A stretch of DNA of 64,000 nucleotides from Mobula birostris (lineage: Eukaryota), in contig NC_092383.1 in assembly GCF_030028105.1 (NCBI RefSeq), positions 97,301,604-97,365,603 of the forward strand. The letters are read 5' to 3'. Shown one piece after another: positions 1 through 64,000 of the stretch (the first letter of the stretch is position 1; every line of letters starts with the position of its first letter). The notes under the pieces were generated by a model. That model was not told where the DNA came from. It saw only the letters and a list, made by a program, of their open reading frames with translations, and did not search any database. The translations under genes and the position numbers were made by a program.

Positions 1-1179
1 CTTGCCTTGCCTCGCCTCGTCTCGTCTCACCTGAAGCCTTGCCTTGCCTCACTTTTAGACTCGCCTGAAGCCTTGCCTTGCCTCACCTTTAGACTCACCT
101 GAAGCCTTGCCTTGCCTTGCCTCGCCTGAAGCCTTGACTTGCCTGTATCCTTCGCCTGCACCGCTGTCAAGTTCAACTGCCGGAGCAAGATAAGGAACTG
201 GCTATCTAGTGTTGGAAACTGTCCCTCTATGTCCACGCCTTCACTAGGTAGGTCTGGCCGTTTGCCACTACCTAGTGTTGGGATCCGTCTCTGTGTTCAC
301 GCCTTCACTAGGTAGGTCCAGCTGTTTGCCACTACCTAGTGTTGGAAACTGTCTCGTTGTGTTCAGCATTCTGTGTATGAATTCTGGCCCTACGTCCTGT
401 TCGCAAGGAGGAGACCTGGCTCTGTGTTCCATGTCCCTGTGTTCCTGTCTCTCCCTTGACTAAGGCTTTGCGTTCCTGTCTCTCCCTCAACCAAGTCAAG
501 GCTTCCGCCTTTGTGTTCCAAGGTTCCTGTTTCCCTAGACCACGTCATGTCTTCGCCTAGTTCCAGAGTCCAAGCCCGAGTCAAGACCCAGGTTCTGGGT
601 CCTTGTCCAGTCTCTGGCTTAGAGTCAGAACCCAAGCCTCGTCATTTCCATGCCTTGAAGAAACCAAGCCTTGAGGAACCCAAGAACCTCATCTAGTCCA
701 AGGCACATCTAAGAACCTCATCTATTCCAGGTCCAGTGCAAGAACCTCATCTTGTCCAAGCCCAGTGCAAGAACCTCGTCTAGTCCAAGCCCAATCCAAG
801 AACCTTGTCTAGTCCAAGTCAAGGCTTTGTGTTCTCGTCCTGTGCAGGAGATCCATGTCCTGTCCTTGCCAAGATGCTTGTCTCGAGTCCTAGCCTAGAC
901 CCGGTTCTGGTTCCAAGTCAAAGCCGAGGTTCCAAGACCCACGCTCTGGGTTCTTGTCCAGGCACTTGTTTTGGAGTTCAGAGTCCTTGTCTAAGTTCCA
1001 AGTTCCTAGTTCCTCGTCCAGGTCCTGCTTTCCTAGTCATGTCCTAGCCCAAGTCTATGTTTTTGTCCCAGCTCCTAGTCTGCATCCAGTCCCGTCCCTA
1101 ACTCTAGTCTAGTTCCTTGTACATCAGCGTCTGTGTCTTGCGTTTGGGTCCACCACCACCACCACCCCCCGTTATGACA
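1..1179 (+). mobile_element. LTR-like repeat (3' part, runs off the window start) with internal simple and tandem repeats
   Basis: Low-complexity CCTTG/CTCGC and CCAAG/CTAGT repeats ending in ...GCGTTTGGGTCC...GTTATGACA (CA terminus at 1179), resembling fish Gypsy-type LTR ends from memory. No internal pol ORF seen. Confidence 0.4.
206..350. repeat. Tandem repeat of about 65 bp, each unit containing a 10-bp inverted repeat
   Basis: CTAGTGTTGG recurs at 206, 272 and 336. CACTAGGTAG (242, 306) is the reverse complement of CTACCTAGTG (268, 332). Confidence 0.75.
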
Positions 1180-1430
1180 GATTCCTTCTTCCCTAGCCCC
1201 TGATCTTTCCAACCCACCTGGCTTCATCTATCACCTTCCAGGTAGTCTCCTTCCCCTCTGCCCAGCTTTCATTCTGCTATCTTCCCCCTTCTTTCTCAGT
1301 CCTGAAGAAGAGTCTCAGCACAAAACATCGACTGTTTACTCTTGTCCATAGATGCTGCTTGACCTGCTTGCATTCCAATAGCATTTTGTGTGTGTTGCTT
1401 TGGATTTCCAAATTCTGCAGACTCTCTCAT
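1180..1430 (+). mobile_element. Penelope-like element 3' end remnant with degenerate hammerhead motif
   Basis: AGTCCTGAAGAAGAGTCTCAGCACAAAACATCGACT at 1298-1333, followed by GATGCTGC...TTGGATTTCCAAATTCTGCAG, matching the Penelope termini elsewhere in this window. Confidence 0.55.
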
Positions 1431-1838
1431 GATTATAACCTCACATATTCCCACATGACTCTTCATTTGTAAGATCCTTTCACATTCATTTAATCTGTCT
1501 GTACTCGATTATAATCAACCTAGTGCCTTTTACAACTTGGTCTCTGATTTCATTTGTTCCCATCATCCAAGTCATGTTAACATTTGCCAATAAGTGGAGA
1601 CCTCACTATGACTGCTGTGACTCACTGCTTGTCATTTCTTACCCATTGATGCCTATGGTGATTCCTTCCAATACATTACACACTTCTCTGCAAACTCTTC
1701 TTCTCCAATAATCTTTGTTGCAGCATTTAACCAAATAACTCCCAGGAACGTAATTAGCTTGCACCGTTTCCTTTCCAGGAAGCTGGTCACTATTTCCCTT
1801 CTTGTTCAAATTGAGGCATCAAAAGCCATATCCCTTTC

Positions 1839-2452
1839 TCAAAGAACACTGAGGCTGTCTACAAGAAGGGTCAGAGCCGTCTCTATTTCCTGAGGAGACT
1901 GAGGTCCTTTAACATCTGCTGGACGATGCTGAGGATGTTCTATGAGTCTGTGGTGGCCAGTGCTATCATGTTTTCTATTGTGTGCTGGGGCAGCAGGCTG
2001 AGGGTAGCAGACACCAACAGAATCAACAAACTCATTCGTAAGGCCAGTGCTGTTGTGGGGATGGAACTGGACTCTCTGACGGTGGTGTCTGAAAAGAGGA
2101 TGCTGTCTTAGTTGCATGCCATCTTGGTCAATGTCTCCCATCCACTGCATAATGTACTGGTTGGGCACAGGAGTACATTCAGCCAGAGACTCATTCCACC
2201 GAGATGCAGCACAGAGCATCATAGGAAGTCATTCCTGCCTGTGGCCATCAAACTTTACAACTCCTCCCTTGGAGGGTCAGACGTCCTGAGCCAATAGGCT
2301 GATCCTGGACTTACTTCATAATTTACTGGCATAACTTACATATTACTAATTAACTATTTATGGTTCTATTACTATTTATTATTCATGGTGCAACTGTAAT
2401 GAAAACCAATTTCCCCCGGGATCAATAAAGTATGACTATGACTATGACTACT
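1839..2452 (+). mobile_element. Rex1/Babar-like LINE, 3' end of ORF2 plus tail
   Basis: Post-RT peptide LRRLRSFNIC..MLRMFYESVVASAIMFSIVCWGS...SFLPVAIKLYN with an internal stop, then AATAAA and a (GACTAT)n tail. Confidence 0.7.
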
Positions 2453-2479
2453 ATTCAGTGAATTTCTATGGCTCCAGTA

Positions 2480-2836
2480 TATTTCATGTAGATTCCAAAT
2501 GAAATTTCATTCTTTGCATTTTTAATCCAGCCACACTACAAGAAAGTATGTGAGAAAGATTGTGCTGACATTGGAGAGGTTTCAAAGGAGGTTCACTCAA
2601 GTAATTCTGGGAGTGAAAGGCTTATCATAAGAGGATCACTTGGTGGCTATGGGCCTTTCTCACTGGAGTTCAGAAGAATGGGGGGATCTCACTGAAACCG
2701 ATCAAATGGTAAAAGTCCTCGATAGAGGTGATGTGGAGAGGATGTTTCCTATGGTGGAGGAGTCAATTATACTAAAATGGCAGAACAGACTAGATGGGCC
2801 AAATGGCTTAATTCTGCACCTATATATTATGGTCTT
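2480..2836 (+). mobile_element. CR1 LINE 3' fragment, degenerate
   Basis: Homologous to the CR1 C-terminal region seen in other copies (..GDLTETDQMVKVLDRGDVERMFPMVEES..). Confidence 0.6.
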
Positions 2837-3151
2837 GTGTGAGCACGTGGCCAAGTGGTTAAGGCATTGGACTAGCTACCTGAAGGTCGTGAGTTCGAAC
2901 CCCAGCCGAGGCAGCGTGTTGTGTCCTTGAGCAAGGCACTTAACCACACATTACTCTGCGACAACACTGGTGCCAAGCTGTATGGGTCCTAATGCCCTTC
3001 CCTTGGACAACATCGGTGTCGTGGAGAGGGGAGACTTGCAGCATAGGCAACTGCTGGTCTTCCCTGCAACCTTGCCCAGGCCTGCGCCGTAGAGAGCGAA
3101 GACTTTCCAGGCACAGATCCATGGTCTCGCAAGACTAACGGATGCCTTTTT
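2837..3151 (+). mobile_element. tRNA-derived SINE with 14-bp target-site duplication
   Basis: A-box TGGCCAAGTGG at 2848, B-box GTTCGAACCC at 2893, T-run tail, flanked by TATATTATGGTCTT at 2823-2836 and 3152-3165. Confidence 0.8.
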
Positions 3152-3289
3152 TATATTATGGTCTTAAAAGAGTTCAGGAAATGAAAGTCCATTTACAGCT
3201 CTGATTTTTGAATTTTCTTTGCATTGAGAAAGTAATCTTTTTTTTAATCTCTCCTAGCAAAGTGCATAACCAAACATTGCTCAACACTA

Positions 3290-6200
3290 TTCCATCTGCC
3301 ACTTCTTTGCCCATTTTCCTAATCTGCCAAAATCCTTCTCTGGACTGTCTGCTTTCTCAACATTACCTGCTCTTTCATCCTTCATCTGTCTTCATGTCAG
3401 CCGCAGACTTGGCCACAAAGCCATCAATTCCATCATCTAAATCATTGACATATAACATAAAAAGAATCGGTCCCAATATTGACCCATGGGGAACACCACT
3501 AGTCACTGGCAGCCAACCAGAAAAAGCTTCCTTTATTCTCACACTTTGCCTCCTGTCAATCAGTCACTGTTTTATTCATGCTAGTACGCAACATCCATTG
3601 ATTCTTCATTGTCTATCCTGTTTATTTTTTCTTCAAAGAATTCCAACAGATTTTCGCTTAAAGAAACTATGCGGACTATGGCCTATTTTATCATGTACAT
3701 CTTCCTAACCTCTGAGTTCAGACCAAATGGCCTATAATTTCCTTTCTTCTGTCTCCCTCTCTTTCTGAAGAGTGGATTGACATTTGCAATTTTCCAGTCA
3801 TCCAGGACCACGCCAGAATCCAGTGATTCTTGAAGGATCATTAGTAATCCCACCACAATCTCTTCAGCCCACCTCTTTCAAAACCCTGGGGTGTACACTG
3901 TCTCATCCAGGAGATTTATCTACCCTCAGGTTTTTGAGTTTCCCATGAACCTCCTCCCTAGTAATGGCAACTTGATTCATTTCTGTCCCCTGACACTCTT
4001 GAACATCCGATATACTGCTTGTGTCTTCCACAGTGAAATGATGTAAAGCATTTATTCATTTCATTGTGCCCCATTACTACATCGCCAACATCACTTTCCA
4101 ATGGTCCGATACCTACTCTCACCTCTCTTTTACACTTTATGTATCTGAAGATACTTTTGTTATCCTTTTTAATATTATTAGCTAGCTTACATTCATATTT
4201 GTATATCCTTTCTTTATGATTTTAGTTGATTTTTGAAAGCTTTCCAATCCTCTAACTTACCACTAATTTTTGTTGTATTATATGTCTTTTGCTTTTATGT
4301 TGGCTTTGAATTATCAGTCGCTGCTGTGTCATCTTCCCTTTAGAATACCTCTTCTTCTTTGGGATGTATCTATCCTGTGAATTCCGCCTTGCTCCCAGAA
4401 ACTCCAGCCTTTGCTGATCTACTGTCCTCCCTGCTAGTGTCCCCTTCCCATGATCGTGGGCCAGCTTGGCTCTATTGAATCTGTAATTCCCTTCACTCCC
4501 CTGTAATGCTGATACAATTGACTTAGCTGCTCTTTCTCAAACTGCAGAGTGAATTCTATCATATTATGAACACCTCTGCCAAAGGGTACAGTTCCTTAAG
4601 TTCCCTATTCAAACCTGTTCATTACACAACACCTTGTCCAGAATAACTGATCCCTGACTGGGCTCAATCACAAGCTGCACGAAAAAGCCATCTCATAGGC
4701 ATGCTACAGATTCTCTCTCTCGGGACCCAAAATCATCATCATTCTGATTTTCCCAAACTATTTGCGCATTGAAATCCCCCATGAGTGTTGTAGTATTGAC
4801 CTTCTGACATGCATTTTCAATCTCTCATCGATATTTGTACCCCTCGTCCTAGCTACTGTTCAGAGTTCTGCATGTAACTCCCATCAGGATCTCTTAACCC
4901 TTGCAATTCCTCAGCTCTGCCCACAACAATTCAATACCTTCCGACCCTATGTCACCTCTTTCTGATTATCTTATTTTATTTTTTACCAACACACCAATGC
5001 CACGCTCTCTGCCAACCTGTCTGTTTTTTTATTGATAAAATGTGTATCTTTGGTTGTTAAACTTTCAACTTTTATCTTTTATCAATAACTCCGTAATGCC
5101 CACAACCTCATACCTGACAATCTCTAAATGCACGACAAGATCATCCACATTATTGCATATACGGTGTACATTCAAATATAACACCTTCAGTCCTGTATCC
5201 ATCACCCTTTTTGGTTTTGTTCCCTGTTACACTGCAAATCATCCGACTGACTGTAATTTTGCTCTATTATGTGTCTGTTCTTCCTGACAGTCTCACTGCA
5301 CAATGCATTTAGTTGTATACCAATTAGCCCATCGTCAGCCCTATCACACTGGTCCCATCCCACTGTCAAATTATTTTAAATCCTCTCCAACAGATCTAGC
5401 AAAACCTGCCCATAAGGATATTGGTTCCCCTCAGGTTTATGTTTAACCCATCCTCTTTGTACAGGTCATAACTTCTCCAGAAGAGACCCCCGATTTAGAA
5501 ATCTGAAACCCTACCCCCTGCACCAGTTGCTTACCCACACATTCATCTGCCATACCATCCACTGGTGAGTGGCATAGGCAGCAATCCAGAGACTACAACC
5601 TTGGCGATCCTGCTTTTCAACTTTCTACCTAGCTCCTGAACTACTCTCTTCAGGACATGTCACCTTTCCTACCTACTGTATGTCATTGATGCCAATATGT
5701 GCCAAGGCTTCTGGCTAATTATCCTCCCCTTTTATAATGCCATGAGCTCAATCCGAGACATTCCTGACTCTGACACTTGGGATACAACATATTATCTGGG
5801 TGTCTCCATCACATCCACAGAATCTTATGTCTACTCCTCTAAGTGTGGAATTCCCTATCACTACTGGAATGCCCTTCTCTCTCGTACCCTCATGAGTCAC
5901 AAAGCCAGACTCAGTACCAGGGACCCGGTCACTGCAGCTTCCACTGGTAGATTATCCCCCCCAGTAGTATCCAAAGCAGTACACTTACTATTGAGGGGAA
6001 CGGACACAGGGATACATTTTACTGTCTGCCCATTTCCATTCCATTTCCTGACAGTCACCCAAGTACCTGCCTCCTGCAACGTTGAGGCGACTACCTCTCT
6101 GTAGCTCCTATTTATCATCTCCTCAGTTTCCCGTGTGAGCTGCAGCTTCAGTTCCCTCACATGATCTTTGAGGAGCTTCAACTCGGTGCACCTGGTGCAG

Positions 6201-6530
6201 ATGTGGTAGTCCAGGAGGCTGGAGGCCTCCCAGAATTCCCACATCTCACATAAAGAACACAACACAGCCTGTGGCGCCATTCTCACTGCTCTAGCTGTGC
6301 ACTAACAGACAAAGAACGAAGAACGATGAGGAAACTTACCAGATATGTACCATATACAATCCTGCTCTCAACAAAGGCTGATGAGCCAAAGCCTCCCCAC
6401 TCTAACACTGGTCAGCTGCAACAACGGCTGCTCCGCTTGGCCCTACCTTATTTTTATTTGCCCTTGCTAATGAATCACTACTTGATTGGGCCACAGGAAA
6501 AACGGAAAAAGCTTGTGAATGCTCCTTTTT
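3290..6530 (-). mobile_element. CR1 LINE, old and deleted, spanning ORF1 to the RT region
   Basis: ORF1-like MAPQAVLCSLCEMWE...CTRCTELKLLKDHVRELKLQL at 5897-6286, plus RT motif remnants (reverse strand of TSGVPQGSILGP near 3460-3510). Many stops. Confidence 0.7.
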
Positions 6531-6539
6531 AAATTTCAC

Positions 6540-7140
6540 TCATAAGTTTGTGATGGCTTCTCTCTTGTTTCCGATTCGATTATGCCACTGGAAAAACCCA
6601 GACTGACCTGAAAAGAATCCCGCACAAGAACTCCCAAGTCCCTTTGCATCCCTGATTTCGGAATTTTCTCCCCATTTAGAAAATACTCTACACCTTTATT
6701 CCTTCTACCAAAATGGAAGACCGTATGCTTTCCTGCTCTACATTCCATCCACCACTTCTTTGACCACTCTCCAAATCTGTCCAGGTCTCTCTGCAAACTC
6801 CCTGTTTCCTCTACACTACCTACCCTTACATCTTTCTTTGTATCATCACAAACATGCCACAAAGCCAGCAATTTCATCATCCAAATCACTGACATATAAT
6901 GTGAAAAGTCTCAGTCCTGACACCCAGCTGAACTCCATTAGTCAGTGCAACCAATCAGAGAAGGCCCTTTTTATGCCAGCTTTTATACATACTTTGATAA
7001 TAAATGTACTTTGAATCTTTGAATCTTGACAGTCTTGAATTTCTGGCATACTGCTAGTGTCTTCCGCAGTGAACAGTGATGCAAATTATTTCCTGAGTTT
7101 GTCCTCCGTTTCTTTGACCCCATTACTACCTCTCCAGTAT
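6540..7140 (-). mobile_element. CR1 RT fragment
   Basis: DDTK...LQRDLDRFGEWSKKWWME...HFGRRNK...QRDLGVLV in ORF 6536-6895. Confidence 0.75.
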
Positions 7141-7775
7141 CACTACTTACTGCAGTCCTATGTTAGCAACATGTTAATATAGTGGTTAGTGTGATGCTAT
7201 TACACCTCATGGCGTCGGAGTTTACCGTTCCTCATTTACCTGTGTCCTCATTTTCCTTATCAATCTGGCTGTTTCAAGCTGAATATTGTCCCATATTGTC
7301 TCACCTTTTGAATGGTTATTGGATTTGTTGGATTTCATTTTTATCAATCCAGTTACAGCTGCAAACTACTTCTAATCACTTTTACTCTCATAAATTCAAA
7401 AGAGTCATAGATCAAGGAACTGAATCCTTTGGAAACAAATCTGCACCAAATAATCAAACTTGTATTAATTCCAAACTAAGGTTATTTTTGTCTCCCTGCA
7501 GGCACTTCAACTCGTCTCAGATGCTACCGTTCACTGTAATTTACAGCCAATTGACCTACACGTCTTTGTGACATAGGAAGGAACTGGAATGGCTGGAGGA
7601 AAAACAATTAATGGGCTGAATGGCCTCCTCCTGATCCTAATTCCCATGTTTTGATGTTCTCCCTCCAATGGGAACCCATTAAATCTGGGGTGGAGGCGAT
7701 TTCTCAGCCAGATATTGCTGAGTTAGGTTATTGTGAATGTGATATTACTGTTAGAGTGAGTCAGGAACCATATTA

Positions 7776-8345
7776 ATAGAAACATAGAAACATAGAAAAT
7801 AGGTGCAGGAGTAGGCCATTCAGCCCTTTGAGCCTGCACCGCCATTCAGTATGATCATGGCTGATCATCCAACTCAGAACCATGTACCAGCCTTCCCTCC
7901 ATACCCCCTGATCCCTTTAGCCACAAGGGTCATATCCAACTCCCTCTTAAATATAGCCAATGAACTGGCCTCAACTGTTTCCTGTGGCAGAGAATTCCAC
8001 AGATTCACCACTCTCTGTGTGAAGAAGTTTTTCCTAATCTTGGTCCTAAAAGGCTTCCCCTTTATCCTCAAACTGTGACCCCTCATTCTGGACTTCCCCA
8101 ACATCGGAAACAATCTTCCTGCATCTAGCCTATCCAATCTCTTTAGGATTTTATACATTTCAATAAGATCCCCCCCTCAATCTTCTAAATTCCAATGAAT
8201 ATAAGCCTATTCGAACCAGTCTTTCATCGTATGAAAGTCCTGTCATCCCAGGAATCAATCTGGTGAACCTTCTTTGTACTCCCTCTATGACAAGGATGTC
8301 TTTCTTCAGATTAGGGGACCAAAACTGCACACGATACTCCAGGTA
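7776..8345 (-). mobile_element. CR1 3' end, same subfamily as 46359-46930
   Basis: EYRVQFWSPNLKKDILVIEGVQRRFTRLIPG...; tail reads (TTTCTATG)n on the minus strand. Confidence 0.85.
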
Positions 8346-9199
8346 CTTGATAGTGTTCACATTACAATAATTAGCCAGCTGGTGCTGTAGTGGCATCTGC
8401 ACAGGATATCAAGGCAAGTGGGTCTAGGTTCGAGTCTGGCTGGCTCCTTGCTTGCTTTCCATCCATGCTGGGTTGAACATCAAGCTAGCAACTAGGCCTT
8501 GTTAAAAAATGACAAATGCTAAAGAGATGACAAGATTGCTGCCTGTTGCGTCACAAGGCGCAGAGAGGAATGACAACATTACAATAATTACCTGGCTTTT
8601 ACACTTTCACAATTGTTTACCAATAACCTATTTTCTTTGTGGTATTTGATCCTCATTGTATCTCCATCTCCATTGGAGTTGCTTCTATCTGCCTGATGAA
8701 TGGAACTTTGCCTTCATTTGCTCAAAGTCAGTTTCCCATCCTCTCGGCAACTAGGTGTCAAGTTCAAATCTAATTATCTTTGAACCAAACACAAATATAG
8801 CCAAACAAAACAGTGTTTCTCTAGAGCCAAGGTACAAAACACATTACCAACAGCACACAGCACGGAATGTCCTGCAGCACAAGTGGTTACCATATAACAC
8901 ACCCGAATCCAGGTAAGGGTCAACAAAAGTGGTTGCCACAGGATACTCCAACAAAAATCCACAAATAGATCACACATCCAATGTGTTGATCAACCCAATC
9001 CTTTGGGCATGGGAAAGTATCAGACTTTACCCATTTTACAGCAAGACCCTGCTGGCAGCTTGTGTTCCAAAGCTTCCTCGCTCTCTCTCTCTCTCTCCTT
9101 ACTACTCAATATCCCAGCGGTCCATCGCAGCTTGTTATACTGACATCATAGCCCCGCCTCATCCAGCCTTTTTAAAGTGACACTCACAGTAAACGAAAC

Positions 9200-10250
9200 A
9201 GTGGTCACATGACATGTGAGCTCAATCGCAGTCTGCTGCGGGAGACAGACCTGAGAGATCTCACACCCCACGGATCAGAATAAAGCTCCACAGTCCCCTC
9301 ACATCTGGTCATGAACAACAGCTGATGGGCGGTGCAGTCTCCATAAACATCCACTCCCTCACTGACAGTAAGACCCAGCATGTGAGTGCCAGAGACAAGG
9401 CTGATCATTCACATCCATGTTCAGACAGAAGTGCTGAGTGGATGATCTCCCTCAGCTTCCTCCTGAGATCCCCCATCACAGAAACCAGTCTCCAGACAAT
9501 TCAGTTCATTCCCTGTGATATCAGATTACTGGATACAGCAACAACTATGGGACCAGACTACACCCAAGGTGTGGTACTGAAGACCAGTGCCACAGAACTA
9601 TGTGGATCTCTGTGCGAGTTGTTCCCGTACAGGTACATCATTGGCATCCCCTGACAATGTGGTTTTCTCGGATCCGGTCCTGTCCTCAACCCTGGGCTGA
9701 TCTCAGAGAAACCACCTGCTCTGAGACTTGGGGGAGCTGGACAGGAGGAAGAAGGGATAGAGGTGGATACTTCATTTTTGATGGAATCTCTGCATCCCTC
9801 AATGAAGGAGAAGGAGGTGACCTTCCTCCGAGGTGGAGGTTGCCCTGAGGTGCAGGAACCACGTGGTGGGGAAGTTGGCTCCTTCAGGGTGCCAAGGTCC
9901 ACACTGTGTTGTGGGAGTTGACTACGGGAGGGTGCCACCTTCTTCCCCTGTCATGGCCACAGTCTAAAGGAGGACACCGTCCCGAAGAGAAGGGACTGGG
10001 GAGACTCTCGGGATACAAACTCCTCTGTACATCAGGGTGATGCAACCATGATTCTTTTGCAAGGAAACCACTCTTTTCATCTCCATCAACGATGGCAATT
10101 ATCGCATCCTCTGGGGGAATTTCAGCTCCACCACTGGTACACAGTGGCCGCTGTGTGTACCTGTCAATGTCACTGCAGATACTCAGACAAGCTACTCCAA
10201 CCAACCCTCCCAAACTCGCCACCTCTACCCCCAAGAATGAATGTCTTGGA
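9200..10250 (+). mobile_element. Possible highly decayed Tx1/L1-clade ORF1 region
   Basis: Frameshifted pieces (SATELCGSLCELF; VRVVPVQVHHWHP; WGSWTGGRR) loosely resemble ZCCHC3-like Tx1 ORF1 motifs. Judged by eye only. Confidence 0.3.
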
Positions 10251-10370
10251 CACGGACAATCAGGCAGTGGGGTTCAGTAAAGAGTGGAATGGCCAGGATC
10301 TCCGTTCACCCATCAACTAGGATGTTTCAGGAACTGGTAAAACCCAGGCCCCTCGCCGCGTCTCACTCAC

Positions 10371-10673
10371 GGTTCTCTTCCGGTCGCACTCTCGCCTTAA
10401 GTTCAGCTCCAGAACCCTCAGCAATTTCCACCTCATAATCACCAGCATCCTCTCTCTGTAGATCACGGATTTCCAGACTGAAGTTCCCGGGATGAAGAGT
10501 TATCCGTCGCTTGTACTCCTCAGTACCGAAGTGGGAAATAGTCCCATTTTTATATTCTGCTACTGTGATTCCATTCGATCTCCACATCACCTGGGAAACA
10601 TCCAGCCCGACTGTGATCCCAGCAGGTAGGTAGACCAACTGTCTCCGTGCTCCTTTCACGGTTCGCATCCATT
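10371..10673 (-). CDS. CD2/SLAM-family V-set Ig exon V1 (gene A region)
   Basis: Acceptor ..GCTGACTGCCTCCTCTTGTCTCCTCAG| and donor |GTGAGT; 303 nt, phase 1-1. WMRTVKGARRQLVYLPAG...VMWRS...KRRITLHPGNFSLEIRDLQREDAGDYEV has the C-strand W and DxGxY motif and no B/F cysteines, as in CD2-type D1 domains. Confidence 0.8.
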
Positions 10674-11164
10674 CTGAGGAGACAAGAGGAGGCAGTCAGC
10701 AGGTGAGCTCAGTGACTGGAGCAGGAATCAGAGTGAGGAGGGTGTTGGGAGGATGTTTCCCCTCCTGTGGGATCTAGAACAAGGGCACAGTTTCAGAATA
10801 AGGGACCATAATTTCAGATGGAGATGAGGAATGATTTCCCCTCTCCAAGGATCAGGAACCAGAGGAATTTTCTCCCCCAGAGAGGTGCTGAGTCACTGTA
10901 TTCAAAGCTGAGAGTGATATAATTCTGAGGGTAGTGATATCTTTAAACATCATTACCTGTCATCTGTATGCCTGGAATTGCATGGGTTAAATTGAGAGTG
11001 TTTACTGGGAATTAGATATCACTACATCTTGGTAATGGCTTGTTTTCTGTGGACCCAGCTTGGGTTTAACTTACTGGTTCTCTCTCGCATTTTAATCTGA
11101 AGAGGAGTCGGGGATAGGGGGGGTTGTTGCTCGCCACCGCTTATGCGTAGGAAAGGGGAGCTGG

Positions 11165-11400
11165 GGGGGGGCGGGGGCAGTCTTAGTGGTTCTTACAATC
11201 GAATTCCCACTGCCCGTAAGGAGTTTGTACATTCTCCCCGTGTCCACGTGGGATTCCTCTGCATGCTCTGGTTTCCTCCCACAGTCCAAACATGTACCGA
11301 TTGGATGGTGAATCGGTCATTACAAATTGTCCTGTGATTAGGCTGGGTTACAATCGGGGGATTGCTGGGCAGTGTGGTTCAAATCCCGGAAAGGACTATT
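11165..11400 (+). mobile_element. HE1/V-SINE-like SINE fragment
   Basis: GTTTGTACATTCTCCCCGTGTCCACGTGGGATTCCTCTGCATGCTCTGGTTTCCTCCCACAGTCCAAA resembles the V-SINE central domain. Confidence 0.55.
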
Positions 11401-12585
11401 CCCTTCTCTTTCTCGATAAAATCTAAAAAAAACTCAAATAAAAAGTGTCTAATACCGGAGATGGTGCATTTACAGTGACAGGGGTAAATTCAAAGGAGAT
11501 GTGCAGGACAAGTTTTTCTTCACACAGAGAGTGGGGGTGGGAGCCTGAAATGGGCTGTCTGGAGTGGTGGCAGAGGCAAAGGCCAGAGAGATTTCTGAGA
11601 GGCTGTCAGATACACACATGTATGTGTAGAGAATAAAGGCATATGGAACACGAACAGTCAGAAGGGATTAGCTTAACTGGGTTCCATTAGCAATGAGTTT
11701 GGCAGCACATCATGAGCTGAGGAGCTGTTCCTATGATGTTCCATTCTCCACGTTCTGACATTCTCCCCCCTCCAATGGGACCCGTTAAACCTGGGGTGGA
11801 GGAGATTTCTCAGACAAATGTTGCTGAGTGAGGTAATTGTGAATGTGATATTACTGTTAGAGTGAGTCAGGAACCATATTGCTGTGTGTGAGTGTGCTGT
11901 TGTGTCCGTGTACTGTCACTCACTGGGACATTATATTCAGTGTAATGAACACACAGGGTCTCATTCAGCACAGCACAGCATGAAGGCTGAGGAATAAACA
12001 CCTTGCTGAGCTCAGACCTCAGTTTGGGGAATTAACAAGCACTGCTCTGGGAAATAGCCAGGACAACTGGGATTCCTGAACATGACAGACCAGGTACAAG
12101 AATTGAGCTACTAGAGAAATTGGATTCAGGCAGAATGTGTGCAGGAAAAGGGATAGCAGACATATCAGGTTGAGACCCTTCATCTAGACTCAAATAAGGG
12201 GATACAGCCAATATAATGAGGTGAAGCAAGAGCTGGATTCAGGTGGGGAGGAGATGATTTGTAGATGGAGCCACATGGGGAAGGTAAGGGTGGAATAGTG
12301 ACACGTTAGAGATCATGTCATCGGGCTGTAGATGACTCAGGTGGAATGTGAGGTGCTGTTCTTCAAATTTTCATCAGGCTTGGAGGTGGTTGGATGGAGA
12401 AGATAGATTGCTGTGGGAATGGTAAGGAAAAAGAAATCAGCTTGCAAACAGGAGCTCCATGGCCATTGTGGACACCTAAGCAGTTGTCTAGACTGAGCCT
12501 AGTGTCACCAACGTACCCTGACACTCTATTTAAGGGTGTTTCAGTAATGGGTGAAACCCAGGCCCCTCCACGATGTCTTACTCAC

Positions 12586-12906
12586 CGTACACCTCCAGTC
12601 GCACTGTCGCTTGAGTCTCAGATCCTGAACTTGCTGTAACAGTCACCTCATAAACACCAGAATCTTCTCTCTGTAGATCACAGATTTCCAGACAGAAGCT
12701 ACTTGGATGAAGAGTTATCCATTGTTTTATCTCCTCAGAACCAAAGTATGTAATATTTCCCTTCAAATATTGTGCAATCATGATTTTGGAGGATCTCTGG
12801 CTCCACTGAACCTCAGTAACTTTCGATCTGTTGTTGATTCCAGCAGATAACAAGACCGAGTGTCCCCGAGCTCCGCTCACCGTGGTGGGGGGAGCCTCAG
12901 TCGCAG
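12586..12906 (-). CDS. CD2/SLAM-family V-set Ig exon V2 (gene A)
   Basis: Same acceptor motif as V1 and V3; donor GTGTACG|GTGAGT; 321 nt, phase 1-1. ATEAPPTTVSGARGHSVLL...VQWSQ...LQREDSGVYEVTV...VRLEVY. Confidence 0.85.
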
Positions 12907-13559
12907 CTGAGGAGACAAGAGGAGACCGTCAGCAGGTGAGCTCAGAGACTGAAGGAGGAATCGGAGCTGGGTTAATCACAGACACAGGAGCAGACCATGT
13001 AACCCATCATCTGGCTTCTGTCCCTGGGAGAGACCCAGCGCACAGTTCCCACACACAAAGTAAGTGCAACAAAGTTCAAGATTCAAGTCCAAAGTTTAAA
13101 GTTCAAAGTAAATTTATTGTCAAAGTATGTACTGTACACATTATTCAGACTTGGGATTTGTCTCCTCACAGAGAGCCACAAAACAAAGAGCCCCCAAACC
13201 TCATTAAAAACAGACCATCAGATACCCTACCGGCAGAGAAAAAAAACTAGTGCAAACAATTTAAGTGAGCAAATAGCATTTAGATCTGAAGGGCAGACCA
13301 CAGCTTCAGTTCCAACAAGTTACAGGGAGAGACTGAATAATCTGGATTGTTTTCCCTTGAACGAAGGAGACTGAGTGATGACTGATAGAAGTAAAAAAAT
13401 TGCAGGAAATCAGTGAGTTAGGTATAACTTGGAGGCAAAAACTCTTGGTTCAGATGTAGGAACATAACCTGAACCTCTCTTTGCCTTCCGATGCCAAGTA
13501 CCCAGCAATTTTGATGTATACTTTAGATTCCGAGCTCTGCAGTCTTTTTGTCACCTGAA

Positions 13560-14160
13560 TGAAGCATATTCAATGATGAGAGGCATAGCTAGTTGTTTCC
13601 CATTAGCTGCTCTATCAAAGACAAAACAGCTTAGGTTTAAAATGAGAGGAAGGAATTTTAAATGGGATATGAGGCATACCTTTTTTTAACACAGATTTGG
13701 AATCAGGTTTGTAGTCACTGAGTGAGGGATATCAGAGAGTCCTTGATATCTGGAGCTCGCAACAGAGTAATTGGATAGAATTGAATGTTGAAAGGCTTCG
13801 ATAGAGTAGACTTGGAGAGCATGTTTCCTATGGTGGAGGAAAGTAAGACCAGAAGACACAGCCTCAAAATTGAGGGACATTCATTTAGAACAGAGATGAT
13901 GAGGAATCTCTTTAGCCAGAGAGTGATGAATCTGTAGAATTCATTGCCACATGTGGTTATGGAGGTCATGTCATTGTCTATATTTAAGGCAGAAGTTGAT
14001 AGATTCTTGAGCAGTCAGGGCATAAAGGGATATGGGGAGAAGGCAGGAGACTGGGGCTGAGAGAGAAATCGATTTGCCATTGTGAAATGGCAGAGCAGAC
14101 TTGATGGATCAAATGGCCTAATTCTGCTCCATAATACCATACTGTATCTTATGGTATTAT
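13560..14160 (+). mobile_element. CR1 3' end fragments
   Basis: GACTTGGAGAGCATGTTTCCTATGG...TTTAGAACAGAGATGATGAGGAATCTCTTTAGCCAGAGAGTG matches the CR1 C-terminus of other copies. Confidence 0.65.
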
Positions 14161-14319
14161 GGTTAATTACTATGTTGAAAAGACATTTACACAGACACTT
14201 AAATGGGCAAGGCATAAACGGATATGACTCCATTGTGCATAAGTGGGAATAATGAGGTTGGCAAAAGGGGCAGCCTGGATGTGATGGGCTGAAGAGTCTT
14301 TTTCTGTTCTGTACGGCTC

Positions 14320-15567
14320 CATAACTCTATGAATCTATAGTCCAGATCTGACTTGTATAGAACCCTTTGGAGAGTCTGTTTAGTGTTAATAATGCTTTAG
14401 GAGACAGCTCTGTTCGGAATGTCTCAGATCTGGGCAACTCAGTTTCATCTGCCCCAGCCATTCTTGTGTTTGGAGGAAGAGTTTGATATGCTAGTCTCTG
14501 GTTGGGATGGGAATGAAGGCCATCCTCTCTGCTTCTGTTGATGATATGCTGCTTAGAGTTATACATCCAATCTTCTGAAGATGACATGCGAATGCCAGCA
14601 AGTTTTTTTCCAATATGTCATCCTCAGAGGGGAGGAGAGTTCTTGATTTCTGTTCGGTCAGTGGTTTGCAGACTTTCTGAACAAGGGTACACTACATTGA
14701 GTAGCACAGACTTTCACTATCTGGGATACTACCAGGGGAAGCCCGGCCAGAAAACTGGCAAGAACTGAAGGTCAAAGTTACCACCACTCCAAGACGTTGG
14801 ACAGAACTGCTCTGAGTGCTTTTTTACAGGGGACGAACACTGCTCATAAACTGACTGATGACCTCTGTCACTGGATCTGTCCCCTGCCTTGGCCTCCAAG
14901 TTCCAGAGGAATCAGGTGGATTTCTTCTGATTCAAGAGGATGCTTTGAGTCTCTGTTGTCGTTCTGAGTCTCTAGATTGAGGACAGTGGTCAGTCGATTG
15001 TGTGTCCGAACCCAGGTGGTGTCTCTCCACCCTCAGACCCTGCAGCGGTGCCCATACATTGACCATTGGGCTAGGTGGGATGCTGTGATAACACATTAGT
15101 TTTTTTTTAAGATGACACACTGTTCTCAGATCACCTCCCTGAAAGAATTATAGGAATATCTTCAGAGTGTGGGCTGTGCTCAACTCCAGTTATAGAGTTC
15201 CCCTGTTGGCAGAGCGCTTGATTCAGGCTGACAGGGCGACCATATGGTGGGGGAGCACACACTCAACATTAAGGCTCAGAACAACAGACTCTGGGTGTCT
15301 GTCGACAGACACTGACTAACGAAGGTTTGGGGATCTGGAATCACAGTTTCCATCTTTACCTTATCCCCAACATTTCTGGTGGTAATATCTTTGTAGCTCT
15401 CCTGCACACTCTCAGCAGTGTGTCTCATCTCTTTTCTGATGTGGCAACCAGTTGTGATTGAACCGGTATCGATACAGGTCCACCATTTCATCCATGTTTT
15501 TACGTTCTGTGCTAGGCCAGAGGAAACAGCCCTGTGGTATTCAGACACTTTACAGAACATAAAGAGA
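14320..15567 (-). mobile_element. Decayed Tx1/L1-clade endonuclease region
   Basis: Frameshifted pieces SPTIWSPCQ, YHSIPPSPMVNVWAPLQ and LLAFACHLQ resemble Tx1 APE motifs (PSIWSG, LINVYAP, LLLADCHL). Judged by eye only. Confidence 0.45.
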
Positions 15568-16428
15568 NNNNNNNNNNNNNNNNNNNNNNNNNNNNNNNNN
15601 NNNNNNNNNNNNNNNNNNNNNNNNNNNNNNNNNNNNNNNNNNNNNNNNNNNNNNNNNNNNNNNNNNNNNNNNNNNNNNNNNNNNNNNNNNNNNNNNNNNN
15701 NNNNNNNNNNNNNNNNNNNNNNNNNNNNNNNNNNNNNNNNNNNNNNNNNNNNNNNNNNNNNNNNNNNNNNNNNNNNNNNNNNNNNNNNNNNNNNNNNNNN
15801 NNNNNNNNNNNNNNNNNNNNNNNNNNNNNNNNNNNNNNNNNNNNNNNNNNNNNNNNNNNNNNNNNNNNNNNNNNNNNNNNNNNNNNNNNNNNNNNNNNNN
15901 NNNNNNNNNNNNNNNNNNNNNNNNNNNNNNNNNNNNNNNNNNNNNNNNNNNNNNNNNNNNNNNNNNNNNNNNNNNNNNNNNNNNNNNNNNNNNNNNNNNN
16001 NNNNNNNNNNNNNNNNNNNNNNNNNNNNNNNNNNNNNNNNNNNNNNNNNNNNNNNNNNNNNNNNNNNNNNNNNNNNNNNNNNNNNNNNNNNNNNNNNNNN
16101 NNNNNNNNNNNNNNNNNNNNNNNNNNNNNNNNNNNNNNNNNNNNNNNNNNNNNNNNNNNNNNNNNNNNNNNNNNNNNNNNNNNNNNNNNNNNNNNNNNNN
16201 NNNNNNNNNNNNNNNNNNNNNNNNNNNNNNNNNNNNNNNNNNNNNNNNNNNNNNNNNNNNNNNNNNNNNNNNNNNNNNNNNNNNNNNNNNNNNNNNNNNN
16301 NNNNNNNNNNNNNNNNNNNNNNNNNNNNNNNNNNNNNNNNNNNNNNNNNNNNNNNNNNNNNNNNNNNNNNNNNNNNNNNNNNNNNNNNNNNNNNNNNNNN
16401 NNNNNNNNNNNNNNNNNNNNNNNNNNNN
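15568..16428. other. Assembly gap (861 N)
   Basis: Run of N; the ORFs crossing it are artefacts. Confidence 0.99.
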
Positions 16429-16999
16429 CAACTAAGGATCTTCACTTGTGTCATGATGTTCTGTAGAAGCGGAATGAGGGGCAGAAAATAGGGTCTGTTA
16501 ATGTTATTAATGAAAAAACTATTGAATCTGAATGTGCCCAGGCTATGTGGCGGCGGGGAGCCGATGTCATTGCCTGACAAGCTAATTCTCAGTAGTAGTG
16601 TGTTTGGTCAAACACTGCATCAGATGCTGGGAGGAAGTGGTTCAGGCTCAGGGTGCATCTGGTGACCAATAAGCATGTGAAGCCAAAAATAGTGCCGGAC
16701 TCCAGATATCAAGACAGAGCTAGGAGGGATTGAGCTGAGGGGAATGGGGGAGAGCGAGACAGAGAGAGAGAGAGAGAGAGACGGAGACAGACAGATAGGG
16801 ACAGAGTGAGAGACGGGGGGCGGGGGGCAGGAGTTGGGGAGATAAAGGGTAAGACTATATAATCTTCAAGACTGTTGTGTCAAGCAACCAGCACAGATAG
16901 TGGCAGAGTTGAAGAGAGAGAAGGAGAGCAAGGAAGCATTCACAGACATATGTACTGTATATACTCAGAGAGATTAAGTAGATAGACTGTATCAGGCCA

Positions 17000-17160
17000 C
17001 TCTCCCCGTACGTTCTCACCATGACCTCGTGGGTTTCCTTTGGGTGCTCTGGTTTGCTCCCATAGTCCGAGGATCTATCGATCAGTTGGTCGCTGTAAAT
17101 TGTTCCATGATCAGGCGAGGGTTTGCAGGGCAGCCTGAAGGGATAGGAAGGCCTATTCTG
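17000..17160 (+). mobile_element. HE1/V-SINE-like fragment
   Basis: CGTTCTCACCATGACCTCGTGGGTTTCCTTTGGGTGCTCTGGTTTGCTCCCATAGTCC, homologous to 11220-11290. Confidence 0.5.
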
Positions 17161-17394
17161 TGCTGATTCTTAACAAAATAAACAAATAAATAAATAAATA
17201 AGAACAATTACTGAAAGAGGACCGAGCAAGGGAAGAGTATGGCTTATCTTTGAGACTCAGCTGGGCAGAGTACAGACTAGCAGAGAGAGACAAGGAGTGA
17301 TGACAATGGACTCAGATAAAGTTACATACACTGAAAACCAAGACACGGCTCACACACATCTATAAACAGAACTGCTTTTACAATCTGACCTTAC

Positions 17395-17461
17395 CCACAT
17401 AGGTGCTAAAGAGAGAGGTGAAGACCAGGCAGAGGACCCACATCACGATGAACGTCTGCAT
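17395..17461 (-). CDS. Signal-peptide (leader) exon of gene A
   Basis: ATG at 17461 encodes MQTFIVMWVLCLVFTSLFSTYV plus 1 nt, then a GTAAGG donor. Phase 1 joins in frame to V2 (G+CT = Ala). Confidence 0.75.
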
Positions 17462-17560
17462 CTTGAAGTTGTATTTCAGTGTTGTGAAGTTCAAAGGAAC
17501 AGCATAAAGAACAGGAAATGACTTCTTTAAACTCATGTGTGATAGGTGGAGTGTTCTGTA
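17462..17560 (-). promoter_or_regulatory. Putative promoter/5'UTR of gene A
   Basis: Immediately upstream of the ATG: TCF/LEF TTCAAAGG (17490-17497), ETS ACAGGAAATG (17511-17520), E-box CATGTG (17534), GATA TGATAG (17540). Motif matches only. Confidence 0.4.
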
Positions 17561-18829
17561 TATGACAAAGAACACGTCTAGTGATGAAGCACTTTGCACT
17601 AACTTCTTCCAGTCTTTCTCTGCCTCAATTTGCTTCATTTTTCTTTACGTGGAGCCAATGCCTTTCAATCTTTTTTGTGCACCTCTCACTCTGTCTGTCT
17701 TTCCTCATCTCTCTTTCCTTCTCATGGACTCGTTGACTCTCCCTCTAAATTAAACTGTCTCTCCCAGTTGCTGTATGTCTGCCATCCTCTTTCAATTTCT
17801 CTGCATCACTCAGCCTCTCCATGTCTGCCTTTCAGTCTCGTTCTCCCTCCGAATTTGTCTCTTTCAAAGTTTGTCGAATACCCTCTCTGTCCCTGTCTGT
17901 CATTATCTGTCTATCCCTCTTAGTCTGTCTGTGTGTGTTTAGCTCTCTTTCTTTCAGATGGTCTCTGTCAACATATCTTCAAAGTTCAAAGTAAAATTTA
18001 CGGTCAGATTACATACAGTACACGTCACCATATACAACCCTGAGACTCATTTTGCTGCGGGCATAGTTAACAAATCTCTGGAATAGTGACTGTAGACAGG
18101 AACAACAAAAGTGCAAGAGTATAGAAGACAACAAACTGTGCAAATGCAAATATAAATATAAATATCAATAAATAACAAGAACATGAAAAGACAAGATAAA
18201 TTGTCCTTAAAATGAGATGTAAGACCTGGGCCTCAATACCCCATTTTTTCGCCTTTTTCCTGTAACCTTTCATGCCTTTACTTAGTCAAGAACCTGCCAG
18301 CCTCTGCTTTAAACATATCCTGTGACTCAGCCTCGACAGCTGTTTGTGCCAATGATTCACTACCATCTGGCTAAAGAAATTCCTCCTCATCTCTGCTCTA
18401 AATAGATATCCTTCTATTCTGAGGCTCTGGCCTCAGGTCTTAGACCTCCCCCCTGTAGGAAATGTCTTCTCCTCATCCATTCTCTCTAGGCCTTTCAATT
18501 TTCGATAGGTTTCAATGCGATTCTCCATCATTATATGAACATAAGAAATAGGAGCAGGAGCCGGCCATCTGGCCCATCGAGTCTGCTCCATCATTCAATA
18601 AGATCATGGCTGATCTGGCCACGGACTCATCTCCACCTACCTGCCTTTTCCCCAAAACCCTTAATTCCCCTGTTATGCAAAAATCTATCGAAACTTGTCT
18701 CAAGCAAGGTGTATTCTAAACTCCAGTGAGTACAGGCCCTGAATTATCAAATGCTCCTCATATATTAATCCTTTCATTCCCAGGATCATTCTCACGAACC
18801 CCCTCACGACCCTTTCCAATGCCAGCATG

Positions 18830-19600
18830 TCCATTTAGGGGCCTTTAAGATCAGGGCTCAAAACTATTCTCACCTCACAGATACTTTGTACAGTTTGCTT
18901 AAGGAGCCACCTCACGGTATCCATAGGGCCCCTGTCCCACAGTGTCTGCTTGGCATTCTGTGCTGACCACTGCCTGATGGACTTGTCATCATCAGTCTTT
19001 GCGTGCATGAATTTCTCCATGAAGGACAGGTATTACGGCAATGTCCAGTTAACTGGGACACAGTACAGCGATATGACCAGGCCTATCTACCGCAACACCA
19101 GGAACAGGTGGAACATTAGCATGAAGTGACACTTGGTGCCACACACAGCCTGATTCAGCCACACACAAAGAAGGTTATCAGTACAGGAACTACGTCCATT
19201 ACACTTGTGTCCAGGTACTCACTCATTCTGACATGTTAGATTCATTCCATCTTCGGTCCCCAGGGGAATTGCAAGATGGGCTGGGTAATTCCCAAGGCAG
19301 AAAAGTGGAGGACAATCTATACCTACACTAAGTACAGCAGTCTTGAGAGCAAGTCAGACTTGATGACCAAGTTCTTCCCAGATACTGAGAGGGAGCACCA
19401 TTTCCACAAACGTAGTTTTTGTTTGATCTTTCCTTTCCATTTGAGCCAATACTTGACGACATGCCTTGGTCTCTGAACATGATCTGCAGCAACTTCTGGT
19501 AGTCAGACCTGACAGTGAAGAGGATATTGGTTGGTTATGTACGTTGCTGAAGAACATCGTCTCACTCTTATTACAGTTGACTGTGATCCTCAATTATTAC
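18830..19600 (-). mobile_element. Tx1/L1-clade LINE, post-RT region, decayed
   Basis: VNCNKSETMFF; GKIKQKLRLWKWCSLSVSGKNLVIK; EKFMHAKTDDDKSIRQWSAQN are typical Tx1 ORF2 segments, with stops. Confidence 0.7.
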
Positions 19601-19679
19601 AACCTTCAAATGAAAGTTGTAACAAATGAAATACAATGTTGGAAAGTGTATGGTTCTGTACCTTAGTGGAAGAAATAAA

Positions 19680-20460
19680 TGGGCAGACTATGATTTAGTT
19701 GGGGAGAGAATTCAAAATGCAGATATGAAAAGGGACCTGGGAGACCTCATGTAGGATACCCTAAATGTTAACCTCCAGGCTGAGTCGATGGTGCAGAAGG
19801 TGAATGCAATGTTGGCATTCATTTCTAGAGGTATAGAAGTTAAGAGTGAGGATGTGATGTTGAGGCTCTATAAGGCACTCATGAGAACACATGTGGAGTA
19901 TTGTGTGCAGTTTTTGGCTCCTTATTTTAGAAAGGATATACTGACATTGGAGAGGGATCAGAGAAGATTCACAAGAATGATTCCAGGAAGCAGTTGAGGC
20001 CAGTACGTTGGCTATATTTAAGAGGGAGTTAGATATGGCCTTTGTGGCTACGGGGATCAGGGGGTATGGAGGGAAGGCTGGGGCGGGGTTCTGAGTTGGA
20101 TGATCAGCCATGATCATAATAAATGGCGGTGCAGGCTCAAAGGGCCGAATGGCCTACTCCTGCACCTATTTTCTATGTTTCTATGAAAGGGTTACTGTAT
20201 GAGGAACGTCTGGCAGCTCTTGGACTGTATTCCCTGGAGTTCAGGAGAATGAGGGGGGATCTCATAGAAACATTCTGAATGTTAAAATGGCTGAACAGAT
20301 TAGATATGACAAAGTTATTTCCCACGGTAGAGAAATCTAGGACAAGAGGGCACGACTTCAGGATTGAAGGATGTCTATTTAGAACAGAGATGCAGAGAAA
20401 ATACTTTAGTCAGAGGGTGGTACATCTGTGGAATTTGTTGCCATGAGCAGCTGTGGATGC
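19680..20460 (+). mobile_element. CR1 3' region with a second CR1 3' tail nested at about 19990-20186
   Basis: MVQKVNAMLAFISRG...RFTRMIPG is interrupted by a tail ending TTTCTATGTTTCTATG, after which the CR1 sequence resumes. Confidence 0.75.
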
Positions 20461-20479
20461 CAGGTCATTGGGTGCATTG

Positions 20480-22260
20480 AAGGGAGAGGTAAGGTAAGGA
20501 ATGCCTACCATTCCATGTCCAGGCCATATCTGGGTAAATCTGATCACTTGGCTGTCCTTCTCCCACCTGCATGTAGACAGGCTCATGAAGAAAACTCCAG
20601 AGATTAGGACATCAGGTTGTGGGAGGTACAGGAGCAGCTATGGGCCATGCTCAAGGACTCTTCTGTGGATCTGAGTGATTCACCATGGTTGTCACGGACT
20701 TTATTAAAACAGTTGTAGATGAGTGTGCTCCCACAAAGTCATTCAGAGTCTTTCCCAGTCAGAAGCCCTGGATGAATCATGAGATCCACAATCTGCTGGG
20801 AGCCAGATCAGATGCACTCAGGTCTGGTGAACGAGAAAGCTATAAGAGGTCCTGGTATGATCTCCAGAAAGCCATCTCAAAGATAAAGTGGCAAATCTGG
20901 ACTAAACTTAAATCAATGAAAGATGCTCAACAATTGTGACAGGGCTTGAATGAACTCACCTCTTATAAAGTTAAATTGAACAAAACAGGCAAGATCAGAG
21001 TTTTGTTTCCAGCTTAGCTTAATGTCTATTTCCTGGCTTTAACTGTCAAAACATGGAGTAACCATCATGACCTCGCACAGCCTCTGATGACACCATGATC
21101 TCCATCTCCAAGGCCAATGTGGAAGCAACCTTCAGTAGGGTGAACCCACGAAAAGCATTCATCCCAGACGGGGTACTGGCCGAGTACCAAAGACTTAGGC
21201 TGCGCAACTACCTGAAGTGTTCAAAGTTCAAAGTTCAAAGTGAATTTATTATCAAAGTACACTTACAACCCTGAGATTAATTTTCTTGTGGGCACACTTA
21301 ATGTATCTACCAAATAATATAAAATAGTAACTATAACAGAATCAGTAAAAGATCTCTCAACTAGGGTGTCCAACCAGAGTGCAGAAGACAACAAACTGAA
21401 AATACAAAAGAAGAAATAGAAATAGTAAATAGATATTGAGAAGATGAGGTAACGAGTTCTTCAAAGTGGGTACATTTGTGTTGGAACATTTCAATGATCC
21501 TGCAAGTGAAGTTGTGAAGTTAAATAAATTTATCCATTTTGGTTCAAGTGCCTGATGGTTGAGGCATAGTAACTGTTCCTGAACCTAGTGGTGTCAGTTC
21601 TGATGACAGCAGTGAGAAGAAAGCCTGCCCTAGTTGGTTGGGTTTCCTGATGATGGATGCTGTTTTCCTGCAACAGTGTTACATGCAGATGTGATCAATG
21701 ATAGGGAGTGCTTTACCCATGACCCAAGTTGTATCCACAACTTTTTGCAGGATTTTCTGTTCAAGGGCATTTTATACCATTTTATATAATCTCTTGCTTT
21801 GGCATTCTGAGGTACCCACCTGCTTCAAAAACTCTTCAATTATACCATTGCCTAAGAAGAACATGAAGATCTGCCTCAATGTCTATCTCCCAGTAGCACT
21901 TACATCCACAATGATGAGATGCTTTGAGAGGTTCACCCACTTTAAAGGCAGCCTACAATCGGCCCCCGAGACAGAGATCACAAAGTTACCGGGTGCAGCA
22001 GGGACCTTCACAGCCCCTGTTACATTCTGCCTTTCAAAGCGGGCACAGAAGGCGTTGACCTCATCTGGTTGTGAAGCATTGCTGCCATTCATGCTATTTG
22101 GTTTCATTTTGGAGGAAGTAATGTCTTGCAAACCCTGCCAGAGTTGACGTACATCCAATATCGCCTCCAAACTCCTTCAGAATTGTCTCTTCACTCTTGA
22201 AATAGCCCTCTGCAAGTCATCCCTGTTTTCGTTGTACAGACCTGGGTCACCAGACTTAAA
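20480..22260 (+). mobile_element. Rex1/Babar-like LINE ORF2 fragments, partly inverted
   Basis: Plus strand: VTDFIKTVVDECAPTKSFRVFPSQKPWMNHEI and EVPTCFKNSSIIPLPKK...YLPVALTSTMMRCFER. Minus strand at 21940-22260: RQLWQGLQDITSSK...PDEVNAFCARFE. Confidence 0.65.
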
Positions 22261-22264
22261 TCAG

Positions 22265-22993
22265 GTAACCTGTTCATATTCTATACCTTCACAGTATGGT
22301 CTGGGTCAAGTTTGACCTGGCCCAAGAATCCCCTCGCAACAAGCGTCTATACAGAATTTTGAACCACAGATCTATTTAGAATGTATAAATAGCCTGTCTG
22401 ACATTAATAAACGGGTGATTAATCCTTAATTAATGTTTCAGAGATCTAAAATCCATTTCAATAGATATGGGTCAAATTTGACTGGGAACAGCCTCAATGT
22501 ATAAAAATTTGTAGCACCTGTACAAAACTATAAAATTTTAAAATACTTTGATTTTTGTGCATTTTGGGTCACTTTAGGAAAAGTCATCAAATTTCGGCTA
22601 AAAAATGGGATTTAGCAAGTTTTTACTGCTATCAAATGTAAAACGTGTGGCGCGTGGACAAGTGGTTAGGGCGTTGGACTAGCGATCTGAGCAACTTGTT
22701 GGACGAGTTCGAGCCTCGGCCGGGGCAGCGTGTGTGTCCTGGAGCAAGGCAATTAACCACACAATGCTCCAGTCTACCCAGCTGAGAATGGGTGCTGGCA
22801 AAAATGCTGGGGGTTAACCTCGTGATAGATTGGCATCCTATCCGGGGGTGGGGGGCGTAGTCCCGTACTCCCTGTCACTTCACGCCACAGAAACCGGCAT
22901 AAGCACCGGTCTGATGGGCCACAAGGCTCGGGACAGACTGTAATCAAATGTCAAAGCAGGTCAAATTTGACCCAAACAGTATGTAAGGGTTAA
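22265..22993. mobile_element. Possible piggyBac-like non-autonomous DNA element, host of a SINE
   Basis: Right end ..CAGGTCAAATTTGACCCAAACAGTATGTAAGGG|TTAA; imperfect inverted left sequence TGGGTCAAGTTTGACCTGG near 22302. The left TTAACCCT is not intact. Confidence 0.35.
22644..22942 (+). mobile_element. tRNA-derived SINE with about 13-bp TSD
   Basis: TGGACAAGTGG A-box and GTTCGAGCC B-box; head shared with the SINE at 2837. ATCAAATGT(A/C)AAA at 22631 and 22943. Confidence 0.75.
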
Positions 22994-23182
22994 ATGCCAC
23001 AGATCTAGCCCTCAGCAGATGATTTACCTCTTGGTTTATCCACAGCTGCTACAATAGGCTGAAGTCACCATGGTTTTCAGAAAGGGAAATCTCCAGATAA
23101 AACCGTTCGAACTCTTTGATGAAATAACAGGCAGGATAGACAAGGGAGAGTCAATTAATGTTGTTTATCTAGAAAGAGGTAC

Positions 23183-23218
23183 AGTCGACGTTTCAGGCCG
23201 AGACTCTTCGTCAGGACT
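23183..23218 (-). ncRNA. Minimal type I hammerhead ribozyme motif (Penelope)
   Basis: AGTC-CTGACGA-AGAGTCTCGGCCT-GAAA-CG-TC-GACT: conserved core, AGTC/GACT stem I, GUC cleavage triplet. Stem II has a mismatch. Confidence 0.7.
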
Positions 23219-23514
23219 AACTGAAGGAAGAGTGAGTAAGGGATTTGAAAGTGGGAGGGGGAGGGGGAGATCCAAAATGATAGGAGAAGACAGGAGGGGG
23301 AGGGATGGAGCCAAGAGCTGGACAGGTGATGGGCAAAAGGAGATACGAGAGGATCATGGGACAGGAGGCCCAGGGAGAAAGACAAGGGGTGGGGGGAACC
23401 CAGAGGATGGGCAAGGGGTATATTCAGAGGGACAGAGGGAGAAAAAGGAGAGTGAGAGAAAGAATGTGTATATAAAAATAAGTAACAGATGGGGTACAAG
23501 GGGGAGGTGGGGCA

Positions 23515-23841
23515 TTAGCGGAAGTTAGAGAAGTCGATGTTCATGCCATCAGGTTGGAGGCTACCCAGACGGAATATAAGGTGTTGTTCCTCCAACCTGA
23601 GTGTGGCTTCATCTTTACAGTAGAGGAGGCCGTGGATAGACATGTCAGAATGGGAATGGGATGTGGAATTAAAATGTGTGGCCACTGGGAGATCCTGCTT
23701 TCTCTGGCGGACAGAGCGTAGATGTTCAGCAAAGCGGTCTCCCAGTCTGCGTCGGGTCTCGCCAATATATAGAAGGCCACATCGGGAGCACCGGACGCAG
23801 TATATGATCCCAGCCGACTCACAGGTGAAGTGTTGCCTCAC
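23515..23841 (-). pseudogene. Penelope GIY-YIG endonuclease domain (5'-truncated element)
   Basis: GIIYCVRCSRCGLLYIGETRRRLGDRFAEH...RLEEQHLIFRLGSLQPDGMN. Confidence 0.9.
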
Positions 23842-24197
23842 CTGGAAGGACTGTTTGGGGCTCTGAATGGTGGTAAGGGAGGAAGTGTAAGGGCATGTTT
23901 AGCACTTGTTCCGCTTACAAGGATAAGTGCCAGGAGGGAGATCGGTAGGGAGGGATGGGGGGTGCCGAATGGACAAGGCAGTCGCGTAGGGAGCGATCCC
24001 TGCGGAAAGCGGAGGGGGGGGGGAGGGAAAGACGTGCTTAGTGGTGGGATCCCGTTGGAGGTGGTGGAAGTTACGGAGAATAATATGTTGGACCCGGAGG
24101 CTGGTGGGGTACTTATCCTTGTAAGCGGAACAAGTGCTACACATGCCCTTACACTTCCTCCCTTACCATCATTCAGGGCCCCAAACAGTCCTTCCAG

Positions 24198-24524
24198 GTG
24201 AGGCGACACTTCACCTGTGAGTCGGCTGGAGTGGTATACTGCGTCTGGTGTTCCCGGTGTGGCCTTCTATATATTGGTGAGACCCGACGCAGACTGGGAG
24301 ACCGCTTTGCTGAACACCTTCGCTCTGTCCGCCAGAGAAAGCAGGATCTCCCAGTGGGCACACATTTTAATTCCACATCCCATTCCCATTCTGACATGTC
24401 TATCCACGGCCTCCTCTACTGTAAAGATGAAGCCACACTCAGGTTGGAGGAACAACACCTTATATTCCGTCTGGGTAGCCTCCAACCTGATGGCATGAAC
24501 ATCGGCTTCTCTAACTTCCGCTAA
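24198..24524 (+). pseudogene. Penelope GIY-YIG endonuclease domain (inverted copy)
   Basis: GVVYCVWCSRCGLLYIGETRRRLGDRFAEH..., near-identical to 23515-23841. Confidence 0.9.
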
Positions 24525-24820
24525 TGCCCCATCTCCCCCTCATACCCCATCTGTTATTTATTTTTATACACACTTCCTTTCTCACTCTCTCCTTTTTCTC
24601 CCTCTGTCCCTCTGACTATACCCCTTGCCCATCCTCTGGGTTCCCCCCACCCCTTGTCTTTCTCCCTGGGCCTCCTGTCCCATGATCCTCTCGTATCCCC
24701 TTTTGCCTATCACCTGTCCAGCTCTTGGCTCCATCCCTTCCCCTCCTGTCTTCTCCTATCATTTTGGATATCCCCCTCCACCTCCCACTTTCAAATCTCT
24801 TGCTAACTCTTCCTTCAGTT

Positions 24821-24856
24821 AGTCCTGATGAAGGGTCTCGGCCTGAAACGTCGACT
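24821..24856 (+). ncRNA. Minimal type I hammerhead ribozyme motif (Penelope)
   Basis: AGTC-CTGATGA-AGGGTCTCGGCCT-GAAA-CGTC-GACT, intact consensus. Confidence 0.8.
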
Positions 24857-25489
24857 GTACCTCTTCCTAGAGATGCTGCCTGGCCTGCTGCGTTCACCAG
24901 CAACTTTGATGTGTGCTGCTTGAATTTCCAGCATCTGCAGAATTCTTGTTGTTAATGTTGTTTATGTTGTTTTTTAGCAGGTCTTTGATAAGATGCTGTA
25001 CATGAGGCTGCTTAACAGGATAAGAGCCCATGGTATTACAGGAAAGATACTAGCATGGTTAGAAAATTGGCTGACTGGCAGGAGGCAAAGAAAGGGAATG
25101 AAGAGGACTATACTGTTTGGCTGCCGGAGACCAGTGTTGTTCCTCAGCGGTTGGTTCTGGGACTGATTATTTTCACAATATTATGTCCATGAGTTGGATG
25201 ATGGAAATGATCGCTTTGTGGCTAAATTTGCAAATGATACAAAGGTAGGAAAAGACGAGGAAATAGGGAGTCTGCAGGACTCAGACAGATTAGGAGAATA
25301 GGCAGAGGAATGTTTGGTAGAATACAGTTGATGAAACTGGATGATCATTCACTTTGGCAGAAGGAATAAAGGCATAGAATATTTTCTAAACAGGGAGTGA
25401 ATTCTGAAATTAGAGGTTCAAGGGGGCTTTGGAATCCTGGTGCAGTATTTCCAAAAGGTTAACTTGAAGATTGAGTCAGTAGCAAAGAC

Positions 25490-28400
25490 AGAAACAAAGA
25501 AACATAGAATAGAAAACCTACAGCACAATACAGGCCCTTCAGCCCACAATGCTGTGCCAAACATGTACTTAAGTTACAAATTACGTAGGATTACCCACAG
25601 CCCTCTATATTTCTAAGCTCCATGTACCTATCCAGGAGCCTCTTAAAAGACTTTATTGTATCCACCTCTACCACCGTCACCAGCAGCTTGTTCCGTGCAC
25701 TCACCACTATCTGCATAAAAAACTTACCCCTAACATCTCCTCAGTACCTACTTTCAAGCACTGTAAAATTGTGCCCTTTCACGTTAGCCATCTTAGCCCT
25801 GGGAAAAAGCCACTGACTATCCACATGATCAATGCCTCTCCTCATCTTATACACCTTTATCAGGTCATCTCTCATCCTCTGTCACTCCAAGGAGAAAAGG
25901 CCAAGTTCACTCAACCTATTCTCATAATGCATGCTCCCCAATCCATGCAAAACACTTCTAAATCTTCTGAAATGCCTGTTTCGCTGTTGCTACTACTGTG
26001 TGGTCCGGGATCTCCGGAGGGGAAGGCCCCGACTCCTCCGCTTTGCTTGTTGCTCGGCGTCCGGGGCAGGGTCAAAGCACTTGGCAGATATGGTGCTCGG
26101 TGCTCGGTGTCGGAGGATTGGTCGGAGGTTCAAAGGTTTTGGACGGACTTAGAGTCGGCTGCGGTCGGGTGCTTCCAATACACCAGCAAGTTTGCGGCGC
26201 TTGGAGGTTCATGGCAGGGGGAGTTTCTCCCTTCTACTGTCTGCATGAGATGATGGGGCTATCGGGACTTGAGACTTTTTTACCGTGCCCATGGTCTGCT
26301 CTTTATCATATTACGGTATTGCTTTGCACTGTTGTAACTATATGTTATAATTATGTGGCTTTGTCAGTTTTAGTCTTGGTTTGTCCTGTGTTTCTGTGAT
26401 ATCTTTCTGGAGGAACATTGTATCATTTTTTAATGCATGCATTTCTAAATGACAATAAATGAGGACTGAGTGTACTCATAATCTAATCTAATCTAAATCT
26501 CCTCTACACCCTTTCTATAGTTTCCACATCCTTCCGGTAGTGAGGCGACCAGAACTGAGCACAGTACTCCAAGTGGGGTCTGTCCAGGGTCCTATAAAGC
26601 TGCAATATTACCTCTCGGCTCCCAAGCTCAATCCCACGGTTGATGAAGGCCAATGTACCATATGCCCCCTTGGAGTCCGAATATGGACTCGGACCCCAAG
26701 ATCCCTCTGATCCTTCACACTGCCAAGAGGCTAGCCATTAATACCATATTCTGCCATCATATTTGACCAACCAAAATGAAGCACATCACACTTATCTGGG
26801 TTGAACTCCATCTGCCACTTCTCAGCCTCGTTTTGTATCCTATCGATGTCCTGCTGTAACCTTTGACAGCCCTCCATACTATCTACAACACCCCCAACCT
26901 TTGTGTCATCAGCAAATTTACTAACACAGCCCACCACTTCCTCATCCAGGTCATTTATAAAAATCACGAAGAGTAAGGGTTCCAGAACAGATCCCGGAGG
27001 CACACCACTGGTCACCGACCTCTATACTGAATATGACCCGTCTACGACCACTCTTTGTCTTCTGTGGGCAAGCCGTTTCTGGATCCACAAAGCAAGGTCC
27101 CCTTGGATCCCACGCCTTTTTACTTTTTCAATAACCCTTGCAAGGGGAACCTTATCAAAAGCCTTGTTGTAATCTATATACACTACATCTACTGCTCTAC
27201 CTTCATCAATGTGTTTAGTGGCATCCTCAAAAATTCAACCAGGCTCGAAAGGCATGGCCTGCCTTTGACAAAGCCATGCTGACTATTCCTATCATATTAT
27301 GCCTCTCCAAATGTTCATAAATCCTGCCTCTCAGGATCTTTTCCATCAACTTACCAACCACTGAAGTAATACTCACTGGTCTACAGTTTCCAGTGCTATC
27401 TCTGCTCACTTCCTTGAATAAGGGAACGACATCCACAGCCCTCCAATCCTTCGGAACATCTCTCATCCCCACTGATGATGCAAACATCATTGTCAGAGGT
27501 TCAACAATCTCCTCCCTCGCCTCCCACAGTTGCCTTGTGTACATCTCGTCTGGTCCCAGAGACTTATCCAACTTGATGCTTTCCAAAACCTCCATCACAT
27601 CCTCTTTCTTAATATCTATATGCTCAAGCTTTTCAGCCTGCTGTGAGTCATCCCTACAACCACCAAGATCCTTTTCCATAGTGAATGCTGAAGCAATGTA
27701 TTCATTAAGTACCTCTGCTATCTCCTTAGGTTCCAGACACACTTTTCCACTCTCACACTTGATTGGTCCTATTCTCTCACATGTTATCCTCTTGCTCTTC
27801 ACATACCTGTAGAATGCCTTGGGGTTTTCCTTAATCCTGCCCACCAAAGCCTTCTCATGGCCCCTTCTGGCTCACTGTATTTCATTCTTAAGCTCCTTCC
27901 TGCTAGCCTTATAATCTTCTAGATCTCTACAATTACCTAGTTTTTTGAACCTTTCGTAAGCATTCCTTTTCTCCTTGACTGGATTTTCGACAGCCTTTGT
28001 ACACCATAGTACCTGTACCCTACCATGTTTTCCCTGTCTCATTGAAATGTACCTATGCAGAACTTCACGCAAATATCCCCTGAACATTTGCCACATTTAT
28101 GCCATACATTTCCCTGAGAACATCTGTTCCCTATTTACACTTCCAAGTTCCTGCCTAATAGCCTCATATTTTCCCTTACTCCAATTAAACACTTTCCTAA
28201 CTTGTCTGTTCCTATCCCCCTCCAATACTATTGTAAATAAGATAGAATTGTGATCACTATCTCCAAAATGCTCTCCCACTGAGAGATCTGACACCTGACC
28301 AGGTTCATTTCCCAATATGAGATCAATTACAGCCTCTCTTCTTGTAGGCTTATCTATATATTGTGTCAAGGAACCTTCCAGAACATACCTAACAAACTCC

Positions 28401-29420
28401 ACCCCATCTGAACCCCTTGCTCTAGGGATATGCTAATCAATATTTGGGAAATTAAAATCTCTCACCATGACAACTCTGTTATTATTACATCTTTCCAGAA
28501 TCTGTCTCCCATCTGCGCCTCGATGTCCCTGTTATTATTGGGTGATCTATAAAAAACACTCAGTAGAGTTATTGACCCCTTCCTGTTCCTAACTTCACCC
28601 ACAGAGACTCCGTAGACAATCCCTCCATGTCTTCCTCCTTTTCTGCAGCCGTGACATGATTTCTCATCAGCAGGGCCACGCACCCACCTCTTTTGCTTCC
28701 CTCCTTGTCCTTTCTGAAATATCTAAAGCCTGGCACTCTGAGTAATCATTCCTGCCTGAGCCATCCAAGTCTCTGTAATGGCCACAGCATCATAGCTCCA
28801 AGTACTGATCCACTCTTTAAGCTCATCCGCTTTGTTCATAATACTCCTTGCATTAAAATAGACACATCTCAAACCATCAGTCTGAGCGCATACCTTCTCT
28901 ATCAACTGCCTATCCTCCCTCTTACACTGTCTACAAGCTTTCTCTACCTGTGAGCCAACCACCCCTTACCCTGTCTCTTCAGTTCAGTTCCCAGCAATTC
29001 TAGTTCAAACTCTCCCGAATTGCCTTAGCAAACCTCCTGGCCAGGATATTGGTCCGCATTGGATTCAAGTGCAACCCGTCCTTTTTGTACAGGTCACACC
29101 TGCCCCAAAAGAGATCCCAGTGATCCAGAAATCTGAATCTCTTACCCTGCTCCAATCCCTCAGCTACGTATTTATCCTCCACCTCATTCTATTCCTACCC
29201 TCACTGTCACACGGCAAAGCTGGTAATCCCGAGATTACTACCTTTGAGGTCCTGCTTCTCAACTTCCTTCCTAACTCCCTGTGGTCTGTTTTCAGGACCT
29301 CCTCCCTCTTCCTACCTATGTTATTGGTACCAATATGTACCACGATCTCTGTTTGTTCTCCCTCCTGCTTCAGGATATCGTGGTCACGATCAGAAACTCA
29401 CGGACCTTGGCAGCTAGGAG
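25490..29420 (-). mobile_element. CR1 LINE, near full length, decayed (ORF1 esterase, endonuclease, RT)
   Basis: FRFLDHWDLFWGRCDLYKKDGLHLN (ORF1 esterase), VYFNARSIMNKADEL, TSGVPPGSVLEPLLFVIFINDLD and FADDTK; tail at 25490-25510. Confidence 0.85.
25966..26493 (+). mobile_element. LINE 3'UTR-like insertion with (TAATC)n tail inside the CR1
   Basis: GC-rich then AT-rich non-coding segment ending ACAATAAA..TAATCTAATCTAATC; TAAATCT occurs on both sides and the CR1 resumes after it. Confidence 0.55.
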
Positions 29421-30100
29421 GCAAACTACTAACCTTGTTTCTTTCCTGTGTCCACAGATGTCAAATGCAATGTTTGCAACCATTTTCGGAGCACGAGAAT
29501 ATGAAAACAAGGATATAATGCCAAGGCTTTATCATCGTTGGTCAGAATGCATGGAGTATTGTGAGCAGTTTTTGTTCCTTCTCTCAGGACAGATGTTTTG
29601 GCATTAGAGACGGTCCAGAGGACTTTCATGAGAATGATGCTGAAAATGAAAGGGTTAATGTATGAGGAGCTTTTAATGGCTTGGGCTTATACTCAGTGGA
29701 GTTGAAGAAGAATATTGGGGGATCTCATTGAAAATTATTGAATAATGAAAATATTGAATATAGATTGGACATGGAAAGGATGTTTCCAGAAATGGGGTAG
29801 TACAGGACCAGTGGGGTACTAACTTAGAATACAAGAACATCCCTGTGTAACAGAGATGAGGGAGGATTTATTTTGCCTTAGGATGTGAATCTGCAGAATT
29901 CATTGCCACAATGATCTGCAGAGGCCATGTCACTGTGTATTTAAAATGGAGGTTCATAGATTCTTGATTAGTCAGGGCTCCAAAGGTAACGGGGAGAAGG
30001 CAGAAGAAAGGCATTGAGAGGAAAGGTGAATCAGCCATGACTGAATGGCATAGCAGACTCGATTGGCTGAATGGTATAACTCCGCTCCTATATGTCTTAT
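29420..30100 (+). mobile_element. CR1 3' end, degenerate
   Basis: ENKDIMPRLY...MEYCEQF, followed by a CR1-type 3'UTR. Confidence 0.6.
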
Positions 30101-31399
30101 GGCTCACCAGCAAATCTGCAGACCTGACTCAGGAAGAGAAGGAGGATGAACATTCATCAGTCTACGTTGATGAATGGCGTTGGAGAGAATCAGCAGTTTT
30201 ATTAATTCCTGTGCATAAATATGCTGGATAATCTGTTTCCGACCCCGTGCATGGATGCAAACGCTGTAGAAGGAAAGTGTGCCACCTACATAAAGTTTGG
30301 CTTGTCACTGAACACTCTGACAAGCAATTACAGTTGAAAGTATCCTGGTTACATAATTGTCTTGTAAGAAGATGCATAAAGTAATGAGATCTGTCTAACA
30401 CAGCAAAGGTACATCCCTCCCTGCCAAGAAGGCAAGATTGCCTCAAGAAGGCAGTGTCCGTCATCAAAGATCTCCAATATCTCGGCTAAGCCAGCTTTTT
30501 GCAGCTATCTTTGGGCAGTTGGTACGGAAGCTTAAAGTCCTACATGGTCAAGTTCAATCAGAATCAGGTTTAATATCACCGGATATGTCATGAAATTTGT
30601 TAAATTTATGCCAGCAATACAATGAAATACATGATAAATAAATATAGAGGAAAAAAACTGAATTACAGTAAATATATAGGTGAACAAGAACAGCTACTTC
30701 CCCTCAATCATTTGGTTCTTGAAGCAGTTGGAAAACACCTTAATCTCCACAACATTTGATGTTTCAGTCTGAGACTCTCCATTCAGTCCTGATGAAGGGT
30801 CTCTGCCCAAACCACGACTGTTTACTCTTTCCCATGGCTGCTGCCTGACCTGCCAGTTCCTCCTGCATTTTGTGTGTGTTGCTTTGGATTTCCAGCATCT
30901 GCAGATTTTCTCATGTTTATGGATAATTATGCTTTGTTTTGTAAATGCTGCTTATAAGGTGCTTCATGTCTGAGATTATGCTGAAAGTAAGTTTTAATTT
31001 GCAAACATGTACTTGCACACATGACAATAAACTCATCTTTGGACTTTGAACTTTATGGCCATATTGTTCCCTATTATCCAGCCTATCTTCTACTCACACC
31101 ACTACGTTGTTTCCAGTACCACAGGCTTATAGTTTGTGCAAACACTTTCAGTTCAGCACTTTATCACTTGGCTTCCAGAAATCAAAATTATAGTCTTTCT
31201 CATTCCCCTTTATCCAAAACGCATGTCACTTCTTTCAAGAACTTCAGTAAGTTGGTCAAACCCGATTTCCTTTTGACTTTGCCCGATTGCCTTCAAGCCT
31301 TCTCAATAGGACGTCATTAAAAGTAGCTTTGCCATATTATCTGACATGTTGTTCTGTGGCTTTCTGTCATCTATTTGAAATGAGGGGTTACTATTAATG

Positions 31400-31608
31400 A
31401 CATCAAACATAATCGCTGTAAATCTTCATGTCTTACGGAAGTGATCAGTCACTGACATGCACCCACTGTCACAGCCTCCATGCTGACGTGAAGTTGTGGC
31501 TTCCTGAATGTGCTCACAACGCCTATACACGTTCTCAGACGGCTCACAACCAACAACCAGCTGCAAGCAGAAGCCAGTCCTATCGAACACTGCAGTTGCT
31601 GGAGAGAT
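31400..31608 (+). promoter_or_regulatory. Putative promoter/5'UTR of gene B
   Basis: Non-repetitive island with ETS CGGAAGTG (31436-31443), TGACGT and TTCC motifs upstream of the leader ATG. Motif matches only. Confidence 0.35.
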
Positions 31609-31663
31609 ATGGCCTTCGGGTGGTTTCTCAGCTCCCTCTGGCTGATGCTGTCCATCTCAGAGC
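31609..31663 (+). CDS. Candidate signal-peptide exon B1 of gene B
   Basis: MAFGWFLSSLWLMLSISE plus 1 nt, then a GTGAGT donor. Phase 1 is in frame with V3. Linkage across the 25.8-kb intron is inferred. Confidence 0.55.
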
Positions 31664-31942
31664 GTGAGTTTAATCAAAAAGAATTGTGTTTTTCACTTAC
31701 TTCTGTCCAAGGCCTCTGTTATTTCCACAGTTCTCGTCCAAGGCTCCCAGAGGAGGGACAGTAGGAACTGAACAGAAAGTGAAGTTCTCTATACGCTGTC
31801 CCAATGCACACTCCCAGGGAGTTGGTTAGATCGAGAGTGAAGCTCCGTTGCCACTGTGTTGTCACACACTGGCAGTTCCACGTTCAGATACAGAACGTGA
31901 AGTATTCCCTTCGACAATCGCCAAGGAACCACACGCCAAAAC

Positions 31943-31998
31943 ATGTGGATTGGAGTTCCTCTACCCATTCTGTGCCTATCTCATTCCTGTTTATGTGG
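31943..31998 (+). pseudogene. Paralogue of the gene A leader exon (B2), 1 nt out of frame from its ATG
   Basis: Ends TATGTGG|GTAAGGTCAG exactly as leader A and aligns over about 44 nt. From ATG 31943 the donor is phase 2; removing one T gives MWIGVLYPFCAYLIPVYV in phase 1. Confidence 0.55.
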
Positions 31999-32829
31999 GT
32001 AAGGTCAGGTTTTAATGATTGATTGCTTTTAGGGCAGTGAAACGTATGTGAACTGATCTCGGTTCTCGGCCATGCAGGCCTAAGAGTGGCACGCCCTGGT
32101 TTCGTTCTAGTCTACACCCGGAAACTGGAATAGCTGATGAAATATTACCATCTTAACCTTCACCCTCACCCTTTCTCATCCCCTTTACTTCTCTGTTTAG
32201 CCAGACTCTATATCTGCCTACCCAAACATTTTCTCTTTCTCTCCTCTCTTCCTATTTCAGTCCCCTCTTAATTTGTTTGTTTCGATTATTGCTGTCTGTC
32301 TCTCCTTAGATCAGTTTCTTTTCTCTCCCCGCCCCTCTCTCTCTCAGGAAATCCAGAAGTCAAAGCTATTTTCTGCATTGCATGTGTTTTTTTTTGCATC
32401 ATTGCACCTCCTGTCACCATTTGATGCAGAGTACAAGTAAACACCATCCCTCTGAGCGTTAGCTTATCACGAGCGAGCAGCAAGCCCTTAAACTTGCACA
32501 GAGGCGCTGGCCATTCAGGAAGCTCAGGTCCTCTCTCTCTCTCGCCTGAGAAATTGTGTAATAGGAAGGCACCCCCTTCGTCACTGGTGTTGGACTCCAC
32601 AGTCTTCCTCTATCTCCAGACTGATTCCCCATTTTCTTCTAGTCTAACACCATTGACAGCTGATTTGTCAAAGTCCAGGATGAGTCCATTGTCATGTGCA
32701 CAAGGGCAATGATCAGCCACAGGCATGTCAAATCATATAAGCAGCATTCACAGGAAAAGTATCAGCACAATTTTTACCAAAAGGAATTCAATCAGGACAA
32801 AAAATATCAAAGTGTATTTTCGTGGAAAG

Positions 32830-33240
32830 TGATCAATCTGGTCACTTAGAAAATTTAGAGCAGATCTGATAGAGGTATTCAAAATTATGAGGGGAATAAA
32901 TAGGGTAAATGCAAGCAGGCTTTATCTACTGAGGTTGGGTGGGACTACAACCAGAGGTCATGGGTTAAGGGGGAAAGGTGAAAAGTTTAAGGGGAACATA
33001 AGGGGAATCTTCTTCATTCAGATGGTCATGAGAGGAGGATGAGCTGCCAGCAAAAATGGTGCATGCAAGCTGGATTTCAACATTCAAAAGAAGTCTGGAT
33101 ATGTACGTGGATGTTTGGAGTATGGAAAGCTTTGATCCTGGTGGAGATTTATGGGAGAAGGCAGTTTAAACAGTTTCGGCATGGATTAGATGGGCCAAAG
33201 GGCCTCTGTGCTGTACTTCTCTATGACTATGACTCTAGTG
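32830..33240 (+). mobile_element. CR1 3' end
   Basis: GATCTGATAGAGGTATTCAAAATTATGAGGGG...; tail CTATGACTATGACTCT. Confidence 0.7.
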
Positions 33241-34184
33241 TTTTCAAATAGTAGTCATTAGCATTGTGATGGTTGGTTCGGGAACTGAATGGCTGAAGGG
33301 AAGTAGCTGTTTTGGAACCTGGTGGAGTAGGACATCAGGCTCCTGTACCTCCTGCCGATGGTAATGGTGATAAGATGGCATTGCCCGGATGGTGAGAATC
33401 TCTGATGAAGGATGTTGCTTTCTTGATGCAGCACCTCATGTCAACACTACCGATGGTGGGAAGTTTGCTTGAGAATTTGGTGACAGTGTCTATGAAAGTA
33501 AACACACTGGTGCGTTTTCTTTCTGACCACGTCACACACTGTGTGGCAGGTCAGATGCTCCAACCGACCCAGATCCATCACAGTACCACCAGGAGGATCA
33601 GTGGTGGAGGAATTCCTTCTGAGATTCTCTAGTAAATCAAGGCCCACCAGTGGCAACAAGACTAGATCCCCCTGCCTCTGGAGTCAGGTCAATAGGTGGT
33701 CCCAGGATCCTGGGTCTGAAAGTCCAGCTAGAATCAGGTTGATTGGCAGAGAGGAATGACTTTCCCTAGTGCTCACATATCACCCACACACCTAACCTTA
33801 GAGACATGCCTCGAGGGAAAATAACATCTGTTGCTCCTGCACTGGGCAATTTATAGCCCTGCTGACTTTATAATGCAGAAACTGACATTTACAGGCCATA
33901 TTCTCCTTCTTGCCCAGGACCCAGAATCAGAGAGAAACACAGCTGCAGCGTGTTTAGAGTCAAAGGTTTACAACAGAGAGATAGGTCTTTTGTCCCAATT
34001 TGCCCAGATCAATCAAGGAAAAAAAGCTCTCACCTATTCAGTTTTTCCTTCAAACTCAAACCCTGCAGTCCCGGTAATATCCTTGTGGATATTTTTCTGA
34101 ACCCCTTCTGGTTTAATGATAGCAACACACATCAAAGTTGCTGGTGAACGCAGCAGGGCAGGCAGCATCTCTAGGAAGAGGTAC

Positions 34185-34220
34185 AATCGACGTTTCAGGC
34201 CGAGACCCATCGTCAGGACT
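34185..34220 (-). ncRNA. Hammerhead ribozyme motif with two stem substitutions
   Basis: AGTCCTGACGATGGGTCTCGGCCTGAAACGTCGATT on the minus strand. Confidence 0.6.
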
Positions 34221-36212
34221 AACTGAAGGAAGAGTGAGTAAGAGATTTGAAAGTGGGAGGGGGAGGGGGAGATCCAAAATGATAGGAGAAGACAGGAGGG
34301 GGAGGGATGGAGCCAAGAGCTGAACAGATGATTGGCAAAGGGGATATGAGAGGATCATGGGACAGGAGGTCTGGAGAGAAAGACAAAGGGGGGAGGAACC
34401 CAGAGGATGGGGAAGGGGTATATTCAGAGGGACAGAGGGAGAAAAAGGAGAGGGAGAGAAAGAATGTGTGTATATAAATAAATAACGGATGGGGTACGAG
34501 GGGGAGGTGGGGCACTAGCAGAAGTTAGAGAAGCCAATGTTCATGCCATCATGTTGGAGGCTACCCAGACGGAATATAAGGTGTTGTTCCTCCAACCTGA
34601 GTGTGGCTTCATCTTTACGGTAGAGGAGGCCGTGGATAGACATGTCAGAATGGGAATGGGATGTGGAATTAAAATGTGTGGCCATTGGGAGATCCTGCTT
34701 TCTCTGGTGGACAGAGCATAGGTGTTCAGCAAAACGATCTCCCAGTCTGCGTCGGGTCTTGCCAATATATAGAAGTCCACATCGGGAGCACCGGACGCAG
34801 TATATCACCCCAGTCGACTCACAGGTGAAGTGTTGCCTCACCTGGAAGGACTGTTTGGGGTCCTGAATGGTGGTGAGGGAGGAAGTGTAAGGGCCTGTGT
34901 AGCACTTGTTCCACTTCCAATGATAAGTGCCAGGAGGGAGATCAGTGGGGAGGGATGGGGGGGATGAATGGACAAGGGAGTCGCGTAGGGAGCGATCCTT
35001 GCGGAAAGCAGAGGGGGGGAGGGAAAGATGTGCTTAGTGGTGGGATCCCGTTGGAGGTGGCGGAAGTTACGGAGAATAATATGTTGGACCCGGAGGCTGG
35101 TGGGGTGGTAGGTGAGGACCAGGGGAACCCTATTCCTAGTGGGGTGGCGGGAGGATGGAGTGAGAGCAGATGTGTGTGAAATGGGGGAGATGTGTTTGAG
35201 AGCAGAGTTGATAGTGGAGGAGGGGAAGCCCCTTTCTTTAAAAATGGAGGACATCTCCCTCGTCCTGGAATGAAAAGCCTCATCCTGAGAGCAGATGCGG
35301 CGGAGACGGAGGAATTGCGAGAAGGGGATGGCATTTTTGCAAGTGACAGGGTGAGAAGAGGAATAGTCCAGATAGCTGTGAGAGTCAGGAGGCTTATAGT
35401 AGTCATCAGTGGATAAGCTGTCTCCAGAGATAGAGACAGAAAGATCTAGAAAGGGGAGGGAGGTGTCGGAAATGAACCTGGTAAACTTGAGGGCAGGGTG
35501 AAAGTTGGAGGCAAAGTTAATAAAGTCAACGAGCGCTGTGGGAGCGGTGTGGGACGAGGGTTTTGTTTTCAGGGCCCCAGACAGTCCTTCCAGGTGAGGT
35601 GACACTTCACATGTGAGTCGGCTGGGGTGATATACTGCATCTGCTGCTCCCGATGTGGCCTTCTATATATTGGCAAGACGTGACGCAGACTGGGAGCCCG
35701 CTTTGCTGAACACCTACGCTCTGTCCGCCAGAGAAAGCAGTATCTCCCAGTGGCCACATATTTTAATTCCACATCCAATTCCCATTCTGACATGTCTATC
35801 CATGGCCTCCTCTACTATAAAGATGAAGCCACACTCAGGTTGGAGGAACAACACCTTATATTCTACCTGGGTAGCCTCCAACCTGATGGCATGAACATCG
35901 ACTTCTCTAACTTCTGCTAATGCCCCACCTCCCCCTCGTACTCCATCCGTTATTTATTTATATACACACATTCTTTCTCTCACTCTCCTTTTTCTCCCTC
36001 TGACTATACCTCTTGCCCATCCTCTGGGTTCCCCCCCACCCCCCGCTTGTCTTTGTCCCCAGACCTCCTGTCCCATGATCCTCTCATATCCCTTTTGCCA
36101 ATCACCTGTCCAGCTCTTGGCTCCATCCCTCCCCCTCCTGTCTTCTCCTGTCATTTTGGATCTCCCCCTCCACATCCCACTTTCAAATCTCTTACTAACT
36201 CTTCCTTCAGTT

Positions 36213-36248
36213 AGTCCTGACGAAGGGTCTCGGCCTGAAACGTCGACT
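36213..36248 (+). ncRNA. Minimal type I hammerhead ribozyme motif, intact
   Basis: AGTC-CTGACGA-AGGGTCTCGGCCT-GAAA-CGTC-GACT. Confidence 0.8.
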
Positions 36249-37309
36249 ATACCTCTTCCCAGACATGCTGCCTGGCCTGCTGCGTTCACCAGCAACTTTG
36301 ATGTGTGTTGCTTGAATTTCCAGCATCTGCAGAATTCCTGTTGTCTGTTTAATGATATTTAGCTTGTGGCACAATACTTTGAGTAATGTCAGAAATGTCA
36401 TTAAACTGGAAAGTTGGCCAGCTTTGTAGCACTGGTTTGTCCCAAGTTTTTTACTAATGAAAGCGAGTGTCGAGTCAAGTTGAGTTTATTGTCATTTAAC
36501 TTTATACATGTACACCGTCAAACAAGACAATGTTTCTCTGCAGCATAAAAGTACAAATAACACACATATGATACACAATAACTTTGGAAAATAAAAATTG
36601 AATCTACAAATGAATTAAGCATAAATAAACCAAGTAAGGGCATACATTAAATATTGTAAGGTACAGAACAAATTAACTAGTGAAACTTCAGATGTGATAT
36701 GGCAGGGAGTTCAGAAGCTGTATCCCCATTCTGACTGTTCTTGCCTTTATGCACCAGCGGCTCCTGCCTAATGGTGTAAAGTCAAAGAGGATGCTGGATG
36801 TATGGGTGGGATCTTTGATAATATTAATGGCCCTGCGTACGCAGCTCAGAGGTTTGCCAAACACATTCTTTGTCATCCTGTCTATGTGTGTCATCACTTT
36901 CAGTGAACTGTGTACTGGTATTCCTAGATCTCTCTGTTCTAGAACAATTCCTCAGGCTGTCCCATTTACTCTTTAATTCCTGCGCTGGTTGAAGTTACCA
37001 AACTGCAGCCCTTTGCATTTGTTCAGATTTGGTCCACTCACTCAGTTGATTTCGATCTGGTAATCTTCTTCACTGTACACTATCCCACCAATTTTAATGT
37101 CATCCACAAACTTCCCAAACTCCATAAGTAATTGATATAGGTGATGAACAATAAAAGATCCAGTACTGATCCCTGCAACACACCGGAGGTAACTGGCCTC
37201 CAGTCTAAATAACAACCCTCCACGAGCACCCTCTGACTCCTTCCAATGTGCCAACTTCGTATCCAAGTGGCAAGCTCACGCTGGATCTCATATGATCTAA
37301 TGACAAACC

Positions 37310-39400
37310 ATATAAAATGCTGGAGAAACTCAGCAATTCAGGCAGCAGCAAATGAGGGGAATAAACAGTTGGTGTTTCAAATGGAAGCCATTCATCAGGA
37401 CTGGAAAGGAAGGGGGAAGAGCCAGAATAACAAGGTTGGGGCGGAGGAGAAGGAACATAACCTGGCAGGTAATCGGTGAGAGCAGGTGAGGGGGAGTATG
37501 GAGGGGGAATGAAAAAAGAAGCTGACCCACCTCTGACATCTCAATCCCCTTTCTCGATCGCTCTGTTCCATCTCTGGAGATAGGCATCTTTTACAAGCCT
37601 ACTAACTTTCAGTTGTCTTGACTATTCCTCTTCCCAGCCCTACCTTATAAAAACACGATTTCCTTCTCTCAGTTCCTCTGCCGCCACTGCACCTGTTCTC
37701 AGGAGGAGGCTTTGCATTCTGGAACAGCTGAGATGTCCTACAAAGAATTGTGTTTCCCTTCCACAGTCATTGACGCTGCTTGCACCTGCATCTCCTCAAT
37801 TTCTCACATGATCATCCCATTGTCATAGCAGGGATAGTGTTCCTCTTGTCCTTACCTATCATTCACAATCCTCTGTATCCAGCCCATTATTCTCCAGAAC
37901 TTCTCCCATCTACAACAGAATCATACCATGCAGCAAATCTTTCCTTCACCCCACTCTCCACTTTCCGTAAGGATCACTCTCTGCGTGACTTCCTTGTCCA
38001 CTTGTCTCTCTCCAATGATTCCCCTCCTGGCACTTAATCCTGTCAGTAGGACAAGTGTACACCTGCCTCTACACCTCCTCCCTCACCATATTTCAGGGCC
38101 CTAAATAGTCCTTCCTGATGGGGCAACATTTCGTCTGCAAATCGTTTGGGTCATCTATTGCATGTGGTTCTCCCATTATGGTCTCCTCTACATCAGTAAG
38201 ATCCCACGCTGACTGGGGGACTGCTTCATCAAGCAGATTTGCTCTGTTTGCTGCAAAATGCAAGATCACCCATTACAATTTGACTTCCCGTTCTCATTCT
38301 GTCTGTAGCCTCCTGTACTCCACAATGAGGCCAAACTCAGGCTGGATAGCTTTCAACCTGATGGCATGAACATCGCTTTCTCTAACTGTCCATAATTAAA
38401 CTCTTCACCCCCTTTTCTTTTTCCATTCCCCATTCCGGTTACCCTCACACCCCGTCTCTTCTCCTCTCCTGCCCATCATCTCCCATTCGTTCCCCACATC
38501 TCTCCATTCTTCTATGGCTGGTATTCTCAGAATCAGCATTAGGTTTATTATCACGGACATAAATAATGTAATTTGTGGTTTTGTGGAAGCAGTACAGTGC
38601 AAAACATAAAATATACAGTGAATTTTCAGAAGAAATATGTGTAAAAATGAAATAAATTGTACAAAAAGGAGAGTATAATAGTGAATTGTGTTCGTGGCTT
38701 CACTTTCTGTTCAGAAAACTGATGACAGAGGGGAAGAAGCTATTCCTAAAATATTAAGTGTGTGTTTTCAGAATCCTGTATCTTCTCTCTGCTGGAGGCA
38801 ATGAGAAGAGGGCATGTCTTGGGGATTGCTTTTGGAAGGTGTCATCAATAGTGCTTAGGCTGGTGTCCATGCTGGAGCTGGCTAAGTTTGCAACTTTCAG
38901 CAGCTTCTCCAATCCTGTACTGTGGCCCTTCCATATCATACAGTGATGCAGCCAGTTAGAATGCTCACCATGGCACATCTGTAAACACTTGCTAGGGTCT
39001 TTGGTGATGTATCAAACTCCTAATGAAATATATCCACTGGTGTGCCCTCTTTGTAATTGTATCAATATGTTGGGACCAGGATAGATCTTCTGAGGTCTCT
39101 CTTCTTAAATTTCTTCTTCTGACCTAACATCTCACAGCTTCTAACTTCATCTCTCCTCCCCCACCCACCCACCTTCCCTCTCACCTAGTCTTATCCATCA
39201 GCTACCAGCTTGTGCTCCTTCACCTCCCCCACCTTCTTATTGTGGCTTCTAGCTCCTTCCTTTCCAGTCTTGCCGAGGGTTCTTGGTCTGAAATTTTGAC
39301 TGTTTATTCCCCTCCATGGGTGCTGCCAGACCTGCTGAGTTCTGCCCATATTTTGTACGTGTTGTTCGTTCAAGAATGCCAGCACCTGCAGAATCTCTTG
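37310..39400. mobile_element. Older Penelope-like remnants (minus 3' end, plus RT/GIY-YIG, plus 3' end), interrupted by another LINE piece
   Basis: Minus-strand CCAGTCCTGATGAATGG..TGAAAC near 37375-37405; decayed FPFSQFLCR and GIY-YIG-like sequence at 37530-38400; degenerate terminus at 39260-39400. Confidence 0.55.
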
Positions 39401-39409
39401 TGCCCATGT

Positions 39410-40330
39410 GTTCCAAGGTTCCAGATTAATTTACCACGCAGGACTTTGTCAAATGTCTTCCTAATGTCCATGTCAACAATGCCTACCATTCTGCCTCTCA
39501 GTTGCCTCTTCAAAAAACTCAATCACATCTGTGAGACAGAATATTGCATGCACGTAACTATATTAAATCATCCCTCATCAGTATTTGCCTTTCCAAATGT
39601 AGGTAGATCCCTATGTCTCAGAGTCCTCTCCAATAATTTTCCCACCAATGTTCAGCTCACCACCTCCATCCCTGGCTTTTCCTTGTAGCCTTTCTTAAAT
39701 AAAGGCAATAACACTCTCCAGTCTTCCAGTATCTCATCTACAGCTACCGATGGTATAAATACCACTTCCAGCACTCCAGTAATTTTTTCAAACTTCCCGA
39801 ATATATCTGAGGATGCACTTGATTGCCTTCAGGAATTTCATGAAATTTAAGACTGCCAACACCACCTATTTTGTCATGTGGCAATGTTCCTAAACATCAC
39901 AATTTTTTTCCCGTATTCCCTACTTTCCATGACCTTCACCATGGTAAAGTTCAAAGGAAATACTAATTTAAGATACCACCCATTTCCCAAGGCTCACATA
40001 TTGAACCTTAAGGTGCTCTGTTATCTCCCTAGTTACCTCCTTACTCTGAATATACTTACAGATTCTCTTGAAAGTTCTCCTTTACCTTTTCAGACATGCT
40101 GTATTGTTTTGCTCTTTTGATTTCTCTCTTGTGTATCCCTGCATCTATTATACTCAAGTAATTCCTTTGATCCCAGTTATATTCTTGTACTTGACCTTAA
40201 TATCCCTCATGGACCAGTTTTCCCTGACTCCCCTGCCACCTTGCCTTTCAATCTAATAGGAACATGCTGGCCACCTGAATTTTAAGTCCGTCTCACACGT
40301 CTGATGTCTCGTTACCTTCAAGCAGCTTCT
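39410..40330 (-). mobile_element. CR1 fragment, degenerate
   Basis: Reverse-strand remnants of the VDIxMDIxKTFDKV and LLRDRIY regions. Confidence 0.5.
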
Positions 40331-42159
40331 CCCAGTCAAACTTTGGAGTCTCTGTTTAAAATTTCAATGTAAATTTTATTATCAAGTACATGTATGTCAC
40401 CATATACAGACTTGAAATTCATCTTCTCAGAAAATCTATAAAATAGTAACAACAACATCTTCAATGGAAGATCAACCAGAGTGCAGAAGACAACAAACTG
40501 TGCAAATGCAAATATAAATAAATAACAATTATTAATGAGAGCATGTGGTAATGAGATAAAGAGTCATTGAAGTTAGATTATTGGTTGTAGGAACATTTCA
40601 ATGATGGGGCGTGAGTGTAGTTATCCCCTTTTACTCAACAGCCTGATGGTTGAGGGTAGTAACTGTTCCGAGTGATGTGGGTTCTGAGGCTCTTGTGCCA
40701 TTCTGCCTGATGACAGCAGCAACAGGAGAGCATGATCTGGGTGGTGGGGATCTCTGATGATGGATGCTGCTTTCCTACAACAGTGTTTCATGTAGGTGTA
40801 CTCAATATCTGGGAGGGCTTTACTCACGACGTACTGGTTTGAGTCCATTACCTTTTGTAGGATTTTCCATTCAAAGCCTGTTCCATTCCATATCAAAGCA
40901 AATTGGTTTTACTTTAATTTCAAACTAGCTTGTGGACCAATCCTAACTCTTCTCTGCAACAATTTAAAACATAGAATTACACTGTCTGTTCCAAAGTGTT
41001 TCCCCACTGACCGTTCAGTCTCTTGCCCAGGCTCACTTCTCATGTGAGATCCATTATAGTCCCTTATTTTGTAGCACCATCTGCATATTGTTTGAGAAAA
41101 CTTTTCTGGATACACCCAATTCCATCTCATCCAAACCCTTAGCACTATGGTAGTCCCAGTCAATATTACGGAAGTTAAGAATGCCGACTATTGAAATCCA
41201 GTTGTTCCTTCACTCTTATCTGTGATCTCCCTACATATTTGGTCCTGTAATTCCCACAGACTACTTGAGGCCTGTAGTACAATTCCATCCAATGTTATCA
41301 CCCCCTTCTTATTTCTGAATTCTCAGTAATAAGAATATCTTCTCCTCTTCAGTGGTGAGGTGAGTGAAGTTATCCATGCGGGTTTTATCCATCCAGCTTC
41401 CCAGTACATTCCTACATTGGGACAAGACTAATTTTGCTGACGTTATACAAGAACTGGCTGTGGTTGACCAGGAGAGGCTGTTTGTCAGTAAAAAGAATTC
41501 TGACAAGTGAGAGCTTTGTAGAAAAAAAAGTAATGAGCGTTCAGAGAGAGAGTACTCCTGTTAGAGTGAAAGGAAAAAAATTGTAAGGTTAAGGAATCCT
41601 GGTTGAAGAGGGATATTGAGCCTCTGGTAAGGAAAAACATGGAAGTATAGGTTGGGATCAGGTGAATCGCTTGAGGAGTAAAAAAAGGGATGTAGGAGAA
41701 CACAAGAAGGAATCAGGAGGGCAAAAGGACAGCATTGGCAGATGAGAGAATCCTAAAATATTCCCCAATTAAATTAAGAGCAAGAATAACTCAGGTGAGA
41801 ATAAGGAATAATGTGACTATCTGTGTGTGGAGCCACAGGAGATGGGTGAGGTCTGAAATGAATACTGCTCACTTGTATTCATTGTGGAGAAAGTGGTAAA
41901 TTGGTTTATTATTGTTACACGTACAAATGTGAAAACTTGTCTGGATACTCTTCATACAGATCAGTTCATTACAAGTGCATTGCGATAGTAAAAGGTAAAA
42001 TATAACAGAATGCAGAATTGAGTGCTGCACTTACAGAGAAGTGCAGTGCAGGTGGACTATAGTGGCCAGTGTCAAAGCGAGATGAATTGTGAGATCAAGC
42101 TGTAATCTTATTATAAATGGGAGGGAACTGTTCTGAGGTCTTATAACAGTATTATAGAA

Positions 42160-45100
42160 GCTGGTGAATGGTGAGGTGGAGACACATCTCTAACAAAGGA
42201 GGTGCAAGGAGCTCCTTCCCTCCACTCGCCTGCAGGTGAACCTTGGATAAGCTGTAGCATCTACTTAGCGACATCCCCCCGGCCTCTGGCCCTGATCAGG
42301 CTCACGTGAAGCCATGGGATCAGGCGATGGTTGGTCAGATGAGCAGCTGGTGCATATCACAAGTCCTGGTTATGTGACCACTAACTCCAGGCAGAGAATC
42401 TCTGAAGAATATTGATAATGGATGGCGTCACACATCTTAGAACATAGAACATAGAATAGTACAGCACAGTACAGGTCCTTCGGCCCACAATGCTGTGCCG
42501 ACCCTCAAAGCCTGCCTCCCATATAAGCCCCCACCTTAGATTCCTCCATATACCTGTCTAGTAGTCTCTTAAACTTCACTAGTGTATCTGCCTCACCACT
42601 GACTCAGACAGTGCATTCCACACACCAACCACTCTCTGAGTAAAAAATCTTCCTCTAATATCCCCCTTGAACTTCCCACCCCTTACCTTAAAGCCATGTC
42701 CTCTTGTATTGAGCAGTGGTGCCCTGGGGAAGAGGCGCTGGCTATCCACTCTATCTATTCCTCTTATTATCTTGTACACCTCTATCATGTCTCCTCTCAT
42801 CCTCCCTCTCTCCAAAGAGTAAAGCCCTCGCTCCCTTAATCTCTGATCATAATGCATACTCTCTAAACCAGGCAGCATCCTGGTAAATCTCCTCTGTACC
42901 CTTTCCAATGCTTCCACATCCTTCCTATAGTGAGGTGACCAGAACTGGACACAGTACTCCAAGTGTGGCCTAACCAGAGTTTTATAGAGCTGCATCATTA
43001 CATTGCGACTCTTAAACTCTATCCCTCGACTTATGAAAGCTAACACCCCATAAGCTTTCTTAACTACTCTATCCACCTGTGAGGCAACTTTCAGGGATCT
43101 GTGGACATGTACCCCGAGATGCCTCTGCTCCTCCACACTACCAAGTATCCTGCCATTTACTTTGTACTCTGCCTTGGAGTTTGTCCTTCCAAAGTGTACC
43201 ACCTCACACTTCTCCGGGTTGAACTCCATCTGCCACTTCTCAGCCCACTTCTGCATCCTATCAATGTCTCTCTGCAATCTTTGACAATCCTCTACACTAT
43301 CTACAGCACCACCAACCTTTGTGTCATCTGCAAAATTGCCAACCCACCCTTCTACCCCAACATCCAGGTCGTTAATAAAAATCATGAAAAGTAGAGGTCC
43401 CAGAACAGATCCTTGTGGGACACCACTAGTCACAATCCTCCAATCTGAATGTACTCCCTCCACCACAACCCTCTGCCTTCTGCAGGCAAGCCAATTCTGA
43501 ATCCACCTGGCCAAACTTCCCTGGATCCCATGCCTTCTAACTTTCTGTATAAGCCTACCGTGTGGAACCTTGTCAAATGCCTCACTAAAATCCATATAGA
43601 TCACATCCACTGCACTACCTTCATCTATATATGTCTGGTCACCTCCTCAAAGAACTCTATCAGGCTTGTTAGACATGATCTGCCCTTCACAAAGCCATGC
43701 TGACTGTCCCTGATCAGCCCATGATTCTCTAAATGCCCATAGATTCTATGTCTAAGAATCTTTTCCAACAGCTTTCCCACCACAGTCGTAAGGCTCACGG
43801 GTCCAAATTACCCGGACTATCCCTACTACCTTTTTGAACAAGGGAACAACATTCGCCTCCCTCCAATCCTCCGGTACCATTCCCGTGGACAACGAGGACA
43901 TAAAGATCCTAGCCAGAGGCTTAGCAATCTCTTCTCTCACCTCGTGGAGCAGCCTGGGGAATATTCCGTCAGGCCCCGGGGACTTATCTGTCCTAATGTA
44001 TTTTAACAACTCCAACACCTCCTCTCCCTTAATATCAGCATGCTCCAGAACATCAACCTCACTCAGACTGTCCTCACCATCATCAAGTTTCCTCTCATTG
44101 GTGAGTACCGAAGAGAAGTATTCATTGAGGACCTCGCTCACTTCCACAGCCTCCAGGCACATCTTCCCACCTTTATCTCTAATTGGTCCTACCTTCACTC
44201 CTGTCATCCTTTTTTTCTTCACATAATTGAAGAATGCCTTGGGGTTTTCCTTTACCCTACTCGCCAAGGCCTTCTCATGCCCCCTTCTTGCTCTTCTCAG
44301 CCCCTTCTTAAGGTCCTTTCTTGCTTCCCTATATTCCTCAATAGACCCATCTGATCCTTGCTTCCTAAACCTCATGTCTGCTGCCTTCTTCCTCCTGACT
44401 AGATTTTCCACCTCACTTGTCACCCATGGTTCCTTCACCCTACTATTCTTTATCTTCCTCACCAGGACAAATTTATCCCTTACATCCCGCAAGAGATCTC
44501 AAAACATCGACCGCATGTCCATAGTACATTTCCTTGCAAAAACATCATTCCAATTCACACCCGCAAGTTCTAGCCTTATAGCCTCATAATTTGCCTTTCC
44601 CCAATTAAAAATTTTCCTGTCCTCTTTGATTCTATCTTTTTCCATGATAATTATAAAGGCCAGGGAGCGGTGGTCACTGTCCCCCAGATGCACACCCACT
44701 GAGAGATCTGTGATCTGACCCGGTTCATTACCTAGTACTAGATCTAGTATGGCATTCCCCCTGGTCGGCCTGTCGACATACTGTGACAGGAATCCGTCCT
44801 GGACACACTGAACAAATTCTGCCCCATCTAAACCCTTGGAACTAATCAGGTGCCAATCAATATTAGGGAAGTTAACGTCACCCATGATAAGAACCCTGTT
44901 ATTTTTGCACCTTTCCAAAATCTGCCTCCCAATCTGCTCCTCTGTATCTCTGCTGCTACCAGGGGGCCTATAGAATACCCCCAGTAGAGTAACTGCTCCC
45001 TTCCTGTTCCTGACTTCCACCCATATTGACTCAAAAGAGGATTCTGCTACATTACCCACCCTTTCTGTAGCTGTAATAGTATCCCTGACCAGTAATGCCA

Positions 45101-45720
45101 CCCCTCCTCCGCTTTTTCCGCCCTCTCTATCCCTTTTAAAGCACTGAAATCCAGGAATATTGAGAATCCATTCCTGCCCTGGTGCCGGCCAAGTCTCTGT
45201 AATGGCCACTACATCAAAATTCCATGTATGTATCCAAGCTCTCAGTTCATCACCTTTGTTCCTGATGCTTCTAGCATTGAGATACACACATTTCAGCCCT
45301 TCTACCTTACTGTCTTTACACCGTTTATTCTGCTTCTCTTTCCTCAAAGCCTCTCTGTATGTTAGATCTGGCTTTACTCCATGCACTTCTTTCACTGCTC
45401 TATTGCTCTGGGTCCCATCCCCCTCGCAAATTAGTTTAAACCCTCCTGAACCATGCTAGCAAGCCTACCTGCAAGGATATTGCTCCCCTTCGAGTTCAGG
45501 TGCAACCCATCCAATCTGTACAGGTCCCACCTTCCCCAGAAGAGATCCCAATGATCTAAAAATCTAAAACCCTGCTCCTGCTCTTCTAAAAACACTGTCC
45601 AGAAGAAGGCAATGGCAAGCCACTTCTGTAGAAAACATTGCCAAGAACAATCATGGTCAAAAACCATGATCGCCCACATCATACAACACGGCACACAGTG
45701 ATGATGATAATGATGTTGAT
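42160..45720 (+). mobile_element. RTE-type SINE split by a CR1 (pieces 42160-42438 and 45582-45720)
   Basis: The 3' piece CCAGAAGAAGGCAATGGCAAGCCACTTCTG...CACGGCAC..(GAT)n resembles RTE-derived SINE tails and reads contiguously with ..GTCACACATCTT when the CR1 is removed. Confidence 0.5.
42439..45581 (-). mobile_element. Relatively young CR1 LINE: ORF1 end plus complete but disabled ORF2
   Basis: APE (VYLNARSIRNK..ITETW..GDVNFP..SDH) at 44499-45395, one in-frame stop, linker at 43752-44492, frameshift, RT (AFDKV, GVPQGSVLGP, FADDTK) at 42579-43610; (TTCTATG)n tail. Confidence 0.95.
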
Positions 45721-45879
45721 GACAGAAGTTCTCCTTCAGCCTGGTGGTATGCTTTTTTGGGCTTTTATTATCTGCCTGATTTGGGAGGGGTGTTGCGGTG
45801 AAGAGAGCATGTCTGAGGTGAGTTGGCTGCATTACGAAAGCAGCAAGAAATGTAAACAGAGTTTATGGAGGGGTGGGGT

Positions 45880-46260
45880 TTCCATCGTAAACTGAAACAT
45901 GTCCACGATTATCTGCAGTTTCTTTCAGTCATACGCAGAGCAGTTCCCAGACCAAGCAGTGGTGCATCCAGATAAGATACTTTCTATAGCTCAGTAATAA
46001 AACTCGGCAAGGGGAAATGCCGAAGATTTTCAGTCTCTTACGGAAGTAGAGGAGTTGGTGAGCTTTCTTGGCCATTGTGTCCACATGGTTAGAGCAGGAT
46101 AGGATGTTGATGTTCACTCCTAAGAACATGAAGGTCTCAACCTTCACAACTTCTACATCATTGATGCAGTATGTACACTGCTTCATCTTGAAATCAATGA
46201 ACAACTCTTTTGTTTTGATGGCATTGAGGGATAGGTTGTTGTTATGACCCCATTTCACTT
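45880..46260 (-). mobile_element. Rex1/Babar-like RT C-terminal fragment
   Basis: WGHNNNLSLNAIKTKELFIDF...FLGVNI...KKAHQLLYFRKRLK. Confidence 0.7.
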
Positions 46261-46358
46261 GGTGCTCTGTCTACTTCCTGTACTTAGATAAGTGCAAAGT
46301 GTTGTAGTTTGGGAAGTTAAACCAGACAATAATATACACAGCAAAAGGCAAGCCTTGG

Positions 46359-47935
46359 ACATAGAAACATAGAAACATAGAAAATAGGTGCAGGAGTAGG
46401 CCATTCAGCCCTTCGAGCCTGTACCGCCATTCAGTATGATCATGTCTGATCATCCAACTCAGAACCCTGTACCAGCCTTCTCTCCATACCCCCTGATCCC
46501 TTTAGCCACAAGGGCCATATCTAACTCCCTCTTAAATATAGCCAATGAACTGGCCTCAACTATTTCCTGCGGCAGAAAATTCCACAGATTCACCACTCTC
46601 TGTGTGAAGAAGTTTTTCCTAATCTCGGTCCTAAAAGGCTTCCCCTTTATCCTCAAACTGTCACCCCTCATTCTGGACTTCCCCAACATCGAGAACAATC
46701 TTCCTGCATCTAGCCTGTCCAATCCCTTTAGGATCTTATACGTTTCAATCAGATCCCCCCTCAATCTTCTAAATTCCAACGAGTACAAGCCTAGTCGATC
46801 CAGTCTTTCATCATATGAAAGTCCTGACATCCCAGGAATCAATCTGGTGAACCTCCTCTGTACTCCCTCTATGGCAAGAATGTCCTTCCTCAGATTAGGG
46901 GACCAAAACTGCACACAATACTCCAGGTGTGGTCTCACCAGGGCCTTGTACAACTGCAGTAGTACCTCCCTGCTCCTGTACCCAAATCCTCTCGCTATAA
47001 ATGCCAACATACCATTCGCCTTTTTCACCGCCTGCTGTACCTGCATGCCCACTTTCAATGACTGGTGTATAATGACACCCAGGTCTCATTGCACCTCCCC
47101 TTTTCCTAATCGGCCACCATTCAGATAATAATCTGTTTTCCTGTTTTTGCCACCAAAGTGGATAACATCACATTTATCTACATTAAATTGCATCTGCCAT
47201 GAATTTGCCCACTCACCCAACCTATCCAAGTCACCCTGCATCCTCTTAGCATCCTCCTCACAGCTAACACTGCCACCCAGCTTCGTGTCATCCGCAAACT
47301 TGGAGATGCTGCATTTAATTCCCTCATCGAAGTCATTAATATATATTGTAAACATCTGGGGTCCCAGCACTGAGCCTTGCGGTACCCCACTAGTCACTGC
47401 CTGCCATTCTGAAAAAGTCCCGTTTATTCCCACTCTTTGCTTCCTGTCTGCCAACCAATTCTCTATCCACATCAATACCTTATCCACAATACCGTGTGCT
47501 TTAAGTTTGCACACTAATCTCCTGTGTGGGACCCTGTCAAAAGCCTTTTGAAATTCCAAATACACCACATCCACTGGTTCTCCCCTATCCACTCTACTAG
47601 TTACATCCTCAAAAAATTCTATGAGATTCGTCAGACATGATTTTCCTTTCACAAATCCATGCTGACTTTGTCCGATGATTTCAACGCTTTCCAAATGTGC
47701 TGTTATCACATCTTTGATAACTGACTCTAAAATTTTCCCCACCACCGATGTTAGGCTAACCAGTCTATAATTCCCAGGTTTCTCTCTCCCTCCTTTTTTA
47801 AAAAGCGGTGTTACATTAGCCACCCTCCAATCCTCAGGAACTAGTTCAGAATGTAAAGAGTTTTGAAAAATTATCACTAATGCATCCACTATTTCTTGGG
47901 CTAATTCCTTCAGCACTCTGGAGCGCAGACCATCT
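46359..47935 (-). mobile_element. 5'-truncated young CR1 (RT domain to 3' end)
   Basis: ORFs 47086-47916 and 46459-47058 with NYRLVSLTSVVGK, GVPQGSVLGP and FADDTK; (TTTCTATG)n tail. Confidence 0.95.
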
Positions 47936-48094
47936 GCCCCTGGGGACAGAGAGAGCTAGGGGTACAATGATATAGCTCCCTGAAAGTGGCAGCTGTACGG
48001 GATAATGAAGAAAGCATTTGGCACACTTACCTTCATCAGTTGGACCATTGCGGCAGCAGTTGGGTATCATGTTAAAACTGATGTAGATGTGAAC

Positions 48095-48720
48095 CACCTA
48101 GGTGTTGTTAAGGCTTTATAAAGTACTGGAGAGGCCTCACATGGAGTATTGTGAGAAGTTTTGGGCTCCTTTCCTAAGAAAGCATGTGCTAACGTTGGAG
48201 AAGGTTCAAAGGAGGCTCACAAAAATGATTTCGGGATTGAAAGGTTTTTCATCTGAGAAGCATGTGAAGGCTCTGGGCCTGTACTCACTGGAGTTCAGAA
48301 GAATGAAGAGGAACTCATTGCAACCTATCTAATGTTGAAAGGTCTCGATAACATGGATGCGGAGAGGATGTTTCCGATGGTGAGGGAGTCTAAGACCAAA
48401 GGATACAGCCTGGCAATTAAGACCAATCCATTTAGAACGGAGATGATGAGCAATTTGTTTAGCCAGAGAGTGGTGAGTTTGTGGAATTTAATTGCCACAA
48501 GTAGCTGTGGAGGCCAAGTCATTGGATAAATTTAAAGTGGAGGTTGATAAGGTCTTGATTAGCCAGTGTATGAAAGGATACAGGGAGAAGGCAGGAGATT
48601 GGGGTGGAGGGAAATCAATTAGCCATGATGAAATGGCGAAGCAGACTCAACGGGACAAATAACGTAACTCTGCTCCTGTATCTGTGGTCTTATGGTCTTA
48701 TAGTGTGTAGTCCTGATCAC
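48095..48720 (+). mobile_element. CR1 3' end
   Basis: LLRLYKVLERPHMEYCEKFWAP...FRTEMMSNLFSQRVV. Confidence 0.75.
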
Positions 48721-49901
48721 CTAGGTATACGGAAGGATGTCATTAAATTGAAAAAGGTGCAGAATGCATTTATGCAGCTGTTATTAGGACGGAAGGGTTG
48801 GAAACATAGAAACATAGAAAATCCTAGAGCACAAAAGGGATTTTGTTGTTTCTTCGTATCTGGGTTCAGTGGTTTGTCAGTGCACACCATGACACTGGAT
48901 ATTCTCTCTTCACAGAAACAAGTTCATTATCACCAGCATGTGATGTGAAATTTGTTAACTTAGCAGTGGCAGTTCAATGCAATACATAATCTAGCAGAGA
49001 AAAAATATAAAATAAAATACAAATAATAATAATAATAGTAATAAATAAACAAGTAAATCAATTATCGTATATGTATATTGAATCGAATTTTAAAAAGTGC
49101 CAAAACAGAAATACTGTATATTCAAAAAGTGAGGTAGTGTCCAAAGGTTCAATGTCGATTTAGGAATCGAATGGAAGAGGGGAAGAAGCTGTTCCTGAAT
49201 CGCTGAGTGTGTGATTCCCCTCTCCTGTATGACAGCAGACAAAACAGACACACCCAAGCAGGCTCAAAGACAGTTATCACAAGAGTTACAATCAAGATGA
49301 AATCTGCCGAAGCTGGAAATCCAAGCAACACACAGAAAATGTTGGAAGAACTCAGCAGGCCAGGCAGGATCTACACAAAATACTGGAGGAACTCTGCACT
49401 GAGTTCCTCCAGCATTTTGTGTGTGTTTATTACAAGAGTTATTAGACTCTTACACGGATACCTAAAAGATGAGCTCAAGGTCACCTTATTGTTGGATCAT
49501 GATTCATTTGCAATTCGAAGGTTCTTTGGAAATCAAGAATAAGGCATAAAACATTGGTTTTGATCGAATTGTTAAGTGTTACAAAAGCAAAGTAATAATT
49601 AAAAGAATAAAGAAAAGACCAATCAAAAAAAGCTGTGGTCTTATACTCAGACTAGAGTATAACAATTCATAACAATTAACCTATAAAATAGCAAGAGTTA
49701 TGTAGCGTGACAACTGCTACTGAAAACCAATACGTATGAAGCAACTGTGCCATATTTACTGGAAAATTCACAGAACTATTTTATGGATGCATGTGATTAT
49801 CTATAAATAAAAGCAAGTATGCGATTAAGTTAAACCACAAAAATGTTTACAATTCTACACCCTAATACAACATTCCCTATTGGATTCTAAATCACACGTT
49901 T

Positions 49902-51590
49902 ACATAGACATAGAAACAGAAAACCTATAGCACAACACAGGCACTTCAGCCCACAAAGCTGTGCCGAACATCTGTCCTTACCTTAGAGTTGCTCATAGCC
50001 TTCTATTTTTTGAAGCTCCATGTACCTATCGAGGAGTCTCTTAAAAGACCCTAATATATCCGTCTCCACCACCATCGCTGGCTGCTCATTACACACAATC
50101 ACCACTCTCTGCGTAAAAAACTTACCCCTGACATCTCCTCTGTACCAGCTTCCAAGCACCTTAAAACTGCGCCCTCTTGTGTTAAACATTTCAGCCCTGG
50201 GAAGAAGCCTCTGACTATCCACACGATTAATGCCTCTCATCATCTTGTACACCTCTATCAGGTCACCCCTCATCCTCCTTTACTCCAAGGAGAAAAGACC
50301 AAGTCCACTCAACCTATTCTCATAAGGCATGCCCCCCCAGTCCACCAACATCCTTGTAAATCTCCTCTGCACCATTTCTATAGTTTCTACATCCTTCTTG
50401 TAGTGAGGTGACCAGAACTGAGCACAGTACTCCAAGTGGGGTCTGACCAGGGTCCTAGATAGTTGCAACATTACCTCTCAGCTCTTAAACTCAATCCCAC
50501 AATTGATGAAGGCCAATGCATCGTATGCCTTCTTAACCACAGACTCAACCTGTGTAGCTCCTTTCAGTGCCCAATAGACTCGGGCCCCAAGATCACTCTT
50601 ATCCTCCACACTGCCAAGAGTCTTACCATTAATACTATATTCTGTCATCATATTTGACCTACCAAAATGAACACCTCACACTTATCTGGGTTGAACTCCA
50701 TCTACAGCTTTTCAGCCCAGTTTTGCATCCCATTGATGTCCTGCTGTAATATGACCTGTCTACAACCACTCTTTGCCTTCTGTGGGCAAGCCAATTCTGG
50801 ATCCACAAAGCAAGGTCCCCTTGGAACTCATGCCTCCTTACTTTCTCAATAAGTATTGCATGGGGTACCTTATCAAATGCCTTTCTGAAATCCATATACA
50901 CTAGATCTAATGCTCGACCTTCATCAATGTGTTTAGTTACATCCCCAAAAAATTCAATCAGGCTCGTAAGGTACGACCTGCCTTTGACAAAGCCATGCTG
51001 ACTATTCCTAATCCTATTATACCTCTCCAAATGTTCATAAACCCTGCCTCTCAGGATCTTTTCCATCAACTTATCAACCACTGAGTAAGACTCACTGGTC
51101 TATAATTTCCTGGCCTATCTCTTCTCCCTTTCGTGAATAATGGAACAACATCCGTAACCCTCCAATTCTCCAGAACCTTTCCCATCCTCATTAGTGATGC
51201 AAAGATTATTGCCAGAAGCTCAGCAATCTCATCCCTCGTCCTCCCCGAGTAGCCTGGGGTATATCTCGTCTGGTCCCGGTGACTTACCCAACTTGATGCT
51301 TTCCAAAAGCTCCAACACATCCTCTTTCTTAATATCTACAAGCTCAAGCTTTTCAGTCCGCTGCAAGTCATCTCTACAATCACCAACTTCCTTTTCCTTA
51401 CTGAATACTGAAGCAAAGTATTCATTAAGTACCTCTGCTATCTCCTCGCACTTCCAGACACACTTTTCCACTGTCACACTTGATTTACCCTATTCTCTCA
51501 TGTCTTGTACTCTTGCTCTTCACAAACTTGTAGAATGCCTTGGGGGTTTCCTTCATCTTGTCTGCCATGGCCCCTTCTGGCTCTGGCTCT
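49902..51590 (-). mobile_element. CR1 fragment with internal deletion
   Basis: ORFs 51229-51477, 50659-51081, 50280-50471 and 49983-50273 are consecutive CR1 ORF2 segments. Confidence 0.85.
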
Positions 51591-51839
51591 TGAGTTATAC
51601 GGAAAGACTGGATAGACTTGACATTTTTCTTCTGGGGCTTGGAAGCCTGAAGGTATTAGAAGGTATTAAAAGGTATTATTAAAAGGTATTACTTTTATAA
51701 AATCATGATGGGTGGAGGGAAGCTGTGAAAGGTACTTGATAAGAAGGCAGACGAGAGAAACAGCAGCTAATATTATGCCTGTGTAGATCACAGACTGTCA
51801 GCATTAACAGTGAATTCTTCAGTTTCAGGTAAGCAGCTC

Positions 51840-52720
51840 CTCCTTTGTGTACTGTCTTCACATCTTGATCTACCTTGATCCCATCGCTATATCTCTTTCC
51901 CCTCCTCTAACTCCACCATCTGCCTATCACCTACACATTACCCTTCCCCCTAATGCCCCCTCTGCCCTCCACAGTTCCCTCTCTTTAATCCGCGTGCTGC
52001 TTCCTTTCCAATCAGATCCCATCACCTTCAGCCCTTTGTCACTTCCACCAATCACCTGCCAGATGCTGGTGTCACTCCTTTCCCCATCGGCCTATCACCT
52101 CCCCCACAACACCTGGATCCGCCCATCACCTGCCCATTCGCGCCACTCCCTTCACCCCCCGCCCACCCCTGCCGCATCTCTCTACGCTGGCCATTTTCAC
52201 TTTCCTTCAATCCAGATGGAGAGTTTCAACCTGAAACATCAACAGTTTCAGTCGTTACATTTCATTTCAGAGAAATGTATACAATATACATCTTGAAATT
52301 CTTTTTCTACGCAACTATCCAGGCAAACAGAGGAGTGCCCCAAAGGATGAATGACAGTTAAACGTTAGTACCCCACAGCACCCCCATCTCCCCCTCCCAC
52401 ACACAAGCAGCAGCAAGGCAACAACCCCTCCCTCCCCCACTAGCAAAATAACTGCATCAGCATCCTCCACCGAGCACTCAGCATCAATAAAGACACAGAC
52501 TTGCAGTACCTCAAAGACCACTCGTTCACCCGATAAGTCAACATTCCATAGGCTCTCTCTCTCCCTAATAAGGGAAAAAGATGTGTCTCCGTTTCACCAC
52601 AAGAGAGGAGACATCATCTGTTCATTTCTCCCCACAGATGCTGTCTGACATGCGGAGTTCCTCCAGCATTTTGTGTTGCTCCAAAGTCCAGTGTCTGCAG
52701 TCTCCTCAGTCTGCTTGATA
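51840..52720 (+). mobile_element. Penelope-like 3' end remnant with a LINE 3'UTR piece nested inside
   Basis: Pyrimidine-rich 3'UTR, degenerate CCAGATGGAGAGTTTCAACCTGAAACATC at about 52212, and resumption ACAGATGCTGTCTGAC..CAGCATTTTGTG at about 52635. Confidence 0.45.
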
Positions 52721-52744
52721 GGAAATGTTCAAAAGGATATGGGC

Positions 52745-53113
52745 CAGATGGAGAGAAACAGGGTCATAGTGTCACAGAGCACAGAAACAGGCCTGAGGCC
52801 ATGCTGAAACCATTTAAACTGCCTATTCCCATCGACCTGCACTGGGACCAAACAACTCAATTCCCCTACCATCCATGTACCGATCCAAACTTTTCTTAAA
52901 CGTTGAAATTGAGTTTGCATGAACCACCTGTGCTGTCAGCTTATTCCACACTCTCACAGTCCTCTGAGTGAAGGAGGTTTCCCTCAAGCTCCCCTTAATC
53001 TTTTCACCTTTCACCCTTAACTCATGACCTCCAGTTGCAGTCCCATCCAACCTCAGTGGAAAAAGCCTGCTTGCATTTACCCTATCTATACCTCTTACAA
53101 TTTTGTATACCTC
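52745..53113 (-). mobile_element. CR1 3' end
   Basis: EVYKIVRGIDRVNASRLFPLR in ORF 52823-53215. Confidence 0.75.
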
Positions 53114-53843
53114 TGAAACCCCCTTATACTGGGTGTCTCTGGAAACCTGGCTTGTTAGCCCCTCGCTAACAGCCACTAAATTCTGATAAACCCACCTTTC
53201 TCTGGCTTCGTACATCTAGGGTGCACACAACTTGTGTCCTACCAAATCTGTGAGCTTAGGATGTCTCGCCCACCCGAAACCTGGCTTGTGTGAATGCTGT
53301 GTGATTTACTGCCCCCGGCAAGGGATAACAGATCGTACAGTGCATACTATTAAAAATAAGTATATTTAAGAATGTTAATTTAAACAAACAGTTATTAAAT
53401 GAAAGAAAGAAAAAAAAAAGGCCATTACTCTTAAATATTCAAATGTGCACTTAAGTTGGGGATCATCTTGAACTCCTCTGTCACTGACATGCTGGTCCCT
53501 CGGTCTGCGTAAAAGCACAAAGCACCTTCTGAACGTCACTCAAAATCCATCTGAAACAAACGGCTCTCCCAAGGGAGTATTGGGTCTTCCTCTTGATGCC
53601 GTTTATCTGTACAAAGCACCTTCTGCAATAGGAATGGCATCCTCAGCCATCTTTTCCCCCTGTCTTCTTCCAGCTCCCACCAACAAAGACCTTCTCCCAA
53701 TCCAACCATTCTGATTGGCTGACAGCACATTCTTAAGTTGAATAGAAAACCTTTTAACTTAGTTCAAACTCAAACAGAACAGACTGCACTTACAGAACTG
53801 CTAAAATGAAATACCTATGGCATAGCATTATACATTCATCACA
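53114..53843 (-). mobile_element. Unclassified LTR-like segment
   Basis: Non-coding; the minus strand can be read TGTGATG...GGGGTTTCA, with a CCAAT/ATTGG pair near 53699-53720. No matching TSD found. Confidence 0.3.
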
Positions 53844-56531
53844 TAGAACCATAGGACCATAGAAACTACAGCACAGAAACAGGCCCCTTGGCCCTTCTTG
53901 GCTGTGCCGAACCATTTTCTGCCTAGTCCCACTGACCTGCACACGGACCATATCCCTCCATACACCTCCCATCCATGTATCTGTCCAATTTATTCTTAAA
54001 TGTTAAAAAAGAACCCACATTTACCACCTCGTCTGGCAGCTCATTCCATACTCCCACCACTCTCTATGTGAAGGAGCCCCCCCTAATGTTCCCTTTAAAC
54101 TTTTCCCCACTCACCTTTAACCCATGTCCTCTGGTTTTTTTCTCCCCTTGCCTCAGTGGAAAAAGCCTGCTTGCATTCACTCTATCTATACCCATCATAA
54201 TTTTATATACCTCTGTTAATTCTCCCCTCATTCTTCTACGCTCCAGGGAAAAAAGTCCTAACCTATTCAACCTTTCTCTGTAACTGAGTTTCTCAAGTCC
54301 CGGCAACATCCTTGTAAACCTTCTCTGCACTCTTTCAACCTTATTTATATCCTTCCTGTAATTTGGTGACCAAAACTGAACACAATACTCCAGATTCGGC
54401 CTCACCAATGCCTTATACAACCTCATCATAACATTCCAGCTCTTATACTCAATACTTCGATTAATAAAGGCCAATGTACCAAAAGCTCTCTTTACGACCC
54501 TGTCTACCTGTGATGACACTTCTAGGGAATTTTGTATCTGTATTCTCAGATCCCTCTGTTACACTGCACTCCTCAGTGCCTTACCATTAACCCTGTATGT
54601 TCTACCTTGGTTTGTCCTTCCAACGTGCAATACCTCACACTTGTCAGTATTAAACTCCATCTGCCATTTTTCAGCCCATTTTTCCAGCTGGTCCAAGTCC
54701 CCCTGCAGGCTCTGAAAACCTTCCTCACTGTCTACTACACCTCCAATCTTTGTATCATCAGCAAACTTGCTGATCCAATTTACCACATTATCATCCAGAT
54801 CATTGATATAGATGACAAATAACAATGGACCCAGCACTGATCCCTGTGGCACACCACTAGTCACAGGCCTCCACTCAGAGAAGCAATTCTCTACCACCAC
54901 TCTCTGGCTTCTTCCATCGAGCCAATGTCCAATCCAATTTACCACCTCTCCATGTATACCTAGTGACTGAATTTTCCTAACTAACCTCCCATGCAGGACC
55001 TTGTCAAAGGCCTTACTGAAGTCCATGTAGACAATATCCACTGCCTTCCCTTCATCCACTTTCCTGATAACTTCCTCGAAAAACTCCAACAGATTGGTCA
55101 AACATGACCTACCACGCACAAAGCCATGTTGACTCTCCCTAATAAGCCCCTGTCTATCCAAATGCTTGTAGATTCTGTCTCTTAGTACTCCCTCCAATAA
55201 CTTACCTACTACTGACGTTAAACTCACCGGCCTATAATTTCCCAGATTACTTTTTGATCCTTTTTTAAACAATGGAACAACATGAACCACTCTCCAATCC
55301 TCCGGCACTTCACCCGTAGACAGCGACATTTTAAATATTTCTGCCAGGGCCCCTGCAATTTCAACACTAGTCTCCTTCAAGGTCTGCGGGAACACCCTGT
55401 CAGGTCCTGGGGATTTATCCACTTTAATTTTCCTCAAGACAGCAAGCACCTCCTCCTTTTCAATCCGTACAGTTGCCATGGTTTCACTACTTGATTCCCT
55501 CAATTCCATAGATTTCATGCCAGCTTCCTTAGTAAATACAGACGCAAAAAAAACCTATTTAAGATCTCCCCCATTTCCTTTGTTTCTGCACAAAGCCGAC
55601 CACTCTGATCTTCAAGAGGACCAATTTTATCCCTTACAATCCTTTTGCTCTTAATATACCTGTAAAAGCTCTTTGGATTATCCTTCACTTTGACAGCCAA
55701 GGCAACCTCATGTCTTCTTTTAGCCCTCCTGATCACGTTCTTAAATATTTTCTTGCACTTCTTATACTCCTCAAGCACCTTACTTACTCCCTGCTTCCTA
55801 TACACGTCATACAACTCCCTCTTCTTCTTTATCAGAGTTGGAATATCCCTTGAGAACCAAGGTTCCTTATTCCTATTCAATTTGCCTTTAATCCTGACAG
55901 GAACATACAAACTCGGCACTCTCAAAATTTCCCCTTTGAAGGCTTCCCACCTACCAATCACATTTTTGCCAGAGAACAACCTGTCCCAATCCACGCTTTT
56001 TAGATCCTTTCTCATTTCTTCAAATTTAGCCTTCTTCCAGTTCAGAACCTCAACCCTAGGACCAGATCTATCCTTGTCCATGATCAAATTGAAACTAATG
56101 GCGTTATGATCACTGGAACCAAAGTGCTCCCCTACACAGACTTCCGTCACTTGCCCGAATTCGTTTCCTAACAGGAGATCCAATATTGCATCCCCTCTAG
56201 TTGGTCCCTCTATATACTGATTTAGAAAACTTTCCTGAACACATTTTACAAACTCTAAACCATCTAGACCCCTAACAGTATGGGAGTACCAATCAATGTA
56301 TGGAAAATTAAAATCCCCTACCACCGCAACTTCATGTTTCCTGCAGTTGTCTGCTATCTCTCTGCAGATTTGCTCTTCCAAGTCTCGTTGACTATTGGGT
56401 GCTCTGTAATACAATCCCACTAATGTGGCCATACCTTTCCTGTTTCTCAGCTCCACCCATAGGGACTCAGTAGACAAGCCCTCTAATCTGTCCTGCCTGA
56501 GCACTGCTGTAATATTTTCCCTAACAAGCAA
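53841..56531 (-). mobile_element. Young CR1, 5'-truncated within the endonuclease
   Basis: Three long ORFs (55515-56534, 54559-55518, 54064-54519) with GDFNFP, SSDH, GVPQGSVLGP and FADDTK; CATAGAACCATAGGACCATAG tail. Confidence 0.95.
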
Positions 56532-56693
56532 CATACTCTAAATCTTCTGCATTCTCAGGAACACAGTCATAACTTGTTCAATGTTTCCTGATAATTCAGG
56601 TCCACTGGACCCAGCAATTTTCTTTGTACCCCTTCAAGCTTGTTTACATCATTCCAACAGAACAGTGAGAAAGGCAGTGATTGACCTTGGATT

Positions 56694-56822
56694 CCAGCAC
56701 AGCAGTGGGGAAGCAGAGGGTGTCACTGGATACCAGCACAGCAGTGGGGAAGCACAGGGTGACACTGAATACCAGCACAGCGGCGGGGAAGCAGAGATTG
56801 ACTTTAGTCTCCAGTACATACA
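56694..56822 (+). repeat. 39-bp tandem repeat, three units plus a partial
   Basis: CCAGCACAGC(A/G)G(T/C)GGGGAAGCA starts at 56694, 56733 and 56772; partial unit at 56811. Confidence 0.9.
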
Positions 56823-57491
56823 GTAAGTGGAGCGAGAAACGGCTCAGCCTGAGTTCCAGTTTAGCAACAGGTCAATGAGCTGTGATATTGAACGGTGGTT
56901 ACATGAGGTTGCCTCCTGCTTCTGTATCAGAGGAAATATTTCTCAACTCATCATACTGCCGAATTCTCCTACTTTCTCTCCACCCACACTGCAGTGATTA
57001 TCAGCTCCCCCCGCAACCTGTTCACAAAACCTCGGCCAGGAGCAACAAACCGCCTCACCTTCTCCCTCACTCCTCCTTCAGGGATCTGTGGATGTGCCCG
57101 ACAAGGCCCCACTCCGAGCTCCCTCTGTCCCTCACAGCACTCACGAACTTCCATTTATCACATGTTCCCTCAACACGTTCGCCTCCCCAAGCACCTCACC
57201 CAACCCTTCTCCCGACTGGCTCTCATTTTTCATGCCTGTGCCCCTCTGACCTGCCTTTGATATCTGGCTGCAGGCTGCAACTTCCATCCTCCGGACTCGG
57301 TGCAAAGAGTCTTCACTCTGTTCCTCCCTTGAGCTTACCGTGTACTGTTGGAATGGTGGTCTGCTTCTCTCACAGGACCGGGAGACAAACAATGAGACCC
57401 ATCACCCACTCTTGTAACTCTGATTCTCCCAGTCTGATTCATCCTCCAGTTACTGAGCTCATCTGCTGACTGTCTCCTCTTGTCTCCTCAG

Positions 57492-57812
57492 CTGGGACTG
57501 GGGATTCCTCTACCACTGTGAACGGAACTTGGGGACGCTCAGTCTCCTTACCTCCTGGGATACCAGTCGGACCAGACATTGCTCAGCTTGTGTGGAGACG
57601 GTTCTCACCCAGGGCGAAGATAGTGACATATTCAAACAAGAACAGTGACTATTACGGATCTGAGGAGTACAAGAGACGGATAATTCTTCATCCCAGGAAC
57701 TTCAGTCTGGAAATCCATGATCTACAGAAAAATGACTCTGATGATTATGAGGTGTCTGTTACAGCATTTTCAGGAGCACAGACTCAGAACAAAATGCGAC
57801 TGGAGGTGTACG
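57492..57812 (+). CDS. CD2/SLAM-family V-set Ig exon V3 (gene B)
   Basis: Acceptor ..GCTGACTGTCTCCTCTTGTCTCCTCAG| and donor GTGTACG|GTGAGT; 321 nt, phase 1-1. GTGDSSTTVNGTWGRSVSL...LVWRR...KRRIILHPRNFSLEIHDLQKNDSDDYEV...MRLEVY; no cysteines. Confidence 0.9.
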
Positions 57813-58589
57813 GTGAGTGAGACACCACGGAGAGGCTCAGGTTTCTTCGGTTCCTGAAACACCCCCAATTAATGGGTGAGGGCAGATCCTGTGTGCTTCC
57901 CTGTTTACTGAACCCTACTGACCGCCCGTGTCCAGAGCTGGGCTCATGGTCCCAGTGTAGTGGGATTGAGACAGTCTGGGGAACACACTTACCACATCCC
58001 CTGAGACTGAGTCAGAGCCCGAGAAGAAGTAATGATGACTCTCATTATTCTGAGTCCAGAGGAAATCAGCACTTAGGTGGACTATGGAAGATGTGGTTAC
58101 AGGGTGAGCGTTTAAACAGCATTTGGCCAGGTTCATGGATGAAAGGTCTGGAGGCAAATGGGACTAGCTTAGAACAGCACAGAGATTGTTGAGTTGGGCT
58201 GAATGGCCTCTTTCCATTGATGTTTCTCTACTTGACCCATGGGAACCTGAACTGAACAATGGACCCATAAGGTGGGAGGATCTGTAAAGGGGGTGAGTGG
58301 TCTGTGGGTCACTGTATCCCCAGTTAAAGATCTGGTCTGTCATGTTCAGGGATTCAAGTTATCCCATCAGTTTCCCAGGGCACTACTTGTTAATTGCCCA
58401 GACTGAGCTCAGCAAAGTGTTTATTCCTCAGCCTTCATGCTGTGCTGTGCTGACTGATACCCTGTGTACTCATTACACTGAATATAGTGTCCCAGTGAGT
58501 GACACAGTACACGGGCACAACAGCACACTCACACACACCAATATGGTTCCTGACTCACTCTAGCAATAACATTACATTCAAAGTAGACT

Positions 58590-59000
58590 GCAGACTGCAA
58601 TATCGAAACAGTGATCTGTTTGTTGGTCTCCTCTCTCGCTGTGGAAGGGACGACACCTCTCTCTCCCTGTGGCATGTTGAAGTGCTGGTTTGTGGACTAT
58701 AGTTTTTGATGGACCTCGATCATGGTCTCTTTGGGGGTTTGCTATCGCTTGCCTGAAGGTGGTGTGGGGCTGATGCTTCCTGCTGGAATGTGGGTGAAAC
58801 GGGAAGTGGGGAAGGTTCATGCTTTGCTGCCACTTGTGCGTGAGAGGGGGGTGGGGGGACTTTGTGGTTCCAACATTTTTCTGTCAGTCATTCTTTGGGG
58901 TTTTCTTCTGTTTCGTGGATGTCTGTGAAGTGTGAGAATTTCAGGTTGGATACTGTATGCATTCTCTGATATTAAATTGAACCAATGAACCATTGAAAAT
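58590..59000 (+). mobile_element. LINE 3'UTR-like insertion in intron 2 of gene B
   Basis: Interrupts a segment that is contiguous in the paralogous introns (11765-12040); ends ATTAAATTGAACCAATGAACCATTGAA. Confidence 0.5.
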
Positions 59001-59729
59001 AATCTCACCCAGCAACATCCATCTGAAGTTTGGCTGAGAAATGTTCTCTCTTCCATCCCAGGGTTAACTGGTTTCCATTGGAGGGATAACATTAGAAAAT
59101 GAGAAATAGGGGTAGCAGGCCAATCCGCCCCCAAGCCTAGTCCTGTCAGGGTTGGTTTGGCAGCCTCAGGTCCACTTTCCTGCCTGTTCCCCACACCCAC
59201 AACTCCTCGTCTCTGTGTGAAATGGGCAGACACTTATTCTGATGCTGTGTCCTCACTCTAGATTCCACCCTCTACCCCACAAGGTGGCGCATCCTCGTAG
59301 CTCCCCCGACTGTTGATTCACTCCAGGCAGGTCCTGTCCTTGACTATTTCACACCTGCTCCCAGTCTTTGTGATCATTGCTGTCACTTGGTAACTTTACC
59401 AACTAAGGGCATTAACCCCTCTTCATCTGTTACAACTTCAGTGAGACAGAGGACACCTAAATAGTCTCACCAAGAACTCCCAATTAATTCTGACCTGAAA
59501 AGCATGGACCCAAGCTCTGTAATGAAGACAGGGAGTTTATTTAACTATCATGGAGAAACAGAGTCGACACTTAACAATACAATTACTGACAGTGAGACTC
59601 CAATGTTTTCAATGGCTTGATCAGCTCCATTCATAGATCCTGCTGGCTGCTCCATCTACGTCATCCAGACGTCTGCTGATATTCCGCAGCTCTGCCTTTC
59701 CCTGTTCTCCCAGAGGATGTCAGAGGTCA

Positions 59730-60790
59730 TAGATTGTTTTGGCTGAATTATTCAGCTATTGCTGCCTCTCTGACTGGATGTCTGTGACAAGGCGAGTGCT
59801 GCAGGGATTTGTGCTAGGTCCATTGTTGTTTGCCATCTATATCAACGACCTGGGCAATAATGTGGTTAACTGGATCAGCAAATTTGCAGATGACATCAAG
59901 ATTAGGGATATAGTAGACAGCAAGGAAGACCATCAGATCTTGCAGCGGGGTCTGGACCAGCTGAAAATGGACTGAAAAATGGCACATGGAATTTAATGCC
60001 GATAAGTGTGACGTGTTTTTCTTTGGTAGGACCAACCAGGGTAGATCTTACACTGTGAATGGTATGCCACTGAGAAGTGTAGTAGAACGAAGGGATATAG
60101 TAATACAAGTCTATAATTCATCGGAAGTGGTGTCAGAGGTAGATAGGGTCGTAAAGAAGAATTTTGGAACATTAGCCTTCATAAAGCAAAGTATTGAGTA
60201 CAGGAGTTGGCATGTTAGTTGAAGTTGCATAAAATGTTGATGAGGCCTACTTTGGAATATTATGTGCGGTGTTGGTCACCTGCCTACAGGAAAGATGTAA
60301 ATAAGGTTGAAAGAGTGCAGAGAAAATTTACAAGGTTGTTGCCGGGTCTGGAAGATGTGAGTTATAAGGAAAGGTTGAATAGGTTAGGACATTATTCCTT
60401 GGAATGTAAAAGACTGAGGGGACACTTGATTGAGATATACAAAATTATGAGGGTATAAATAGAGTAAATGCAAACAGGCTTTTTTTCACTGCAGTTGGGT
60501 AGGACTACAAACAGAGGTCATGGGTTAAGGGTGAAAGGTGAAAAGTTTAGGGGGAACATGAGGGAAAAATTCTTCACAGAGGGTCATGAGAATATGAAAT
60601 GAGCTGTCACCAGAAGGGCAAGCTCAATTTCAACAGTTAAGAGAAGTTTGGACAGGTACATGTATGTTACTGTATGGAGAGCTATGTTCCCGGCACTGGT
60701 CGATTGGAGCAGACAGTTTAAATGATTTTGGCATGGAGCAGATGGACCAAAGATCTGTTACTGTGCTGTAATCTTCTATGACTTGATGAC
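59730..60790 (+). mobile_element. CR1 RT to 3' end
   Basis: VLQGFVLGPLLFAIYINDLG..FADDIK; YVRCWSPAYRKDVNKVERVQRKFTR. Confidence 0.85.
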
Positions 60791-61044
60791 TGTTCTAAAC
60801 TCTGGGATGGTGTCTTTTCTATGTTGTAAGTGAATTGCGGACAAGTGTACATGGATAGGAGGCTGGTTTCCATGATATACTTAGTTGTGTTCACAACTCT
60901 CTGCAGTTTCTTACGGTCACATACAAAACAGTTGCCATAACAAGTGTGATGCACCCATGATGCTTTCTATGGTGCATCTACAAAAGCTGGTGAGGGTTAA
61001 AGGGGACATGCCAATGGTTTTTAGTGTGTTGAAGTGCTGTTCTT

Positions 61045-61270
61045 TTCTGCGAGTGAGTGGGCTGGGGACTGTTATTATTGCAGTTAATTTTTGTGAGTGA
61101 GGGGTTTGGGGACTGTTACTGTCACTGTTCTTTTCTGCGAGTGAGGGGGCCAGGGACTGTTATTGTGGAAGTTAATTTTTGCGAGTGAGAGGGTCGGGGA
61201 CTGTTATTGTGGCTGGTCTTTTCTGTGAGTGAGGGGTGTTGGGGATGGTCATTGTCACTTTTTTTTTTGC
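61045..61270. repeat. Imperfect minisatellite, about 44-bp unit
   Basis: G(C/T)GAGTGAG...GGGGACTGTTA(T/C)T repeated five to six times. Confidence 0.75.
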
Positions 61271-62362
61271 TGTGGGAAAGGGGGGATTTTGGGGACTGTG
61301 ACTTCTGTTTCTTCTCTTTTTTTGTGTCCGGGAAGAGTTAATGGCTTTTCATTCAGCAATACCATTTCTTTCTGTGTTTGGTGGCTATCTGAAGTAGAGA
61401 CATATCAGAGTTGTATTGTACACACATACTTATGAAGCTTTGAACCTTTATTGAGTTTGACCAGGACTGTCTATCGGTGATGTTCAGTCCTGCGAACTTC
61501 AGCCTTCTCAGCTTCGACACTGTTGTGGTTAAGGATTGTCTATCCTCACTCTCCACACCACCCACCCCCAACATTTTGAAGTCAATGACCAACTCTTGTT
61601 TTAGTGACATTGAGAAAGATGGCTGTCATGGCAATACATCACTAGGCTCTTTACCTCACTCCTCGGCTCTGACTCATCATTATTTGAGATTTGGCCGACT
61701 ATGGTGGTGCTACTGCCAACTGAGGGTATGAGAGGTGATCACACTGAAACATCCAAACACCTCATCGGGTTCTGCAGGATGGAGCCCTGGCTGGAGTGAT
61801 AGAATATGAGCTCAGCTGCTCCAGACTAAGAGAGGATGAAATACACGGGAGAAATCACACCCAGAGGGTAGTGAATTTTCACAGCTCTTTACTAAACAGC
61901 ACTACAGAAGTTCAGTCACATGGGGTATTCAACGTAGATGTGGATGGTTTTTGGATATCAAGGGAATTAAAGGATGTGAGTTTGGTGCAGGAAAATGAGG
62001 TGGAGGGCAATCAGCCATGAATGGGGCAGCAGACAGGAAGGGGCTGAATGGTCAAACATAAAGTTTCTACTGAACAATTAAATGGAGCTGGAATGAATTC
62101 CTGCAATACAGAGACATCAGCAAGACATGACGCAGCTTTATGAGTAACTCTTGTGAAAGAGGGTGCAGCACTTGTGGGAACTTCCTCCAGCAGTAACTGG
62201 CTGAACTGAAGGGTGAGAGAAGAGTTAAACTGTTGGGTTGGAAATGAGTTGGGATTGGCATAAATTTCATTTGTTTCTGTTGGGATGGAATGCGGGAGTT
62301 GGGGATTAAGGTGTCGATAAGGATCTTCTTAATTCACCTTTCTTTTTCTGTCTCGACCTCAG

Positions 62363-62629
62363 ATCCTGTGTCAGGTACAGTCATCATGGTTCAGTACATC
62401 GTCAAGACTTGCAATATCATCTTGATCTGCTCTGAAGATTCAGGCAACTCCATTTTCAGGTGGTGGAGGGGAGGAGAAGTTGTGGGAACTGGCAGCTACT
62501 ATCACCTCCAGCAGCATGGAGAGGCGAAAGGGGACGAAGAAGTCCTGTATAAGTGTGAGGCCCGGAACCCCGTCAGTAACGAAATGACAGAGGTCTGGCT
62601 GGGAGACATCTGTGGAAAGAACAAATCTG
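62363..62629 (+). CDS. CD2/SLAM-family C2-set Ig exon (gene B)
   Basis: Acceptor TCTTTTTCTGTCTCGACCTCAG| and donor |GTGAGT; 267 nt, phase 1-1, in frame with V3. DPVSG..TCNIILICS..FRWWR..YKCEARNPVS..DIC shows the four-cysteine pattern and NPVS motif of SLAM-family D2. Confidence 0.9.
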
Positions 62630-62974
62630 GTGAGTGTCAGAGGGAGCAATTGGAATTTAGAGAGGCTGCCCAGACTGTTCAATAAGATAGTGCTGATGGA
62701 GTTTTACTTTGTGTCTAATCTGCGCCCTTTTACAAAAAAAAGTTTACATACATTCACTGACTTTCATGAGAATGTTCTCATTTTAAAACATAGACATCCC
62801 TGTCCAGGACACATTCCAGTCCCGGAATATCCACTGATCGAAGAAGACATGGTATGCTTCCTTCCCCAGGGACACCTGAGCATGGACATTTCCTCAGAAG
62901 AGGCACAGGCATTTGGTTCAGTCAGGAACCTCGATAGCTCTTTGTCAGGAACTAGGAATTCCAGGCTGAGGTAG

Positions 62975-63090
62975 ACAGACAACAAATTTTCCTCCTCACT
63001 GGGTTGACTCTTGCTGTCCTGTGCTGGCTCTTGGTCTGGGGAAGGTTTCTTCACCCCAGTCATCTGGGAGCTGTCCACACAAGACTGTAA
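62975..63090 (+). CDS. Candidate transmembrane/anchor exon of gene B
   Basis: DRQQIFLLTGLTLAVLCWLLVWGRFLHPSHLGAVHTRL*: 18 hydrophobic residues followed by R. The only phase-1 acceptor in this frame (GTAG|, 62975) has a poor pyrimidine tract. Confidence 0.45.
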
Positions 63091-63287
63091 TCAACCTTTC
63101 TTCCCACACAGCCTTGGGAGATGTGGGCCATTCACCTGGGGGTGTGGAGGAAGTTCACTGGGGTTAAACAAAATCAGTGCATTTATAACCCCACCCCACG
63201 GATTTGTCATCCTCTCCAAACACCCTCAACATTGCTCTGCCAGACTGACATTATATAACAGAAGGAAAGCTTTTCCTTTTGTGCAAG

Positions 63288-63293
63288 AATAAA
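63288..63293 (+). terminator. Candidate polyadenylation signal for gene B
   Basis: AATAAA about 200 nt after the stop at 63090. Confidence 0.3.
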
Positions 63294-64000
63294 CTGTTCT
63301 CTGTGTGCTCACTCCCTCCACTGAGGCTGATGACAGTCTGGGCCCTCCCCACCTCCCCCTCTTTTCCATTGTCCCACACACTGACTGGCGATTTCCAATT
63401 GTAAATTCAGCTGAGTATTTCTTTATAAATATGATTTTCATATTAACATACACACTCGCATTGCAATATGTACATAATTGAAGTTAACACATTGCCCTCT
63501 AGAGAGCCCATGTGCTCCTTCTCCTGGGACATGCAGGTATGGACACAACTCCAGAAGAAGGGCATTTGGCTCAGGGAAAACCCTCAAGTGGCCACCATTT
63601 GGATCCGAAAATGGTCACCTTGGCCAGGCCCAAGAGCAGACCGATCTGGAGAATTCCCAAGAGACTCACCTGCCTTTGCATTGAGTGACCAAAGGTCACA
63701 AGGGTAGGGCTGAGGTGCAGCAGACCTTGAGGTACAGTGCCTTCACATGGTTCAGTAGTCCTACAGCCTCTCACACTCCATATATACATGATACACTCTC
63801 TCCTCAAGGCTGCAGAAATGAGAGGTGGCTAGGGAGCCCATTAATTGACTTGGGAACCTGTCACACAACATTCTCTTCTCCAGGCCCCAGTGGAAAGGGG
63901 GAGGACTCCCACATAAACACCTCCACTCCATACACCAGAACGGACTGGCACAACGTGTCCAGTGTGAAAAACTGAAGAGTTTGCAGGAGCAGCCTGCAAA

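Follow-up and report, generated by a model that had tools for sequence, protein, structure and literature searches.

The minus strand of the window (the whole 64-kb stretch of DNA that was analysed, from a manta-like ray) carries a predicted receptor gene of the CD2/SLAM family, within the immunoglobulin superfamily, which we call gene A. Two V-set exons of different kinds follow one another in this gene with no C2 exon between them. The upstream exon (V-up) would encode the N-terminal, ligand-binding V domain; the downstream exon (V-down) appears to belong to a class of 'internal V' exons. The explanation that we prefer, and to which we give a little less than an even chance, is that V-down is decaying and is left out of the transcript, or retained only now and then. 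Gene A begins with the leader, followed by V-up and then V-down; its later exons would lie beyond the left edge of the window. The features discussed below are the following.

12906-12586, minus strand: V-up (V2 in the earlier, sequence-only reading), V-set exon of the N-terminal type, 321 nt, phase 1-1
10673-10371, minus strand: V-down (V1 in that reading), V-set exon of the internal or membrane-proximal type, 303 nt, phase 1-1
17461-17395, minus strand: gene A leader exon, phase 1, with its ATG at 17461, a length of 22 codons and 1 further base, and a GT donor at 17394-17393
15568-16428: 861 consecutive N in the intron between leader and V-up, either a gap or masked sequence
12907-12966, minus strand: 3' intron end before V-up, with CTGAC branch-point motif, pyrimidine tract and AG
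10674-10740, minus strand: 3' intron end before V-down, with CTGAC, pyrimidine tract and AG, conserved
10674-12585, minus strand: intron between V-up and V-down, 1,912 nt, no coding exon
near 11180-11430: SINE-like insert in that intron
11743-12093: conserved block in the same intron
7613-7774, minus strand: block in the intron that follows V-down, with 88% identity to 11743-11880 and a further match to 58991-59130 in gene B
57492-57812, plus strand: V exon of gene B, the divergently oriented neighbour, used as comparator
62363-62629, plus strand: C2 exon of gene B, comparator, 267 nt, phase 1-1, with AG and GT sites, the only C2 exon in the 64-kb window

The coordinates of the sequence-only reading, which had placed two V exons with intact GT-AG sites and phase 1-1 on the same strand 1.9 kb apart, proved exact; the strand is the minus strand and the distance 1,912 bp. 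V-up is bounded by an acceptor AG at 12908-12907 and a GTGAGT donor from 12585, and V-down by an AG at 10675-10674 and a GTGAGT donor from 10370. Neither frame contains a stop codon, and that of V-down stays open for 110 codons and has no private indels. Each V exon is preceded by a branch-point-like CTGAC and a long pyrimidine tract, and the last 60 to 67 or so intron nucleotides before V-up, V-down and the gene B V exon are about 90% identical. One Ig domain per exon in phase 1-1 is the rule for V-up, V-down and the gene B C2 exon, and all exon combinations do stay in frame, as the earlier reading had it. The gene B V exon is the ortholog of Mobula hypostoma XP_062921216 (88% identity).

The assignment to the CD2/SLAM family had also been made before, and the profile and fold comparisons agree with it. 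In the 64 kb, a profile of family V domains detects V-up (E = 1.2e-47), V-down (E = 7.8e-46) and just one further V exon, that of gene B. The Pfam V-set model scores V-up at 48.7 bits and V-down at 23.7 bits, the latter below the cut-off of 26. Searched against the PDB, a profile of 20 family V domains, V-up and V-down included, matched CD48 (7.9e-11), SLAMF5 (1.3e-9) and CD2 (2.8e-8); the 14 top matches are all CD48, SLAMF5, CD2, CD58 or SLAMF6 (7.9e-11 to 1.8e-6), 2B4 is also among the first matches, and the V exons used singly gave weaker matches of about 1e-3. The AF2 model of V-down (pLDDT 87, from a method insensitive to point changes) has its best fold matches in the N-terminal V domains of CD48, CD58, 2B4, CD84 and CD2 (TM 0.75-0.88). 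The canonical B-F disulfide is absent from V-up, V-down and the gene B V domain, which lack Cys both in the B strand and in the Y-x-C position and read Y-E-V in the F strand.

The absence of a leader or C2 exon between the two V exons, another earlier claim, was upheld: the 1,912-bp interval contains 0 N, and neither an Ig-like ORF nor a match to the family C2 profile turned up in it, nor any ATG exon that resembles a leader and ends at a usable donor. The conserved intron block was considered as an alternative terminal exon and rejected, since the tails of secreted isoforms do not map there. The expectation of a C2 exon further to the left did not hold. In 1-10370 we could detect neither a C2 nor a TM or tail exon; tblastn with the peptide of the gene B C2 exon and with nine family C-termini gave no credible match left of V-down in the window; ten minus-strand ORFs on that side had no Pfam match; and the TM exon of the ray V-V-V-TM genes was not found downstream of V-down within the window. 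A 60-member C2 profile yielded two collinear minus-strand matches, at 9274-9149 and 8713-8591 (E = 0.2-0.3), but wrong-strand matches are equally good, and we dismiss these as noise. A membrane-proximal C2 after the V domain has no credible minus-strand match in 1-12585, and the ortholog of gene A described below has none either; gene B does have one, which the family C2 profile finds with E = 3.2e-32.

That ortholog, the only one annotated, is the M. hypostoma gene LOC134355872 (protein XP_062922449, P0008 in our set). Its V domain is 87% identical to V-up and its leader 84% identical to that of gene A, and in the tree V-up is the sister of the single P0008 V with 100/100 support; V-up and the leader are, by these measures, orthologous to this gene. 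The predicted architecture of P0008 is leader-V-stalk/TM-tail, with neither a C2 nor a second V, although this is a Gnomon model of an 'uncharacterized protein' that was compared as protein, so that an overlooked V-down there is possible. The tail is predicted to carry two switch motifs of the TxYxx[V/I] kind (ITSM), TIYAQA and TIYATV.

V-down is of a different kind from V-up. Its best matches are the third V domains of P0201 (78%), P0159 (75%) and P0158 (72%). Internal V domains are marked by an N-terminus four residues shorter, with an E/D-W-M/A start, and by the loss of two residues after the C-strand Trp; in the alignment both marks are found in V-down and in all second and third domains of three-V proteins, and both are absent from V-up and the gene B V. 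In a tree built from about 100 columns, V-down groups with membrane-proximal V domains in a clade of nine (100/98), but by the AU test two other placements are not rejected, one beside V-up (p = 0.11) and one beside the P0201 third V (p = 0.10). The intron blocks might suggest a recent tandem duplication of a single V exon. We set this origin aside as improbable, since V-down carries the internal-V indels and groups with that class, although the AU test does not formally reject it.

Exons of this class are always found directly after another V in the ray V-V-V-TM models and never after a leader in complete models; those models that start with an internal-type V all lack a leader. The predicted V-up to V-down junction, LEVY-E-WM.TVKGAR, is identical to the junction in P0158 and P0159, and LEVY-E-WM.TVKG recurs in ray V-V-V-TM and V-V-C2 gene models, in line with the earlier suggestion that the two V exons could be spliced directly. 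Because annotated ray V-V-V-TM proteins share this predicted junction, direct V-to-V joining appears to be part of the normal grammar of the ray family, in which a C2 need not follow. The earlier description of a V-V arrangement as atypical is correct relative to mammals only; among rays, NCBI models of at least five species have V-V. An annotated protein that pairs a V-up-like with a V-down-like domain was not found in the databases searched, and a length-limited search for short transcript-derived fragments containing V-down returned one unrelated short isoform only. P0195, which had been considered as a cluster member on metagenome contigs, was set aside: its peptide is unrelated and of low complexity, and the contigs contain no V exon.

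The V-down copy looks released from purifying selection. Among the 15 columns with a conservation of at least 95%, it deviates from the family at 3, a number that none of 71 annotated domains reaches, and its substitutions include G24R, Y64H, L115P and V117E (alignment columns), so that a Pro and a Glu, both private to V-down, stand in the G strand, the last of the domain. Four of its nine private substitutions lie in columns at least 90% conserved, compared with 62 of 583 in annotated domains (Fisher p = 0.012, in a test that was designed post hoc, after the data had been seen, and that rests on nine changes). The last exon base is C, whereas 118 of 127 family V ends precede a residue whose codon starts with G. 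The Pfam V-set score below the cut-off and the lack of V-down in the ortholog model point in the same direction. Because of these signs of relaxed constraint, V-down may add nothing to the protein. If it is indeed decaying, both V exons would still be part of a single minus-strand receptor gene, and V-down, whose counterparts in the ray V-V-V-TM genes would occupy the place that C2 has in mammals, would be skipped or present in a minority of transcripts. The main product of gene A would then be leader-V-TM-ITSM, as predicted for M. hypostoma.

Some observations speak against decay. The frame, branch-point motif, pyrimidine tract, AG and GTGAGT donor of V-down are intact and should be normally recognisable to the spliceosome. 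The terminal branch of V-down measures 0.16 and does not exceed what its functional sisters show from root to tip (0.20-0.35), dN/dS is not raised (0.57-0.68 for in-window pairs with V-down, 0.88 for V-up against the gene B V exon), and the AF2 fold is confident.

The same intact frame and splice signals, unaccelerated branch and confident fold would be expected if V-down were a working, constitutive exon, and this is the alternative that survives best. Gene A would then encode a two-V, C2-less receptor (leader-V-V-TM-tail), the internal V would be the spacer next to the membrane, the role given to such domains in the ray V-V-V-TM proteins, and its odd last strand would be a lineage-specific adaptation. 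The identity of the predicted junction with annotated V-V junctions fits this explanation, as does the inclusion of internal-type V exons in every complete model that has them. However, the ortholog is predicted without V-down, the type pairing of V-up with V-down is absent from annotated proteins, four private changes fall at near-invariant positions, the G-strand Pro and Glu among them, and the last exon base is not G. We regard a working two-V receptor as possible but doubtful.

Decay might also extend to the whole of gene A, with neither V in a working receptor and the tandem left as a fossil of exon shuffling in the cluster. V-up does carry R73W at a position where 99% of family domains, and also the ortholog, have Arg, and no gene A protein was found in the databases searched. 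The latter may merely reflect an unannotated assembly, though, and the leader and V-up are intact, with only one of the six private substitutions of V-up at a conserved column; a dying gene seems improbable to us.

The sequence-only reading had also proposed alternative use of the two V exons, the leader being joined to either V-up or V-down so that ligand-binding domains are swapped. The reading frame allows every such combination, and in-frame skipping of Ig exons is annotated in the family, in pairs of isoforms with and without C2 from three species. Against the swap, an internal-type V never follows the signal peptide in complete models, and V-down lacks four N-terminal residues that first-position V domains have, which leaves this proposal very unlikely. 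We give hardly any credence to an assembly artefact, or to V-down as a separate gene with its own leader, despite the N run in the leader-to-V-up intron and an ATG-initiated hydrophobic ORF at 12183-12087: the V exons are not a collapsed duplicate because they are only 52% identical in protein and about 71% in DNA, with 0 N between them; the ORF, rejected as a hidden leader, has a poor donor (GTCATG), shows no likeness to family leaders and is not within any block that gene B shares; and an upstream gene could not fit its C2, TM and tail exons into 1.9 kb.

In mammals the SLAM/CD2 ectodomain is fixed as V-C2, and its length is thought to set the spacing of immune-cell contacts. Rays appear freed from this rule, as ectodomains in public gene models consist of one, two or three V domains without a C2. 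The tandem V arrangement is already computer-predicted in related rays, and we found no literature on multi-V SLAM/CD2 receptors in cartilaginous fish. Shared phase and an intron end that is nearly identical over about 60 nt would ease the gain, loss and skipping of exons. It is conceivable, if rather less than probable, that gene A as a leader-V-V-TM-ITSM gene, with two tandem V, no C2 and an ITSM tail, is one product of a ray-specific shuffling of symmetrical V exons with conserved intron ends among clustered SLAM-like genes, which would have given rise to V, V-V, V-V-V, V-V-C2 and V-C2-V ectodomains; the leader-V-V-TM-ITSM combination is absent from annotated proteins. The extra internal V exon of gene A may still be in use or may be in the course of being lost. 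If used, it would mean that a double-V ectodomain is for the first time found together with a switch-motif tail; if unused, it would be a dated example of domain shedding in these genes. Either way the interest is modest and lies in comparative immunology, rather than in a new kind of system.

Among the closest known systems is LOC134355872 itself, which shares the orthologous leader and V-up, lies within the same ray SLAM-like cluster and spans 26.8 kb, a length consistent with later gene A exons beyond the window's left edge. It differs in that its single V is joined directly to the stalk/TM exon in the predicted protein. The ray V-V-V-TM proteins, which NCBI names 'T-lymphocyte surface antigen Ly-9-like' (XP_072887045 of Hemitrygon akajei and XP_059805903 of Hypanus sabinus; further examples are M. 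hypostoma LOC134355361 and LOC134355365, and M. birostris P0158), resemble gene A in a third V 72-78% identical to V-down, in the shared indels and junction, and in having no C2 between V exons. Their first V, however, is of the gene B type and not of the V-up type, and their short tail lacks an ITSM. Another parallel is offered by the SLAMF5-like isoforms X1 and X2 of M. hypostoma, H. akajei and H. sabinus, in which a symmetrical phase 1-1 Ig exon is omitted in frame, so that the skipped isoform is V-TM-ITSM, like the gene A ortholog; here the skipped exon is a C2 and not a V, and the two forms are annotated isoforms of one gene. Among mammalian receptors, the two-domain SLAM/CD2 proteins are V-C2 and Ly9/SLAMF3 is V-C2-V-C2, every V being followed by a C2. 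Gene A shares with them an N-terminal V without the canonical disulfide, one Ig domain per phase-1 exon, the ITSM in the tail of its ortholog, and a V whose fold and profile are nearest to CD48, CD84, CD2, CD58 and 2B4; it departs from them in that a V directly follows a V and in that its ortholog is without any C2.

Gene A, on the minus strand, carries two V exons, V-up and V-down, behind a leader exon.

Exons of gene A in the window and the run of N between them
17461-17395, minus strand: leader exon (ATG at 17461), phase 1, GT donor; precedes both V exons
15568-16428: run of 861 N in the intron between leader and V-up
12906-12586, minus strand: V-up, 321 nt; AG at 12908-12907, donor GTGAGT from 12585
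10673-10371, minus strand: V-down, 303 nt; AG at 10675-10674, donor GTGAGT from 10370

The tandem arrangement proposed by the sequence-only reading is confirmed in its coordinates, its AG and GT sites and its 1-1 phase. Both exons translate without a stop into domains of about 100 residues with the V-set landmarks (C-strand Trp, L-x-I-x-D-L and D-x-G-x-Y-E-V). A family V-domain profile picks out three V exons in the window and no others, namely V-up (E = 1.2e-47), V-down (E = 7.8e-46) and 57492-57812 on the plus strand in the neighbouring SLAM-like gene B, and the family C2 profile finds only the C2 exon of gene B at 62363-62629. The earlier claim that V-up and V-down are separated by no recognisable leader or C2 exon also holds, as the 1,912-bp interval contains no Ig-like ORF, no match to the family C2 profile and no credible leader; a hydrophobic ATG ORF at 12183-12087 was rejected as a hidden leader because it ends in a poor donor and is unlike any leader of the family. 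The interval is free of N, and the two V exons are only 52% identical in protein and about 71% in DNA; an assembly collapse is therefore excluded. The intron separating them also holds a SINE-like insert (11180-11430, minus strand), whose core looks similar to the one conserved among SINEs of fish and sharks; 17008-17090 holds a related piece of 83 nt.

Pfam V-set scores V-up at 48.7 bits and V-down at 23.7 bits, below the cut-off of 26. When a 20-domain family V profile was compared with solved structures, CD48, SLAMF5, CD2, CD58 and SLAMF6 came first (7.9e-11 to 1e-6), and an AF2 model with pLDDT 87, made for V-down, finds its best fold matches in the N-terminal V domains of CD48, CD58, 2B4, CD84 and CD2 (TM 0.75-0.88). 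In an exhaustive protein search, the relatives of V-up were ray proteins that NCBI names SLAMF5-, 8- or 9-like or Ly-9-like, from Mobula hypostoma, M. birostris, Hemitrygon akajei, Hypanus sabinus, Pristis pectinata and skates.

Judged by their sequences, V-up and V-down are to be classed as different kinds of V. The nearest matches to V-down are the third, membrane-proximal V domains of V-V-V-TM proteins (identity 78% for M. hypostoma LOC134355365, 75% for LOC134355361 and 72% for the M. birostris homolog), and V-down shares two indels with every second and third V of these proteins: an N-terminus four residues shorter, starting E/D-W-M/A, and a two-residue deletion after the Trp. The tree places it in a clade (support 100/98) made up of nine membrane-proximal V domains, all of them from Mobula or stingrays. 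The AU test, with only about 100 columns, does not reject other placements, among them one of V-down with V-up (p = 0.11), so that the shared indels carry much of the weight. We had initially thought of a single V exon duplicated recently in tandem, and dropped this in view of these indels and the clade.

Going by Gnomon models, direct V-to-V splicing is the normal grammar of the ray SLAM-like family, whose annotated architectures comprise V-C2-TM-ITSM, V-TM-ITSM, V-V-V-TM, V-V-C2, V-C2-V-TM and V-C2-V-C2. The V-V-V proteins are joined at LEVY-E-WM.TVKGAR, and the predicted splice 12586>10673 would give exactly the same joint. Gnomon also annotates a fourth-V isoform for one M. hypostoma gene, and, in three species, isoforms that keep or lack the C2 exon of a single SLAMF5-like gene (372 vs 276 aa): the annotated protein pairs P0165/P0167 in M. 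hypostoma, P0020/P0019 in H. akajei and P0166/P0169 in H. sabinus. In-frame skipping of Ig exons therefore seems conserved in the family.

Ahead of each V exon in the window, the final 60-67 nt of intron (12907-12966, 10674-10740 and 57426-57491) are about 90% identical, including CTGAC, a pyrimidine tract and the AG, and 50-125 nt of downstream intron are common to the three exons as well, although the exons are only about 71% identical and come from classes that separated long ago. Selection on the intron ends or gene conversion may account for this, and such ends would make it easier for exons to be shuffled through unequal recombination. Each of the three V exons is also followed, in the same orientation, by a copy of a further intron block, a conserved element or repeat.

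Copies of the intron block
11743-12093: about 500 bp past V-up
7613-7774: 2.6 kb past V-down
58332-58580 and 58991-59130: about 500 bp past the V exon of gene B

These copies are 86-88% identical to each other, well above the exons, have no Pfam match and correspond to no isoform tail.

Gene B lies about 40 kb from gene A in divergent orientation and runs past the right edge of the window; M. hypostoma LOC134355366, modelled as V-C2-V, contains the orthologs of its V exon (88% identical) and C2 exon. LINE ORFs with AP-endonuclease and reverse transcriptase domains occupy much of the space between the two genes, RT-like fragments also occur at 7877-8408 in the intron downstream of V-down, and an inverted pair of ORFs with a GIY-YIG nuclease domain looks like two Penelope-like retroelements.

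Mobile-element ORFs
23518-23898, minus strand: GIY-YIG ORF (Pfam E ~3e-5)
24084-24521, plus strand: near-identical GIY-YIG ORF, inverted and head-to-head with the former (Pfam E ~3e-5)
44502-45455, minus strand: LINE ORF
47089-47955, minus strand: LINE ORF
54562-56537, minus strand: LINE ORF

V-up and the leader are orthologous to XP_062922449 of M. hypostoma (87% and 84%; sisters with support 100/100), a predicted leader-V-stalk/TM-tail model with two TxYxx(V/I) motifs that has neither a C2 nor a second V. The 26.8-kb span of the ortholog's gene would put the later exons of gene A about 9 kb past the left edge of the window, and consistently the searches of 1-10370 detected neither a TM or tail exon nor a C2 exon. 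The C2 exon expected to the left of the window is supported neither by these searches nor by the ortholog model. Two sub-threshold C2-profile matches (9149-9274 and 8591-8713, minus strand, E = 0.2-0.3) are collinear, downstream of V-down and on the correct strand; we count them as noise, as wrong-strand matches are equally strong, but they may be a very degraded C2 relic.

We tentatively favour, at somewhat short of even confidence, the reading that V-down is a decaying exon, skipped or rarely included. Across 71 annotated domains, 15 columns are conserved at 95% or more; V-down departs at three of these (G24R, L115P and V117E, numbered by alignment column), more than any of the annotated domains, and also at Y64H; two of the changes place Pro and Glu in the last beta strand. 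Private substitutions hit columns conserved at 90% or more in 4 of 9 cases, vs 62 of 583 for annotated domains (Fisher p = 0.012, post hoc); the V-down ratio of four in nine is about the neutral expectation because 23% of columns are so conserved. The last base of V-down is C, whereas family proteins imply G at donor position -1, the codon of the next residue starting with G in 118 of 127 V-domain ends. Furthermore, the sole ortholog model is missing a V-down-type exon, and the pairing of V-up-type with V-down-type domains is annotated nowhere, as the exhaustive protein search found them together in no protein. The same observations make a true V-V receptor that includes V-down doubtful, although the exon retains a 110-codon open frame without private indels, intact splice signals, a terminal branch (0.16) not longer than its sisters' paths (0.20-0.35) and an in-window dN/dS of 0.57-0.68, no worse than V-up vs the V of gene B (0.88). 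That gene A as a whole is a dying copy is improbable; V-up itself carries R73W, a single CGG>TGG-type change at a D-strand Arg found in 99% of family V domains and retained by the M. hypostoma ortholog. Alternative use of V-down as first V, and with it the suggested swap of ligand-binding domains, is rated very low because an internal-type V follows a leader in no complete model. An artefact or a separate gene is scarcely credible.

We found no description of multi-V SLAM/CD2 receptors of cartilaginous fish in the literature; the multi-V, C2-less SLAM-like architecture is already in the databases as computer predictions from several ray genomes. By analogy with established SLAM/CD2 biology, the N-terminal V would make the trans contact, the second domain would be a spacer setting ectodomain length, and the tail ITSMs would recruit SH2 adaptors. 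Skipping V-down would then yield a one-domain, short-span receptor like XP_062922449, and including it a two-domain receptor with a V in place of the C2.
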